Shown: piece after piece, positions 1-64,000 of the stretch
Layout: each line of letters opens with the position of its first letter
How positions within the stretch are numbered: the first letter of the stretch is position 1
DNA from: Pseudomonadota bacterium
Lineage (GTDB): Bacteria > Pseudomonadota > Alphaproteobacteria > Paracaedibacterales > CAIOTO01
Direction: 5' to 3'
Length of the DNA: 64,000 nt
Assembly (NCBI GenBank): GCA_040387495.1
Contig: JAZKDQ010000018.1
Coordinates: forward strand, 1-64,000
Position numbers and translations under genes: made by a program
Notes under the pieces: generated by a model
Seen by the model: the letters and a program-made list of their open reading frames with translations, nothing else
Database searches by the model: none
What the model was told of the DNA's origin: nothing

Positions 1-61
1 AAAATATAAAATATAAAATATAAAATATAAAATATAAAATATAAAATATAAAATATAAAAT
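1..61. repeat. Heptamer tandem repeat (AAAATAT)n, at least 8 copies, cut by the window edge
   Basis: Eight perfect AAAATAT units at 1-56 plus a partial unit, read directly. Confidence 0.95.
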
Positions 62-103
62 AATATTTAAATTCACAGTTTTTATCAATAAAAGGAGATT
101 TTT

Positions 104-1333
104 ATGGACATCGTAGATAAGCAAAAATCATTATCCCTTACCAATTTTTTATTAAATAAAAACTATTGGTCCTTTCATAAAATAGTAGCAAATTTACAAA
201 AAATAAATAAAGGTCACCTTACTTTGATATTGCCCGATAAGAGTCAGATTGCATTTGTGGGAAGGGAAAACGAGAATCAGAGCGCTGTTTTGGAAATAAA
301 GAAGTGGTCAGTCTTTTATAGTATTTTACTTCGAGGAGAAATTGGATTTGCAGAAGCCTACATGAGAGGGGAATGGTCGTCTCCAGATCTGGTCGAATTA
401 TTTAAAATGCTCATTAACAACCAAGAATCTCTGAAAATAAGTCAACGTCCATTATTTATATTAAATTGGCTTATCAAAATCCAAGACTGGTTGTTAAAAA
501 ATACGCCAAAACAAAGCCTCAATAATATAAAAAAACACTATGATCTTGGAAATGACTTTTACCAATTATGGTTGGATTCATCAATGAATTATAGTTGTGC
601 ATTGTTCCAAGGAAAGAATGCCACACTCGAAGAAGCCCAAAGAGCTAAATATAACCGTATTTTGGATCGCTTGAATCCTAAGAGAGGAGAGAGAATTCTA
701 GATATTGGTTGTGGTTGGGGAGGGTTTGCAGAAGCTGCATCTGCTAGAGGTTGTGAAATAAAAGGGGTTACACTATCAGATGAGCAGCTCATTTATGCAA
801 AGAAAAGAGCTGAAAAATTCTCTATCAAATCTACTTTTGAAAATCAGGATTATCGAGACCTAACAGGGCAGTACAATTATATTGTTTCAATAGGTATGTT
901 TGAACACGTAGGCAGGGAGTATTGGTCTCAGTATTTTAAGAAAATATATGAACTTCTCAAGCCAGGTGGAAAAGCTATGATTCAATCCATTGTCTATACC
1001 GCAAAAGATTATTCTGACTATATAAAGAGCACAAGTTTTATACGATTGTATATTTTTCCAGGTGGTTTTCTGCCAACCCCGGAGTCTATTGAAAATAGTG
1101 CTATTCAATCCGGACTTATCGTTACTAATAAATTTGATTTTGGATTAGATTATGCTAAAACACTATCATTATGGAAAGACCGGTTTTTAAAGGCAGAGTC
1201 AGAAATTTACAAGTTAGGGTTTGATGATAAATTTAAGCGATTATGGCTTTATTATTTATGTTTATCAGAAGCTTCTTTTTTAACCCATGAAATAAGCGTT
1301 ATGCAAGTAGCATTAATAAAACCAGATTCATAG
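104..1333 (+). CDS. cfa: Cyclopropane-fatty-acyl-phospholipid synthase family SAM methyltransferase
   Basis: HYDLGNDFY, YSCA, LDIGCGWGG, SIGMFEHVG and YIFPGG motifs; AGGAG RBS. Confidence 0.9.
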   Translation: MDIVDKQKSLSLTNFLLNKNYWSFHKIVANLQKINKGHLTLILPDKSQIAFVGRENENQSAVLEIKKWSVFYSILLRGEIGFAEAYMRGEWSSPDLVELFKMLINNQESLKISQRPLFILNWLIKIQDWLLKNTPKQSLNNIKKHYDLGNDFYQLWLDSSMNYSCALFQGKNATLEEAQRAKYNRILDRLNPKRGERILDIGCGWGGFAEAASARGCEIKGVTLSDEQLIYAKKRAEKFSIKSTFENQDYRDLTGQYNYIVSIGMFEHVGREYWSQYFKKIYELLKPGGKAMIQSIVYTAKDYSDYIKSTSFIRLYIFPGGFLPTPESIENSAIQSGLIVTNKFDFGLDYAKTLSLWKDRFLKAESEIYKLGFDDKFKRLWLYYLCLSEASFLTHEISVMQVALIKPDS

Positions 1334-1406
1334 AAAGATTGAGTGCGATAATAATAAATAAATAGAGCTAAAAAAGTAATTTAAGTACGCTTCGAATATA
1401 ATTTTA

Positions 1407-1829
1407 TTACCTGAAAGATATAAAAAGTGAGTTATTTGAATTTATCAATTTCATTTTTGTTTTCTCAATTTCAAGTGCATAATATTCATCTTCTTCTATA
1501 CCTTTGATATTATTTGGACGAATAAAAATAACCTTTTGAAAATAACCTTTTGATAGATCAATTCTTATATTTTTATTCGTGGTGGTTGCTCCGCTTATCC
1601 AGCGCACATGCATCTTGTTAATAACCAAATAACCCTTTTTAATATCAACAATGCTTAGTGGGTATGCTAAATATAATGGAGTCGTCCCCATATTCTGGTT
1701 TTCTTGGTATAGTGTTGCCTCACTTGGAACTGAATAGCACTTTAGATGTAATGTTGTTTCATGAGTATTGCATCCAACGAGAGAAAATAATATTGGAATT
1801 AAAATAGTGCTTATTTTAATGATTTTCAT
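1407..1829 (-). CDS. Putative lipoprotein with PEGA-like segment
   Basis: MKIIKIS...SLVGC lipobox; SVPSEATLY...MGTTPL resembles PEGA. Confidence 0.55.
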   Translation of the reverse strand: MKIIKISTILIPILFSLVGCNTHETTLHLKCYSVPSEATLYQENQNMGTTPLYLAYPLSIVDIKKGYLVINKMHVRWISGATTTNKNIRIDLSKGYFQKVIFIRPNNIKGIEEDEYYALEIEKTKMKLINSNNSLFISFR

Positions 1830-1930
1830 CTTATTTCTCAAAAAAAGTCAATAATCAATTTAGATTTATTGCTATCAAATTATCTGCAGATAATTTGATT
1901 CTCTGTGTTTTTACACGTGGTATATGTTTT

Positions 1931-2137
1931 TTAATTATTATTTTTGCAAAAGTAACTGAGGGTGAAAAATATGGCAGAAAGGCCAATTAATATATAAACA
2001 ATGCGACTTAATATGGAGCCCGCACCCAACATATACGTTACTAGATTAAAATCAAGTATTCCAACAAGCCCCCAATTAAAGGCCCCTAAAATGGAAAGAA
2101 ATAAACAAATTTTTTTATAAATTCTAGAATTATTCAT
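1931..2137 (-). CDS. DUF378 family small membrane protein
   Basis: ILGAFNWGLVGILDFNLV...SRIVYILIGLSA motif; start moved to the ATG following a GGAGA RBS. Confidence 0.85.
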   Translation of the reverse strand: MNNSRIYKKICLFLSILGAFNWGLVGILDFNLVTYMLGAGSILSRIVYILIGLSAIFFTLSYFCKNNN

Positions 2138-2380
2138 AATGACATTCTCCTTTGGAAAAGTTATTTTTAGTTTGAGATTTCTTGCTATTATTAATTTCAT
2201 AATAGTTTTTATTTTCTCATTTTAAAAGTTGAATAAAACAGGAAAATTCATAAATCGTGCTAATAAAGAATTATGCATTATTATTGAGAGTTGCCATGGT
2301 CACTGTAAAAAGAATTGCGTTGTTGGGTGAATTGTGAATTGAAAATCACGATGATTGTTGAAGTTATGTCTTGAATTTCT

Positions 2381-2422
2381 TTTGTACAATAGCGTTATAA
2401 ATTTGTACAATAGCGTTATAAA
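2381..2422. repeat. Perfect 21-bp tandem duplication TTTGTACAATAGCGTTATAAA x2
   Basis: Copies at 2381-2401 and 2402-2422. Confidence 0.9.
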
Positions 2423-2666
2423 GATGAGACGTATATCACAGTTCAATGCCATCTTGTAGTGACTAAATACGTAGATATTATGCACATATATAAAGTGTCA
2501 GAAGGGTCAACAAAAGTTTTCCTATATGCACTAATAAGCATTTCCTTTTTTAAAGTCACAGTTGGTTGAATTTTTCATGGAATCATACATTTTTTAATAA
2601 TTTAGTTGCAATTCCTTTGTTATATTTGGTACAAGCAACAATACATTCAAAAAGGAAGTGTGAGCT

Positions 2667-5204
2667 TTGTCTCGTAGCGTCGTCGTCGTTGAATCGCCTG
2701 CAAAAGCAAAAACTATCAATAAGTACTTGGGTGCTGATTATACGGTTTTGGCAAGCTATGGACATATTCGTGATTTGCCTTCCAAAAATGGTTCTGTTAA
2801 TCCAGATGATGACTTTTCTATGGTTTGGGAAATGGATGATCGTGCCAAGAAACATGTTGATGCAATAAAAAAAGCTTTAAAAGGCGCCGATACACTGTAC
2901 CTCGCAACCGACCCTGATAGAGAAGGAGAAGCTATTTCATGGCATGTGAATCAAGTGCTGAACGATGCAAATGCGTTAAAGAATACAGCAGTCCATCGTA
3001 TTGTTTTTCACGAAATTACTAAGAAAGCAGTTCAGGCTTCACTAGAACATCCTCGTCCTGTAAACGATGAGTTGGTAGAGGCTTATCTGGCACGCCGTGC
3101 GCTTGATTATCTTGTGGGGTTCACTCTGTCACCTGTTCTGTGGAGAAAGCTGCCTGGCGCGCGTTCAGCCGGACGTGTGCAATCAGTAGCGCTCCGCATT
3201 GTGGTGGACCGTGAAGAAGAAATTGAACGTTTTATTAGTCAAGAGTATTGGTCAGTCACAGGTGCGTTTGAGAAGAAAAAAGATGCATTTGAAGCACGTT
3301 TAACGTATGTGGGCGGCGAAAAGGTTGAAAAATTTACGATTACAACTGAGGCGCACGCACGTGCCGTTGTTGATCAGTTATCACCATTATCTTATGCCGT
3401 TAAATCAATCGAAAAGAAGCAAGTTAAGCGTAATCCTGCTGCACCATTTATTACGTCAACGCTTCAACAAGAAGCTTCCCGCAAGCTTGGATTTGGTGCA
3501 AGCCGTACAATGCAGGTTGCTCAACGTTTGTATGAAGGTGTTGATATTGGCGGTGAGACGCAAGGTTTAATTACCTACATGCGTACGGATAGTACAACCA
3601 TGTCAGGTGATGCGATTGCAGAAGCACGGGAATTTTTGAATAATAACTTCGGCAATAATTATGTCCCATCCTCACCTCGTGTGTACAAGGCAAAAGCAAA
3701 AAATGCACAAGAAGCTCATGAATGTATCCGCCCAACGCGTTTTTCACTGACACCGGATGAGGTCTCGTCTTATCTTGATGATCAACAACTTCGATTGTAT
3801 GACTTAATTTGGAAGCGCGCACTTGCCAGTCAAATGGAAACAGCTTTGTTTGACCAGGTAAGCGTCGATATCGCTGATCCAACGGCAAAGAATGTATTCC
3901 GTGCAACGGGCTCAACACAAGTATTCGATGGCTTTTTGCGTCTTTATCAAGAAGGTGTAGATGAACCGTCGGATGATGAAAATTCACGTACCTTACCAAA
4001 GTTTACTGAAAATCAACCGGTTGATCTAAGTGAGGTTGTTCCCAACCAACATTTCACCCAACCCCCACCACGTTTTTCAGAAGCGACACTTGTTAAAAAG
4101 CTCGAAGAACTTGGTATTGGTCGGCCATCTACCTATGCTTCTTTGATTCAAGTACTTCAAGATCGTCAGTATGTGCGTCTTGAAAAGCGTCAGTTCATTC
4201 CAGAAGATCGCGGTCGTATCGTAACATCCTTTTTGACGCATTACTTTCCAAAGTATGTCGAGTATGATTTTACGGCGCAGCTCGAAGAAGAACTTGATGA
4301 AATTTCAGCTGGCGCAAAATCGTGGAAATCGATTATGACCGCTTTCTGGGTGGATTTTAAAAAGAACGTTGAGGCGACAACACCGCTGACCATTTCAGAA
4401 GTGATTGATACGCTCGAAGCTGACTTAGCACATTTCTTATTCCATGGGACTTCTGAGGAAGATCGTGCATGCCCTGTTTGTAAAACAGGCAAGATGAATC
4501 TCAAGTTAAGTAAGTTTGGTGCGTTCGTTGGGTGTTCAAATTATCCTGAATGCCGTCATACGCGCCCACTTGTTGGATCAGAAGACCAAGCTGACGCTAT
4601 CGATGAAACACGTGAAATGGGGAACGACCCGCAGCATAATATTCCTATTTTGTTGAAACGTGGTCCTTATGGTTTTTATTTTGAATGGCAAGGTATAATC
4701 CCCAAGCCAGAACCTGTTGTAGATCCAGATGCCAAGCCAAAGCGAAAGGCCGCGGCAAAGCCAAAGAAAGAACCAAAAGCACCAAAGCCAAAGCGTGTAT
4801 CATTGCCCCCGACAGTTGCACCAGCAGATGCAACACTCGAGCTTGCATTGCAGCTTGCTGAATTACCTAAGTTAATTGGTGTTCATCCTGACGGCGGTCC
4901 AATAACAGTGGGATACGGCAAATTTGGCCCATATGTGAAATTTGGCGATATTTTTGCGTCGATTCCAAAGACAATGGATTTCTTGGTGGTAACAGTTGAT
5001 GAAGCAGTTGAGTTGATTGTGAAGAAGCTTGCGCGCCCTCCGCGTGCTGCTGCAAAAGGAAAAGCGTTTAAGATTACAAAGGTGAAAGCTGCTGATGGTG
5101 AAGATGGTGCTGCGGTTAAAAAAACTGTTATGAAAAAAGTACCAGTGAAAAAAACTGTAGTAAAAAAGGCCGCAGTTAAGAAAACAGTTGTGAAGAAGAC
5201 CTAA
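2667..5204 (+). CDS. topA: DNA topoisomerase I
   Basis: VVESPAKAKTI, ATDPDREGE, SAGRVQS, ITYMRTDS, GIGRPSTYA; one Zn ribbon; Lys-rich tail. Confidence 0.98.
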   Translation: MSRSVVVVESPAKAKTINKYLGADYTVLASYGHIRDLPSKNGSVNPDDDFSMVWEMDDRAKKHVDAIKKALKGADTLYLATDPDREGEAISWHVNQVLNDANALKNTAVHRIVFHEITKKAVQASLEHPRPVNDELVEAYLARRALDYLVGFTLSPVLWRKLPGARSAGRVQSVALRIVVDREEEIERFISQEYWSVTGAFEKKKDAFEARLTYVGGEKVEKFTITTEAHARAVVDQLSPLSYAVKSIEKKQVKRNPAAPFITSTLQQEASRKLGFGASRTMQVAQRLYEGVDIGGETQGLITYMRTDSTTMSGDAIAEAREFLNNNFGNNYVPSSPRVYKAKAKNAQEAHECIRPTRFSLTPDEVSSYLDDQQLRLYDLIWKRALASQMETALFDQVSVDIADPTAKNVFRATGSTQVFDGFLRLYQEGVDEPSDDENSRTLPKFTENQPVDLSEVVPNQHFTQPPPRFSEATLVKKLEELGIGRPSTYASLIQVLQDRQYVRLEKRQFIPEDRGRIVTSFLTHYFPKYVEYDFTAQLEEELDEISAGAKSWKSIMTAFWVDFKKNVEATTPLTISEVIDTLEADLAHFLFHGTSEEDRACPVCKTGKMNLKLSKFGAFVGCSNYPECRHTRPLVGSEDQADAIDETREMGNDPQHNIPILLKRGPYGFYFEWQGIIPKPEPVVDPDAKPKRKAAAKPKKEPKAPKPKRVSLPPTVAPADATLELALQLAELPKLIGVHPDGGPITVGYGKFGPYVKFGDIFASIPKTMDFLVVTVDEAVELIVKKLARPPRAAAKGKAFKITKVKAADGEDGAAVKKTVMKKVPVKKTVVKKAAVKKTVVKKT

Positions 5205-5229
5205 AGTTTAACACTGAGCTTGTTTAAAC

Positions 5230-5266
5230 AAAAAAGTGCCTAGAAAAATACGCAGGCACTTTTTTT
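5230..5266. terminator. Bidirectional intrinsic terminator
   Basis: AAAAAAGTGCCT-loop-AGGCACTTTTTTT between convergent genes. Confidence 0.8.
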
Positions 5267-5282
5267 GTTAACACTATTAGTA

Positions 5283-5701
5283 TTAGCGGTGACGAGAAAC
5301 AACGATTCTGCTGTCATCAAGTTCTGTAACATCCCAGATGAAATCTTCACCATCTGCATTTTTTGCTGGGACACTTGCCTCTTTGGACTCTCCCTTAACA
5401 GCCTCAAATAAACTATTATAAAGAGTAATATCACCTTCTTTTGTTACTTTGCCATTATATTTTGGATTTGAGTGAATACGTGTAATAGAACCATCAGCTT
5501 GCTTTAAAAGGTATAAAATTGCATCATCTAATGAAATAGAAAATATTGAGGCAATCGCGACATCACTTTTGTTTGGAGCTTCAATAGCCCCATCAGCTCT
5601 AATTTCTTGAACTTTCTTACGAACTTCATCAAAAAAGCGACCATCTGCATGAGCGGTTGATATTGCTGCTAATGAAGCGATAGCCAAAAGAATTTTTTCA
5701 T
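5283..5701 (-). CDS. Secreted hypothetical protein (paralog of 5941-6522), with a 1-nt frameshift just after the ATG
   Basis: The RBS-associated ATG at 5701 is 1 nt out of frame with the ORF starting at 5687; the C-terminal domain aligns with the neighbouring gene. Confidence 0.7.
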
Positions 5702-5940
5702 AAAATAATTCCTTTAAGTGTTGTGTAAAAAATATAAATAGCCGAGCACAAACTTCCTATGAATCAATTAAATCAATGATAATTTATTTAATCCATATGT
5801 CTTGAAATAAAAATGATTCAAAATTACATTCTGTATCATAAATGAAATATATTGATAAATAGTTAATGAATGAATGTATTTTTGTATAAAAAGGAACAAT
5901 ATATATAAATATTATTCCTTTTTGAAAAATGCTACCAATA

Positions 5941-6522
5941 TTACTTATGACGCACAACTACAAGGTGGGCAGGATCAATCGCCATTACATCAAATATGAA
6001 TGTTTCTGGTTGGCCATTAGATACAATCGAACTTTGAACAGTTGCTGTTCCAGTTGGACTCTGCTTTGCTTGATTCAGCATATTATTAAAGTTCTGAATT
6101 TCACCTGGATCCGTTACTATACCGTTGTTTCTTGAATTTGAGTGTAAGCGGAATATTTGACCATTTTGTGCAAATGTAAGACAGATCACCGCTTCATTCA
6201 AAGAAACTTTAAGAGCTATTGCAAATGCAGCCTCACCTTTAATATCTTGTGGAAGACTAGCAATTTGTGAAAGAGAATTTTTAACGTCTTGCGTTAAAGC
6301 ATTAGTGCCGCCTTGTGATGGCATTCCTTGCTGTGGGATACCTGGTTGTGGATAACCACCGCCGCCCATGCTGTTCATTCCTACACCCATTCCATAAGGA
6401 GCAGCTGATTGTGGCTGCTGACCATAGCCACTTGGCATCCCGTACCCATAAGCACCCATCGCACTTGCATTAACAGACGTCATAGCTAGAAAAACGGCGC
6501 CCATCATCAATATTTTCTTCAT
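5941..6522 (-). CDS. Secreted hypothetical protein with G/M/Q/P-rich linker and Cache/PAS-like C-terminal domain
   Basis: Sec signal MKKILMMGAVFLAMTSVNA; low-complexity segment; paralogous C-terminus. Confidence 0.75.
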   Translation of the reverse strand: MKKILMMGAVFLAMTSVNASAMGAYGYGMPSGYGQQPQSAAPYGMGVGMNSMGGGGYPQPGIPQQGMPSQGGTNALTQDVKNSLSQIASLPQDIKGEAAFAIALKVSLNEAVICLTFAQNGQIFRLHSNSRNNGIVTDPGEIQNFNNMLNQAKQSPTGTATVQSSIVSNGQPETFIFDVMAIDPAHLVVVRHK

Positions 6523-6699
6523 AATTAAAATCCCCTTTATTACTATGCGGATGCATTATCTAATGCAAAAATCCATAAAGAATTATTAGATTATCCGCGA
6601 TAAACACTTGTTAACAGAAAAGATAAGATCTTTCCCCTCTATCAACAAATATAAGAGAAATTAATTAATAATATGTTAATTAAAGAAAATTAAATAATT

Positions 6700-7890
6700 T
6701 TATACAATATAAGTTAAAACACGCCCAACCCAAAATAAAGAACCACTAGCAACCAGAGGGCTTTCAGTTTTTCCCATAATGTTAAACATATCATCCATTG
6801 TTGAAAGTAATGTTGACCTTATACCAAGCTCTGCTGATAAACGTAATAATTCAGATGCTGGTACACCCTCACCACCCTCAATTGGGAAATTTACAAAATA
6901 AAAGGCCTGTGCCACAGTTGCAAAATGTTTAAGCATAGCATTTGCATCTTTTCGTGCTTTGATATGAATAAAAAATGTCCAAGGACGTGCTTCTAATCGC
7001 TGCAAACTCATCGCCAAAGCTTTTGCACCAGCTTCATTATGGGCGCCATCAAGCCATAAATCTCCATGTGATAAAGCTAAACATTGCAGCCGTCCAGGCC
7101 ACTTTGTTTTCTTTAATGACGCGTTTATATCTCGACAATTGATTCCAGCTGACACAATCATTTGTACTGCTAGGCCAGCATTAATGTGTTGATGCTCTCC
7201 TGTTAGTCCCAAATAAGGACTTATTGTAGTTGAGGCGACAAAGAGGGACGCACCTTGTTCTTGTGCTGATCTTTCAATAACCGCATGTACAGAGGGGAAT
7301 AAATCAGATGCAACAATAATAGGAGTGCCGGCTTTAATAATACCAGCTTTTTCAAAAGCAATAGCTTCAACAGTTTCCCCAAGATCAGATTGGTGATCTA
7401 ATGAAATGGATGTGATTCCGCTAACCAGTGGTTGTTGAATAACATTCGTTGCATCAAGCCTACCGCCAACACCAACTTCTAATAATGTAAAATCAGCCGG
7501 AGTTTGGGCAAATAACATAAAGGCAAGGCAGGTTGTGACTTCAAATGTGGTGATAGGCGCACCATTGTTTATACGTAAAAGCTCTGTCAGAGCATCAGCC
7601 AATACTTCATTCGTAGCAGGTATGCCACACAATTCAATCCGTTCATTAAAGTGAACAAGGTGTGGAGATGTATAACGATGGATTGTATAACCATTATCCT
7701 GAAGTATTTGTTTGATGAATGCCAGAGTTGATCCTTTTCCATTTGTACCCGCCACATGAAACACAGGGGGAATACGTAAATGTGGATTGCCTAGTTTTTT
7801 TAATAACGTCAGGCAACGTTCAAGGCCAAGATCAACTTCTTTATAATGGAGTAAGCATGTTTCCTTAAGCAGATCGTGTAAGCAGGGCAT
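6700..7890 (-). CDS. folC: Folylpolyglutamate synthase/dihydrofolate synthase
   Basis: HVAGTNGKGST, YTSPHL, EVGVGGRLDATN, WPGRLQ, DGAHN; follows accD. Confidence 0.95.
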   Translation of the reverse strand: MPCLHDLLKETCLLHYKEVDLGLERCLTLLKKLGNPHLRIPPVFHVAGTNGKGSTLAFIKQILQDNGYTIHRYTSPHLVHFNERIELCGIPATNEVLADALTELLRINNGAPITTFEVTTCLAFMLFAQTPADFTLLEVGVGGRLDATNVIQQPLVSGITSISLDHQSDLGETVEAIAFEKAGIIKAGTPIIVASDLFPSVHAVIERSAQEQGASLFVASTTISPYLGLTGEHQHINAGLAVQMIVSAGINCRDINASLKKTKWPGRLQCLALSHGDLWLDGAHNEAGAKALAMSLQRLEARPWTFFIHIKARKDANAMLKHFATVAQAFYFVNFPIEGGEGVPASELLRLSAELGIRSTLLSTMDDMFNIMGKTESPLVASGSLFWVGRVLTYIV

Positions 7891-8749
7891 GAGTAGCAGC
7901 TCCACTTGGCATTACATGTGTCAGTAATTTGCCAATTGTCTTTTTCATTTCAGAACGATGAATAACCATATCGACCATGCCGTGTGCTAATAAATATTCA
8001 GCTGTTTGAAATCCTTCAGGTAGTTTTTGGCGAATTGTTTCTTCAATCACCCGTGCGCCAGCAAAGCCGATCAGGCAGCCAGGCTCGGCAATAGATACGT
8101 CACCTAGCATCGCAAAGGATGCCGTTACACCTCCCGTTGTGGGATCAGTGAGTAAAGTGATGTACGGCAGGCCGGCTTCTTTTACGCGCTGAACAGCTAT
8201 AATGGTGCGTGGCATCTGCATGAGCGATAAAATACCTTCTTGCATACGTGCACCGCCTGATGCCGAAATTGCAATTAAAGGAGAGTTTGTTTTTACGGCA
8301 TATTCAGATGCAGTCACGAGTGCTTCGCCTGCTGCAAGCCCCATAGAACCACCCATAAAGTTAAAATCAAAGGCCGCAATAACTGTTGGAATGCGACTGA
8401 TTTGACCGTATGCAACTATGACTGAATCTGTGCGATTTGTTTTTTGACGATATTCTTTCAACCGATCGGCATAACGCTTTGAATCTTTAAATTTTAAAGG
8501 ATCAGCAACCACTTTTGGAACATCAATTAATGTGTAACTTTGTTCATCAAAGAGCGATTCCATACGTTGAATAACATCAATCCGCATATGGTGCTGACAA
8601 TGATGGCAAACAAACAAATTATCTTGCAAATCTCGGTGAAACAACATGTGTTCGCAATTAGGGCATTTTGTCCACAAATTATCAGGGATATCATTGCGGT
8701 GAATCAATGCTTGGATTTTGGGTTTAACAAAATTTGTTAGCCAATTCAT
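7865..8749 (-). CDS. accD: Acetyl-CoA carboxylase carboxyltransferase beta subunit
   Basis: WTKCPNC Zn finger, FMGGSMG, SGGARMQEG, PTTGGVTASFA. Confidence 0.97.
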   Translation of the reverse strand: MNWLTNFVKPKIQALIHRNDIPDNLWTKCPNCEHMLFHRDLQDNLFVCHHCQHHMRIDVIQRMESLFDEQSYTLIDVPKVVADPLKFKDSKRYADRLKEYRQKTNRTDSVIVAYGQISRIPTVIAAFDFNFMGGSMGLAAGEALVTASEYAVKTNSPLIAISASGGARMQEGILSLMQMPRTIIAVQRVKEAGLPYITLLTDPTTGGVTASFAMLGDVSIAEPGCLIGFAGARVIEETIRQKLPEGFQTAEYLLAHGMVDMVIHRSEMKKTIGKLLTHVMPSGAATHALLTRSA

Positions 8750-8809
8750 ATTTTTTTCTCGTCGTTAAAAGGTGTGCACCCATTTTTGATGGTTTTGTGC
8801 GGACTCATT

Positions 8810-8885
8810 GTCACTACGAGGAAGCTAAGCTTCAGTGGTGATCCAGTCTGTTCTGGATGCCCGGGCTTTTCTGGCTCGCTATGAC
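8810..8885. repeat. Degenerate REP/RPE-like palindromic element (GTCA..CGAG...ATCCAG/CTGGAT...CTCGC.ATGAC)
   Basis: Terminal GTCA/TGAC inverted repeat and internal ATCCAG/CTGGAT; related copy at 55506-55580. Confidence 0.6.
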
Positions 8886-8971
8886 GGCGAAGGAATTATA
8901 AAAAAATGGTAGCGAGTGGATACGTATATCCAATCATATTTGATTTATACCCTAAAGCAGCCTACTTGTGC

Positions 8972-9002
8972 AAAAGAAAAAGGGACGAATTAACGTCCCC
9001 TT
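8972..9002 (-). terminator. Intrinsic terminator downstream of rpsA
   Basis: GGGACG-AATTAA-CGTCCC hairpin followed by a T-rich run on the minus strand. Confidence 0.7.
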
Positions 9003-9030
9003 ACTAATTACATCATAAACTTTCTTTCTT

Positions 9031-9065
9031 GTCAGCTTCGGCGTCGCAGGGAGCGCGAGGATGAC
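9031..9065 (-). repeat. Partial palindromic repeat element related to 27703-27761
   Basis: Reverse complement GTCATCCTCGCGCTCCCTGCGACGCCGAAGCT resembles GTCGTCCTCGTGCTCCCTCCTTCGCCAAAGCT. Confidence 0.6.
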
Positions 9066-9079
9066 AACAAGAGAAGATC

Positions 9080-10774
9080 TTAAGAGCTAGCCTTTTTCTT
9101 CATTGCTGCTCCAAGAATATCACCAAGACTTGCTCCGCTATCAGATGAGCCGTATTCAGCAAGAACTTGCTTTTCTTCATCCATTTCACGGGCCTTAATT
9201 GACATGTTTACGCGGCGTGTTGATTTATCAACAGACAATACTTTTGCGTCGATTTTCTCGCCAATAGCAAAACGATCTGGGCGTTGTAAGTCGCGATCAC
9301 GTGACAAGTCAGCTTTTTTAATTGTACCAACAGAACCACCTTCGATTTCAACTTCTATGCCTTTGTCTGTAACTTGACTTACTGTACCTGTTACAATAGA
9401 ACCCTTTTTAAATGCTGACGCAGCAGATTCAATTGGATCACTTATAAGTTGCTTAACACCAAGGCTAATACGTTCTTTTTCAGGATCAACATCAAGAACT
9501 TTAACAGTTATTGTTGAGTTCTTTGTATGCTCTTTTACAGCTTCTTCGCCTGGTTTATCCCATGACAAATCAGACAGATGGATCATGCCATCAAGCGCAT
9601 CGCTTACACCAACGAACAAACCAAATTCAGTAATGTTCTTAATCGTTCCTTCGAGTACACTGCCAACTGGGTGCATATCAAGGAATTGCTTCCATGGATT
9701 TTCTGTTCCCTGCTTGAGGCCAAGACTAATACGACGTTTAGCTGGATCAACTTCAAGAACAACAACATCAACTTCTTGATCAATAGCAACAATCTTGTTT
9801 GGATGAACGTTTTTCTTTGTCCAGCTCATCTCAGTCACATAAATGAGACCTTCGATATTGCCTTCTAATTCAACGAATGCACCGTAATCAGCAATGCTAG
9901 TAATTTTACCCTTGAGGCGTGTACCAGGAGCAAATGTATCTTCTTTACCTTTCCATGGATCTTCTTCAAGTTGCTTCATGCCAAGGCTGATACGTTGTGT
10001 TTCTTTATTGAAACGAATCACCATAACTTTAACAGTTTCACCAAGCTTCAATACATCCGCTGGGTGATTAATACGACGCCATGAAATGTCAGTAACGTGC
10101 AACAAGCCGTCAACACCACCCAAATCAATAAACGCACCGTAATCTGTAATGTTCTTAACGATACCATCAAGCACTTGGTTTTCTTGTAATTGTGCTACCA
10201 ATTCGGTTCGTGCTTCAGCACGTGATTCTTCAAGAACTGAACGACGTGAAACAACTATGTTGCTGCGACTCTTGTCCATTTTTAGAATTTTGAATGGTTG
10301 CACTAAGTTCATTAATGGACCAACATCGCGCACAGGACGCACATCAACTTGACTGCCAGGTAAGAATGCAACAGCGCCGTTCAAATCAACAGCAAAACCA
10401 CCTTTTACTTTACCGAAAATAACACCGTTTACAAGTGTGCCAAGTTCAGAGGCTCTTTCAAGATCCATCCAAGCAGCTTCGCGGCGCGCTTTTTCAACGC
10501 TAAGTGCAGCATCGCCATTACGATCTTCAATACGTTCAACGAATACGTCGATTAAATCGCCAACTTTAACTTCTTCGCCTAAACCACGTGCATTAATTTC
10601 TTTTAGTGGTACGCGGCCTTCTGACTTCAAGCCTACATCAATAATAGCTATATCTTTTTGAATAGCAACAATGCGACCTTTTACTACTTTTCCTTCAAAG
10701 GACATTTGTCCTGACATTGAGCTTTCTAAAAGTTCTGCAAAGCTTTCTTTGTGGGATGATTGGTTCAATTCCAT
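9080..10774 (-). CDS. rpsA: 30S ribosomal protein S1
   Basis: Six S1 repeats; IDVGLKSEG, AFLPGSQVD, YGAFIDLGGVDGLLH. Confidence 0.98.
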   Translation of the reverse strand: MELNQSSHKESFAELLESSMSGQMSFEGKVVKGRIVAIQKDIAIIDVGLKSEGRVPLKEINARGLGEEVKVGDLIDVFVERIEDRNGDAALSVEKARREAAWMDLERASELGTLVNGVIFGKVKGGFAVDLNGAVAFLPGSQVDVRPVRDVGPLMNLVQPFKILKMDKSRSNIVVSRRSVLEESRAEARTELVAQLQENQVLDGIVKNITDYGAFIDLGGVDGLLHVTDISWRRINHPADVLKLGETVKVMVIRFNKETQRISLGMKQLEEDPWKGKEDTFAPGTRLKGKITSIADYGAFVELEGNIEGLIYVTEMSWTKKNVHPNKIVAIDQEVDVVVLEVDPAKRRISLGLKQGTENPWKQFLDMHPVGSVLEGTIKNITEFGLFVGVSDALDGMIHLSDLSWDKPGEEAVKEHTKNSTITVKVLDVDPEKERISLGVKQLISDPIESAASAFKKGSIVTGTVSQVTDKGIEVEIEGGSVGTIKKADLSRDRDLQRPDRFAIGEKIDAKVLSVDKSTRRVNMSIKAREMDEEKQVLAEYGSSDSGASLGDILGAAMKKKASS

Positions 10775-11044
10775 GTAATTTCCTTTTAATATGGCTTTTT
10801 AACGTCACGCCCGACGGGGTTAGAGGGTACAATTAAGCGATAGTATGACGGATGATACAGTAAAAATCAATTGAAAAAGCTGTAAAAGTAAGCTACATGA
10901 CATGGTTTTTCTTTGCTAGATTTTGTCATTTTGGGATGAATCGAATTAAAGAAGCACAAAGACTCGAAGCGCTATGATTATTAAAGCAACCACAATGCCT
11001 CGAGTACATTAAACGCTCTTACGAATTATCTATTCATACTAATT

Positions 11045-11536
11045 TTAAATATGTTTCTCATCCGCATTGACGGCTGCAATTTTAGCAAGATCAAGAATCA
11101 GTTCCGCTTGGGGGGATAGCGCATCCAGGACTGTATTAAGCTTATCGATGTCTTTTGCTGTGCTTGGATCAATGGTTAAAACAATTTGCTCGCTAATTTC
11201 AAGTGCTGAACGGATGTCTTTCGCATTGGCAACATCAGCAGCTCCACTAAGAACAGTTTGAACAGCATCCAAGGTCTTGGCAGTTTTCTCATCTCCATTA
11301 GCAATTGCCACGGCCTTAGTCACTGAAATTATTGCTGTTGCAGCATCTTCTATGGCAGGCGCATTTTCTCTAACTTCTTGTGCAATATTTATTGCTTGTT
11401 TTCTAAACATTTTAAAGCATGAAAAACACCCGGCTTTATTATGATCAGGAAGATCTCTTTCTGTAGCAAACACATGGCCAGCACTGGCGCCAAATATAAT
11501 TGCAAATACCATCGCTTTATTTGTAAGCTTGGACAT
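11045..11536 (-). CDS. Secreted hypothetical alanine-rich helical protein
   Basis: Signal-like N-terminus ending GHVFA; no recognised domain. Confidence 0.6.
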   Translation of the reverse strand: MSKLTNKAMVFAIIFGASAGHVFATERDLPDHNKAGCFSCFKMFRKQAINIAQEVRENAPAIEDAATAIISVTKAVAIANGDEKTAKTLDAVQTVLSGAADVANAKDIRSALEISEQIVLTIDPSTAKDIDKLNTVLDALSPQAELILDLAKIAAVNADEKHI

Positions 11537-11776
11537 AGAATGAACCCCCATTAAATTATGGCACTATTGCCATCTGTAAATATAAAGTATAAGTATTAAT
11601 ATTTTATTAAAACGAATAAATATTACAAATAATAATATATACGTGTTTTCATGAAAACAATTAAAGTATTTATTGTTTATATAAGTATGTACTTTTTCAC
11701 GTGATTTGTTTCACCTTGCTTATTTTTGACTTTTTTTGATACAATTGATGGGGTATATCAAAGGATTAAAAACAAC

Positions 11777-12556
11777 ATGACAACAAATAGTACAAGAGTT
11801 GATTCACAAAACAATTTTTCTAAATTCACACAAACACGCGTATGGATGGAAACCAAAGGTTTTTTTAATGCATTTGTCGTAGCGATGATTATCCGCACGT
11901 TTCTTTTTCAACCCTTTAGCATCCCTTCAGGATCTATGTATCCAACGTTGATGGTTGGCGATTTCTTATTTGTGAACAAATTTTGTTATGGGTATTGCAA
12001 TCACACATTTCCATTTGCACCGAATGTAATGGAAAAGCGTGTGTGGTCAACTGAGCCAAAGCAAGGTGATGTGGTTGTCTTTAATAATCCAAAAGATGAA
12101 GGCAAAGATTACATTAAGCGTTTAATTGGTATGCCTGGTGACCATATTCAAATGAAACAAGGAATTTTGCATGTTAACGGTGCACCCGTAAAACTTGAAA
12201 AAGTTGAAGATTATCACATGGTTGATGAAAGTGGGAATTTTCTTGTTATGGCACGTTATATGGAAACCCTGCCAAACGGCATTCGTCATCCAATTTTAAA
12301 AGCTCGTCCGATGGGTGAAGGTCGTCTGGATAATACAGAAGCATTCACTGTACCTGCTGGGCATTATTTTATGATGGGTGATAATCGCGACAATTCAAGT
12401 GATAGCCGTGTGCCATCAATGGTTGGCTTTATTCCTGAGAAAAATCTAATTGGGCGTGCTGAGATTTTGTTTTTCTCAACCTCTGCAAAATGGTATCAAC
12501 CCTGGAACTGGCCATTTGCTCTACGCTATGAAAGACTGCTTAATTTTATTCGGTAA
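11777..12556 (+). CDS. lepB: Signal peptidase I
   Basis: IPSGSMYPTL, DYIKRLIGMPGD, MMGDNRDNSSDSR. Confidence 0.96.
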   Translation: MTTNSTRVDSQNNFSKFTQTRVWMETKGFFNAFVVAMIIRTFLFQPFSIPSGSMYPTLMVGDFLFVNKFCYGYCNHTFPFAPNVMEKRVWSTEPKQGDVVVFNNPKDEGKDYIKRLIGMPGDHIQMKQGILHVNGAPVKLEKVEDYHMVDESGNFLVMARYMETLPNGIRHPILKARPMGEGRLDNTEAFTVPAGHYFMMGDNRDNSSDSRVPSMVGFIPEKNLIGRAEILFFSTSAKWYQPWNWPFALRYERLLNFIR

Positions 12557-12582
12557 GAAACTAAGTTTATTTTGATGGAAAT

Positions 12583-12621
12583 AAAAAAACCCTGAAGCAT
12601 TAAGTACTTCAGGGTTTTTTT
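12583..12621. terminator. Bidirectional intrinsic terminator
   Basis: A7-CCCTGAAG-loop-CTTCAGGG-T7. Confidence 0.85.
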
Positions 12622-12637
12622 ACGCACAGTCTTGCTC

Positions 12638-13033
12638 TTAAGTTGTGGCTTGAGTTAGTGCTTGCTCAGTGTCGTTTTTCTCTTGGATAACATTGTCGTC
12701 TTCGTTTGAAGATGGAATTACTTTCTTATCGATTAATAGTGATTGCAATTCACCCGTCTGATGCATTTCACGTACGATATCACATCCACCAATGAATTCG
12801 CCTTTGATGTAGAGCTGAGGAACTGTTGGCCAATTGCTAAAATCTTTAATCCCTTGACGAATATCTTGGTCAGCTAATACATTCACATCTTTAAAAGGAA
12901 CGGATAGCGAGTTTAATACTTGCACTACAACTGCTGAAAAACCACATTGTGGCATTTGTGCCGTACCTTTCATGTACAGTACAACGGCATTTTCCTGGAG
13001 GTCATTTTCAATACGTTCGTGGATATTTTGCAT
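12638..13033 (-). CDS. grxD: Monothiol glutaredoxin Grx4
   Basis: YMKGT, PQCGFS, WPTVPQLY, GGCDI. Confidence 0.95.
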   Translation of the reverse strand: MQNIHERIENDLQENAVVLYMKGTAQMPQCGFSAVVVQVLNSLSVPFKDVNVLADQDIRQGIKDFSNWPTVPQLYIKGEFIGGCDIVREMHQTGELQSLLIDKKVIPSSNEDDNVIQEKNDTEQALTQATT

Positions 13034-13063
13034 AAAAAGTCTTAAGTCCTTAATTGAGTTGAA

Positions 13064-13303
13064 TTAATTGGTTGTCGGCGTGCGTGTTTTAAGCGCTAAG
13101 GCATGGAGTTCCTCACCCATTTTGCCTTTTAAAGCTTGGTAAACCATTTGGTGTTGTTGAATGCGGCTCTTTCCGATGAATTGTTCAGATATGACCGATG
13201 CTTGATAATGATCATTGTCGCCTGCTAAATCAACGACATCAATGCTAGCATCAGGAAAAGAATCCTTTAATAATTGTCGTAGTTCAGTGATAGAAATAGC
13301 CAT
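13064..13303 (-). CDS. bolA: BolA family protein
   Basis: DLAGDNDHY, QHQMVY, LHALAL; adjacent to grxD. Confidence 0.93.
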   Translation of the reverse strand: MAISITELRQLLKDSFPDASIDVVDLAGDNDHYQASVISEQFIGKSRIQQHQMVYQALKGKMGEELHALALKTRTPTTN

Positions 13304-13347
13304 TGATATTTAGTCTCTCAGTTTAGTTGGGTTTACAAAGATGTTTG

Positions 13348-14235
13348 TTAAGTCGCACTGGGATGTTGTTCAGTGGATGACGCGTCATCTGAAGATGGTA
13401 TTGAAGACTCTGCAATTGGTTCCAAAGTGGGTTCAAGCAAAGATTGTGATGGTTGATCATGCAAAATGCCAAAGCGTCGCGCAATTTCGTGGTAACCGCT
13501 AACATCAGATGTTGTTTCAGCTGTGCTCTCATAGATGTCTAAGCGTTTTGTCGTTAAGTTGTCCAGAACGCGGCAGGTATCAAGGCTTATCTCATCAATA
13601 AGAATAAGTCTGGTATCCATTGGGTTGTCAGATAAATATATACGACCAAATTCAAGTTTATAACGAATTAGGCTCATATTGACGGCAGAAAATTGCCCTA
13701 TTAGAAAGTCATTAATACGTTGTATTGTTGCAAACAATTGATCGAGTTCTTCATGATCGCTAAGACCAAATGCAACAAGATGCTGCGGCGCAACGATCGG
13801 GTTATCTGCATTTTTATTTTTAAAATGAAGCTCTGCGATCATTTCTGGCAATTGGTCATATTTTTCCAATCCAAAGCGATCCGTAAAATCATCACAAGCT
13901 TTGTTATGCACTTCAACAAAGAAAGGCAAGCTTTCAGCAATACGAACAAGCTGTTCACGCATATTGAGGCGACGTACTAAGTGATGATCAATATTGAGCT
14001 CACCTAAGCGTTGAAAAATCATTTCGGAAAAGCGATTGTTGATGACGCCTTTGCCGCTTAGCTCAGCATAATCTTGAGCATCTGTCGTATTGAGCGGGTG
14101 ATTATCTTTGAAATACAAAATAAAGGTATCTGGCTCAATACCTTCAAAGATACACTTCGTCACACCTTCGAACACATTGCGGCGACGTGGTTGTGACTTT
14201 TCGGAAAATAAACGAGGCTGGAATCCGGCAGTCAT
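13348..14235 (-). CDS. purC: SAICAR synthetase homolog, divergent at several conserved motifs
   Basis: GKGVINNR, RRLNMREQL, KLEFGR, DEISLDTCR; position upstream of bolA-grxD. Confidence 0.8.
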   Translation of the reverse strand: MTAGFQPRLFSEKSQPRRRNVFEGVTKCIFEGIEPDTFILYFKDNHPLNTTDAQDYAELSGKGVINNRFSEMIFQRLGELNIDHHLVRRLNMREQLVRIAESLPFFVEVHNKACDDFTDRFGLEKYDQLPEMIAELHFKNKNADNPIVAPQHLVAFGLSDHEELDQLFATIQRINDFLIGQFSAVNMSLIRYKLEFGRIYLSDNPMDTRLILIDEISLDTCRVLDNLTTKRLDIYESTAETTSDVSGYHEIARRFGILHDQPSQSLLEPTLEPIAESSIPSSDDASSTEQHPSAT

Positions 14236-14320
14236 GGCTTTATCCTTGTGCAAATGCTACACTTCATTATAGTTGTATATTACTACCATTACTACCATGA
14301 AATAAGACTACTTAGGGCAA

Positions 14321-16108
14321 ATGTCAATGGAAAATGTTAAAAAACCGCAAATAATTACATTTAAAAGGCTTTGGCCGTTTTTGTGGCCACGTGATTTAAA
14401 GGGTGCTAAGGCACGTCTTATTATCGCTATTCTTGCTTTGATTATTTCAAAGATTACATTGATTTTAATCCCATTAATTTTTAAATCTATTATTGACGCT
14501 CTGAATGAACATAAATCATTTGAAATGGTTTATGTGTGGGTTGGTTTGTATGGACTAGTTCGTATTTTATCATCATTCTTTTCTGAAGTCCGTGATACGA
14601 CCTTTGCTGCCGTTACGCAGCGTACATTGCGGCAAGTGGGATTGGATGTTTTTGATCATTTGCACAGGCTTAGCTTACGTTTTCATATTGCACGGCATAC
14701 GGGCGGCGTATCGCGCATTATTGAACGGGGAACAAAGGCGATTGAAACATTAATGTTGTTTCTAACATTCAACATTGTACCGACAGCGCTTGAGATTCTG
14801 ATGGTAAGCGCCGCCCTTAGTTTCATGTATGATATACGGTATACATTCGTCATTGTGGTCACGATGTTTGTTTATATTATGTACACGCTGAAATTGACGG
14901 AATGGCGCATTCGCTATGTGCGTGAAATGAATGACGCTGATACGGCTGCGCAGTCTAAAGCCATTGATAGCTTGCTCAATTATGAGACGGTGAAATATTT
15001 CGGTAACGAGCTGCACGAACGACATCGATTTGATGTGGGCCTGATTAGTTATGAGAAATCGGCCGTTCAGAATAAGTGGAGCCTTTCGTACTTGAACTTT
15101 GGTCAAGCTGTTGTTTTATCACTTGGATTGGTTGCTATTGTTGGTATGGCGGCGCTGGATGTGCAAAAGGGCGCAATGACAACGGGTGATTTAGTGGCCA
15201 TCAATACGTTTTTGTTCCAGTTGACAATTCCATTGTTTAACCTTGGCTTTGCGTATCGCGAGATTAAACTAGCGCTTGTTAATATCGAACAAATGTTCCA
15301 ATTGCTGAATGAACCCCGCGAGATATGTGATGCTCCGGATGCGATTGATGTTGCTGATGTTAAGTCAGGCGTGACATTTGAACATGTGGATTTCCATTAT
15401 GATTCAGATCGTAGTATTTTAAAGGATATGAACTTTACGATTCCTGCTGGGCATACGGTGGCTGTTGTGGGCGCTAGTGGGGCAGGGAAGTCTACACTGG
15501 CTCGATTGTTGTTTCGTTTTTATGATGTGATTGGCGGTGCTATTAAAATCGATGGCGTGGATATTCGAAAAATTTCGCAAAAGAGCCTACGTTCAATGAT
15601 TGGTATTGTACCGCAAGACACGGTTTTGTTTAACGATACGATTCACTATAACATTGCATATGGTAACCCTGATGCTACTGAGGCTGAGATTATTGACGCC
15701 GCTAAAAAAGCCGAGATTTATGATTTTGTGCAAAGCTTGCCTGAGAAGTTTGAAACCCGTGTGGGTGAGCGTGGCCTGAAACTATCTGGCGGGGAAAAAC
15801 AGCGGGTAGCCATTGCGCGAACGCTGCTTAAAAAACCAATTTTCTTTATTTTTGATGAGGCAACGTCGGCTCTGGATACGAAAACAGAACGATTGATTCA
15901 AGACAATCTAGAACGTATTTCAAAGAATAAGACTACTCTAATTATTGCGCACAGATTATCAACGGTTATTCATGCTAATACGATACTTGTGCTGGATAAG
16001 GGCGTAGTGGCTGAGGCTGGTAGTCATGATGAATTGCTGGCGAAGGGTGGCCTATATGCACAGATGTGGCAACGCCAGCAGCAAGAGGTGAAAGAGGAAG
16101 TTGGTTAA
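14321..16108 (+). CDS. Atm1/ABCB7-like ABC half-transporter (TMD+NBD)
   Basis: DSLLNYETVKYF, Walker A GASGAGKS, LSGGEKQR, DEATSALD. Confidence 0.93.
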   Translation: MSMENVKKPQIITFKRLWPFLWPRDLKGAKARLIIAILALIISKITLILIPLIFKSIIDALNEHKSFEMVYVWVGLYGLVRILSSFFSEVRDTTFAAVTQRTLRQVGLDVFDHLHRLSLRFHIARHTGGVSRIIERGTKAIETLMLFLTFNIVPTALEILMVSAALSFMYDIRYTFVIVVTMFVYIMYTLKLTEWRIRYVREMNDADTAAQSKAIDSLLNYETVKYFGNELHERHRFDVGLISYEKSAVQNKWSLSYLNFGQAVVLSLGLVAIVGMAALDVQKGAMTTGDLVAINTFLFQLTIPLFNLGFAYREIKLALVNIEQMFQLLNEPREICDAPDAIDVADVKSGVTFEHVDFHYDSDRSILKDMNFTIPAGHTVAVVGASGAGKSTLARLLFRFYDVIGGAIKIDGVDIRKISQKSLRSMIGIVPQDTVLFNDTIHYNIAYGNPDATEAEIIDAAKKAEIYDFVQSLPEKFETRVGERGLKLSGGEKQRVAIARTLLKKPIFFIFDEATSALDTKTERLIQDNLERISKNKTTLIIAHRLSTVIHANTILVLDKGVVAEAGSHDELLAKGGLYAQMWQRQQQEVKEEVG

Positions 16109-16851
16109 CATGCAGGCCTTTTATCAGGTCGTTTATAAAGTATTTCCTGCGGGATGAAATTCAGAAATCCACTATTGATTGCTTTTTCAATCACTTGCGA
16201 ACGGCTGTTACAATCTAATTTCGTTCTGATAGTCGTAATATGTTCTTCTGCTGTTCTAACGGATATGCCTAATATCGACGCAATTTCTTTCATAGACTTT
16301 CCGCGCACCAGCAAAAATAAACATGTTTGTTGCCTTGATGTGAGTGGTAATGGAGAATGTTCGTCGTTAAGTACATATATACTTTGTACGTCTTCTTTTC
16401 CGGTTATTAAGTGATCGGCAGCCTTTAGAGATAGGCATGATTTGAACATATTGGTATTTGAGATATTAATCGATTGGGCGAAAACGCCGGTAAATTCTCC
16501 GTTATTGTTCAATATTGGTTTTTTGCTACTGAGAAGCGTTTTCCAACCTGATGTATATTTGCATATATCTAATGTTAAGACTTCCCTTTTATTTTTAATC
16601 GTTTGTTGGTCATGCTGTACGAACATATCTGCAAGTTTGATAGATTCGCAATGAACGTCATAATCTGTAATTCTGTCAGATTTCTCTTCATTATTCACCC
16701 CCACTAAATATGCAAAATAATCACTTATGACAATAATTCGTGAGTGCAAATCTTTAACAACAATCATTCCAGGCATGTGTTGTAAAAGGGAAAAACTTTC
16801 TCTTAATGAATTGCCCTTTTGTATGATCACGTGCGGTGGGGAATCATTCAT
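16105..16851 (-). CDS. PAS domain + LuxR-type HTH transcriptional regulator
   Basis: N-terminal PAS-like region (VKDLHSR...TDYD...KKPILNNNGEFTGV); C-terminal LTSRQ..CLFLLVRGKSMKEIA.ILGISVRT. Confidence 0.88.
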   Translation of the reverse strand: MNDSPPHVIIQKGNSLRESFSLLQHMPGMIVVKDLHSRIIVISDYFAYLVGVNNEEKSDRITDYDVHCESIKLADMFVQHDQQTIKNKREVLTLDICKYTSGWKTLLSSKKPILNNNGEFTGVFAQSINISNTNMFKSCLSLKAADHLITGKEDVQSIYVLNDEHSPLPLTSRQQTCLFLLVRGKSMKEIASILGISVRTAEEHITTIRTKLDCNSRSQVIEKAINSGFLNFIPQEILYKRPDKRPAC

Positions 16852-16953
16852 AATGAACTCCTTTAATTTTTTATAGCCAATAATAAATTGTATATAAAAA
16901 TGTTATTTTAAAAACAGAAAAATAATTATATTTGAATCCAACGTGTTTTTAAT

Positions 16954-16970
16954 CCCGTATTTTTTACGGG
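16954..16970. promoter_or_regulatory. Inverted repeat CCCGTA-N5-TACGGG, putative LuxR-type operator
   Basis: GC-rich palindrome in the AT-rich divergent intergenic region. Confidence 0.55.
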
Positions 16971-17047
16971 TAGTAATGTGGGAAAATCATTGTAACCATT
17001 GAGATAAGCTATATGCAGAATCTTTCATATTCATTAGGAGCCTTACA

Positions 17048-17755
17048 ATGATGAAAATCGCACAGAAATTTTTTTTATTTTCTAAATTACTAATTACTTA
17101 TCTTAATAAGATTAAGCCCAATGCAATTTTATGTATGTTCTTTTTTCTTATGAATGCAGTTTTTTGTGCCCATCCATGTGATAAATCACTTAATGGAGAT
17201 GATTTGCTTGAACAAAAAAGAAATGTTGTTCCGACTAATGTATATCAAACAATTAATGAGCCTACAGAAGAAAGAAATGAAGGAGAGAACCTGAAACATC
17301 ATTCACCATATATTAGAAGGAATAATGGCGCGTGTATCTTTGCATGTATTCCATTGACTATTTTTTCTGCTTCTATCGTGGCTATTATCTATGGATCGTA
17401 CCGCTTTCAATATTTCGATCAGATGGAAAATAAATATTGCAATGCTGACTTTCCCAATACTGACTCTTATTGCATGGGGTTAGATTGCTTGGTGCGTAAC
17501 AATATGACGGCTGTTGACTATATGAATTGCAAGTTAAACTCCTATTGTTGGAATTCTCCTGCTAACCCCTATACTATTTGTTTAAACCAGTTATGCGAGG
17601 ATTATCAGTCACAATGTACGTATTATGAGAATACAGGTAGTGCGCAATATGGTGGTTATGCTGCACTAATTGTATTTGGATGTCTTGGTGTCGCTGGAAT
17701 GTGTGCTACTGCCCCATTATGGGGGCTAATGTATGCTTTTGCTTCTAGTGGATAA
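17048..17755 (+). CDS. Hypothetical membrane protein with Cys-rich loop
   Basis: N-terminal hydrophobic segment; two further TM segments flank a loop with 8 Cys. Confidence 0.65.
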   Translation: MMKIAQKFFLFSKLLITYLNKIKPNAILCMFFFLMNAVFCAHPCDKSLNGDDLLEQKRNVVPTNVYQTINEPTEERNEGENLKHHSPYIRRNNGACIFACIPLTIFSASIVAIIYGSYRFQYFDQMENKYCNADFPNTDSYCMGLDCLVRNNMTAVDYMNCKLNSYCWNSPANPYTICLNQLCEDYQSQCTYYENTGSAQYGGYAALIVFGCLGVAGMCATAPLWGLMYAFASSG

Positions 17756-17780
17756 AATTAAGCATTTTTTTTAATTAAAA

Positions 17781-18680
17781 TTAGGAAAAATAATTTTTAT
17801 TCATTAAAAGTAGATTCATATGTTCTGCTAGTAAACCCGCAACGCTAATTACTTTAATCTTAGGCATATTGACGCATTTTACCTGAGGTTCAATCGTATC
17901 GGTGATTACTAATTTCTTAATGACTGATTGCTGCACGAGAACAAGAGCATCTCCCGATAACACGCCATGAGTGCAATAAGCAAATACTTCAGTCGCCCCA
18001 TGCTGTATCAGTGCTTCTGCCGCGCTACACAGCGTTGCCCCTGTATCAATGATATCATCTATAATAATACAATGTTTACCGCGTACATCGCCGTGAATTG
18101 CTTGCACTGTGCATAATCCATCTGTGCGAATTTTATCGATACATATAAGGTCTGACGTCAATTCTAATGCGCTATGCACGTGCTTGCATCGTTCAATGCT
18201 GCCTTGATCAGGCGCAACAATCACAAAATCACATAAGTTATATGTTGCCTTAATGTGATCTGCAAATAACTGAGTTGTTGATAGAACATCAATGGGAATA
18301 GCGGTATTTTCAATGTGTGAATGTGGATCAACGGTAATGCCTTGGTGCACGCCCGCTGAATGCATAAGTGAAGCAATTAACGACGTTGCATGTGTTTGTC
18401 GCGTATAGGCTAAATAGGGCAGGAACACGATAATTTTATTGGGGCCACCCCGCTTTAATGCGTCGATCGTCAGCAATAATGCTACCATATTATCATTCAC
18501 GGGATCTGACAGTGAATGTATTAATAGGCATTTATCATCTTGAATGTCATCTGATAAAATATCTACTGATATCTCACCATCGGAGAAGCATTTGTACGTT
18601 GGGAAGATCGGTTCAGTGCCTAGAATTCTACAAACAGCATGTGTTAGATCTACGCTTGAACAGCCAGCAATAATTTTCAT
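17781..18680 (-). CDS. prs: Ribose-phosphate pyrophosphokinase (atypical, loop deletion)
   Basis: FSDGE, PVNDN, IIIDDIIDTGATL, THGVLSG, VITDTI. Confidence 0.88.
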   Translation of the reverse strand: MKIIAGCSSVDLTHAVCRILGTEPIFPTYKCFSDGEISVDILSDDIQDDKCLLIHSLSDPVNDNMVALLLTIDALKRGGPNKIIVFLPYLAYTRQTHATSLIASLMHSAGVHQGITVDPHSHIENTAIPIDVLSTTQLFADHIKATYNLCDFVIVAPDQGSIERCKHVHSALELTSDLICIDKIRTDGLCTVQAIHGDVRGKHCIIIDDIIDTGATLCSAAEALIQHGATEVFAYCTHGVLSGDALVLVQQSVIKKLVITDTIEPQVKCVNMPKIKVISVAGLLAEHMNLLLMNKNYFS

Positions 18681-18683
18681 ACC

Positions 18684-19772
18684 TTATTGATTGGGTGGCG
18701 CAATCGTTGCAAACACTTGGGTTGCGGCATTGTTGATCGGTGACGTTGACGGCACGGTTGTTTGTGTTGGCTCCTTCGGACGCGATACGACTTTGCCTGT
18801 TTTTATAAGACTTTCAAAGTCATTTAATGTGAGAGGGTTATCCTGGCATTGATCATTTATGTAAAATGTAGGTATGCCCGTTATTCCTTTTCCTTCATTG
18901 TCTTTTGCTTCAATTACAGCCACAATAAGTCGGTTTGCGACTTCTTCTGCTTTTTCTGAATTGGTAGCTACATCAATTTCTTCAACTGAAAAGCCATTTG
19001 CAAGGGCAAATAAAAGAACGGACGATGTTGGGTTTTCTTCATTGACATTGAACTTCACCAAAGCTTTGTTGCGATCAATAGTTGCGGGTAATTTTTCAAT
19101 CATTTTATTGATTGCTTCTTTGCGTTTTTCTTTTTCTGCAGCAGGAATAATAAGAAACTCGAACCATGAATCTTGATTTTCCATAAATAGTGAAAACGCA
19201 TCCATAAATCGATCAGGCCCACGGTTCCAAGCAAGTTGTGTCACGATAAAGTCAATGGGATGATGACAATAGGGACGTATACCAAACCTGATTTTTCCTG
19301 GGTTAATATATTTTGCGCGGATAACAGGTAGTTCGGCTTTGAAAAAATGTCCACAGTGCCCACAGGTTGGCGAGAAATAGCCGGTGATTGTGTAGGGTGC
19401 ATTATCTTGATTGATTGCTGCTGCTGCGCTATCCGCAGCAAGTGTCGCTGCTGCTGGCTTTAACCACGTAAAGGGAAATGCTTCTACATTATTAAGTGGG
19501 TCATCGATGTTTGTTGTTCCGTGCTTTTTATTATCATCACAACCTTCGTCATCACCTTCATCTTCTTCATCTTCATCTTCGTCTTCTTCATCTTCATTCT
19601 TTTGCTCTTTAACTTTTTTCTTTAATTTTTTAGAAGAGGAAGAATGAGCAGATGTATCACTAAATACATTAGTTGTTAAACCTATGGTATAAAAAGCAAT
19701 AAGTGTAAGGTGCGTGAGAAATATTTTTAAGAAATACATATATTTTTTTTCGCGCATTGGTGTACCGTTCAT
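18684..19772 (-). CDS. DsbA/thioredoxin-fold exported protein with basic-acidic N-terminal tract
   Basis: YFSPTCGHCGHF, YINPGKIRF, cis-Pro GIPTFYIN; poly-D/E tract. Confidence 0.85.
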   Translation of the reverse strand: MNGTPMREKKYMYFLKIFLTHLTLIAFYTIGLTTNVFSDTSAHSSSSKKLKKKVKEQKNEDEEDEDEDEEDEGDDEGCDDNKKHGTTNIDDPLNNVEAFPFTWLKPAAATLAADSAAAAINQDNAPYTITGYFSPTCGHCGHFFKAELPVIRAKYINPGKIRFGIRPYCHHPIDFIVTQLAWNRGPDRFMDAFSLFMENQDSWFEFLIIPAAEKEKRKEAINKMIEKLPATIDRNKALVKFNVNEENPTSSVLLFALANGFSVEEIDVATNSEKAEEVANRLIVAVIEAKDNEGKGITGIPTFYINDQCQDNPLTLNDFESLIKTGKVVSRPKEPTQTTVPSTSPINNAATQVFATIAPPNQ

Positions 19773-19896
19773 TCGTTATGTGTCTTTTAGTTTAGTGTAA
19801 AACTAGTATCAAAAGTTTAACAAAAACAGCCAGAAAGATCATCTAAAATTATCTATAATCTTTAAGTATTTTTTGTTTGCTTACGCATCATGTATC

Positions 19897-19936
19897 AAAA
19901 AAAAAGCCTGAAGCAGTTTCCCACTTCAGGTTTTTT
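19897..19936. terminator. Intrinsic terminator downstream of rplS
   Basis: A9-GCCTGAAG-loop-CTTCAGG-T6. Confidence 0.8.
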
Positions 19937-19960
19937 GTGTAAATCTAGTTTAGAAAGAAA

Positions 19961-20389
19961 CTATTCAGCAGCAGGTGCTGATGGCGCAGCTGTAGGTGTA
20001 GCTACTGTTGCTTTAGGTACAACTTTTCTAACATCACGACGGCGTTCCGCAATACGTGCGCTCTTACCAGTACGACCACGAAGATAATATAATTTCGCGC
20101 GACATACATCACCGTGACGAATTACTTCAATACGAATGTTTGGTGAATAAAGTGGGAATACACGTTCAACGCCTTCACCGTAAGATAATTTCCGTACGCG
20201 GAAAGATGAGTTAATGCCACGATTTTTGCGACCAAGAACAACACCTTCGTATGGCTGAACACGTTCACGTTCGCCTTCGACAACTTTTACGTAGACGCGA
20301 ACAGAGTCGCCTGCGCGAAATTCTGGAATTATTTTACCTTCGGATAGTTTGAGACGGTGTTCATTCTCAATTATTTGTAATAAGTTCAT
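19961..20389 (-). CDS. rplS: 50S ribosomal protein L19
   Basis: [34 protein letters not shown]; start at MNLLQ after a GGAG RBS. Confidence 0.97.
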
Positions 20390-20626
20390 TTTAGGCTCCT
20401 TTGGCAGCGAACTCAACATTTCCATTGGTTCCCTGATGGGTTTCACTGTTTGTCAAACGTGACAAACGCTTATTGTTATTTGGTCTACTGGTTTATGTAA
20501 CATTCATCTTTAACAATGAATGAATCGCTATGCAGCGCTCTTTAAGTGGTCACCCGACAGTAGAATTCCAGGCACGACCTTATTATGCCAAATGCGAGTT
20601 CATCATAATGGATATAAGCAGAAAAA

Positions 20627-21346
20627 TCAAACCAAATATCTTTCCCAAATATCCGGCCGACGTGCCTTAGTTATCTGCTCTGCTGATTGTTGGCGCCACT
20701 TAGTGATTTTTCCATGATCACCAGATAGCAAAGCCTCTGGCACAGCCTTATCTTTCCATACACGTGGTTTTGTATATTGTGAAAATTCTAGCAAATCCTG
20801 TTCGAAACTCTCAGATGTTGTGGCATCTTCCTTAACCAAAACGCCAGGTAGTAAACGTACACATGCATCCATTAACACAAGCGCAGCCATCTCGCCGCCA
20901 GACAGTACATAATCACCAATACTGACTTCGATGAGACCTTTTTCTTCGCGCCAATATTCGATCACACGATCGTCCACGCCTTCGTATCGCCCACATAAAA
21001 CCACAATACCTGTTTTATTCTGACTTAATTCGCGTGCTAGATCATGGGTGAATGGTTTGCCGCGCGGTGTGACATATATATATTGAGGAGGTTCTTGTTT
21101 AGCATACTCATTCTCAGCAGCGCATAACGCCTTATCCACTACTTCAGCCATCATAACAAGACCTGTTCCACCGCCATAGGGTGTGTCGTCAACGGTGTGG
21201 TGCTTGTCTTTTGCAAAATCACGAATATTGATGGTATCAATTTGCCATTGACCTTTTTCAAGTGCCTTGCCAGCAATCGAATGTGCTAGTGGCCCTGGAA
21301 ACATTTCAGGGAAAAGCGTTAAAATAGTTGCATGCCAGGGTTTCAT
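20627..21346 (-). CDS. trmD: tRNA (guanine37-N1)-methyltransferase
   Basis: TLFPEMF, VDDTPYGGG, LCGRYEGVDDR, SIGDYVLSGGE, LLSGDH. Confidence 0.97.
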   Translation of the reverse strand: MKPWHATILTLFPEMFPGPLAHSIAGKALEKGQWQIDTINIRDFAKDKHHTVDDTPYGGGTGLVMMAEVVDKALCAAENEYAKQEPPQYIYVTPRGKPFTHDLARELSQNKTGIVVLCGRYEGVDDRVIEYWREEKGLIEVSIGDYVLSGGEMAALVLMDACVRLLPGVLVKEDATTSESFEQDLLEFSQYTKPRVWKDKAVPEALLSGDHGKITKWRQQSAEQITKARRPDIWERYLV

Positions 21347-21401
21347 CGTGGTTGTATCAAGCAAAAGAGTTCTGAGAGAACTTTAAGGAAATTCATAGAT
21401 T

Positions 21402-22103
21402 ATGTCTACGTTCATTATATTAGTTGGGATACAATTGCCCGAGAATCTAGGAGCCATTGCGCGGGTAATGGGAAATTTTGCACACAGTAAGCTTAGGCTT
21501 GTGACGCCGAAAGTTGCAGTTGATGACCCAAAGGCTGTGGTTATGACAGTCGGGGCAAGTCATATTCTTGAAAATGCTGAGGTATTTGATTCTTTTGAGG
21601 CGGCAACAGCGGATTGCTGCACGGTCATCGGCACAACGGCGAATCCGCGGGATGTAATTAAGCATTATCTGACGCCACGTGCCTTTGTAGATAGCTTGCC
21701 AACGTTAGCAGATCCCATTGGAATTGTGTTTGGGCCAGAGCGCACAGGCCTTACTACTGATCAAATTGCGTTGTGTAATGCCACACTGCAGATCCCTGTG
21801 AACCCTGAATTTTCGTCGCTTAACATATCGCATGCTGTTGGAATTGTGCTGTACGAGCTATACCAAGCACAAACGAATGCAAACCCCTTTTGGCAACAAG
21901 GCGAGACAGTGCCTGCAACAGCAGCAGATGTAGATGCCTTTTTAGGGTTTTTAGAAGCTAAATTAGATCAAACGCATTTTTGGCGAACAGAGGCGAAAAA
22001 ACCGTTGATGCGTCGTAATCTGTTCGGATTGTTTAAACGCCAGACGTTGTTTCAGCAAGATGTACGGACCCTACGCGGAATGATTGAGGCATTGTCTAAG
22101 TAG
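21402..22103 (+). CDS. trmJ: TrmJ/LasT family SPOUT RNA methyltransferase
   Basis: ENLGAIARVMGNF, FGPERTGL, IPVNPEFSSLNISHAV. Confidence 0.85.
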   Translation: MSTFIILVGIQLPENLGAIARVMGNFAHSKLRLVTPKVAVDDPKAVVMTVGASHILENAEVFDSFEAATADCCTVIGTTANPRDVIKHYLTPRAFVDSLPTLADPIGIVFGPERTGLTTDQIALCNATLQIPVNPEFSSLNISHAVGIVLYELYQAQTNANPFWQQGETVPATAADVDAFLGFLEAKLDQTHFWRTEAKKPLMRRNLFGLFKRQTLFQQDVRTLRGMIEALSK

Positions 22104-22231
22104 AGTAAGAATATACTGTTTTACCTCTTAAATAGTGCATTTTTGATTGAATTCTTATGACTTATGAATGGACATCTATAGGATTCCTCTCTCGGTATAT
22201 AAGGAATGAATGGCCTTCATTCCCAAAGGGT

Positions 22232-22666
22232 TTATTCCTGCAAATATAAATCCAACTCATCTAAAGGAAGCCTCATAAGATCTTTATGAACCTCCTTGTA
22301 AATCTTTCTTTGAACATCTTTATGTAAAAAGTTTCGCAGATATCCTAATATGTGATCAGGCGCAATTAAGGCTATTTCCTCATAAAGTTCTTTATTGTAA
22401 TTTAAAAAAGTAGCAAGTTTTCGTGCAAAATTTTCTTTGTCGATTTCTTTAGGTTTTCCTGGAAGTGGAAAAACATGATGATCTCCCTGATCAGCACCAT
22501 GTTGCCTAATTCTACCAAGATGGTGAGTAAATACTTTTTTCTGATGAGGAAATTCTTCTATGCGTTCTGTTCCATAAATATGCACGTACATGCCTGAAGT
22601 ACTTTTTGCTAAAACTTTAGCTTTCAAACCATCCATAAGTAGTGCCCATTTTATTAATTTTTTCAT
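22232..22666 (-). CDS. Host attachment protein family (release-factor-like, baeRF12-type)
   Basis: WALLMDG..A, PKEIDKENFARKLA.FL, LIAPDHILGYLR, EVHKDL. Confidence 0.8.
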   Translation of the reverse strand: MKKLIKWALLMDGLKAKVLAKSTSGMYVHIYGTERIEEFPHQKKVFTHHLGRIRQHGADQGDHHVFPLPGKPKEIDKENFARKLATFLNYNKELYEEIALIAPDHILGYLRNFLHKDVQRKIYKEVHKDLMRLPLDELDLYLQE

Positions 22667-22807
22667 TTCCAGCCTCCCTTTTGTGCCATCTATTCGTTTT
22701 TATAAGAATAATTATTCGCTCATTTTGGGTTATATTTTGATGTGTTTAACAATACATGAAAACTCAAAATTATAAATCTCACTTGATATTATATTACGCA
22801 CTGCAAT

Positions 22808-23422
22808 TTAATCATTTACCCCTCCAACCATAGGAACAAAACGGACGCTAAAAAGGTCTTCAGAAATGAAATGATTTTCTCTATTCGTTTTAGTAATTTT
22901 TATAAGCATCTGATTATGCCGTTCATCTTCTATTGGAATAATCAGACGCCCGCCAATTTTCAACTGGCCTAAAAGCTTCTCTGGTAATTTCTTAGCTGCA
23001 GCTGTCACGATAATAGCATCAAATGGTTCTTTTTCTTTCCAACCAGTATATCCATCTTCTATTTTGATATGGACGTTCTTATAACCCATTTTTTGTAGTA
23101 ATTGTGATGTGTTATTGCCTAATTCAGGAATGACTTCCACAGAATAAACCTCTTTGCATATTTCTGCGAGAATAGCGGCTTGGTATCCCGAACCTGTACC
23201 GATTTCGAGCACAAGTGATTGGTTATCGATTTGTGCCGCTTCGGTCATGAAAGCCACCATGTAGGGTTGGGAGATTGTTTGTTTGCATGTTATTGGGAGA
23301 GGATGATCTTCATAGGCATATGCAGAATAAGATACATGCACAAAAAGGTGTCGTGGCACTTTCTGCATGGCGTGAAGTACAGACTCATCTTTAATTCCTT
23401 TTAGCTGAAGAGTATGAAGCAT
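22808..23422 (-). CDS. pcm: Protein-L-isoaspartate O-methyltransferase
   Basis: VPRHLFV, QTISQPYMVA, LEIGTGSGYQAA, PFDAIIVTAA, VRFVPM. Confidence 0.95.
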   Translation of the reverse strand: MLHTLQLKGIKDESVLHAMQKVPRHLFVHVSYSAYAYEDHPLPITCKQTISQPYMVAFMTEAAQIDNQSLVLEIGTGSGYQAAILAEICKEVYSVEVIPELGNNTSQLLQKMGYKNVHIKIEDGYTGWKEKEPFDAIIVTAAAKKLPEKLLGQLKIGGRLIIPIEDERHNQMLIKITKTNRENHFISEDLFSVRFVPMVGGVND

Positions 23423-23653
23423 TTTCTCTCTTCTTAATGTGAAATCATGTTATTCATACTATTTCTCCTGTATAAATTACGCATATTCAAATTGAATAAC
23501 AAATATTGTTTTTGATTGAGAAGCTGGCACAAGGTGTTCTGGATTATACCTGAACGCTGTATTTTGGTTGAGGCCATTAGATTTAAGGGTAAAATACTTA
23601 TTGCTAATAATGTTGGAAGCCATGCTATGTGCGAAAGTTTCATATCACATCCT

Positions 23654-23689
23654 TCAAGTAGAACATCTCTATCAAGTAGAACATCTCTA
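23654..23689. repeat. 18-bp tandem duplication TCAAGTAGAACATCTCTA x2
   Basis: Read directly; includes the stop codon of the BI-1/YccA gene. Confidence 0.85.
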
Positions 23690-24388
23690 TTTCTCACGGC
23701 GACGCCCAAAGAAACGAAGTAAGTAGAGAAAAAGATTTAAGTAATTCAGATAAAGTGTTAAGGCTCCTACGATTGATTTTTTCTCAAGTATTTCTTGGTG
23801 ATCATCTGAAAAATATAAATTTTTTATGCCTTGAATATCAACAGCTGTTAACCCAACAAATAAAAGAACTCCCACACTGGAAATAACGAGATCAAAAGAA
23901 GTGCTTCGGAGGAATAAATTTATCAATCCAGCTATGATCAGTCCCAAAAGCCCCATGATCATAAAGGATTTTAGGGATGATAAATCAGTTTTTGTGTTGT
24001 ATCCAAAAAGGCTCATTGCACCAAAAGTAGCGGATGTGATGAAAAAAGTAGAAGCGATACTCTGGCCTGTGTAGAAAAGAATTGCTGGAGCTAAAGAAAT
24101 TCCTATTGTGGTCGCATACAGCCAGAAAAGGATTTGGATAGTAAAAGACGATAAAATTTGGATACGCGATCCTATATAATAAACAAGAATGAATGGAGCA
24201 ATCAAAATCGCCCATATAAGAGGAGTCCCAAAGATAGCATCAAAAAGATAAGGAGTAGAAGCAATCCAGTAGGCAGCAATACCAGTCAGGCTTAATCCTA
24301 ACATCATATACGTATAGACTTTTATTAAGTAAGTACGTAATCCTTCATCTATGTAGTGAGCTTCTTTCATGTAAAAATCATTTTTCAT
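23687..24388 (-). CDS. Bax inhibitor-1/YccA family membrane protein
   Basis: DEGLRTYLIKVY, GYNTKTDLS, GLTAVDIQ, GALTLYLNYLNLF. Confidence 0.92.
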   Translation of the reverse strand: MKNDFYMKEAHYIDEGLRTYLIKVYTYMMLGLSLTGIAAYWIASTPYLFDAIFGTPLIWAILIAPFILVYYIGSRIQILSSFTIQILFWLYATTIGISLAPAILFYTGQSIASTFFITSATFGAMSLFGYNTKTDLSSLKSFMIMGLLGLIIAGLINLFLRSTSFDLVISSVGVLLFVGLTAVDIQGIKNLYFSDDHQEILEKKSIVGALTLYLNYLNLFLYLLRFFGRRREK

Positions 24389-24424
24389 GATAATTTCTCC
24401 AATATTGATGCGTTTACGTTTTTA

Positions 24425-26032
24425 TTATTCCTCAATTCTAAGCGATGGATAATGCGGCCCACCCTTGCCGATAACAAGCAGCATTACATTCTTACGGCCA
24501 TTCTTTTTTGCTTGTTTAATAATATCGGATACATCTTGTGGTTTTTGAATGCTTTGTTGATTTACTTCCGTTATGATCTCGCCTGGGATAATGCCTGCAT
24601 CGTCACCTGCGCTTCCTGGCTCAACTTTTATAACTAAGGCGCCTTTTATATGTGGTGATAAATGTAATTTATTTTGTGCACTTTCAGTAATGGGTCCTAG
24701 CGTTAGCCCAAAGGTTTCCGTATCTGTAAAACGTGGCCTTTTCGTTACATCAAACTCATCCATTTTGCCTGATTTAGCTGCTTCTTCATATTCACCAACA
24801 GTTACGTGTAATGTTATCTCTTTTCCCTTTCTCCATATTTTTAATGGAACTGTTTCCCCCACATCAGTTTCACCAACCAAACGTGGCAATCGATTCTTCT
24901 CATTAAGTATTTTTCCATCATATTCAAAAATAATGTCGCCATCTTTAATTTTAGCTTTTTCTGCAGGACCATCACTGGTTACAGAACCTACGATTACTCC
25001 TTGCACTTTAATGCCGAGTGCTTCCGTCATATCTTCTGTTAACGGTTGTATGCGTATGCCAATCCATCCGCGTTTTGTACGACCAAAGTCGATAAGTTGG
25101 TCAACTGTCTTTTTAGCAACACCGGAAGGAACAGCAAAACCAACGCCAACGTTGCCCCCTGTAGGTGAGAAAATAGCCGTATTGATGCCAATAACCTGAC
25201 CTTTCATATTAAGCAAGCAACCACCTGAGTTCCCGATGTTAATTTGCGCACTGTGCTGTATGAAGTCATCCACATAACCGCTCATAGTTCCACGTCCTGG
25301 CATAACAAGATCACGTCCTTTGCTAGACACAATGCCAACTGTAATGCTGTTACTTAGGCCAAAAGGATTGCCAATTGAAATTACCCAGTCACCGACACAT
25401 GTTTTATCTGCATCTCCCCATTCGAGAGCAGCGAGATTGCGTTTGTTTATAGGAAAATCCTCTAGCCTCACTTTAAGCACGGCTATGTCAGTGCGATCAT
25501 CTGTCGCATGCACAACTGCATTTAGTTCCGTTTTGTCATGCAAATAAATTGTGATTTTCTTTGCATCCGTAATAACGTGATTGTTTGTGACGACGTACAT
25601 AGCATCTGCCGTAACACGTATTATAAAGCCAGATCCTAAGGAGCGCACTTTGCGTGGCATGTTAAACTCGGGACGATCAAAAAAATCGCGAAATAATTCA
25701 TCAAACGGTGTGCCTGATGGAAAATCTGGTAGGTCTTTCTTTGCTTTTGGATCAACAATTTGTGTCGTTGCAATACTGACAACAGATGGTAATGCGCGCT
25801 CTGCAATGTATGAAAATCCTTGACTTATATCGCCAAAAGATGTTCTTTCTTGCGAAGGTTTTTTATCAATATGCGATATAAACTTCTCAGCATTTGTTGC
25901 TGCTAAGCGCCCTAATTGAGCAGAGCAATGGCTTGACGAAAGTCCAATAGTGAAGGATATAACAATAATGATAAAAAATAATATAGATACAATGAGATAT
26001 TTAGTTTTACAGTTACAATTCAATAATTTCAT
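24425..26032 (-). CDS. Do/DegP/DegQ serine endoprotease with two PDZ domains
   Basis: SLGSGFII, TNNHVI, DIAVLK, IGNPFGL, GNSGG, GVGFAVP. Confidence 0.95.
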   Translation of the reverse strand: MKLLNCNCKTKYLIVSILFFIIIVISFTIGLSSSHCSAQLGRLAATNAEKFISHIDKKPSQERTSFGDISQGFSYIAERALPSVVSIATTQIVDPKAKKDLPDFPSGTPFDELFRDFFDRPEFNMPRKVRSLGSGFIIRVTADAMYVVTNNHVITDAKKITIYLHDKTELNAVVHATDDRTDIAVLKVRLEDFPINKRNLAALEWGDADKTCVGDWVISIGNPFGLSNSITVGIVSSKGRDLVMPGRGTMSGYVDDFIQHSAQINIGNSGGCLLNMKGQVIGINTAIFSPTGGNVGVGFAVPSGVAKKTVDQLIDFGRTKRGWIGIRIQPLTEDMTEALGIKVQGVIVGSVTSDGPAEKAKIKDGDIIFEYDGKILNEKNRLPRLVGETDVGETVPLKIWRKGKEITLHVTVGEYEEAAKSGKMDEFDVTKRPRFTDTETFGLTLGPITESAQNKLHLSPHIKGALVIKVEPGSAGDDAGIIPGEIITEVNQQSIQKPQDVSDIIKQAKKNGRKNVMLLVIGKGGPHYPSLRIEE

Positions 26033-26275
26033 ATGCATTCTCCTTGTTCTTTTATCTCATTTTTTAACTATGCAGGATGAAAATACATACGTACATGTGA
26101 AATATACAGGAATATTCGCCTCAATAATATTCATTTTTATTTATATTTTTCTGTTATGGTTGAAAACAATTTGAATATTAAAGTTGATATTATGATTCAG
26201 AAATTATAAAGCTAAATAGGTTCAACTTACTAAAATTAGAATGTGTTATTAACCTAAACCAAAAAGGAGAAGCTC

Positions 26276-26524
26276 ATGGCTGGAACAACAGAAGGTGGAA
26301 AAAAAACAAGTGAAGGTGGTCGCGGAGATCCTCATAAAGCAAGCCCCGCTGCCGTAGAAAATTATCTAAAGGGTATAACCTTTCCTGCAGATAAGAATGA
26401 ACTTATCAAACATGCACGAGAAAATGCAGCTCCGGATGATGTCTTGTATGTGTTGAGTCAATTTGGGGAAGAAGAATATCATTCTCCAATCGATGTGGCA
26501 AAAGAAGTTGGAAATATAAAATAG
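26276..26524 (+). CDS. DUF2795 family protein with hydrophilic G/K-rich N-terminus
   Basis: YLKGITFPADKNELIKHARENAA...YHSPIDV; AAGGAG RBS. Confidence 0.85.
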   Translation: MAGTTEGGKKTSEGGRGDPHKASPAAVENYLKGITFPADKNELIKHARENAAPDDVLYVLSQFGEEEYHSPIDVAKEVGNIK

Positions 26525-26625
26525 ATTGTTTGAATAATAGGCTCTCTTTATTGTGTAAATTATTCACTGTGTATATAATTGCAAATATAAGTAGCCATTT
26601 ATAAATTTTAAGAAGGAAATTTATT

Positions 26626-26988
26626 ATGACTAAGGCATCTTTTAAATTATATATAGGCGCTATTTCATTACTTGTTTTTGCACATCCATTGATGGCAAGC
26701 AAAATAGATATCGTCAATGAAAATAAAAAGGAATTGACTGTAAAAATAAATGGAGAAGGAACGGATGCTGCAGATCCTTATGAAAAGAAAATCCCTGGAG
26801 AACATAACTCTACACTTGTAATAAGTAAAAAGGATCTAAACAACAAAACATTTTATTCCATTAAAGGTGAAACGAGTAATTTTACACCGAGTGGTAGATG
26901 CGATTATTTGAATGTTGATAAAAATTACAAGGTTACTTTTTTAAATGATTCGATAGGCACTACTTGTATTGCCGAGGAAGTTAAGTGA
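26626..26988 (+). CDS. Secreted hypothetical beta-rich protein
   Basis: Signal peptide ending PLMA; two Cys. Confidence 0.65.
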   Translation: MTKASFKLYIGAISLLVFAHPLMASKIDIVNENKKELTVKINGEGTDAADPYEKKIPGEHNSTLVISKKDLNNKTFYSIKGETSNFTPSGRCDYLNVDKNYKVTFLNDSIGTTCIAEEVK

Positions 26989-27000
26989 TTTTATGATTTT

Positions 27001-27032
27001 AACCTAGTATATGTTAGGACATATACTAGGTT
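27001..27032. terminator. Perfect 14-bp inverted repeat (terminator or operator)
   Basis: AACCTAGTATATGT-TAGG-ACATATACTAGGTT followed by CTTTT. Confidence 0.55.
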
Positions 27033-27058
27033 CTTTTAATATTACAAGGAGATGGAAA

Positions 27059-27511
27059 ATGGTGACATTAGTTGGAATGCAAGATGATTTTGGGTCGGCG
27101 CTTAAGGATTTAATCGAACTTGAGTATGATGCTGTAGAAGCTTATGAAGCTGCTATTAATAGGCTCGACAATGAAGAATACAGAATGAGTATTACTTCAT
27201 TTATGCAAGACCATTTGCGGCATATTAAGGAGGTTTCAGAATTGTTGAAAAAGCACAACGAAACGCCACCGAGTGGTCCTAGTTTAGCAAAGCAATGGCT
27301 TACAAAGGGTAAAGTTATTTTCGGAAATCTTGTAGGAGATAAAACAATTCTAATGGCTTTGAGAAGCAATGAAATTGATACGAACACAGCCTATGAACGT
27401 TTAAAGATTCACGAGCACATTTGGTCAGATGCGCGAGATATTATAAATCGCGGACTCATGGATGAACGTAAACATAAGAAATGGCTTGAATCTGTTCTTG
27501 ATTCTGAATAA
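27059..27511 (+). CDS. Ferritin-like domain protein (DUF2383/PA2169-like)
   Basis: LIELEYDAVEAY..AI, DHLRH, NE..TNTAYE, DERKH diiron-type pattern. Confidence 0.85.
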   Translation: MVTLVGMQDDFGSALKDLIELEYDAVEAYEAAINRLDNEEYRMSITSFMQDHLRHIKEVSELLKKHNETPPSGPSLAKQWLTKGKVIFGNLVGDKTILMALRSNEIDTNTAYERLKIHEHIWSDARDIINRGLMDERKHKKWLESVLDSE

Positions 27512-27702
27512 ATACGCACATCTAAAACTTCCTATCTCTTCGGGAAACCTGAGTATAGTAAGAAGTTTTTCTCATCAAAAAATGGGCTATTTAAATTATT
27601 TAATTGGCCTATAGGCCGTCAATTGACTTTAATAATTGAAACAATAATCATTTTAGGTTCTGGTGTAGGCTTAAGTGAGTAAGTTTTTGTATCCTCCACT
27701 AT

Positions 27703-27761
27703 GTCGTCCTCGTGCTCCCTCCTTCGCCAAAGCTTCAGGAGGACAGATGACACGAGGATCT
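27703..27761 (+). repeat. Palindromic repeat element (GTCGTCCTCGTG...CACGAGGATCT)
   Basis: Nested hairpins TCCTCGTG/CACGAGGA and CCTCCT/AGGAGG. Confidence 0.65.
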
Positions 27762-27817
27762 TTGTGCTTTTAAAGGTAAATAGCTTGAGTTCTCTTGTAA
27801 TGTATTAAAGAAAGAAG

Positions 27818-28279
27818 CTATGTGTTTTTTGTTCTCGTATATCTTCCTATGAGTACAGCTTGTTCTAATATGTGTTGTTCCATCGCATTTTCTATATGCA
27901 ATCTAGATGCTCCCTCAGGTAGTGGAAGAATGTTATTTAATGCGTATAACTTAAAATAATAATGATGTTCACCACTGGGTGGACAAGGTCCTCCATATTC
28001 TTTTACTCGCCAACTGTTTAAACCTAATTTTGTAGGCTCAACTAATGTTTTTATGTTTTCTTCTAATTTAGTTATTTCAGTCGATATGTTGTAAACAATC
28101 CAGTGATCCCACATTCCGTTGGTAGTGTCAGGGTCATCCATAATAAGAACAAACGATTTTGTTCCTTTAGGGATATTACTCCATTCAAGTGGGGGCGAAA
28201 TATCTTCGCCATCACATGTATATTTTATTGGAATTTCGGAATTGTTCTCGAATTCAGTTGAGCTTAATGATAGACTCAT
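27818..28279 (-). CDS. YbhB/YbcL PEBP (Raf kinase inhibitor-like) protein
   Basis: YTCDGEDISPPLEW, MDDPD, WDHW, YGGPCPPSGEHHYYFKLYAL. Confidence 0.93.
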   Translation of the reverse strand: MSLSLSSTEFENNSEIPIKYTCDGEDISPPLEWSNIPKGTKSFVLIMDDPDTTNGMWDHWIVYNISTEITKLEENIKTLVEPTKLGLNSWRVKEYGGPCPPSGEHHYYFKLYALNNILPLPEGASRLHIENAMEQHILEQAVLIGRYTRTKNT

Positions 28280-28322
28280 AATAATTCTCCTTATATTTAT
28301 AAAATATATAACTAATTATTCT

Positions 28323-28586
28323 TTATATGCCAGAGGATAGGTTGTGGGTAATTCTCCTTTCGCCCAGCTCTCTGTCAAATCGAGAGGCATAACAGCCGTT
28401 GTGTGATCCAAGTGAATCAATGCATCAAATTTGATAGAACTCATGTGTGCCATGAGAAGATTCACCAATCATAACAAACCGAGCTGACCCAATATTTTCT
28501 AAGATACCTGGATAGTCATTGTGTCTATTTTCAAAAGGACAAATTTTAGGCCCTAGTGTATTTAATAAAGGGTGAATTATCTCCAT
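28323..28586 (-). pseudogene. Erythromycin-esterase family gene remnant with large internal deletion
   Basis: N-terminal IGSARFVMIGESSHGTHEFY joined out of frame to C-terminal FDALIHLDHTTAVMPL...ELPTTYP. Confidence 0.8.
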
Positions 28587-29026
28587 AAGTGTCTCCTGAG
28601 TAGAATCCACACATTGTGGACAAAGGCCTTAATATGGGGCCATGTGCTCGCTTTCATTCGTGAGTTTAACAAAATTATTAATTTAAATTATTTGAAAATG
28701 ACCGACAAATTCACAAGTGAGTGATTTATATAATATGATTTCTTGCTAAACTGAATTCTAGATATTTATAATCTTGAAAGGTGGTTGTAATGTATTGCAA
28801 TAACAACTCCAACTAATATAATTTTTCACTAACTTTGTGAATTTAAATTTTTTGTTAAATACATCTTCTTTGCTTCAGCCATTCATTTAAAATGAGAGCA
28901 GGGTTATCTAAGAAGTGTTCCTGGAATAATGGCTGCTAATCGAAAAATATTAGTAGATTCGAATGAATTTATTGCCGAATACACGGAAAATAGGTAGAAG
29001 AGCTTGTTAAATAGTTGAGGAGATAA

Positions 29027-29758
29027 GTGGCATTGCAGAACTTTCCATCATACAAAAAGAGAGCACTTTCTTTTATAAACCAATAAACCAGCATCAAGAA
29101 GCACACAGCCTACAAGAATTACAAAGGTCTCTTTATGATTATTAAGCCTGATAATCTCTTTCACTATATCATTCGTATTGTTGGGAGAAAACACTTGCCA
29201 AAAAATGCTTCTTACTTTTGTTTTGTTACAAAAATATTAGAAAATCTCGATGATCTTTTGAATATATTAAGGAAAAAGGATTATCAGAAATCAACACAAG
29301 ACGAAACTGATTTAACGGAAGCTCATTGCTTAGGAATAGGAAAATATTTGATCATAGATCATGACGGACACATACATTCCTATTATAAGCTCGATGTTCG
29401 TTCAATCATTAGTGACGTTCAGGAACAGTTTAATTTAAAAAATGAAGGAGGCTATATTGTAAGCGTTAAAAACCCTCATCAGCCTTCTCCTGCTGGGGTG
29501 GGGTTATCCTCAACTCAAAAATACAGCTATCCTTCTTTGTTGCAAGAGAAAGTAGGCGATTGTCGGTTTTTGCCTCTTAATCCTCCTGATTTTATAAATT
29601 ATGAGGGAGCAGAACTGCCACTTATAAGTCAGAAGATGTCTGATATAGTAGGAAAAGAGCCGAAAATTTGCAAATGCATAAAAGCAATAGCTAATGACGA
29701 TTTGGCAAGATATTTGAAAGAGGTAGATGGTGCCATCACCTTTGTTGACGTTTTGTGA
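29027..29758 (+). pseudogene. Conserved hypothetical gene with frameshifted 5' part
   Basis: GAGGAG RBS + GTG; FYKPINQHQEAHSLQELQR lies in a different frame from ORF 29135-29758 (VGRKHLP, SVKNP, FINYEGAE). Confidence 0.6.
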
Positions 29759-30029
29759 AATAGCAAATTGTAGGGTGTAAATGAATGCCATGAGGAGCGA
29801 GGGGATTAAGTTTAATATCATGCCTTAGAATGCTTTCGCACGACGAATCACGCCGTTGTTATTAAAACGGATGAAGAATGTTGTATTAAATAGGGAAATG
29901 GGAGGAAGACATCCACATTGATGCCTAAAAACCTATATAAACTAACGGTTTTAAGAGTGCGCGAAAAATATCATGCCCCCAAATATGCCCCCAGATTTAT
30001 TTTTGTTAGGGTGATGAATTATTTTTTAA

Positions 30030-30269
30030 TTCTCCTTTCAATCCCATTTCGTCTTCAGTAAACATTTTATCAATAAGTCGCGTAAAGCGGTTAGCCCAGC
30101 ATTGCAAGGGTGAATAATGAAATCTGGGCCCATGTATTGTTATCATTTCCTCAAGCTCACCGTAACCTTAAAGAAAAATGACATTTCGCGTACACAAAGA
30201 AAAGAACGATACTTGGCGTTGAACAAAAACCTTCGAAATATGTGAGTAGGTCACTGGAAACTTCAGCAT
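30030..30269 (-). pseudogene. IS6-family transposase 5' remnant, frameshifted and truncated
   Basis: Frames join to YFEGFCSTPSIVLFFVYAKCHFSL/YGELEEMITIHGPRFHYSPLQCWANRFTRLIDK, resembling the IS6 pattern LSYRxLEEM..RG...DHST..RWV. Confidence 0.65.
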
Positions 30270-30345
30270 ATTTCTTTCATTTCGATCAGGAACAATCGAA
30301 GCTTATCTTCCTTCAACACATACAACATGTATCAAATCTAAATAA

Positions 30346-31780
30346 TTACCCAAAAGAAATTGCATTGCCAATGGTTCTATTTCCGAGTGCTTGAAATGAT
30401 GTGCCTGCCCCAACGGTAATCGCGCCGGAGGTAAGCGTAACAAGTGTGTCCGGTGCTGCAAGTTCTAATCCACCGGTTCCACTTGTCGTGATTGGAAAGG
30501 TGGCTTGAATCGTCCCACCCGAAGCCTGGTATTGATTCCCAGTAAGTGTTGTAACAGCAGGTCCATTAATGGTTAATGCAGTAGTGCCGCTGTTATATAT
30601 TATGCCCGATAATGTTGCCGCTTGGGTTCCAGTAATTGTGGCACCACTATTACACGTAATAGTAGATGCAAATGTTGGAGTCGAAGCAGTGTTAAGTGCA
30701 AGTGTTGTGGATGCTGCAAGAGCGATGCTTGGCACCGTGCTAGCAGAGCCAGCAAGAGCTCCAGTGCTTGTAAGTTCGAGTGTGCCACCTGGCCACGTTA
30801 ATTGCAGCATTATTTGTATTCGTGCCGCCAAATTTCACTACCGTACCAGCGGTTCCAGCGGCACCAACAGTTAAAGCAAAGTTACCTGTAATTGCACTAT
30901 TCAACGTCAACGTTTGACTGGCAGCAGGCAAAATACTTGCTGCACCGCTTAATACGATATTAACACCAGGTGGTACTGTCGGGCTTATACCTGTGGCCGT
31001 TGAAAGAATTGTTCCTGCCGCCAAGTTAATACCGGATGCAAGTGTCGTTGGAATAGCATTTGTTCCACCAATACATAAGTTTGTTCCTGTTGTTGAAACA
31101 GTAATACCGCCAGTTAATGGATAAGAACCAGTATTATTAGTGCCTGATAATGTAATAACACCGCCGCCTACAAGCGCTAATGTATTCCCACTGTTTGTTG
31201 CTGGTTGAGAAATTGCCCCTGAAAGTGTTATGGCGTATGGTCCGACGTTCTGAGTTCCGGTGCCATTCCACCCTAAACCAGTAATGGTACCTGTTGCACT
31301 CGAACCAGCACCAATTATAATTGGGTTAGTAAGAGTCACTCCCCCTGAAAGACTTGCTGCAAGCGTTGCCCCACTTTCAATCGTAATGGGAATAGCGGCA
31401 TTGGCTGAACCAAAAGCATTGGCTGCTGTTACATTTAATTGTAGGGTACCACCTTGAATATCAACAGATGATGTCACTGCGTTAGTAGTAAGTGTTGGTG
31501 CGATAATACCAACACCTGTTCCAGTTTTATTTAACTTGGTGGCTGTAATAGCGCCTGTAAGTGTTGTTTCATCCGTGCCTGCAACATTCCATGCAGAAGT
31601 ACCGGCATAACTAGACCCATTAGCCATAATAACCATCGCTGCTATCGCTATAAAATATTTTTTCCAGGATACATTCGAAAAAGATGAAATCAGTGCAGGC
31701 AAGCTTGTACTGCTGATGTTATAGCTTTGAAAGCTGGAAGTGAGAAGAAAACAATTCTTTAAAGTATTTGAAAAACGCAT
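30346..31780 (-). CDS. Barrel-less autotransporter-passenger-like beta-helix protein (~477 aa), split by a 1-nt frameshift near 30791
   Basis: ORFs 30740-31780 and 30346-30831 join as NAAINVA/GGTLELT; long signal peptide ending SSYA; G/T/S/A-rich strand repeats; ends NAISFG. Confidence 0.75.
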
Positions 31781-31860
31781 AATTACACATCTAATAAAAT
31801 TTTATCTAAAATAAGTATAAAATGAAATCTCTTAAAAATTAGTTAATACTCAGGTTTTTT

Positions 31861-33117
31861 TTACCCAAATGTAATTGCCTTCGCAATGGTTTTAAATCCA
31901 GTTGCTTGAAAGGATGCGTTTGCACCAATTGTGATGGCACCAGTACTAAGTGTAACGGCCTGTGGAATAATTAATTTTGTATTTGCACCACTGACAGTTG
32001 TTGTAAAGGCGCCCGATTGTGTACCCGATAGCGTTACGTTTTGACCGCCACTAATCGTTAAGGCGCCTGTTATGCCTGTGAGTGCGCCTGAAAATGTTGT
32101 TGCAGCGGTTGTGTTTATCGTGACTGTATTCCCAGTAAATATAATTGGATTTGCAAATGATGCAGCGACACTGCTTTTAAGCGTGGTGTCTGTGGAAAGA
32201 TTGATGGTTGGATTATTCGTGCTATTTCCCGCGCCTGAACTAGCTAATTCAAGCGTGCCTTGAGATACCGTGATAGTGCCTGTATTGGCGTTTGAACCCG
32301 AAAGCGTTAATGTTCCTGCGCCAGATTTTATAAAATTACCTGCACCAGTTATAACGCCACTTAATGTCATTGCATAACTTTGTGTATCGACAGTGCTATT
32401 TGTAGAGGATGTAAGTGTAATAGCACGACTGAGCGTAAAAGCCCATNNNNNNNNNNNNNNNNNNNNNNNNNNNNNNNNNNNNNNNNNNNNNNNNNNNNNN
32501 NNNNNNNNNNNNNNNNNNNNNNNNNNNNNNNNNNNNNNNNNNNNNNTATTTAAAATGCCAGCACTAACGGTGGTTGTACCTGTGTAGGTATTTGCGCCAG
32601 AAAGAGTAAGTATGCCTGCACCACTTTTTGTCACGGCACCTGTCCCGCTAATTACCCCTGAATAAGGGTATGCATCAAAACGATTAAATATAAGATCACC
32701 ATTATTAGAAATACCATTACTATTGATACTTCCTGTTGTTGATCCTGAGCATATTTGCAAGGTGCCAGCACTAATAGTAGTAACACCTGTATAAGTATTT
32801 GTTCCAGAAAGTGTCAGCATGCTCGAACCAGTTTTTATGACAGTTAAAATGGGTGCTAATATATTAGATGTGATTTCCCAATTTTCCGCTCCTATATTAA
32901 TGGTAAGGGTTGGCGCACCACTACTACTTGTAATATTTCCCACAACAGGAAAATTTCCTCCTGTTATTATTGTATTACTACCGCTTAAGTTAAGATTTGT
33001 ATACGTTGCGTAAGCATGATAGTTAATTAAATATAATATTTTAGCAGAAATTAAAAACGTCTTAATATTGATCATTTTTAATCGATTTGTAAAATATATT
33101 AATGATTTTATATTCAC
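31861..33117 (-). CDS. Barrel-less passenger-like protein(s) with autotransporter-associated beta-strand repeats; spans the assembly gap
   Basis: KSGAGxLTLSGxNTYTGxTTVSAG repeats; signal ending HAYA; ends KAITFG; continuity across the N run is not established. Confidence 0.7.
   Translation of the reverse strand: MNIKSLIYFTNRLKMINIKTFLISAKILYLINYHAYATYTNLNLSGSNTIITGGNFPVVGNITSSSGAPTLTINIGAENWEITSNILAPILTVIKTGSSMLTLSGTNTYTGVTTISAGTLQICSGSTTGSINSNGISNNGDLIFNRFDAYPYSGVISGTGAVTKSGAGILTLSGANTYTGTTTVSAGILNXXXXXXXXXXXXXXXXXXXXXXXXXXXXXXXXXXWAFTLSRAITLTSSTNSTVDTQSYAMTLSGVITGAGNFIKSGAGTLTLSGSNANTGTITVSQGTLELASSGAGNSTNNPTINLSTDTTLKSSVAASFANPIIFTGNTVTINTTAATTFSGALTGITGALTISGGQNVTLSGTQSGAFTTTVSGANTKLIIPQAVTLSTGAITIGANASFQATGFKTIAKAITFG
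32447..32546. other. Scaffold gap (100 N)
   Basis: Run of exactly 100 n characters. Confidence 0.99.
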
Positions 33118-33377
33118 AAATAATATACCTACTTTTGTTTGTAAATATTATTATTCATTAAATATGTTTATATTTTATTAATATGTATATATTTTATATA
33201 TTTATTATTTACATTAGGTGCGATACTCAGAACGACTGTCGTCACCGGAAGTCCGGGCAATGCATATGAAGAAAAAGGTATGTATGTCGTAATTTATGGC
33301 TGTTTTAAACGTATTATCTTGCATATCTGCTGAAACTCTCTAAAATTTTAATAAATAGTTTGTCTGTTTTAACAGAA

Positions 33378-36300
33378 ATGCATTTTGAAAAAAATAAACT
33401 AGATTGTTTTTATATAAGGTTTTATATTCCTACGTTAAGCAGGTTAAGAAAGTCATGCCACGATCTATTTTCTGTTATATATTTTTCTTTTCTCATTTTA
33501 TTAGTATTTACAAATACAGCGCCGGCATCAGTTGAAATCATTGTTGCTGCAGGTGATGCTACCGTTCACAACCAACAACAAGACAATCCAAACAACCCTG
33601 GCGTACCCATTGAAAAAATTGGTTCCGGTGACTTAATTTCCCTTAATTCAATTTATACAGGCACGACAACCGTATCTGAAGGACGTTGGTTTGCCATGGG
33701 TCCTCTTGGTACAGCAGCCAATACAAACATTAATATAGCCAACGAAGCAACCTTAGGGGGAACCGGCCCTATTGCAGGAGCTATTCAAAATAGTGGCACA
33801 ATAGCACCAAGTGCTGGTGGGATAACTGCCGGAAATATATCAATTCCCGTAGGCACCATGACAATAATTAATGGCACAGTGAACCAAACGTCAACGGGTA
33901 GCATTCACGTGAATTGCACACCAATAATTAGTGATAAAGTCAGAATTGTAGGAGCAGCGACTTTTCACCCCAGCAGCGCTATAAACATAACTCCACTACC
34001 AGGATATTATCCATTTACCCCGACGACTTACACGATTATTGATTGGGATTCATACAGCGGCATCCCCACCGTGACATCAACGGATCCAAAGGTACCTGTT
34101 AGTGCAACCACTATGGGGCCATCAGGATTATCTGTAAGCCTAACGGGCACTCCTGAAATGCTTCCCACTTCGGCACCAGGAGCAGGAGGAACGGCAACAG
34201 CAGATGTTACTTCTTTTGCGGCTATAACAGGCAATAGTGCAGTTGTGCCAGCCAACACAACCCTTGCAAACTCAGTAGTAGGTCAGCAAATAATTACTGT
34301 GCCAGTCGCATTTATAGGAACTTCAACCGTATCCACAAGCGCCAATGCCAAAACGATATTTTCACAACCAGTTGTCACCAGCCAAAACGACCAAATCATC
34401 CTAACTGGCGCTGGTATAACTACATTCTCAGCCGATAACAGCGCAACGTTACAATGTGACATCAATGTATCTGGATCGACAGTCCAAATAACAAATGATG
34501 CCAACCTTGGTACTGGACAACTCAATTTAACAAGCGCTAGTGGCACCCCATCTACACTTAATTTAGGTGTAAACTCAGGCGACAGGGTTACGCTAAATAA
34601 CACATTAAATTTGACTGATACTGCACATCCACCATCTGTGGTTGTTCCAGAGGGTGGACAAGCAACATTAACAGGCTTTCTTGTTGGTGACGCACCACTG
34701 AATCTTACTGGAGACGGAATAGTTATCCTAAGTGATACATCAGGCGAGAGTAACAGTTATACGGGCAGCTTAAATGTGCAAGCAGGCACCCTTATCCCGG
34801 CTGGTGACTACAGCGGAGCAGCCGTTTCTATTAGTTCTGGAGCAGCTTTAGGTATAAGTGGCACATCAGGTAGTGTGGGAGCAGTTACTCTAAATGAAGG
34901 TTCGGAAGTACAGGCAACTTCGCCAACCGATGGGTTTTCCGCAGAATCATGGACAAACTCTGGTACAACGTACAACATCCCAGTAAATAATACAGGCGGA
35001 ACGAGTAGAATTACAGTTGTTAATGATGCTACACTAACTAATCCTACCTTTAACATTTTAATGACGGCCGGCACCTATCCACAAGGCGTTATTGACTACA
35101 ATCTACTGCAAGCAGGCGGGACGCTAACAGTCACAGGAACAGTAACGCTAAACTGGGTCAATCCTGCTTTTGGAGACGGCGGGATAAATGAAAAACCAAT
35201 CACCTGCACGATAGGAACATTCACAAAAACAACCAGTGGCGTTCCGACAAATTATTTGGTATTAAAGGCAACATTGACAGATGACGTTACAGTTAGCGCG
35301 CTTCAAACTACTGCTGATTGTAACGATACAATACCGCTTACAACCCCACTTACCACAACAGTCATTGCCTCAACCGACATCGTATCACCTGACAGTGGCC
35401 TCCTCGAAACGGCAACAGCAGCCCCAATTGCAGATCAAGTGGAACTTACCAACCTCGTATTCCAAAACCATCCAGCGTCTGATGACGCTGTCTCATCTGC
35501 CGTAGGTGATGCATTCCGCTTTAAAGGATTCTCATCCAGCAAGACGCCATCCGTATCTGGCAAAAAAGATGCCATAGAAACCTTACTGACTGCACTTTCT
35601 AAAAATGGTCCTGTAGCCTATGAGAAAAATGAAACACGTCTTTGGGTTTCACCGTATGCGAACCGTAGCCGTACGAATCGTACAAACAGTGATTCTGGTA
35701 ACCAAGGCTGGTCAGGCGGTTCATTGGTTGGTGTTGAACAACGTGATAAAAAGAACATCTGGTCACTTGGTCTATTAACAGGTCTTATGGGGTCACGTTC
35801 ACATGTTCTTGGCACACCCGATACATTTTCAAAAACAAATGGTTTCTTAATTGGTGCATTTAACACATACAAATACACACAAGAATGGGGTCATGAAGTT
35901 CTAATCAGTCGCACGAACACCTTTGTTGATGCACAACGCTATGGTCTTGATAGAACAGATAAGCAAACACCGTACTATGCGTTAGCCACCTATAAGTCCA
36001 CAACCGATGTCGGGAACGCACAGATTAATTACTTATTCAATATCATCAAAAAGAAAGTAACCTGTCGTTTAAGCACAGGTATAACTTATCTTGGTACACA
36101 AACAGGAAAAATCACCGAACGTAATGCAGGCGCTAATGCTCTTTCTTCAGCCGCAAGCACCAGCAAATCTTCTGAAATTTACACAGGTATCGGCCTTCGC
36201 CGCATCTGGGACGTTGATAAGATTACCGTTCGTACAACGTTTGTGTATGAATACGGCTATGAATTTATGAAAAAGGGATCTGGCATCACAACAACAACTC

Positions 36301-36497
36301 AGTCGTTAACTCAATCAACGGCACCAACAACCTTTACAACACCTAACGGACCACGTCAGAACAAGCATTATATCCAACTCAATAGCTCGTACCTTGATCG
36401 CGATACAGGCTTGAAATTCATTCTGTCGTATTCGGGTGCTTTGTATAAGAATGTGAGAAATCACACTGGTATGGCTAAGGTTGAGTATCGGTTTTAG
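33378..36497 (+). CDS. Autotransporter (type Va-like) with beta-helix passenger and C-terminal beta-barrel
   Basis: Long signal peptide; EKIGSGDL...YTGTTTVSEG repeat; ~290-aa amphipathic C-terminus starting RLWVSPY and ending KVEYRF. Confidence 0.88.
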   Translation: MHFEKNKLDCFYIRFYIPTLSRLRKSCHDLFSVIYFSFLILLVFTNTAPASVEIIVAAGDATVHNQQQDNPNNPGVPIEKIGSGDLISLNSIYTGTTTVSEGRWFAMGPLGTAANTNINIANEATLGGTGPIAGAIQNSGTIAPSAGGITAGNISIPVGTMTIINGTVNQTSTGSIHVNCTPIISDKVRIVGAATFHPSSAINITPLPGYYPFTPTTYTIIDWDSYSGIPTVTSTDPKVPVSATTMGPSGLSVSLTGTPEMLPTSAPGAGGTATADVTSFAAITGNSAVVPANTTLANSVVGQQIITVPVAFIGTSTVSTSANAKTIFSQPVVTSQNDQIILTGAGITTFSADNSATLQCDINVSGSTVQITNDANLGTGQLNLTSASGTPSTLNLGVNSGDRVTLNNTLNLTDTAHPPSVVVPEGGQATLTGFLVGDAPLNLTGDGIVILSDTSGESNSYTGSLNVQAGTLIPAGDYSGAAVSISSGAALGISGTSGSVGAVTLNEGSEVQATSPTDGFSAESWTNSGTTYNIPVNNTGGTSRITVVNDATLTNPTFNILMTAGTYPQGVIDYNLLQAGGTLTVTGTVTLNWVNPAFGDGGINEKPITCTIGTFTKTTSGVPTNYLVLKATLTDDVTVSALQTTADCNDTIPLTTPLTTTVIASTDIVSPDSGLLETATAAPIADQVELTNLVFQNHPASDDAVSSAVGDAFRFKGFSSSKTPSVSGKKDAIETLLTALSKNGPVAYEKNETRLWVSPYANRSRTNRTNSDSGNQGWSGGSLVGVEQRDKKNIWSLGLLTGLMGSRSHVLGTPDTFSKTNGFLIGAFNTYKYTQEWGHEVLISRTNTFVDAQRYGLDRTDKQTPYYALATYKSTTDVGNAQINYLFNIIKKKVTCRLSTGITYLGTQTGKITERNAGANALSSAASTSKSSEIYTGIGLRRIWDVDKITVRTTFVYEYGYEFMKKGSGITTTTQSLTQSTAPTTFTTPNGPRQNKHYIQLNSSYLDRDTGLKFILSYSGALYKNVRNHTGMAKVEYRF

Positions 36498-36588
36498 AAA
36501 GTTAGAGAAATAAATAATTACTTTGACTATTGTGCTGTTTGAGGAAATTGTTCACTAGCAATCAGTTGGATGGTATTAAACAGGGAAA

Positions 36589-36678
36589 TGGAGGAGAGGA
36601 AGGGATTCGAACCCTCGATACGGTTCCCCGCATACACGCTTTCCAAGCGGGCGCCATCAACCACTCGGCCACCTCTCC
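36589..36678 (-). tRNA. tRNA-Ser(GGA)
   Basis: GGAGAGG/CCTCTCC acceptor stem, TTGGAAA anticodon loop, long variable arm, GGTTCGAATCC, encoded CCA. Confidence 0.95.
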
Positions 36679-36776
36679 AGATCTAGGATAAACACTAATC
36701 GAAAACAGGGGGGAATTCAAGAAAAACGTTTCTTAAACTCATAATATTGATGAGAAGTTGGCTTGCTATTCTAAAT

Positions 36777-37628
36777 TTAGAATCCAAACTTTCCTGTAAA
36801 AAACGTTACGCCGATGAGTATCAATAGAAATGCCACTATGTAATTAATAAAATGAAAGCGATGTATCATTGAGGCAAGTACAAAATAGAGAGATCGAAGC
36901 CCTAAAATAGCAAAAATGTTGCTTGTGTAAATAATATACGTATCATTTGTTATAGCAAATATTGCAGGCAAACTATCCATTGCAAAGACAATATCAATGC
37001 ATTCAATCATGACAAGTGCAACCAACAAGGGTGTGCACCAAATACGCTTTACACCAGACTCCCTTTTTGTGATAAAAAATGAATTCCCGTGGAGCTCTTT
37101 CGTAATACGGAAATGCTTATTCATAAATTTAAGCGCTTTGTTTTTTGAAAGGTCAGGCTTTGTATTTGATGCAAATAACATTCGAACCCCCATAATAACA
37201 AGTAGCACTGCAAAGATATACAGTATCCAACTAAAGGTTGAAACGAGTGTTACGCCCATGCAAATTACAATAGCACGGAGGACAATAACGCCAATAATGC
37301 CCCAAAATAACACGCGATGCTGATACAGGCAAGGGATACCAAAATAATTAAAGAGACAGGCTATGATGATTACGTTATCCAACGCAAGTGTTTTTTCTAA
37401 AGACCATCCGATAAAGAATTGACGCGCAAGATCGGCGCCAAGTTGATGCCAAATCCATCCTCCGAAAAGTAGGGTTACTATGATATAGAGGGTGCTTAAC
37501 AGAATATTTGTTTTAAGGGTTAAATCGCGTGATTTCCAGCGACTTAAGCATAAATCAAGGGCGAGTAACGAGACAACCACAATGCCAAAAACAACCCACA
37601 ACCATAATGGTTTATTCATAATGTCCAT
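36777..37628 (-). CDS. TerC/Alx family membrane protein
   Basis: LEKTLALDN, QHRVLFWGIIG, DIVFAMDSLPAIFAIT, TSNIFAILGLRSLYF. Confidence 0.93.
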   Translation of the reverse strand: MDIMNKPLWLWVVFGIVVVSLLALDLCLSRWKSRDLTLKTNILLSTLYIIVTLLFGGWIWHQLGADLARQFFIGWSLEKTLALDNVIIIACLFNYFGIPCLYQHRVLFWGIIGVIVLRAIVICMGVTLVSTFSWILYIFAVLLVIMGVRMLFASNTKPDLSKNKALKFMNKHFRITKELHGNSFFITKRESGVKRIWCTPLLVALVMIECIDIVFAMDSLPAIFAITNDTYIIYTSNIFAILGLRSLYFVLASMIHRFHFINYIVAFLLILIGVTFFTGKFGF

Positions 37629-37717
37629 TTTTTGATGTATTCTCCTTAATTTCATCTTATAACAAATTACATTAATAATTCATTAATTCATTAATTCATT
37701 GCCAGCCGTGATTCTTC

Positions 37718-37798
37718 GTGTATTCCGCGTGCTTGACACGTGGATCTCGCCTACTTCTTCATACGTTTAGATCCGCGTGTCAAGCACGCGGAATACAC
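37718..37798. repeat. Near-perfect 81-bp palindromic element (30-bp arms), REP/RPE-like
   Basis: GTGTATTCCGCGTGCTTGACACGTGGATCT...AGATCCGCGTGTCAAGCACGCGGAATACAC with one mismatch. Confidence 0.9.
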
Positions 37799-37961
37799 AA
37801 AATGAATGTAGGAAAAGAGAAGTTGTTGTTTGTTATAACCTCACTTTCATACATGATTATCCTGCTATCTTTGTGATTATTTTTTTTCAGCAGTAACCTT
37901 TTATTAACGTTTTCCACCTAATCTTATAGATAATAAAGTTTGATTGTTGGAGTTTTTCATA

Positions 37962-38282
37962 ATGACATTAAAGTTTCGCAAATTACGTGCTTTAAGCATC
38001 CTATCGCTGCAGCTTTTTTGTTTTTGGCTGGCAGTTGGGTATGTGTCATGTTTGTTTATAGTATCAATTCCGGCAACAGCAAGTGATTTTACTCATAATT
38101 TTTCTTTTGCATTACCACACGGGCAATTATTTTTGTATGCTGAAATAACTACGGTAATATCTGTTGCATTGGCTCTGTTGATTTTGCATGTGCAACAAAA
38201 AACGTCTAAAATGAAATTAATACGGCTTTACCGTCCACGTAATTTGAATAATCAAAAAAAGAGCATGATCAGTAAACCGTGA
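37962..38282 (+). CDS. Hypothetical small membrane protein
   Basis: Two hydrophobic segments; promoter-like motif upstream. Confidence 0.45.
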   Translation: MTLKFRKLRALSILSLQLFCFWLAVGYVSCLFIVSIPATASDFTHNFSFALPHGQLFLYAEITTVISVALALLILHVQQKTSKMKLIRLYRPRNLNNQKKSMISKP

Positions 38283-38361
38283 TTTATTCCTTCAAAATTA
38301 GCATTATTGAATCCGTTAAGCTAAACTAACCCCAAGATATTTTTTCTTTGGCTTTCGACTC

Positions 38362-39681
38362 ATGACTTTTTCTATTCGTCCATTTCGCACACTAAAACGC
38401 TTTTTGCCCCAAAGTCTTTTTGGTCGTACACTTATTATTTTAATGATGCCTCTTATTTTGCTGCAGGTTGTGTTGGGGTATATTTTTTTTGAACGACACA
38501 CTGAAACAATTTTACGCACACTTTCAGAAAATATTGCAGGTGATGTGGCGCTTGTTATGGCGTGGCATGAAACTCCTGACACATCCTTTAAACAGTTGAA
38601 AATATTGGCAAAAGAATATTTGTCTTTGGACATAGAGCTTGAGGAAAACAAGACGCTTGATCGTACGGGCCAATATCGTGAAAACTGGCTTTATCTTCCA
38701 CTTATTACGGCGCTTGATCAGAAATTAAAGGCACCTCATTACGTTCGCATGACGCCGGAAACGATTTATATTTCAATTCAAACAAAAAAGGGATTGATTA
38801 CGGCATCGATGCTTCGCAAGCGTTTGTTCAGTCGTACAACGCCACTGGTTTTGATTTGGACAACTGTATCTGCAATGCTTTTATTTGCTGTTGCATCTAT
38901 TTTTATGCGAAATCAAATCAGGCCTATACGGCGTTTGGCTGAAGCAGCTGAGCGTTTTGGAAAAGGGGACGAGCTTGTACTATTTAAAGCAGAAGGAGCA
39001 GTGGAAGTTCGAAAGGCTGGATATGCCTTTTTGCGCATGCGTGAGCGTGTAACGCGACTTTTGCATGAACGTATTGAAATGCTTGCTGGGGTTTCGCATG
39101 ATTTACGGACACCGATCACGCGGCTTAAGCTTTCTGTCGTTATGCTGCCTGATAGTTCACAAAAACAACAAATCGAAGCCGACGTAACGATGCTGCACCA
39201 TATGGTTGAGGGATTTTTATCGTATGCACGCGGAACAACTGAAGAAGAAAAGCAAACGGTAATTTTGCTGCCATGGATTCAAAAGATAACAGAGCATCAT
39301 CATGTTATATCGTTAGATATTCAAGGCGACTCTGAATTGAAGATAAAAATAAAAAAGACATTTTTTAACCGTTGCTTAACTAATCTAGTAGTAAACTCTG
39401 AGAAGTACGCAAAGAACCTTTTAATTGACATCAAGCGTTTAGGTGCCACGGCTGTTATTACATTTGATGATGATGGGCCTGGAATACCAGTTGGGGAACG
39501 TGAACATGTTTTTAAACCGTTTTATAGGCTTGATCAGGCACGGAATCTCGATAAAGTCGGTGTTGGTTTGGGTTTGAGTGTGGCACGTGATGTTGTTCTA
39601 TCTCATGGCGGACAGATTGATTTGATGAATTCTCCTATGGGAGGCTTACGTGTTCAGATTCGTCTCCCGCTCGATGCGTAA
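38362..39681 (+). CDS. EnvZ-like HAMP sensor histidine kinase
   Basis: LPQSLFGR, NQIRPIRRLAEAAERFG, SHDLRTP H-box, DDDGPGI, GLGLS. Confidence 0.92.
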   Translation: MTFSIRPFRTLKRFLPQSLFGRTLIILMMPLILLQVVLGYIFFERHTETILRTLSENIAGDVALVMAWHETPDTSFKQLKILAKEYLSLDIELEENKTLDRTGQYRENWLYLPLITALDQKLKAPHYVRMTPETIYISIQTKKGLITASMLRKRLFSRTTPLVLIWTTVSAMLLFAVASIFMRNQIRPIRRLAEAAERFGKGDELVLFKAEGAVEVRKAGYAFLRMRERVTRLLHERIEMLAGVSHDLRTPITRLKLSVVMLPDSSQKQQIEADVTMLHHMVEGFLSYARGTTEEEKQTVILLPWIQKITEHHHVISLDIQGDSELKIKIKKTFFNRCLTNLVVNSEKYAKNLLIDIKRLGATAVITFDDDGPGIPVGEREHVFKPFYRLDQARNLDKVGVGLGLSVARDVVLSHGGQIDLMNSPMGGLRVQIRLPLDA

Positions 39682-39749
39682 TAAAAGTTTTATTAATGTT
39701 GTGAGAATAAATAATGATTTGTAAATGCAATGAAAAAGGAGTGTTTTAA

Positions 39750-40256
39750 ATGACAGAGAGTAAAAAAAATACAAAAAAAGAAGAATCTAATCAAGAACAA
39801 GCAAGCAGTGCACACAACTATAATGACACCTACAAATCGTCAGGAAATCCAGCTATGGATATGTTTAAGTCTTTTGCTCAGCAAGGAAAAACAGCAATGG
39901 ATCGTGATACAATGGTCAATAAGCACCGTAAGAATCTAGATGCTATGAATGATGCTAGCAAAACAGCGATGGATTTGTTGAAGTCCGTTACAAATTTGCA
40001 AAATCAATATGCACGTCAGGCATTTGAAGAATTTAACACAATGTTACGCGATATGGTACAAACGCCACAAACTTCTGAACAATTGAAAAAGCAAGCATCT
40101 CGTTTGAAAGAATCAATGACAAAAGCGATGGACCATACATCGAATGTTGCTAATATTGTTGTAAAAACAAATAGTGACTTTTATAAAAAAGCACAAAATC
40201 ATGCAAAAGATGCATTTCAAGAAATGAAATTCACGGCAATGGCTAAGAAGAGATAG
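39750..40256 (+). CDS. Phasin family (PHA granule-associated) protein
   Basis: MDRDTMVNKHRKNLDAMNDASKTA...Q..ARQA helical pattern. Confidence 0.75.
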   Translation: MTESKKNTKKEESNQEQASSAHNYNDTYKSSGNPAMDMFKSFAQQGKTAMDRDTMVNKHRKNLDAMNDASKTAMDLLKSVTNLQNQYARQAFEEFNTMLRDMVQTPQTSEQLKKQASRLKESMTKAMDHTSNVANIVVKTNSDFYKKAQNHAKDAFQEMKFTAMAKKR

Positions 40257-40334
40257 TTAGTAAAATTACGGGGTGAGGATGTCTTTGTCATCGTTGCTAA
40301 TTATTCGTAATGCAGACTTTTTGGACCAAAAGTT

Positions 40335-40369
40335 AGATCCTCGGACTTAGACATTAATCCGAGGGATCT
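40335..40369. repeat. Short palindromic element AGATCCTCGGA...TCCGAGGGATCT
   Basis: Inverted repeat between convergent phasin and pheT genes. Confidence 0.55.
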
Positions 40370-40433
40370 CTTTCAAGAAAATCTAAGTGTAGTTTTTACA
40401 TTTTAACAATGTCTCACTATTTATTTTTATACT

Positions 40434-42824
40434 CTACCCAGCATCGCGAATGCGACCACCGCATAATTTATCAACTTCGGCAATTACCTTGTTTTGAAAT
40501 GACATTAAATCATCATCTGTTAGCGTCTGCTTCTTTGGCTGTAAAGTAACCTCAACAGCAATGGACTTTTGTCCTGCTGGTGCCTTATCCCCGCTGTATA
40601 CATCAAATATATTTATATCATCAATCAATTCACGGTCAACTTTTTGTATTATTTTGATCAATTGGTCTGACGTAACTTTTGTATCCACCCAAAAAGCGAA
40701 GTCACGCGATACAGATTGGTAAATTGCTGGTGTGAAAGCCGGTCGTTTGTCTTTTTGTTTTAAGGGCAAAGCATCGATAAAAATTTCGAATCCAATGGCT
40801 GTTCCATTGACATCTAGTTCTTTAGTAATGCTAGGATGAATTTCGCCAAAATGCGCAATGATTTTTTGTCCTTGTTTAACAACGGCCGATCGTCCTGGAT
40901 GATAGTAAGCCGGTGCGTTTGAATCAATCTGGACATTGCTAAGTCCGAAAAGTTCAAGCGCTGTTAGAACATCATTCTTAATGGCATAAACATCAGGCGC
41001 AGCCTCAGGCTTTTGCCAATGACGCTTTCCTTTTGAAAAGACTTTTAGCCCAGAAAGTGTGCGCATTTCAACAAGACCTTTGTCAGTTTCATGAAATTGC
41101 GGTGCGTATTCAATATACGCAGAATTAGGTTGTGATCGTTTTTGTCCATTAGCAGCAATTTTGAGCAATCCCGGCAAAACACTTGGACGCAGCACTGCCA
41201 TTTCAGCATTCAGTGGCTTTGACAATGGAATGCCCATTCCAAACAAAGCTGCTATATCTTTTGGAATAAACGACCATGTGTAAGCTTCGTTATAACCACG
41301 ATTGGTGAAGAATGTATTTAAGCGATCACGCGTTGTGTTGGCATCAACTGGTAATAACAAGGGAAGTGTTGCTTCAGGAATAGAATCATATCCGCGGATA
41401 CGAAGTACTTCCTCTATCAAATCAACATCGAGTGTTACATCATGCCGATGAGTTGGTACAATAACTGTAATTTCGGCAGCCGAGAATTTATGTTCAGTAA
41501 ACCCAAGTTTTTTTAACACGGACAGTGCATCAGCTAAAGTAATTTGATTATCACCTGATATGGCGGTCAAACGCGCTTGCGATAACGACACCATAATGGG
41601 CGCTGGTAATTGCTTCACATATTCACCCCCCTGAGTCACCTCAGATGCTGTGCCACCGCACCATTCCAAAATAAGCTGCGTTGCATATTCAAGGCCGAAA
41701 ATGACATCCGCAGCATCCACACCACGTTCGAAACGTGTGCGTGCATCACTTAAAATAGCAGTAGCTTGTCCTGTTAATGCTATGTGCGCTGAATCAAATA
41801 GTGCAGATTCCAGCACAACATCTGTGGTTTGATCGTCGCATCCTGTTGAAAGTCCGCCCATTATACCGGCAAGCGAGATAATACCTGAGGTGTCTGAAAT
41901 GACCGACATACCTTTGGACAGTGTATATTCTTTTTCATTAAGTCCAATGAATGTATCACCACCATTGGCTGCATGGACGTTAAGTTTATCTCCTGATAAT
42001 TTATTCTTGTCAAAAACATGCAAAGGACGTCCAAATTCCAGACAAATTAGATTAGTTGCATCCACAAGTGCTGAAATAGGTCTACATCCCGCTGAACGGA
42101 GACGTTTTTGAACCCATTCAGGGCTCTGACCATTTTTAACGCCTTTTATGGTTCTTGTTGCAAAGTGATACGTATTTGGGTCTGTTATATCGAGCGTAGT
42201 TTCGCAAGAACCAGCAGTTTTAAATGCTGGCTTTGGACGAGCTTTAAGTGTTCCAATACCAAAAGCCGCTAAATCACGTGCGATCCCATATATGGAGAAA
42301 CAACAACTGCGGTTAGGCGTTAAACTAACATCAATTATGGGGTCAGTAAGCTTAAGACTTGTGGCCAAATCCGCACCAGTTTCTAATGATGCATCTAAGT
42401 CCATAATGCCATCTGAATCCTCGCCAAGCAGCAATTCACGACTGGAACACAACATGCCTAGGCTTTCAACGTTGCGTATGCTTCCTTTTTTAAGGGGTAG
42501 TCCTGTGTCAGGAATGACCGTGCCAATACGCGCAAAGGCAACTTTCATATTTGCACGTACGTTAGGTGCGCCGCAAACAACTTGATGTAGCGTCGGTTTC
42601 CCCTCAGTGATTGTACCGTCTTCAATCGTACAAAGGCTTAAACGGTCAGCATTTGGATGTTTTTCACAGGTTTTAACATGACCGACAACAAATCCTTTTA
42701 AGCGCTCGCTTGGATCATCAACGTGTTCTACTTCAATGCCAACAGCCACAAGTGCAGCTGCAATTTCATCATTGCTTGCTGTTGTATCAAGGTATTCTTT
42801 TAACCAAGAGAGCGAAAATTTCAT
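40434..42824 (-). CDS. pheT: Phenylalanine-tRNA ligase beta subunit
   Basis: MKFSLSWL, HPNADRL, VVCGAPN, RFERGVD, DLIEEVLRIRGYD, RDFAF. Confidence 0.97.
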   Translation of the reverse strand: MKFSLSWLKEYLDTTASNDEIAAALVAVGIEVEHVDDPSERLKGFVVGHVKTCEKHPNADRLSLCTIEDGTITEGKPTLHQVVCGAPNVRANMKVAFARIGTVIPDTGLPLKKGSIRNVESLGMLCSSRELLLGEDSDGIMDLDASLETGADLATSLKLTDPIIDVSLTPNRSCCFSIYGIARDLAAFGIGTLKARPKPAFKTAGSCETTLDITDPNTYHFATRTIKGVKNGQSPEWVQKRLRSAGCRPISALVDATNLICLEFGRPLHVFDKNKLSGDKLNVHAANGGDTFIGLNEKEYTLSKGMSVISDTSGIISLAGIMGGLSTGCDDQTTDVVLESALFDSAHIALTGQATAILSDARTRFERGVDAADVIFGLEYATQLILEWCGGTASEVTQGGEYVKQLPAPIMVSLSQARLTAISGDNQITLADALSVLKKLGFTEHKFSAAEITVIVPTHRHDVTLDVDLIEEVLRIRGYDSIPEATLPLLLPVDANTTRDRLNTFFTNRGYNEAYTWSFIPKDIAALFGMGIPLSKPLNAEMAVLRPSVLPGLLKIAANGQKRSQPNSAYIEYAPQFHETDKGLVEMRTLSGLKVFSKGKRHWQKPEAAPDVYAIKNDVLTALELFGLSNVQIDSNAPAYYHPGRSAVVKQGQKIIAHFGEIHPSITKELDVNGTAIGFEIFIDALPLKQKDKRPAFTPAIYQSVSRDFAFWVDTKVTSDQLIKIIQKVDRELIDDINIFDVYSGDKAPAGQKSIAVEVTLQPKKQTLTDDDLMSFQNKVIAEVDKLCGGRIRDAG

Positions 42825-43142
42825 AAAACTAAAGTCCTAAACAGTAAGATAATATTGTGCGGATGACATGCGAAATCAATCAAACAGTGTCCATGAATAT
42901 ACCGTATTTAGGAGGAAAGGCCTAGATAATCTTAATAAAGGTATGAGTTAATTTGTGTGATTGAGTTAATCTGAATTTACAATAAGAAATATGTCTATTT
43001 TTTCGGGTTTAATTTTTTTTTAAGTATTATGTGGGATAATTACAGATGTGAAATATAGTTTGTATTTTTTTTGTATGTAATATATAAAAAATGTCGTAAA
43101 AAACATGCCGATGTTTAACTGTAAGGTTCAATAGCGGAAAAC

Positions 43143-43520
43143 ATGGAAAAAGAAGAAAAAGTAGATATTCCTTTAATGATAAGTCAACGTGCTGAACATT
43201 TTATTGAAATGAAAGAGCAGTTGCCTCTGGAGACAAGTAAGCAAATGATGGATGTTTTAATTAAATTATTAAGCTTTCCTGAGACGAATTCAGACTATCA
43301 AAATCAATGTAGTGAAATGGCTGCATATTTTAGGGTTGATTTCACTGCGCATGACTTGCACAACCAAAAACGTATACTATTGTTTTCATTGATAAAAACA
43401 TATCTTTTTGGAGACATGTCTGCTATTGCTGCGAATGAACTTTTGCGCGATCTAGATTTACACAAACTTACAGTAGAAGAGCATAAAAAAGACCTTGCAA
43501 AAATTGAAGAATATTTTTGA
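43143..43520 (+). CDS. Hypothetical protein
   Basis: 125-aa ORF whose stop overlaps the next start. Confidence 0.55.
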   Translation: MEKEEKVDIPLMISQRAEHFIEMKEQLPLETSKQMMDVLIKLLSFPETNSDYQNQCSEMAAYFRVDFTAHDLHNQKRILLFSLIKTYLFGDMSAIAANELLRDLDLHKLTVEEHKKDLAKIEEYF

Positions 43521-43828
43521 AAAATAAAGTCAAAAAAGACTCAAATAGAGCATTAATGCTTGGTGTGCTTGACGTTAATTCGGATATTAGAATGCATGTT
43601 CGTTTGTATATGGAACTTAAAAAAAATATCACCAAAGCAAAAAGAGATATAACAGCAACATCTCTTTTTAAAGCACATATTAACCCTAACACTTCAAGAA
43701 AACAACATAATCAGTTTTTAAAAATATTTGGGGTAGATAGTTATAAGTGCCTGCTGATAGAACCTATTAAGAAACCCGCCTGTAGTATGAATACTTGGGG
43801 CATCAAAGGAATTTTAGCTGCATGTTGA
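43517..43828 (+). CDS. Hypothetical basic protein
   Basis: 103-aa ORF overlapping both neighbours. Confidence 0.45.
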   Translation: MKNKVKKDSNRALMLGVLDVNSDIRMHVRLYMELKKNITKAKRDITATSLFKAHINPNTSRKQHNQFLKIFGVDSYKCLLIEPIKKPACSMNTWGIKGILAAC

Positions 43829-44580
43829 TTCGGACTACGTATAGCAACCATATTGGTATTATTCATTTTCAAAATGGAGAGCTTAATCTATTATCTGTCG
43901 AGTTTATCAATGAACTAAATCGCGCACTAACTGAGATGGAGCTGGACGATACAGTGCATGTTATCGTGTTGTCCTCTGATAAGAAGGCCTTTTGTGCAGG
44001 TGCAAATTTAAAAGAATTATTACTTGTTGCAGAGACTAAAAAAGCAAGTAAGTCACCTAATGCATATGACCCTATTGAGGATTGGCAACGATTAGCTTTT
44101 GTTGAAAAACCAGTAATTGCATGCGTTAACGGTGCATGTCTTGGTGGCGGGTTGGAGATGGCTTTGATGTGTGATTTTATTGTGGCATCTCAACAATCTA
44201 TGTTTGGTTTTCCTGAAATTAAATTGGGTTTATTACCAGGTGGTGGAGGCACTCAGCGGATTTTACAACGTATATGTATGGGACGTGCACGCGAGCTGGT
44301 AATGATTGGTGATTCGATAACGGCTGAAACGGCGTATGAATGGGGTTTGATTAATGCAGTTTTTGATCCTGATAAGTGTTTTGATGGCGCGCTTGAATTT
44401 GCTTCAAAACTTGCATCACATTCGGTGAATTCATTAAAAGAAATTAAAAAACTACTAACCTTATCGTGTGGTGAAGCTGTTAAAAAGGGGCTTGCAATGG
44501 AACGTGCTGCGTTTTATGAACGTTTGAAAAGTTCTGAAGCAACAACTAAAATACAAGCTTTTTTTAAGAAAAGAAGTTAA
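43822..44580 (+). CDS. Enoyl-CoA hydratase/isomerase
   Basis: AFCAGANL, KPVIACVNGACLGGGLE, FGFPEIKLGLLPGGGGTQR. Confidence 0.92.
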   Translation: MLIRTTYSNHIGIIHFQNGELNLLSVEFINELNRALTEMELDDTVHVIVLSSDKKAFCAGANLKELLLVAETKKASKSPNAYDPIEDWQRLAFVEKPVIACVNGACLGGGLEMALMCDFIVASQQSMFGFPEIKLGLLPGGGGTQRILQRICMGRARELVMIGDSITAETAYEWGLINAVFDPDKCFDGALEFASKLASHSVNSLKEIKKLLTLSCGEAVKKGLAMERAAFYERLKSSEATTKIQAFFKKRS

Positions 44581-44597
44581 GTATTAGGACTTTTAAA

Positions 44598-45272
44598 CTA
44601 TTTCGCGTTCCAGCTGGTGTTTTGAAGAGTGGCAATAAAATCCTTGTGCAACGCTTCTTCTTCTTCAGAAACCGAAAAAGACCGCTTTGGAAAATCGATA
44701 ACAGATTTATGTGTATGCGCTGTCTCTATGATGCTTTCGAGTTCAAATGCAAGGGTTCGTTGGCGTCCCCCAAGTAGTTCGATGTAGACATGATAAAGCA
44801 ATTCAGCATCAAGAAGTGCCCCATGCTTATCTCTCTTTGATAAATCAATGTCAAACCGTTTGCATAAAGCATCAAGGCTGGCAGGTGATCCAGGGAATTT
44901 TTTACGTGCCATGATGAGTGTATCGGTTGCACGTGTCTTGAGTAAAATGGGCTTTTTAGCCCACTCAAGTTCAGCGTTTAAGAATGACATATCAAAAGGT
45001 GCATTATGAATCACCAACATATCATCGCCGATAAAATCAAGGAATTTATCAACAATCTGACTGAAGAATGGAAATGGCTTTAGGAATGCTTCGGTCAGCC
45101 CTGTAATCTCAGTTGATTTTGCAGGCACATCACGTTGCGGGTTTATGTACTGGTGGAAGGTGTTTCCAGTAGGCTTTTTATGCATAAGTTCAATACAGCC
45201 AATTTCGACAATCCGATGGCCTTGTGCGGGCGATAGCCCAGTGGTTTCTGTATCGAGTAATATTTCACGCAT
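44598..45272 (-). CDS. dnaQ: DNA polymerase III epsilon subunit
   Basis: LDTETTG, HNAPFD, SLDALC, HGALLDAELL. Confidence 0.96.
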   Translation of the reverse strand: MREILLDTETTGLSPAQGHRIVEIGCIELMHKKPTGNTFHQYINPQRDVPAKSTEITGLTEAFLKPFPFFSQIVDKFLDFIGDDMLVIHNAPFDMSFLNAELEWAKKPILLKTRATDTLIMARKKFPGSPASLDALCKRFDIDLSKRDKHGALLDAELLYHVYIELLGGRQRTLAFELESIIETAHTHKSVIDFPKRSFSVSEEEEALHKDFIATLQNTSWNAK

Positions 45273-45381
45273 AAAAACATCCTATACAATGCGCGATGTA
45301 TTTTCCAGATGAAAAATTATTTTAGATTTTCTTATCTCTAGTTAGAAGAGGCAATAGATTTCCTTGTATTCCAATTCAAAA

Positions 45382-45413
45382 TTAACTTCATGTTAATTAA
45401 AGTTTATTATAGT
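45382..45413 (+). promoter_or_regulatory. CtrA-like box TTAA-N7-TTAA with -10 element 11 nt downstream
   Basis: TTAACTTCATGTTAA-N11-TATAGT; box ends 51 nt before the ATG at 45447. Confidence 0.55.
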
Positions 45414-45446
45414 AACAGTATGGGTTCATTGTAAGTTGCTTAGATC

Positions 45447-46949
45447 ATGGCTGAAAATTTTAATCAATTAAAAATATCTAAGTCTTTGCTTTGTGTAAGT
45501 TATTTGCTTGCTACAGGTGTATTTGCACGGGAGCCACGTGTAGGAATTGATTTAATGGAGTTGCGGGCCGATGCTCCGTCAGTTGAGTCAGTTGAAATGC
45601 CAGGAAAACTTATTGTATCTAAAGTTGGGGCTGATGATGATGCAAAAGCTAAGATTTCTGAAGCTGATAAACTTAAGAGTCAAGTAAGTGGCATTACTTT
45701 TTCCGCGACAATTAAAGATGCATACAATCTTTATGATGCTGCGGCTAATGTTTCTGATATCAGCCTTGAATTACGTGGTCGTGCAAAAATTAATGCTGCA
45801 GAACTCTATCCGTATGCCAATATAGATGACTCATCCTATGCTAGCATTCAACAACGAAAAATTGAGTCACTCAAATTATTTAATGATATTATTGACGACA
45901 AAGATTACTCAGCAGATGTGAAGGGATGGGCTAAATGTCGGCTTGCTAAGCTTTACCTTGAAAATACATTTGATATTGATCCAAGCGTTGCAAAGCAAAA
46001 GGCACTGTCTCTTTTGCAAGAAGTGACCACTGACAAAGATGTTAATGTAGATATTAAAGCACATGCAAAGATTCAATTAGCCACGGCATATAGCCAAAAG
46101 AAATTTGATGTTTCTGACGTTGATTCGCGACAAAAAGCAGACGCCTTTTTCAATGAGGTAAAGAAAGACACACAAGTCTCAATTGCTATAAGAGCAAAGT
46201 CTGCCTTTGGCCTTGCTTCTATCAAGAATATTGACGATGATCCTTACAATGCTCAGCGGTTAAAAGTATTAAAAGATATTTCAGTTGAGCCAACCTATTC
46301 ACCGTCAATCCAAACTAAGGCAAAAGTAAAAATTGCACGTGGTTTGCTGAGTGGTGAATTTGACACAAAAGCAAGTGAAGCGAGTGCCCTAGCGTTGGGT
46401 ATGTATAAAGAAATCATCGCTGATCCCAAGCCTGACTCTAAGCCAGAAACAAAACTTGACTCAGCAGAACGCTTTGCTTATAAGCAGGAATTTGCCTTTC
46501 AACTTGCCAATAATGCATTCCACCAAAAATCAAAAGAAGCAAAAGATGCAGCACAAGCGCTTTACAAAGAACTTTTAGATAATGGAAATGTTTCTGTCTA
46601 TACAGACCAAAAGACAGTAGCGAAATGGAATCTTGCATTGCATTATTTGGAAAAGAAACTTGACCCGCCAGCAGGAAAAGATGCAAAAACTGCGGGAACA
46701 GAGTTGATCAATGAGATTTTGAACGATACACATGTAAGCACAGAAATGTTGCTGCTTGTTAAGCTGAACTTTGCACGCTTGCATCACTATAGTAACGTTG
46801 AAAATCTATTAGGTCTGCCGACAGGTCAGGCAAAAGATGATGCTTTGCAGATACTCAATGATTTGCTTAATGATAAACGCTTAAGCGGAAAACAAAAAGA
46901 AATGGTTCAAGCTGAATTGGATCGATGGAATGGGATTGTAAAAAAATAA
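45447..46949 (+). CDS. Secreted ~45-aa alpha-helical repeat protein (TPR/Sel1-like solenoid)
   Basis: Signal ending GVFA; recurring AKxxLAxxY...F...A..L..EV..D. Confidence 0.8.
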   Translation: MAENFNQLKISKSLLCVSYLLATGVFAREPRVGIDLMELRADAPSVESVEMPGKLIVSKVGADDDAKAKISEADKLKSQVSGITFSATIKDAYNLYDAAANVSDISLELRGRAKINAAELYPYANIDDSSYASIQQRKIESLKLFNDIIDDKDYSADVKGWAKCRLAKLYLENTFDIDPSVAKQKALSLLQEVTTDKDVNVDIKAHAKIQLATAYSQKKFDVSDVDSRQKADAFFNEVKKDTQVSIAIRAKSAFGLASIKNIDDDPYNAQRLKVLKDISVEPTYSPSIQTKAKVKIARGLLSGEFDTKASEASALALGMYKEIIADPKPDSKPETKLDSAERFAYKQEFAFQLANNAFHQKSKEAKDAAQALYKELLDNGNVSVYTDQKTVAKWNLALHYLEKKLDPPAGKDAKTAGTELINEILNDTHVSTEMLLLVKLNFARLHHYSNVENLLGLPTGQAKDDALQILNDLLNDKRLSGKQKEMVQAELDRWNGIVKK

Positions 46950-47119
46950 TTACAATACTGTCTCATTTGAAGCACATTCCTATTTCCATAGATGTAATGT
47001 TCATACAAGTTCTTTCCTTGGGTGTGTCAATTTGCTATTTTTAACTTTAATCTGTTTTGTTTCCTTTGTAAGAACAGAGAGCAATTAACAGTATTTCCAT
47101 TTTAGTGAAAGATGCCCTT

Positions 47120-47632
47120 ATGAAAAAAATACTTACGATTCTTACACTTGGTATTTCTGTTGCCTTTGCGTGTACTAAGACCGTTGGAACGCTCGAGTTA
47201 TCAAACAGAACTTTTCGTGCGTTAAAAGGCGCTGTAAATGGATCTGCGTATCTAACGATTAAGCAGACGGCTGATACGGCTGATAAATTGATTAGTGTAA
47301 GTTGTGCTGCAGCTGAACGTATGGAAATTCATGATCATATCGTTGATCACGTGACTAATGCAAAAAAGATGGTTGAAATTAAATCTATTGATATCCCTGG
47401 TAAAAAAGATGGTTGCGGGCTCTTTACGTGTTGGTTCGCTAAGCCGAAACCTGTGGAGTTTGTTAAAGGCGGTAAACATCTTATGTTGATGGGATTAAAA
47501 CCAGGCTCGAGCGATCTGAAAGAAGTTGAGATTAAACTGGTTTTTGAAAAAGCAGGTGAGGTTACAGTTAAGTTTAAAGCAGAAGGTGCTGATGGATCTG
47601 TGAACACAGGGTGTGAGCACCATAAACATTAA
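47120..47632 (+). CDS. PCu(A)C periplasmic copper chaperone
   Basis: GSAYLTI, DKLISVS, EIHDH, M, GGKHLMLMGL; His-rich tail. Confidence 0.88.
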   Translation: MKKILTILTLGISVAFACTKTVGTLELSNRTFRALKGAVNGSAYLTIKQTADTADKLISVSCAAAERMEIHDHIVDHVTNAKKMVEIKSIDIPGKKDGCGLFTCWFAKPKPVEFVKGGKHLMLMGLKPGSSDLKEVEIKLVFEKAGEVTVKFKAEGADGSVNTGCEHHKH

Positions 47633-47769
47633 ATTTAAATTATATGTCTTTCTCTTTCATGGGAAAGACAGTTCACATTAGACGAAAAATAATCAAGATC
47701 TTTAAAACACAATCTATGTGTGCTATATACATATAAATACGTAACTCGAAAAAATAATTATTTAAACGC

Positions 47770-50178
47770 ATGCAAAACACACAAACACGTTTTCTTCCCA
47801 TTGCACTTGTTGACTTCTTTAAGCGCAGTTTTCAAGAGCTCTTAGGGCTTTGTCTGATTTTGATGACATGCGCCCTTATCTTTTCTTTGGCGTCATATTC
47901 TCCTGTCGATGCGAGTCTTAATACAGCAACACTGCAAACGCCCGCGAATTGGCTAGGACTTTTTGGTGCTTATTGTGCCGATATTATGCTGCAGTTTTTT
48001 GGTCTTGCGACGCTTGTTTGGATTGTAATTGTTGCTATTTGGGGATATCGTCTCGTTCGCCAGCAAGCATTTGCTTTGTCCCCTATACGTTGGATTTCAG
48101 CGTTTGTATCTACGCTTTGTTTTGGTATGTTTTTAACTGGGTTCCCTATTTTTGATCCGCATTTGAAAATTTCAACGGTTTCGATTTTTGCTGATATTCC
48201 AAGTCAAGGCGGTGTATTTAGTTTTCTTTTGTTTTGGAACAGCCGAAAGTTTTTAGCATTAAACCATATGCTCTTTTTGTTAAAGCCAGCTCTTGTTGTT
48301 TTATTTTTTATTGGATTCATGTGTGCCTGGTATGCGGCTGGTTTGTCGCTGAAGCAATTGAAAAGTGCCATTCTTCGCGTCTATCGTGCCGTGAAGTGGA
48401 TATATGTCACATTAGGGCATTTTATAAATGTGGTGTTCGCGTTCGGTAAAAAAGAAAAATGTAATGATCATGATGATGATATTTCCAAATGGGACAACGC
48501 GCATCAAAAAGTGCGATTTGAAACAATTGATGAAATCCCTGAAATTGATTGGCGGCATATGGATGATAGCAATGACGCGTACAACGATGACGTTTCAGAA
48601 ATTTTAGCTGTTACGCCTGATGATTCGCATTCGCCTAAAATTGCCCTACAAAAATCGAAAAAGAATAACTTTAAATTACCTGAGCATCTTATGAACACGG
48701 GGAATTATAATTTACCACCGCTTGATTTGTTGGACAAAACAATTCAAAAGGCCCAGGCAATTATGCCTGAAATTTTGCAGGAGCAAGCACGTTTGCTCGA
48801 ATCAGTGCTTGCTGAATTTGGTATTCGCGGTGAAATTGTCAATATTCGCCCAGGACCTGTTGTAACCTTGTATGAATTAAAGCCAGCTCCAGGGATTAAA
48901 ACATCACGTGTTATTGGACTGGCGGATGATATTGCGCGATCGATGAGTGCACTTTCGGCGCGTATTGCAACCATTCCTGGGCAGAATGTGATTGGTATTG
49001 AATTGCCAAATCGTGTGCGCCAAACTGTGTATTTGCGCGAATTATTAAACGCACGTGATTATAATGAGACACAGGCAGGGCTGCCTCTTATTCTAGGGCA
49101 AGACATTGGTGGTTACCCGGTAATTGCAGATTTATCGAAAATGCCCCACCTATTAGTGGCGGGTACGACAGGGTCAGGTAAGTCCGTTTCTGTGAATGCT
49201 ATGATTTTGTCATTGTTGTTCAAATTGCCGCCTGAAAAATGTAAGTTCATCATGATTGATCCAAAAATGTTGGAATTGTCCATTTACGATGATATTCCAC
49301 ATTTACTGACACCAGTGGTGACTGACCCAAAGAAAGCCGTCGTTGCGCTTAAATGGGCGGTAAAGGAAATGGAAAATCGTTACCGTGCCATGTCTAAGCT
49401 GGGTGTTCGTAATATTGATGGATTTAATACACGTTTGTCTGACGCGCGCCGTACAGGTGAAGTATTAGTGCGCCGTGTGCAAACAGGTTTTGATCCAGAA
49501 ACAGGTAAGCCAATTTTTGAAAATCAAGGGCTTGATTACGAATTGCTGCCTTACATTGTTGTCGTGGTCGATGAGATGGCTGATTTGATGTTGGTTGCGG
49601 GCAAAGAAATTGAAGCAACCATTCAACGTCTTGCACAAATGGCACGTGCGGCAGGTATTCACCTTATTATGGCAACGCAGCGTCCGTCGGTGGATGTTAT
49701 CACAGGTACGATTAAGGCAAACTTTCCAACGCGTATTAGTTTTCAGGTTACATCAAAAATTGACAGTCGTACGATTCTAAGCGAACAAGGTGCTGAGCAG
49801 TTGTTAGGGCAAGGTGATATGCTTCATATGGCTGGCGGAGGGCGTATTAGTCGCGTGCATGGGCCGTTCATTCGTGATGATGAAGTAGAGCGTGTGGTGG
49901 CGTTCCTTAAAGCACAAGGGGAGCCATCGTACATCGAAGGTGTTACGGATGATGATGAAGAGTCCGCAGAGCAAGATAGCGGTGAGACCAAAGGCGGCGA
50001 TGCAACGTATAACCAGGCGGTTGAAGTCATCATGCGTGAAGGAAAAGTGTCAACTAGCTTTATTCAACGTCATCTGCAGATTGGCTATAACCGCGCTGCA
50101 CGTATTGTGGAACAGATGGAAAAAGAGGGGCTGATTAGCCCAGCCAATCACGCTGGTAAGCGGGAGATTTTGAGGTAA
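47770..50178 (+). CDS. ftsK: DNA translocase FtsK
   Basis: N-terminal TMs, HLLVAGTTGSGKS, IDPKMLEL, ATQRPSVD, IGYNRAAR. Confidence 0.97.
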   Translation: MQNTQTRFLPIALVDFFKRSFQELLGLCLILMTCALIFSLASYSPVDASLNTATLQTPANWLGLFGAYCADIMLQFFGLATLVWIVIVAIWGYRLVRQQAFALSPIRWISAFVSTLCFGMFLTGFPIFDPHLKISTVSIFADIPSQGGVFSFLLFWNSRKFLALNHMLFLLKPALVVLFFIGFMCAWYAAGLSLKQLKSAILRVYRAVKWIYVTLGHFINVVFAFGKKEKCNDHDDDISKWDNAHQKVRFETIDEIPEIDWRHMDDSNDAYNDDVSEILAVTPDDSHSPKIALQKSKKNNFKLPEHLMNTGNYNLPPLDLLDKTIQKAQAIMPEILQEQARLLESVLAEFGIRGEIVNIRPGPVVTLYELKPAPGIKTSRVIGLADDIARSMSALSARIATIPGQNVIGIELPNRVRQTVYLRELLNARDYNETQAGLPLILGQDIGGYPVIADLSKMPHLLVAGTTGSGKSVSVNAMILSLLFKLPPEKCKFIMIDPKMLELSIYDDIPHLLTPVVTDPKKAVVALKWAVKEMENRYRAMSKLGVRNIDGFNTRLSDARRTGEVLVRRVQTGFDPETGKPIFENQGLDYELLPYIVVVVDEMADLMLVAGKEIEATIQRLAQMARAAGIHLIMATQRPSVDVITGTIKANFPTRISFQVTSKIDSRTILSEQGAEQLLGQGDMLHMAGGGRISRVHGPFIRDDEVERVVAFLKAQGEPSYIEGVTDDDEESAEQDSGETKGGDATYNQAVEVIMREGKVSTSFIQRHLQIGYNRAARIVEQMEKEGLISPANHAGKREILR

Positions 50179-50214
50179 GGTTTTTGTTAAGATGTTGTCA
50201 CTTAATGTCTAAAG

Positions 50215-50244
50215 AAAGCGCTTCTAAAAAATAGAAGCGCTTTT
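50215..50244. terminator. Bidirectional intrinsic terminator
   Basis: AAAGCGCTTCTA-AAAAA-TAGAAGCGCTTTT. Confidence 0.8.
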
Positions 50245-50257
50245 GATTTTGTAACGC

Positions 50258-50743
50258 TTATTTTTTAGTAATTTGCTTTGTGTAAGTAACGAATTCTTCT
50301 ATTGATGATTCAATTGCATTGTCAAAGCCCCCACCAAATATGCCGCTGCCAATTTTGTCTTCAGCTTGTATTTTTCCGATTTCCTGGCGATTTGAATCTA
50401 AATATTTAATTTCAGTCATTAATGTTCCTTCGCCAACGTTACCTATCCCACCAAAGAACCAGCGTCCAAACTGGCTACCTTCATTCATCTGAATAAAACG
50501 ATAGTGCAACGTCAAATCTTTGTTGTCTTTGAAGCCAGCTTCGTTTAATTTTTCACGTAAATGAGTCTCAAATTTATCAGTTATTTCTGTTGGCACATTA
50601 ACAGTTGATTCATCTCGCTCAATTGTAACGCCTGTAACTGGTTGCTTAAGCTTAACAGGTTCTAAAACCATAACGCGGCCTGTTCCGCAGGCAGATAAAA
50701 TAACTGCTGTTGCAATTAATGCTGCTAATTGACTTTTCTTCAT
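50258..50743 (-). CDS. DUF4410-like lipoprotein
   Basis: Lipobox LSAC; EGSQFGRWFFGGIG motif. Confidence 0.7.
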   Translation of the reverse strand: MKKSQLAALIATAVILSACGTGRVMVLEPVKLKQPVTGVTIERDESTVNVPTEITDKFETHLREKLNEAGFKDNKDLTLHYRFIQMNEGSQFGRWFFGGIGNVGEGTLMTEIKYLDSNRQEIGKIQAEDKIGSGIFGGGFDNAIESSIEEFVTYTKQITKK

Positions 50744-50887
50744 GTATAAATCCTTTTACTTTTTATGAATTAGACAATTTTAATTCCAGGCATTTTAACC
50801 TGGTTTGAAATAACACTCAAATAAATTCACATCATCAATCGTGTTTAAGGAAAAATAGTTGTCAACGATTAATACTACACCTGTGCC

Positions 50888-52534
50888 CTAAGACTTTTCC
50901 TTCTCAAGCTTTCTGATCAAATTTTTGATCTTTTTCTTTTGCTCTAACGTTAGTTTTTTATCTTCAAATAATTCATTATAAAGGCGCAGTCCTTCAGACC
51001 TTCCATAGCTTTTTTTCATGTTCAAGGCTTCTGTGTTTTTTAGGTACATATCCGCCATTCTACATTTAACGTCAAACCATTTTTCTTGTTTGAGATCAGG
51101 ATATGCTAGAATTTCAGTGTATAATGCCATGGTTGCTGTTTTGACGTCTTTTCCATCTATCGGGCTAAAATGCCACCAAGCTCTTAGATATTGGTTTTCT
51201 AATTCAAGTCGGATGTCAATTTTCTCTTCAACAGATAATGTTGCGTCTGCAAGCAGTTCTGTGAATATTTTTTTCGACTGTTTAGTAGCGTCTTCTCGTT
51301 TTTGGTGAAATACGTTATATGAATAGTTAAGCGCAAGCAACTTTCTGTATTTAAAGTATTCTTTCGCGTCAGCACGGCTTTCTTCTACCACTTCACGCGT
51401 GAGTTCTAATGATTTTGCAGCAGATTCACTTGGGGTAAGATAGCTTTTATCCCAATAAAAACTTCTTAAGCGTATTTTGTATTTCAACCGTTCTGTTAAT
51501 GAGAGTGTTTTGTCATCCACTACTTCCTGCATTAGATCAATCGCAGCTTTTGCAGCATCACTTTTCTTCAAATTAAAATTATTACCATAAGTAGACGTAT
51601 ATTTTTCTGCAAGCTTTAATTTAGTTTGTGAGCGCATGATGTTTGTAATGGTCTTATCTGCAATGACCTCTTTATATAAAGCCAACATTTTTTTATCATT
51701 AAAATCACCCTCAACAGATGAATTATCAGCTAAAGCAAGTTTCGCCTCAGCACGTAAATCAGGACGTGCCTTTGTGTCACTAATGACTTCATTGAAAAGG
51801 GATATAGCTTTTGTTTTTCTTTCCTCTGCTGTAATACCTAAATCTTTTTGCATTGCTAAATTTTCAGTCAGATATTGCTTAGCAAGTTCTATTTTTGAGC
51901 GGCCCCTGGTTTCAGGGCTTACCCCTGGGTCTTTGCATACTTCTTCCAGTAATGATACTGACTTTTTGTTGGCCTCGGCAGGTATCAGATCAAAATTATT
52001 ACTGAGATATAGTTTCGATAAATGCCTTTTAGCCCACCCTTTGAAATCTGAGGATATATTAGTTTCATGAATGACTTCATTTAACAGTCGCAAAGACTCT
52101 CTGCTGCGATCTTGTTTCTTGAGTGTATAATCTACATAGAATCTGGGTATATATATATCAGCATAATTAATTTTTGCACGTGCACGTACATCCGGGCTGA
52201 CGGTTTTATCTTCCATGACTTCTTTGTAAAGCCGCGTTGCTTCTTTTATAAGATTTTGTTGTCCAAGATTTGTGCGTTTGTTTCGGTGATCATCGGCAAT
52301 TTTTAATTTTGCAAGTGCAGCCACGTCTTCTTTCGAGTTAGTGCTGACAATTTCTGCTGGCCCATATTTTTCTGAAATTTCTGGTTTTTCATTGATTTTA
52401 GCCAAAGATTCAGTGGTGATGCTTGATGCTTCTGCATTGCTTGTTGTTTTTGCTCCGCATGATTCAACCTGAAAGGCAATAAGTGCACCACTTAGAAAAA
52501 GTATTCTTTTGGAGTTACAAAAATTATTAATCAT
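50888..52534 (-). CDS. Secreted ~45-aa repeat protein, paralog of 45447-46949
   Basis: Shares RAKIN.A..Y and KGWAK..L.KLYL.N.FD..P..A..K..SLL.EV..D. Confidence 0.8.
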   Translation of the reverse strand: MINNFCNSKRILFLSGALIAFQVESCGAKTTSNAEASSITTESLAKINEKPEISEKYGPAEIVSTNSKEDVAALAKLKIADDHRNKRTNLGQQNLIKEATRLYKEVMEDKTVSPDVRARAKINYADIYIPRFYVDYTLKKQDRSRESLRLLNEVIHETNISSDFKGWAKRHLSKLYLSNNFDLIPAEANKKSVSLLEEVCKDPGVSPETRGRSKIELAKQYLTENLAMQKDLGITAEERKTKAISLFNEVISDTKARPDLRAEAKLALADNSSVEGDFNDKKMLALYKEVIADKTITNIMRSQTKLKLAEKYTSTYGNNFNLKKSDAAKAAIDLMQEVVDDKTLSLTERLKYKIRLRSFYWDKSYLTPSESAAKSLELTREVVEESRADAKEYFKYRKLLALNYSYNVFHQKREDATKQSKKIFTELLADATLSVEEKIDIRLELENQYLRAWWHFSPIDGKDVKTATMALYTEILAYPDLKQEKWFDVKCRMADMYLKNTEALNMKKSYGRSEGLRLYNELFEDKKLTLEQKKKIKNLIRKLEKEKS

Positions 52535-52604
52535 CTATTATTACCGTAAATAGAAATTCATGAATAATTATTACAGTACTAAATTTAATATATGATTAAT
52601 ATTT

Positions 52605-53336
52605 TTATTTTTTCAAATAATCCTCAACCAAATTCACATCATCGATCGTATCGACAGAAAAATAATCCCCATTAACCAATGTTATCCCATAGCGATGACC
52701 AAGTGTGAGCCCGCGCAACTGCTCTAACTGTTCAGTAGACTCAAGCTGCCCAACAGGTGCTTTCACAAACTCAGCCAACGCAGCCTTTGTATAGATATAC
52801 AGGCCAATGTGTTTGTAAAATTGTTTGGTTCCATAAGGAATTACTGCACGCGAAAAATAGTGTGCTCTCCCAAAGATAGCGTCATTTGTGCTCGCAGCAC
52901 TTTTCTCAAAAGCCACCTTAACGTACGATGGGTTAGCAATATCATCATTTAGTGCAGACATCGCTGTTACGACATCACTTGGTACGTGCTTAAACACATC
53001 CAGCGTCTTTTGAATCAAATCCTTTGGGAAAACAGCCATGTCGCCTTGCAGATTGATGATGATATCTTCGTTATTTCCAATTTTTGTATACGCCTCAAAA
53101 ATACGATCTGTTCCCGATGGTGCATCTGGGGCGGTCAGAATTGCTTCACCGCCTAGTGATTCAATCAATTTTTTGACGCGATCATCACAACATGCAACGA
53201 CAATACGTCCATCATAAGATGCTTTTGCCCGTTCAAACACATGTTGAATCAAGGGCTTGCCGGCAATCATATGTAATGGCTTTTCAGGCAGTCTGGTGGA
53301 AGCCAAACGTGATGGAATAATAAGGATAGGTTTCAT
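52605..53336 (-). CDS. kdsB: CMP-KDO synthetase
   Basis: IPSRLASTRLPEKPL, SGTDRI, INLQGD, YFSRAVIP, KHIGLY, EQLEQLR. Confidence 0.93.
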   Translation of the reverse strand: MKPILIIPSRLASTRLPEKPLHMIAGKPLIQHVFERAKASYDGRIVVACCDDRVKKLIESLGGEAILTAPDAPSGTDRIFEAYTKIGNNEDIIINLQGDMAVFPKDLIQKTLDVFKHVPSDVVTAMSALNDDIANPSYVKVAFEKSAASTNDAIFGRAHYFSRAVIPYGTKQFYKHIGLYIYTKAALAEFVKAPVGQLESTEQLEQLRGLTLGHRYGITLVNGDYFSVDTIDDVNLVEDYLKK

Positions 53337-53360
53337 GCATTTCCTTGGTGTCTTTTTATG

Positions 53361-53885
53361 TTAAACATTTACATCAATAGGCTCAGAGCTATGTTTTGCC
53401 GTTACCATTTTATCAATAAAGGCAAGAAATAATGCTGAGATAACAAATGCAAGATGTATGATTGTTTGCCACATCAGCTGATCCGTCGTTAATGCTTTCA
53501 TATTTAGGAACGAAGCTAATAAATGAATTGACGAAATGCCCACGATGGACGTTGCAACTTTAATTTTTATTGTTCCAGGGTCGACGTTGCCCAGCCAGCC
53601 AGGTTTTTGTCCGTCACTGCCAACCAGAATAGGTTCAATAAAACTCTCATAACCGCTGATAATAACCATCACTAATAAGTTTGCAACAAGCAGTAAGTCT
53701 ATCAAACTAAGAACTTTTAAAATAAAATCAGATTCTGATGATTTTTCGACATGGTAAAGGAGCTTTCCAAGTTCGTGGTAAAACTGAACTGAAAAAAGAG
53801 CAAGTGCCAATATCATTCCTAAGTACAGAGGGATTTGCAGGTAACGGCTCCATAAAACAACCGATTGTAGCTTTGGACGTTGCAT
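53361..53885 (-). CDS. UPF0114/YqhA family membrane protein
   Basis: SRYLQIPLYLG, LIDLLLVANLLVMVIISGYE, ISSIHLL. Confidence 0.88.
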   Translation of the reverse strand: MQRPKLQSVVLWSRYLQIPLYLGMILALALFSVQFYHELGKLLYHVEKSSESDFILKVLSLIDLLLVANLLVMVIISGYESFIEPILVGSDGQKPGWLGNVDPGTIKIKVATSIVGISSIHLLASFLNMKALTTDQLMWQTIIHLAFVISALFLAFIDKMVTAKHSSEPIDVNV

Positions 53886-53987
53886 AATTTGCTCCTGTTA
53901 AAAATGTGTTAAGGATTTGTAGTCTATCATATACCTATCTTATCTTAAAATGTTCATTTTTAAGAAGGATGTGCTATCGGAGGAACT

Positions 53988-55484
53988 ATGCTCGCAAAAT
54001 CATATACGGTTTCATTTCAAGGAATTGATGTTCATCCTGTAACGGTTGAGGTGGTTATCAATAACGGATTGCCCAATTTTAATATTGTGGGACTTGCAGA
54101 TAAAGCTGTTGGTGAGTCGCGCGAACGTATTCGTGCCTGTTTTCATAATCTTGGTGTAGCATTACCTGCCAAACGAATCACAGTCAATCTTTCTCCGGCG
54201 GATGTTCCAAAAGAAGGTGCACATTTTGACTTGCCGATTGCACTTGGTATTTTGGCTGCACTTAAGGTGTTTGATACCGTGCAGTTGGAAGAATACATTG
54301 CCTTAGGCGAACTTAGTCTTGATGGAACAATTAATCAATGCGTTGGCATTTTGCCAGCATCTTTGCATGCGCTGGAATCTGAAAAAGGTATTATTTGCCC
54401 CGAGAAAAGTGGAAATGAAGCTGCGTGGACAGGAATCAGCAATATTATACCAGCTAAGAATTTATTGGATCTTATTAATCATTTTAAGGGCGATCAAATC
54501 ATTACACCGCCGACTGCGCCAAGCAATATTGCAGCCCAGACTTTTTCGGTTGATATGAAAGAGGTGCGCGGGCAAATCATGGCACGACGTGGTTTGGAAA
54601 TTGCAGCGGCTGGCGGCCATAATGTGTTGATGAGTGGTCCACCTGGTGCTGGAAAATCCATGTTGGCTCAGCGTTTTCCGACATTGCTTCCGCCTTTGTG
54701 GCCTGAAGAAGCACTTGAAGTATCAATTATTCATAGTTTGTCGGGGTTGTTGCCTGATAGTGGGCTTGTAACATCGCGCCCGTATCGCGACCCACATCAT
54801 TCAATCTCCATGCCAGCACTTGTTGGCGGCGGTGCTAAGGCTAAGCCTGGTGAGATTTCATTGGCGCATCACGGCGTGTTGTTTTTGGATGAATTACCTG
54901 AATTTCCGCGTTATACGCTTGAGGCGCTTAGGCAGCCGCTTGAAACTGGTGAAGTGCTTATTGCGCGCGCCAGTAATCATGCCAGATTTCCAGCAAAGTT
55001 TCAGTTGATTGCAGCGATGAACCCATGTCGTTGTGGGTATTTGGGTGAGGTAGAACGTGAATGTTCAAAAGCACCTTTGTGCGGAAAAGATTACCAATCA
55101 AAGCTTTCAGGACCATTGCTCGATCGATTTGATTTATTTATTCAAATGCAAAAGATTGATCCAAAAGATCTCGTGTTAGCTACTGATGATGGTGAAGATT
55201 CAGCTACTATTAGAGCGCGAATTACATCAGCAATTGATTTTCAACATGAACGCGGACAACGTTATAAAAATGCAGATTTCAAAAGTGCAGAATTGCTTGC
55301 ACAGTTGGAGCCTGATGAGGCGTTAAGCGATTTATTGCAGAAAGCATTTGATCGATTCAGCTTAAGTGCCCGCGGGTTTTATCGTTTGCTAAAAGTCGCA
55401 CGTACGATTGCGGATTTGGCGCATCATGAGAAAATCACGAAGGAGGATTTGCTTGAGGCGATGCAGTTTCGGATGGTGGTTTAG
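53988..55484 (+). CDS. comM: YifB/ComM Mg-chelatase-like AAA+ ATPase
   Basis: VNLSPAD, GELSLDG, GPPGAGKS, PGEISLAHHGVLFLDE, AMNPCRCG. Confidence 0.93.
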   Translation: MLAKSYTVSFQGIDVHPVTVEVVINNGLPNFNIVGLADKAVGESRERIRACFHNLGVALPAKRITVNLSPADVPKEGAHFDLPIALGILAALKVFDTVQLEEYIALGELSLDGTINQCVGILPASLHALESEKGIICPEKSGNEAAWTGISNIIPAKNLLDLINHFKGDQIITPPTAPSNIAAQTFSVDMKEVRGQIMARRGLEIAAAGGHNVLMSGPPGAGKSMLAQRFPTLLPPLWPEEALEVSIIHSLSGLLPDSGLVTSRPYRDPHHSISMPALVGGGAKAKPGEISLAHHGVLFLDELPEFPRYTLEALRQPLETGEVLIARASNHARFPAKFQLIAAMNPCRCGYLGEVERECSKAPLCGKDYQSKLSGPLLDRFDLFIQMQKIDPKDLVLATDDGEDSATIRARITSAIDFQHERGQRYKNADFKSAELLAQLEPDEALSDLLQKAFDRFSLSARGFYRLLKVARTIADLAHHEKITKEDLLEAMQFRMVV

Positions 55485-55505
55485 AGGAATTCTTCTGAAC
55501 CTCCT

Positions 55506-55580
55506 TCATCACGAGCAGTCTTGGCTGCGTGGCCATCCAGAATGCTTTTCTAGATGATCACGCACTTTGGGCTCTATGAC
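55506..55580. repeat. Degenerate palindromic element related to 8810-8885
   Basis: TCATCACGAG...ATCCAG...CTAGAT...CTATGAC layout. Confidence 0.5.
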
Positions 55581-55608
55581 ATAGCGTGCTTTAATAAAGG
55601 AATAGAAA

Positions 55609-56112
55609 CTACTCCACCCCAACATAAATATCAACAATTGTGCTCATCGGGTTCAAGCTACGTTCATCATGAATTTGAAAATCAGTCTTAAAGCTACGCT
55701 TGCCACCAAGTGCATCGACCTTCATCTGCCAAATTTTTTGCCATGCACTGAGCACAACAAATGGCATTTGGCCAGATTCAGTAGTGAACTTTGCATAATT
55801 TTGTGCCGGGATAACAAGTTTCTTTAAGCCCTCACCAGGTACGTATGATTCAGCCACATCTGCATCAATTTCTTCACCAATGAAAAATGTATAATCGCCT
55901 GTATGATCGCTTTCGTAATCGGTATATACACAATATGTGGTACCTGGTTTTTTTCGGTTGGTGATTTGATTAAATATTTGTTCTTGGCCATAGCGCTGTG
56001 CGCACGGGCCAATCTTGCTAGTCATAGGGCCGGTTTCATATTTAAAGTTGTTCGTGCGGGTATCTATGCCAATAAGCGTTATGGCGGGCAGGGAAAGGTT
56101 TTGTTGCTGCAT
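55609..56112 (-). CDS. GyrI-like/AraC effector-binding domain protein
   Basis: GIDTRTNN, VYTDYESDHTGDYT, IPAQNYAKF, WQKIW, DIYVGV. Confidence 0.88.
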   Translation of the reverse strand: MQQQNLSLPAITLIGIDTRTNNFKYETGPMTSKIGPCAQRYGQEQIFNQITNRKKPGTTYCVYTDYESDHTGDYTFFIGEEIDADVAESYVPGEGLKKLVIPAQNYAKFTTESGQMPFVVLSAWQKIWQMKVDALGGKRSFKTDFQIHDERSLNPMSTIVDIYVGVE

Positions 56113-56186
56113 GATTTGGAATCCTTGTGAAATTATTATTTAATCCTACAAGGAGTCGTGTTACGCAGCAACAGGTTTGGTTGTGT

Positions 56187-58112
56187 TTAGGCTTTTTCTG
56201 CTTCTTCAATGAATATTTTAGCTTCACCAAAGAAATCTACAAACTTGCCAGTGTAATCATGTGGTTGCCTTAGAATATTAAGGATCTTGAACATATGTCT
56301 TAAAAGATTGTGTGCTTCGTTGTTTAATTCTTGCTGCTTAGCTTTAAAAGGTGTGATTCCTTGCGCTTGATTAAATGCAAGGTGAAGCTGTAACAGACTA
56401 GGGAGATTACCTTTGTTTTCTGTTAATAATTCTTGAGCCTTTATGTTTCCTTTAAAGGCAAAGTGATACACATTGCCAAGTAAGTTGAGCGCGCTAGGAT
56501 TGTTCGCAAACTCTGCAATATAATCGTCAATTAGCAAGTCTTGTGCTGCTTGTACACCTTCACTTGCAAGGTCCTGCAATAACTCACGGCGTTGTCCAGG
56601 CGTTTTATCTGCATACCCTAATTCTTGATTATGAATTACAGATGCAAGCATATCTCTTGCTTCTGGCACGATTTCGCCGATAGCCATGATTTCAGCGATT
56701 TTCCGCTCATTAAGACGATTTTCGATGAATTGCGTTAAGAACTTATCTGTAAATTCTTTTATGCTTTGCTCTATTTGGTTTTCTGAAAATCCTCCAGTTC
56801 TAGAAAGAGCAGAAACGTCTTGTGCAATTTTATTTTTGATATCTTTAAAACCAATGCCTTCGTTAAATTCGATGGTAAGTCTTTCAATGTCAGTGCTGCT
56901 AAATTCTTTTGTCTCAGGTAAGAAGTGTAAATAGTTTATCAGATAACATTTAGCAACTTCAGGCGATTTTGTTTTTTCAACAAGTTTACGCAACACAAGA
57001 TGAAATGGCTCTGATCGTTTCATGCCGGCGAAGTCATACAATCCTTCAATATAACCACGTGGCAAAGGTTTACCATCTTTCTTCAGAAGAGGTTTCACGG
57101 CAAAATGTTGGGAGAGTGGGCGATGCATCGCATTTACAAAATAAGTGTGCCAGCCCTCGACAGCCTTTTCATCTGAAAAAGTTCCTTTTGTGTCTGTTCT
57201 TGTGTTTTTTATCAAATTGGTATAATAAAGTACGCCCCAATAATCTAGACTTGCGCCAGTGTCAAGGCCAGCAAGTATCTCCATTTTTTGGGAATCATCA
57301 AATTCTTTGTCTATAAATATTGATCGTGCATGGAGATATTGAAAGGGAATGCTTCGTATGTCACTTAAGGTTTGAATAGATACCTGTATATTTTGTGTTT
57401 TTTTGAGTTCTTTCTGTTTTTCCTCCTCAGTTAAATTTGACTCTTTTATTTCTTTTGATTTTTGTTCCGAAAGTTGTTGTAAGTCAGAATATGATAGACG
57501 CCAGTCATCAGGAAAACGTCCATCCTGCCAAGCGTATTGCGCTGCAACCGTATTTCCAAGTAATGCGCACGTAAGGAGATTTGCTACGCCATTAAAGTCT
57601 GCTTCCACCTGTGGAATTCCAGATACTCTTTTAATCAAATTCATCATTGCTGTTTGGGGTGATTCTTTTGCAAAAAGTGCACGTTCAATAGTTATAACAA
57701 CAAATGCAGGGTCACCATAGCGAAGACCTTCTGAAATAATGAGGTCAATTTGTCTACGTGCCTCCGATAAAAGAATGCGGCCAGATTCTGCTTCAGGTGA
57801 GTGAAAATCGGAAAATGAGCAATCAACTCCATACATATCTTTAAGCTCTGTTTTTATTTGTCGTAGGAGAAGACCCATTACCTCTTCTCGGTTCTTGCGC
57901 ATCTGGACATTATCACATAGTGGCTGGTTATTTTGCATTCTTGTACGCAGCTCATTGTCTAGATCTACAACGCCTGTAAATAGTTGGTGTCCTTTTAAAA
58001 CGCTTACGCTTGTGGCTTCACATTCGTTACGAATATCATTGTTAATTGATGCACATATATGCGTGACATTTATTGAGAGAAGCATTATCCAAATTATAAA
58101 TCTTCGAAACAT
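56187..58112 (-). CDS. Large secreted hypothetical helical protein
   Basis: N-terminal signal; scattered A..G...AQ motifs. Confidence 0.7.
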   Translation of the reverse strand: MFRRFIIWIMLLSINVTHICASINNDIRNECEATSVSVLKGHQLFTGVVDLDNELRTRMQNNQPLCDNVQMRKNREEVMGLLLRQIKTELKDMYGVDCSFSDFHSPEAESGRILLSEARRQIDLIISEGLRYGDPAFVVITIERALFAKESPQTAMMNLIKRVSGIPQVEADFNGVANLLTCALLGNTVAAQYAWQDGRFPDDWRLSYSDLQQLSEQKSKEIKESNLTEEEKQKELKKTQNIQVSIQTLSDIRSIPFQYLHARSIFIDKEFDDSQKMEILAGLDTGASLDYWGVLYYTNLIKNTRTDTKGTFSDEKAVEGWHTYFVNAMHRPLSQHFAVKPLLKKDGKPLPRGYIEGLYDFAGMKRSEPFHLVLRKLVEKTKSPEVAKCYLINYLHFLPETKEFSSTDIERLTIEFNEGIGFKDIKNKIAQDVSALSRTGGFSENQIEQSIKEFTDKFLTQFIENRLNERKIAEIMAIGEIVPEARDMLASVIHNQELGYADKTPGQRRELLQDLASEGVQAAQDLLIDDYIAEFANNPSALNLLGNVYHFAFKGNIKAQELLTENKGNLPSLLQLHLAFNQAQGITPFKAKQQELNNEAHNLLRHMFKILNILRQPHDYTGKFVDFFGEAKIFIEEAEKA

Positions 58113-58262
58113 TCTAGATCCTTACATAAAAGCTGCTATATAAATATCTTGCATGGGCATTTGCTACCAAATAGTTAATGGATTTATTCTTTATATATTA
58201 TCATTTTGTTAGTTATTGATATGCTAGATTTAAGGATGAACCTTTTTTAAAGGATAAAACTA

Positions 58263-58847
58263 ATGCGATTTTTGTATACTATATGTATGCTGGTTGTGCA
58301 TGGAGCTTTGATAGTTCCGTTGGTTTTTGCAATGTCTACTGGAGGATTTGATCCCTCTATAAATAGAATTGATTCATGTAGAAGTTTTATAACAGATCTA
58401 CGTCGACAGCAAATACGAGTTCTACAAGCAGCGCTCGATCCGAATCTTGTGCATAAAAAAGTAGACGGATACCCAGAGAGATCTGTTATTACAACAGTTC
58501 CTCCATCTACGCAGTCACAAAGTCATAGAAGCTCCTTGGGTAGGCCTACTTCCTCTGTTCATGCATTAGCAACATCGACTGAAGGTTCTGTAGAACTGAA
58601 TCAACGGCAGCGAGCGCTACGAGATGAGCTTTCGCGTCAGCGCCCAGCAGATTCTTTTGATAATTTCAGAGTTTATGAGCTAATTCGGGAACGGGAACTG
58701 GAACTGGAAATGGGCCTGATTTTATTGTTTGGCCCTTACCATCATCATCAAGCCACATCTATAGCTGATATTCTGAAATTACCCTTATCAGATGATGATA
58801 AGAAAAAACAATTGAGGCTAAATGGTCATATATTCCTTCAGAGATAA
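58263..58847 (+). CDS. Secreted hypothetical protein
   Basis: Signal ending LVFA; AAGGA RBS; S/T-rich middle. Confidence 0.6.
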   Translation: MRFLYTICMLVVHGALIVPLVFAMSTGGFDPSINRIDSCRSFITDLRRQQIRVLQAALDPNLVHKKVDGYPERSVITTVPPSTQSQSHRSSLGRPTSSVHALATSTEGSVELNQRQRALRDELSRQRPADSFDNFRVYELIRERELELEMGLILLFGPYHHHQATSIADILKLPLSDDDKKKQLRLNGHIFLQR

Positions 58848-58897
58848 ATATCACGTATGCTATCAATTAATTTAACTAATTTTGAATTTTGAAGCGT

Positions 58898-59671
58898 ATG
58901 AAAATAGCCACCTGGAACGTTAACTCAATTAAAGCCCGCCTGCCGCGCGTATGCGAATGGTTGCAATCAGCGCAGCCTGATGTTGTGTTGTTGCAAGAAC
59001 TTAAATGTCAAACAGAGGCCTTTCCATATGAGGCGATCGAGGATGCAGGCTACCAGGCTGCTGTCTTTGGGCAAAAAACCTATAATGGTGTCGCAATTCT
59101 AGCGCGCGGTGGGATTGAGGATGTCAGCTGTGGCAATCCCTATTTCGAAGACCATCAGGCTCGGGTGATTGAAGCTGTGGTCGATGGCCAATACCGCGTG
59201 ATCAGTGTGTATGTTCCAAATGGTGAAGCAGTCGGCACAGAAAAATATGCATACAAACTGGCGTTCTTTGAAGGGTTTGCAAAACTGCTCGAGGATCGTT
59301 TACGTTTTGGTGAAAAGCTGATCGTGGGCGGTGATTTCAATGTCGCGCCAGGAGATTTAGATGTTTATAACCCCGACACATGGCGCGATAAAATTTTATG
59401 TTCAATGCCAGAACGTTTGGCGTTAAGGTCGCTGATTAATTTGGGGTTGACGGATGTTGTTCGGGCGCAAAACCCTCATACAGAAAACTTATATACCTGG
59501 TGGGATTATCGTAGTGGCGCAGCAGCCCGTAACCATGGCCTGCGTATTGATCATTTGTTGTTATCAGCAAAGGCAATGGATGCTGTGTCCGACGTTGGGA
59601 TTGATACAGAAACACGATGGCTTGAGCGACCATCGGACCATGCCCCTGTGTGGGTGAGTTTTGAGGGGTAG
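58898..59671 (+). CDS. xthA: Exodeoxyribonuclease III
   Basis: TWNVNS, LQELK, YNGVA, GDFN, WWDYR, RIDH, SDHAP. Confidence 0.96.
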   Translation: MKIATWNVNSIKARLPRVCEWLQSAQPDVVLLQELKCQTEAFPYEAIEDAGYQAAVFGQKTYNGVAILARGGIEDVSCGNPYFEDHQARVIEAVVDGQYRVISVYVPNGEAVGTEKYAYKLAFFEGFAKLLEDRLRFGEKLIVGGDFNVAPGDLDVYNPDTWRDKILCSMPERLALRSLINLGLTDVVRAQNPHTENLYTWWDYRSGAAARNHGLRIDHLLLSAKAMDAVSDVGIDTETRWLERPSDHAPVWVSFEG

Positions 59672-59803
59672 CTTCTATATTATTTATAATTTTTCATTTG
59701 CCTCTTGAACTTCATAGATCCTCAGATCAACTCCGAGAATGACAAAAGTGAATCAGAGAATGATAATTTTAGTCTGCAATGGTACGTTTCGGCTGAAGAT
59801 AAT

Positions 59804-59827
59804 AAAAAACCCCGCATAAGCGGGGTT
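59804..59827 (-). terminator. Intrinsic terminator downstream of rpmA
   Basis: AACCCCGC-TTAT-GCGGGGTTTTTT on the minus strand. Confidence 0.8.
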
Positions 59828-59869
59828 AGTGGAAATCTATGTAGAAAGCCATCTTGCGATGGATATACC

Positions 59870-60121
59870 TTACACAGCTACCGAAACGAATGTCCGATCA
59901 AGACGTCCTTTTGAAAACAAAACGCTGCCTTCAGTGAGTGCGAACAATGTGTGGTCTTTGCCCATACCAACGTTCTCACCTGGATAGTATTTCGTTCCAC
60001 GTTGACGAATAATAATATTGCCTGGAATTACGTGTTCACCGCCGAAGCACTTCACACCGAGACGTTTACTTTCAGAATCCCGTCCATTTCGCGTACTGCC
60101 GCCGCCCTTTTTTGTTGCCAT
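59870..60121 (-). CDS. rpmA: 50S ribosomal protein L27
   Basis: [33 protein letters not shown]. Confidence 0.98.
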
Positions 60122-60152
60122 TATCTATCTCCTAATAAACGACTTTGTACTG

Positions 60153-60467
60153 CTACGCAGTAACGATTTTGCTAACTCTCAAAATTGTCATCGGTTGACG
60201 ATGACCCTTCTTGCGACGGTAATTGTGACGACGCTTTTTCTTAAATACGATAATCTTTGGCGCACGCGCTTGTGCCACGACAGTCGCCTCAACTAACGCA
60301 CCAGCAACCGTAGGTTCACCGATAGTAGCCTTTTTGCCATCAAACACCATCAACACTGTGTCGAGCTGTATTGTTGACCCGCTTTCGCCTTCAAGCTTTT
60401 CAACTTTGATAACTGTATTCATTTCGACGCGGTATTGCTTGCCGCCGGTCTTCACAATCGCAAACAT
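60153..60467 (-). CDS. rplU: 50S ribosomal protein L21
   Basis: [23 protein letters not shown]. Confidence 0.98.
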
Positions 60468-60607
60468 GATCTGATTCTTCCAAAAGTTTTATAGTATAAT
60501 ATCTTCGCACGTTTGCAAAAATACAAACGCCTACACTTTTTTCTATCGCAATTCACTAATCTATGTCAAGATTTTTATGTGCCATTGTGTAAAAAAGGAC
60601 GAAATAA

Positions 60608-60871
60608 GTGCTCCCAGGGGAAGTTGGCGATTTACTTCGTGAGACTGTCTTTTTAATTTTAAAGCTGAGCTCTCCGCTTTTATTGACAGGTCTTGTGGTT
60701 GGTGTGGCAATATCGTTGGTTCAAGCGTTGATCCAAGTGCAAGAGCAAACCTTAACGTTTGTGCCAAAATTATTTGCAATTTTTGCGTGTTTGATTTTGT
60801 GCATGGGTTTTATGGCGAATACATTAATACGATTTACAGAACATCTTTTTATGATGATAACGAAACTATGA
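60608..60871 (+). CDS. fliQ: Flagellar export protein FliQ
   Basis: GLVVGVAISLVQAL.QVQEQTLTFVPK. Confidence 0.92.
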   Translation: MLPGEVGDLLRETVFLILKLSSPLLLTGLVVGVAISLVQALIQVQEQTLTFVPKLFAIFACLILCMGFMANTLIRFTEHLFMMITKL

Positions 60872-60877
60872 TAAGTG

Positions 60878-61642
60878 ATGCCTAAGAATCTTTTTTTAGC
60901 CGAGTTTGTTCCCTTCTTTCTTGTGTTCTGTCGCGTGATTGGCTTAATGCTGAGCATGCCATTTTTGGGACAAATTGAAGTTTCTGCGCGTTTCAGAGTA
61001 TTGGCTGGTCTGGCTTTTTCATTTTTGTTGGTGTCTGCACTGCCGGTCGATGGGCTAGACCCCATGATGTCCTATTTAAGTTTGGGTGTTTTATGCGCAC
61101 GTGAGCTTTTCATTGGCTATTTTGTTGGGCTTGTTGGACGTATGCTTATGATGATTCTCGATTGTGCTGGTATGATGATGAGCGCGCAGATGGGGCTATC
61201 AAGTGCGACAATCTTTAACCCCAGCTTGTCTGGCCAAGGTGCACTTACATCAGCAATTATGTTGCTTTTCGGTACGGCTGTGTTTTTGTCGCTTGATTTG
61301 CATCATTTGATGTTTCGCGGATTTGTTAAAAGCTATTATTTATTCCCAATTGAGGGGAAATTAATGATGGGCGATCTCTCAAAAGGATACACTCGCCTTT
61401 TTTCTTTAATCTTTTCTATGGGGTTGCAGTTAGCGACGCCATTTATTATTGTATTTATCGTATTGCAAGTTGGATTTGGTTTGATGAACCGTCTGATTCC
61501 GCAAATGCAGATTTTCTTTGTATCATTGCCCCTTCAAATATGGGGTGGGCTCATGGTTTTCTTGATCACAGGCAGTGCTGTTATTATGCGCTTTGGTCAT
61601 ATCTTTGATCGCGAATATCGCGCTTTTTTTAGCTTAGGTTAG
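60878..61642 (+). CDS. fliR: Flagellar export protein FliR
   Basis: ELFIG, QMGLS, DLHH, GLMNRLIPQMQIFFV. Confidence 0.92.
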   Translation: MPKNLFLAEFVPFFLVFCRVIGLMLSMPFLGQIEVSARFRVLAGLAFSFLLVSALPVDGLDPMMSYLSLGVLCARELFIGYFVGLVGRMLMMILDCAGMMMSAQMGLSSATIFNPSLSGQGALTSAIMLLFGTAVFLSLDLHHLMFRGFVKSYYLFPIEGKLMMGDLSKGYTRLFSLIFSMGLQLATPFIIVFIVLQVGFGLMNRLIPQMQIFFVSLPLQIWGGLMVFLITGSAVIMRFGHIFDREYRAFFSLG

Positions 61643-61647
61643 ATAAG

Positions 61648-62724
61648 ATGGCTGATGGTAACGATAATGATGAAGACCAAAAAACGGAAGCCCCTACCGA
61701 ACGAAAGCTTGAGCAGGCACGTGAAAAAGGTCAAGTGCCTATCTCAAAAGAAATTATTAATTGGTTCTTTATTTTAACAAGTTGCGTGGTTATGTTAGGG
61801 ATTTTGCCATATATGGCACGAAGTCTAATGGGTGTTATGCAGCCTTTTTTGTCTGCTCCAGACCAAATGATTCTTGATCATGATTCCTTAAAAAAGCTGG
61901 GGAAACACTTATTTACAAACATAGCGCCGATTGTTGCCTTTCCTTTGGTAATAATGTTTGTTGTGTTGATTATCGTTGGATTCATGCAGGTAGGAACGAG
62001 CTTGTCGTTGAGTTCCTTAAAACCAAAAATGAGTCGACTTTCACTTAAACAAGGCGTTAAAAAGATATTTTCAAAGAATGCTGTCGTGGAATTTCTTAAA
62101 ACGGTTTTTAAAACCGTTATTTTATTTGCAGCAACATTTTGGTTGTTCAGCGGACACTCTCCTGAGATTAAAAATTGGACGGGATTAACATTTCGTCAAA
62201 TGTTTAATATGTTTGAAAAGTTACTTTTCAAACTATTCATGATGATTTTGGTGATTTTGTTCTTTTTAGGCCTATTAGATTATTTGTACCAACGCTATCA
62301 ACATACAAAAGGCCTTCGCATGACAAAGCAAGAAGTGAAGGAAGAACACAAAGATATTGAAGGTGATCCTGCAATCAAGCAGCGTATTCGTCGTCTGAGA
62401 ATGGAACGCTCACGCAATCGTATGATGAAAGATGTGCCAACAGCGACTGTTGTCATCACGAACCCTACACACTACTCAGTCGCGCTTGCGTGGGATCCTG
62501 ACACGATGGACGCACCTAAGGTCGTTGCTAAAGGGCAAGATTTTGTTGCACTTAAAATCCGAGAGGTTGCAAAAGAGCATAATGTGCCTATTATTGAGAA
62601 TCCACCTGTTGCACGTGCTTTGTTTAATGAGGTGGAGATTAGTCAAGACATTCCATCCGAATATTATAAAGCAATTGCAGATATTATCCGTCTTGTTATG
62701 AAATTAAAGAGTAATAGGTTTTAA
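61648..62724 (+). CDS. flhB: Flagellar export protein FlhB
   Basis: KTEAPT, MTKQEVKEE.K..EGDP, NPTH cleavage motif, ENPPVAR. Confidence 0.95.
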   Translation: MADGNDNDEDQKTEAPTERKLEQAREKGQVPISKEIINWFFILTSCVVMLGILPYMARSLMGVMQPFLSAPDQMILDHDSLKKLGKHLFTNIAPIVAFPLVIMFVVLIIVGFMQVGTSLSLSSLKPKMSRLSLKQGVKKIFSKNAVVEFLKTVFKTVILFAATFWLFSGHSPEIKNWTGLTFRQMFNMFEKLLFKLFMMILVILFFLGLLDYLYQRYQHTKGLRMTKQEVKEEHKDIEGDPAIKQRIRRLRMERSRNRMMKDVPTATVVITNPTHYSVALAWDPDTMDAPKVVAKGQDFVALKIREVAKEHNVPIIENPPVARALFNEVEISQDIPSEYYKAIADIIRLVMKLKSNRF

Positions 62725-62825
62725 CCAAAGATGTTTAATTTCTTGACTCGTTTCCCTGAATTGAGTACGTTTAATTATTATCTATACTGTTTTTTGAGCA
62801 TAACCAACGCTCAAACAGTTTTATT

Positions 62826-62902
62826 GGGCCTTTAGTTCAGTTGGTTAGAACCCTCCGCTCATAACGGAGATGTCGCAGGTTCGAGTCCTGCAGGGCCCAC
62901 CA
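62826..62902 (+). tRNA. tRNA with CAT anticodon, most likely tRNA-Ile2 (lysidine)
   Basis: GGGCC../..GGCCC acceptor stem, CTCATAA loop, GGTTCGAGTCC, ACCA; lacks initiator features. Confidence 0.9.
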
Positions 62903-62925
62903 TTTTTCTTCTCCAATGATTAAAT

Positions 62926-63396
62926 TCAGATGTTTATGTCAGTTTGCAGTGCCTTGTTCTGATTTATAGGGGCACTGAGGTTATCATTTGCTTCATGTTC
63001 TAGTACATTGCTTGGATTGATAATAACATGATTTTGAATGTCTGTTTTTTTTAGAAGTTGTTCCATATGACGAAGATTATCACATAATTTTTTAAGTAAG
63101 GCAGAGTCTGGCTCAATCATATGGACATTGAGTGTGCGTAAGAGTGATAGAAAATAGTCATCCCAGGCTGCAGATACGCTTTGTGTAAGTTCGCTTTGTA
63201 GAAAAGAAGATAGTCCATGTATGACTGAAATGGCACGTTGATTTTGATATGCAAATTCTTGATATTGATGATCAATTCGCAAGCGGTCACCTTCTTCAAT
63301 GAAATGAAGAATACGACCAAAAAGAAATGAAATTTGCTTTGATGTGCTGTCCATAAGTGGATTGTGGCGATAAGCAGTGGGCGTTTTATTGTACAT
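62926..63396 (-). CDS. fliS: Divergent FliS-like flagellin chaperone
   Basis: N-terminal AY; I..LF..IL.FI, RA..VI.GL...L and Y.....L helical pattern; lies after a fliD-like gene. Confidence 0.55.
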   Translation of the reverse strand: MYNKTPTAYRHNPLMDSTSKQISFLFGRILHFIEEGDRLRIDHQYQEFAYQNQRAISVIHGLSSFLQSELTQSVSAAWDDYFLSLLRTLNVHMIEPDSALLKKLCDNLRHMEQLLKKTDIQNHVIINPSNVLEHEANDNLSAPINQNKALQTDINI

Positions 63397-63434
63397 AAAT
63401 AAACTTTCTTGTTTTTACTATGATACGGGTTTTA

Positions 63435-64000
63435 TTAGCCATAATGTGAGGCAAGTTCGGCAGCTAACATCTGTGAAATTGCTTCTGTTCGGTGCGCTTG
63501 TGCGTAGAGCTTCTGTTGACCATGATTAGATTGTTTTCGAATATTCTCAGCGTCTTCAACAATGTCCTTGATGCGATTTTCATTACCCTTGTTTTCTTCT
63601 AACAAGATTTGAACTGCAACATCAAATGCACTTGTGGGTACTTCCTTATTTGAGGGATTGTATCTCGTTGTGGCGGCTGATACTGCTTTATCAAAACCCA
63701 CAGAAATTCCTTCTGTTAGTGTTAATATTGTTGTATTTGTTTTATTGAAGCCGAGTGGTAGATAGTTACCTGTAACGTCATAACCTAATTTAAGTCCTTC
63801 GTAGATTGAACCTTTTGGCGCCTTAATAAAGTCATCGCGCACATTAGAAATAAGCACATCTTCTTTGCCGTCCATGGAAAGTATTGCCGTAAATTGAGGA
63901 AGTGTCAGTGTTGTTGTAATTGAAGAACCAACTATTAGTGCTGATGCATCATCCTTAAAATTGATAATAAGTCCCGCATAGATTGAATCATCTGGAAAAG
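63435..64000 (-). CDS. fliD: 3' part of a FliD-like flagellar cap protein (continues beyond the window)
   Basis: Frame is open to the window end; LTLTEGIS followed by a C-terminal coiled coil; precedes the fliS-like gene. Confidence 0.5.
   Translation of the reverse strand, partial: FPDDSIYAGLIINFKDDASALIVGSSITTTLTLPQFTAILSMDGKEDVLISNVRDDFIKAPKGSIYEGLKLGYDVTGNYLPLGFNKTNTTILTLTEGISVGFDKAVSAATTRYNPSNKEVPTSAFDVAVQILLEENKGNENRIKDIVEDAENIRKQSNHGQQKLYAQAHRTEAISQMLAAELASHYG

Follow-up and report, generated by a model that had tools for sequence, protein, structure and literature searches.

A small family of naturally barrel-less PATR proteins, predicted to be beta-helices, with a conserved C-terminus and possible head-to-tail docking

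Can the passenger of an autotransporter exist as a protein of its own, and if so, what would its ends be for? This question is raised by two genes, here called A and B, in a window of 64,000 nucleotides (the whole stretch of DNA that was analysed) from an alphaproteobacterium of the Paracaedibacterales (assembly GCA_040387495.1), where passenger-like proteins with nearly the same ending lie beside an autotransporter, gene C. An earlier note on this DNA had proposed that they are free subunits stacking into a fibre nucleated on that autotransporter. We find that A and B are members of a small, lineage-restricted group of related, naturally barrel-less proteins of the PATR type, predicted to be Sec-exported right-handed beta-helices. 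At a probability of roughly 0.4, we favor the reading that these proteins have open rungs at their ends and dock head to tail into short chains. The features of the locus are as follows, with positions given in the window:

22101..36588, no strand: variable block of about 14.5 kb holding A, B and C, delimited by blastn synteny
30346..30831, minus strand: 3' ORF of gene A, 161 aa, with the C-terminal module at 30349..30789
30349..30441, minus strand: tail of gene A, the last 31 aa ending ..NAISFG, then stop
30740..31780, minus strand: 5' ORF of gene A, 346 aa, with the leader and the N-terminal two thirds of the predicted beta-helix
30785..30795, minus strand: frame switch splitting gene A, a frame change in the alignment to intact homologues
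31861..32446, minus strand: C-terminal part of gene B, 194 aa, with one PATR repeat and the C-terminal module
31864..31956, minus strand: tail of gene B, ..KAITFG
31864..32280, minus strand: C-terminal module of gene B (E 5.2e-49)
32447..32546, no strand: 100-N scaffold gap within gene B, with a depth jump beside it
32547..33117, minus strand: N-terminal part of gene B, 190 aa, with a putative signal peptide and two PATR repeats
33360..36497, plus strand: gene C, a complete classical autotransporter of 1045 aa, divergent from B
about 35640..36368, plus strand: barrel of gene C (PF03797)
36589..36678, minus strand: tRNA-Ser(GGA), bordering the variable block

The strings on which the earlier note had built its case were all found in place: the endings VTLTSGAITVGAGTSFQALGNRTIGNAISFG-stop of gene A (stop at 30346-30348) and VTLSTGAITIGANASFQATGFKTIAKAITFG-stop of gene B (stop at 31861-31863), in the interior VNIVLSGAASILPAASQTLTLNSAITG in A and NPIIFTGNTVTINTTAATTFSGALTG in B, and the N-terminal strings GTSAWNVAGTDETTLTGAIT in A and SVEIIVAAGDATV in C. 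The shared ending stands as well, but gene A is split by a frameshift and gene B is broken by the gap. Gene A (31780..30346) consists of two ORFs in different frames that overlap at 30740..30831, with the switch near 30790. The 5' ORF is homologous to residues 1-330 of intact proteins of 448-469 aa, which run in a single uninterrupted frame across the switch site, and the 3' ORF matches profile A3 at E 6.9e-42. The letters at the switch are identical in contigs of two sequencing runs, of which one may be the source of the assembly while the other reaches the site 6 nt from a contig end. Being frameshifted, the window's copy of A may be inactive. A programmed frameshift at 30790 was set aside; in our own reading of the letters, we saw no slippery motif there. 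By eye, the leader of A (about 59 aa, ending ..SSYA) has a basic WKK, a hydrophobic stretch and ..SYA, followed by GTSAW. In gene B (33117..31861), the gap means that neither the total length nor the continuity of the two halves is established. Beside it, contig depth goes up from 13 to about 80, which indicates collapsed PATR repeats, and the run contigs do not bridge it, their loose ends at 32306 and 32309 being short repeat pieces. PF12951 (PATR) matches the N-terminal part of B at E 2e-22 and the C-terminal part at E 1.7e-9; it has no match in A at E<=0.1, and A is linked to PATR proteins through profile search and predicted fold.

The tails of A and B share 64.5% identity over 31 aa as compared to 44% over the 149-aa C-terminal region, and each is the other's only match in the 1.66-Mb genome (tblastn E 4.7e-7 and 3.3e-7). 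The FG motif closes the protein in all eight homologues that reach this region, the tail profile matches at the very end of the chain in 13 of 151 relatives, and the ORF stops 0-21 aa past the module match in 12 of the 18 relatives examined, plus the two window genes. These counts support the view, already taken in the earlier note, that ..NAITFG-stop is a real conserved C-terminus, selected and natural and not the product of random truncation. What defines the family is a C-terminal module of about 140 aa, predicted to be beta-helical, whose last strand (h-x-F/L-G/S, here ..NAITFG) forms the C-terminus. Intact orthologues of B (676 aa) and A (453 aa) stand in tandem in the congener G003, metagenomic homologues carry the module too, and three further barrel-less proteins of this genome have it with variant last strands. 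A pattern scan of genome contigs gave 13 pattern matches, of which two were confirmed, at a single locus and in G003 only. No barrel was found in module-ending members of the family, and A and B, whose ORFs end at the tail, have no PF03797 match at E<=0.1.

Could A and B nevertheless be decaying, functionless pieces of autotransporter pseudogenes that have lost their barrel? The frameshift in A, the variable island around the genes and the relationship between the module and the final passenger repeats of true autotransporters would all fit such a history, as would the frequent decay of autotransporters through frameshifts described in the available parts of PMC8111173. We nonetheless consider it very unlikely, given that the stop position and the conserved last strand are the same in intact orthologues and homologues of 314-1160 aa, each with a putative signal peptide of its own, that variant-tail members are retained at syntenic positions in several species, and that the DNA downstream of A holds no barrel remnant or barrel-like stretch.

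Gene C is a complete type Va autotransporter: Its last 365 aa, scanned alone, match PF03797 at E 7.6e-12 with 46 bits (cut-off 26), a barrel that the full-length Pfam scan had missed. The block of about 14.5 kb is missing from the same tRNA-Ser/TerC junction in the congeners G001 and G006, and the island's PEBP protein has no match in four congeners. No att-like direct repeat of the tRNA-Ser end was found within 24000-36700, so the limits of the island are given by synteny only. Co-location with an autotransporter, as the earlier note had it, held in one further genome and failed in another: In G002, an autotransporter and a module gene again form a divergent pair, within another genomic context, whereas the A/B pair of G003 adjoins an integrase, forms no divergent pair and has its nearest barrel on that contig 34 kb off, and three further module genes of the genome analysed here sit among housekeeping genes. 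Since C-like barrels occur in 10/10 genomes of the taxonomic family, mere co-occurrence of module and autotransporter is uninformative. We regard the tie of A and B to the autotransporter as weak.

The head-to-tail register described in the earlier note is the ordinary phase of the PATR super-repeat, with proteins starting and ending on repeat boundaries: Giant PATR proteins contain 31 internal copies of the same rung, and after each of these follows the next repeat unit. A profile of this next unit matches the first mature residues of four tail-bearing proteins, P0034 (29-66; 4.7e-10), P0030 (27-64; 4.6e-8), the G002 protein (38-81; 4.5e-7) and P0091 (46-88; 1.6e-5). On A-type proteins, the continuation profile matches weakly in P0003 only (62-86; 4.6e-4), with no match in P0001, P0002 and P0005 or in the window's A, nor does it match gene C. 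With mature N-terminus and C-terminus both on super-repeat boundaries, both ends of the helix would be open rungs. The true autotransporter paralogues of a congener have the module inside the passenger, from where the chain goes on into ..KPGNSIGT.. and then the barrel; the best-matching module copy is followed directly by the conserved ..PGNSIGT.. segment, after which comes the barrel. Continuation past the motif into a barrel, which the earlier note had named as evidence against its proposal, is seen in these distant paralogues.

In-phase ends would be seen in any array of whole repeats, and it is a real possibility that the family and its terminus are genuine while the proteins are monomers that act singly as envelope or secreted binding proteins, their in-phase ends being nothing but the limits of the repeat domain. 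Besides the identity of register and repeat phase, the scatter of module genes among housekeeping genes speaks for such monomers, as does the commonness of barrel-less PATR proteins: PF03797 has no match in 17 of the 18 distant relatives scanned, a soft count because full-length Pfam scans can miss barrels as with gene C, and several Atlas clusters of 212-809 aa have PATR repeats without a barrel. A lone-acting helix is harder to reconcile with ends that are more conserved than the interior. Mean pairwise identity in the A family is about 0.6 at 61-120 and 0.56 at 441-460 but 0.11-0.54 between, and P0002 and P0003 have identical ends on a mosaic middle. The module also stays the same while the N-terminal parts joined to it vary greatly, and this points to a function of the module itself: A has a plain helix, B a PATR helix, the congener's B an NHL propeller, P0012 likewise NHL, and the metagenomic P0056 and P0097 Ig-like parts.

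The fold and a possible contact were modelled with an intact homologue. AF2 predicts P0002 to be all-beta across residues 58-469 (pLDDT 80.5, pTM 0.79). A Foldseek search against the PDB gave no match at E<=0.001, and VIA-align, used as a second look, aligned the model with the passengers of EspP (Z 17.5, rmsd 6.9, 347 aligned), EspC (Z 17.5), UpaB (Z 16.2), Vag8 (15.9), Ag43 (Z 13.2, rmsd 3.7, 260 aligned) and pertactin (12.7), suggesting an autotransporter-passenger-like beta-helix. Two copies of residues 57-469 of the intact homologue were co-folded with scores of 0.00, 0.64 and 0.63 (median 0.63), i.e., two of three native runs were positive and one favors the monomer, while the controls, which were unrelated proteins rather than other beta-helices, reached 0.00 as best of 3. 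In the calibration of the tool, the mark applied is reached by 20/30 solved homo-pairs and 1/23 single chains. The partner pLDDT is 90 or more, and the stated contact agreement between runs is at least 0%. The interface is strictly head to tail, with residues 427 and 448-469 of copy 1 against 57-81, 83, 93 and 170-172 of copy 2. This result suggests that the last rung of one copy can stack on the first rung of another, i.e., the C-to-N contact that the earlier note had anticipated, and it counts against the monomer. Repeat proteins cut in phase may, however, yield such stacking by themselves through the model's knowledge of intramolecular repeat stacking. Both the fold and the contact are model predictions.

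Under the docking reading that we prefer, the C-terminal rung would dock by beta-sheet augmentation onto the N-terminal rung of another PATR helix, giving rise to short head-to-tail chains in which A-type proteins would serve as extenders and proteins with a non-helical N-terminal head could be the distal unit only. The proteins would also lie at the surface, having crossed the outer membrane by a putative route, and may dock on the neighbouring autotransporter. A bolder version seems improbable to us. Exported barrel-less PATR helices would then extend type V stalks non-covalently and modularly by plugging their C-terminal rung into the N-terminal rung at the far end of an anchored passenger, or into that of one another, to form fibres of variable length that NHL or Ig-like heads would cap as exchangeable tip adhesins. 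The division of labour in such a stalk could be likened to that of minor and major pilins or of CsgB and CsgA.

How could these proteins cross the outer membrane? As the earlier note had remarked, a TPS domain and its partner are missing: TPS has no match in A or B at E<=0.1, and ShlB/TpsB (PF03865) was not found in the 99.9%-complete genome. Searches of the genome found one Omp85, no CsgG (PF03783), no GspL of a type II secretion system and a single secretin whose best match, of the MshL pilus type, is below cut-off, and thus no dedicated translocator for A and B; the curlin family has no match in A or B. Sorting tags such as PEP-CTERM comprise a motif, a membrane-spanning helix and a basic tail, and A and B have nothing after ..FG. 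T9SS-type and sortase-type tags were set aside, the ORFs ending at the strand. The module itself could be a sorting or folding element that is recognised in trans by BAM or an autotransporter barrel, or that nucleates C-to-N folding during export like an autochaperone. It is always C-terminal in the barrel-less group, its best-matching copy in autotransporter paralogues directly precedes the ..PGNSIGT.. segment before the barrel, two genomes have an autotransporter as divergent neighbour of a module gene, and A-type proteins have long leaders of about 56-59 aa, as do many type V proteins. This role is nonetheless doubtful to us, considering the lack of a dedicated translocator in those searches, an ending that does not look like the canonical beta-signal with its terminal-aromatic motif, and the lack of a Pfam ESPR match in A. 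In the papers found by our literature searches, at the level of titles and abstracts, no type Va barrel is described as secreting a separate passenger in trans, nor, mostly at the same level, are separate barrel-less passengers described that stack on an autotransporter.

To our knowledge, nobody knows the placement and role of the thousands of database proteins that are named "autotransporter-associated beta strand repeat-containing" and have no barrel. This locus offers a compact testable case among them, with a defined C-terminal module, a conserved natural stop, in-phase ends that are more conserved than the core and a model-supported head-to-tail contact. If stacking is true, surface fibres would be built, and their tip domains exchanged, in a new way that needs neither pili nor curli machinery. 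If it is false, the family still shows a clean dividing line directly before the ..PGNSIGT.. segment, where a passenger stalk can exist without its translocator, and this line bears on passenger folding and export.

Among known systems, the closest are the type Va PATR autotransporters of the classical AIDA-I/IcsA/ShdA type (Doyle et al. 2015, as cited in the available parts of PMC8111173). A and B resemble them in a predicted right-handed beta-helix and PATR units (one or more PF12951 / TIGR02601 repeats above cut-off) and, judged by eye, may share a Sec leader with them; their module shares homology with the final passenger repeats of autotransporter paralogues of the same genus. Unlike these, A and B have neither the junction region nor the 12-stranded barrel, and the ORF ends at a conserved strand. 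From two-partner secretion (type Vb) they differ in that A and B have no TPS domain and the genome no TpsB.

The comparison with Ag43 concerns contacts between passengers. In Ag43, the pairing is lateral and links one cell to another, and the passenger remains attached to its own barrel or derives from it, whereas the contact predicted for the A/B family is end to end and barrel-less. What the family would share with self-associating autotransporters (available parts of PMC8993888 and bioRxiv 10.1101/2025.04.08.647479) are contacts between beta-helix passengers. Curli, as far as the available parts of PMC10192328 describe them, consist of open-ended beta-solenoid subunits, CsgA and CsgB, that stack head to tail on a cell-bound nucleator, and the co-fold suggests a similar head-to-tail sheet augmentation, as an analogy of mechanism only. 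The curli subunit forms a small two-sheet solenoid of left-handed twist and leaves the cell unfolded through CsgG, which this genome lacks, whereas the A/B family comprises predicted three-sided helices of 300-1100 aa whose fibres are hypothetical. Other proteins annotated as "autotransporter-associated beta strand repeat-containing" are likewise widespread PATR helices without PF03797. Some of them end in sorting elements, such as the dockerin of P0029 or the hydrophobic tail of P0156 and P0158, which we take to be PEP-CTERM-like, while the A/B family would end in an open rung.

An arrangement of barrel-less, passenger-like proteins (A and B) divergent from one complete autotransporter (C) had been proposed for this locus and is borne out by our searches. 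The genes and their surroundings are as follows, PATR being the autotransporter-passenger repeat (PF12951/TIGR02601):

33117..31861, minus strand: gene B, PATR protein whose span includes a gap of 100 N
31780..30346, minus strand: gene A, starting 80 bp after gene B; two ORFs in different frames
33360..36497, plus strand: gene C, complete classical autotransporter, divergent from gene B across a 242-bp spacer
32447..32546: scaffold gap of 100 N inside gene B
36589..36678: tRNA-Ser(GGA), just past gene C

Neither A nor B has a barrel, and tblastn with gene C as query found no barrel remnant downstream of gene A. Gene C carries PF03797 when its last 365 residues are scanned alone (E = 7.6e-12; 46 bits, cut-off 26), and a genome-wide search recovered the same barrel. 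It was overlooked by the full-length Pfam scan, so that all barrel counts are to be taken with caution; as gene C illustrates, whole-protein counts are unreliable on repeat-rich proteins. Gene B matches PF12951 in its N-terminal (E = 2e-22) and C-terminal parts (E = 1.7e-9) as well as TIGR02601, and gene A has no Pfam or NCBIfam match at E<=0.1.

Both passenger genes are damaged or incomplete in this assembly. The protein starting at 31780 had been read as a single ORF, which did not hold: gene A consists of a 346-aa ORF (30740..31780) and an overlapping 161-aa ORF (30346..30831) in different frames, with a switch near 30790 at a point that its intact homologues cross uninterrupted. Because public contigs of two runs from one study agree with the window over this site, the break is probably real in that population; run X1 may be the assembly source, and in X2 the site lies only 6 nt from the contig end, at depth 4. 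The reading frame of gene B across the Ns carries no meaning, nor does its apparent length, and the climb in contig depth beside the gap, from 13 to about 80, is what collapsed PATR repeats would produce. Autotransporter paralogues run off several contig ends of this genome (C18:88079-89896, C1:3-3524, the end of C12 and the start of C7), so that breaks in the assembly fall within this family of genes. Contig C1 has two long ORFs (3..3524 and 3400..6630) that overlap out of frame with each other and are suggestive of a very large autotransporter interrupted by a frameshift.

In two congeners (G001 and G006), what directly follows the same tRNA-Ser/TerC junction is homologous to the window near position 22,100, which marks about 14.5 kb (22101..36588), with A, B and C, as a variable block. 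Att-like repeats were not detected. The block also contains an HtrA/DegP-like gene (24425..26038), a PEBP-family gene and several small ORFs.

Over 31 aa, the tails of A and B share 64.5% identity, compared with 44% for the entire 149-aa C-terminal region, and within the genome each tail matches only the other. A third congener, G003, encodes the tandem pair intact (B 676 aa, A 453 aa), both proteins ending in ..NAITFG-stop. Among 7999 scored candidates from 5.8 billion proteins searched, 6 matched at E<=1e-3, one of them the window's own ORF; the four retrieved (P0002, P0003, P0005 and P0006) all stop at the motif or its variant ..NPLVFS, and all 8 of the 8 aligned sequences that reach the region terminate there. 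The terminus is thus selected rather than the product of random truncation, as the earlier note had argued, and the observation is real. That A and B are pseudogene remnants, a reading to which the frame switch in gene A might lend itself, ranks last and is very improbable beside the intact G003 pair and these shared ends. When the last 48 alignment columns are used as a profile, the match is terminal in 13 of the 151 stored proteins, and 74 internal matches fall in 23 giant PATR proteins.

This tail belongs to a module of about 140 aa (alignment A3) found at the C-terminus of proteins whose N-terminal parts vary widely:

P0012 (the G003 B protein): NHL propeller
P0056 (1160 aa) and P0097 (952 aa): Ig-like and cadherin-like arrays
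other members: plain PATR helix

The G003 B-type gene (locus L005, 9139-11166) encodes the NHL beta-propeller (PF01436, E = 3.8e-23) followed by PATR repeats and the module; the N-terminal part of the window's gene B is unlike that propeller. At E<=1e-5, the A3 profile matches in 7 of 62 genomes of the order (this one included), and without this one in 4 of 6 genomes of the genus and 5 of 9 of the family. Of its 25 matches, the two in the window and five that lack a locus were set aside. In 12 of the 18 examined, the stop comes 0-21 aa past the match, in one 34 aa past it and in two 214-255 aa past it, and the remaining three have no stop inside the locus (one being at a contig end). Four variants of the last strand occur: ..NAITFG; ..SLPPIVL(S) or ..LPCGISL; ..TGSTWFLLNN; and ..YQIFIG. 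Synteny across several species is seen for proteins ending in the second and third variants. This genome encodes three further barrel-less PATR proteins with the module, which are syntenic in congeners and adjoin housekeeping genes:

C3:184179-186764: 861 aa, ending ..TGSTWFLLNN
C3:45605-47263: 552 aa, ending ..SLPPIVLS
C10:23541-26987: 1148 aa, ending ..SLPPIVL

In our preferred reading, A and B belong to a family of PATR beta-helix proteins that have open ends, no barrel and a conserved C-terminal module. A role of this module in sorting or folding ranks third among the readings and seems unlikely to us.

Whether homologues continue past the FG motif into a barrel depends on their distance: close relatives never do, but distant paralogues do. 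The precomputed domains of 14 longer relatives (E<=1e-5) include PF03797 in none of the six best (E<=3e-23) and in five of the eight weaker matches, all five of which carry the module internally. Two large G003 autotransporters (1879 and 1876 aa; best module-like stretch 5e-10 and 1.2e-10, respectively) carry the stretch about 535 aa before the C-terminus, from where it leads directly into ..K.GNSIGT.. and then the barrel. Judged by these sequences, the family thus resembles a passenger stalk stopping just ahead of the junction region.

The fold was predicted from a 9-row alignment for P0002, a metagenomic A-type protein that is the closest intact homologue of the window's A (79% identity over the module). 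The model (mean pLDDT 80.5, pTM 0.79; residues 1-58 of low confidence) has short strands from 61 to 468, and DSSP assigns neither end a helical cap. No Foldseek match reached E<=0.001, the best being Ag43 at 0.029. Among Foldseek's 104 chains, VIA-align scored EspP at Z 17.5 (rmsd 6.9, 347 aligned), EspC at 17.5, UpaB at 16.2, Vag8 at 15.9, Hbp at 15.1, pertactin at 12.7 and phage tailspikes and lyases at 12-15. P0002 is thus predicted to fold as a passenger-like, right-handed parallel beta-helix.

In the 31 best internal copies of the tail profile, the chain runs on as G.ATV....ATLSGVISGSG.LTKTGSGTLTLSG, the next PATR unit. A profile was built from 30 of these continuations, and several tail-bearing proteins match it at the start of their mature sequence:

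P0034, residues 29-66: 4.7e-10
P0030, residues 27-64: 4.6e-8
214-aa protein of congener G002, residues 38-81: 4.5e-7
P0091, residues 46-88: 1.6e-5

A-type proteins match weakly, with P0003 alone scoring (62-86, 4.6e-4) and no match in P0001, P0002, P0005, the window's A or gene C, so that the register of A rests mainly on reading GTSAWNV..TTLTGAIT..LNKTGTG against the consensus. As far as these profiles indicate, tail-bearing proteins start and finish on whole-repeat boundaries. The head-to-tail register of the earlier note thus stands insofar as the ends lie on repeat boundaries, but the register itself is the ordinary phase of the PATR super-repeat. Such ends are compatible with end-to-end stacking and equally with a domain of whole repeats, and a plain monomeric role of the proteins is a close second among the readings and a serious possibility.

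Co-folding of two copies of P0002 (residues 57-469) speaks to the contact itself. Three runs scored 0.00, 0.64 and 0.63 (median 0.63; best of three controls 0.00), against a mark that, in the calibration of the tool, 20 of 30 proteins solved as homo-pairs and 1 of 23 solved as single chains had reached. Partner pLDDT reached 90 or more, and contacts were stated to agree between runs by at least 0%. The confident interface joins residues 427 and 448-469 of one copy to 57-81, 83, 93 and 170-172 of the other, and in the model places the last rung on the first. The predicted C-to-N contact of the earlier note was therefore recovered in two of three runs but not in the third, with our own alignment supplied and controls that were not beta-helices. 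The model may also have extended an in-phase array of repeats simply because it has learnt how repeats stack within one chain, and we take the co-fold as support, not proof, for head-to-tail contact. Independent hints point in the same direction: mean pairwise identity within the A family is about 0.6 in the mature N-terminal rungs, 0.56 in the tail and 0.11-0.54 in the interior, and between P0002 and P0003 the first ~60 and last ~20 residues are the same and a block in the middle is 97% identical, but identity elsewhere is only 33-53%, a mosaic suggestive of recombination among paralogues or strains. We rank highest, at a probability of roughly 0.4, that the conserved ends may function in head-to-tail docking.

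Nucleation of docked subunits on the neighbouring autotransporter would be a bold extension, and we regard it as doubtful. In G002, a C-like autotransporter (1105 aa) lies divergent from the 214-aa module-only protein with 120 bp between them, and since the window's TerC neighbour is on another G002 contig, the surroundings of this recurring pair differ from those here. Arguments against a functional link are that the G003 A/B pair adjoins a phage-type integrase (PF00589, 1.6e-23), with the nearest barrel on its contig 34 kb off, and that the remaining module genes lie among housekeeping genes. C-like barrels are present in 10 of 10 family genomes, so their co-occurrence with the module cannot discriminate. 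About 7 kb from the G003 pair lies a gene with long tandem repeats PVATS(A/T)(A/V)EPTAE (L005 1-900).

Any surface-assembly model is weakest where it needs a route across the outer membrane. The genome encodes a single Omp85 and a single secretin, the latter matching the MshL pilus type best, though below cut-off; a genome search found no ShlB/TpsB, in agreement with the earlier note, and no CsgG or GspL. At C1:204549-210740, the lone MshL-like secretin (557 aa, lipoprotein-type leader) is followed by an 891-aa exported protein without family match and a 459-aa protein with weak ankyrin-effector-like matches.

By descent, the closest relatives of A and B are PATR-type autotransporters (PMC8111173, citing Doyle et al. 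2015). The closest mechanistic analogy for the possible head-to-tail docking is curli, whose solenoid subunits, as described in PMC10192328, are stacked head to tail upon a cell-bound nucleator.
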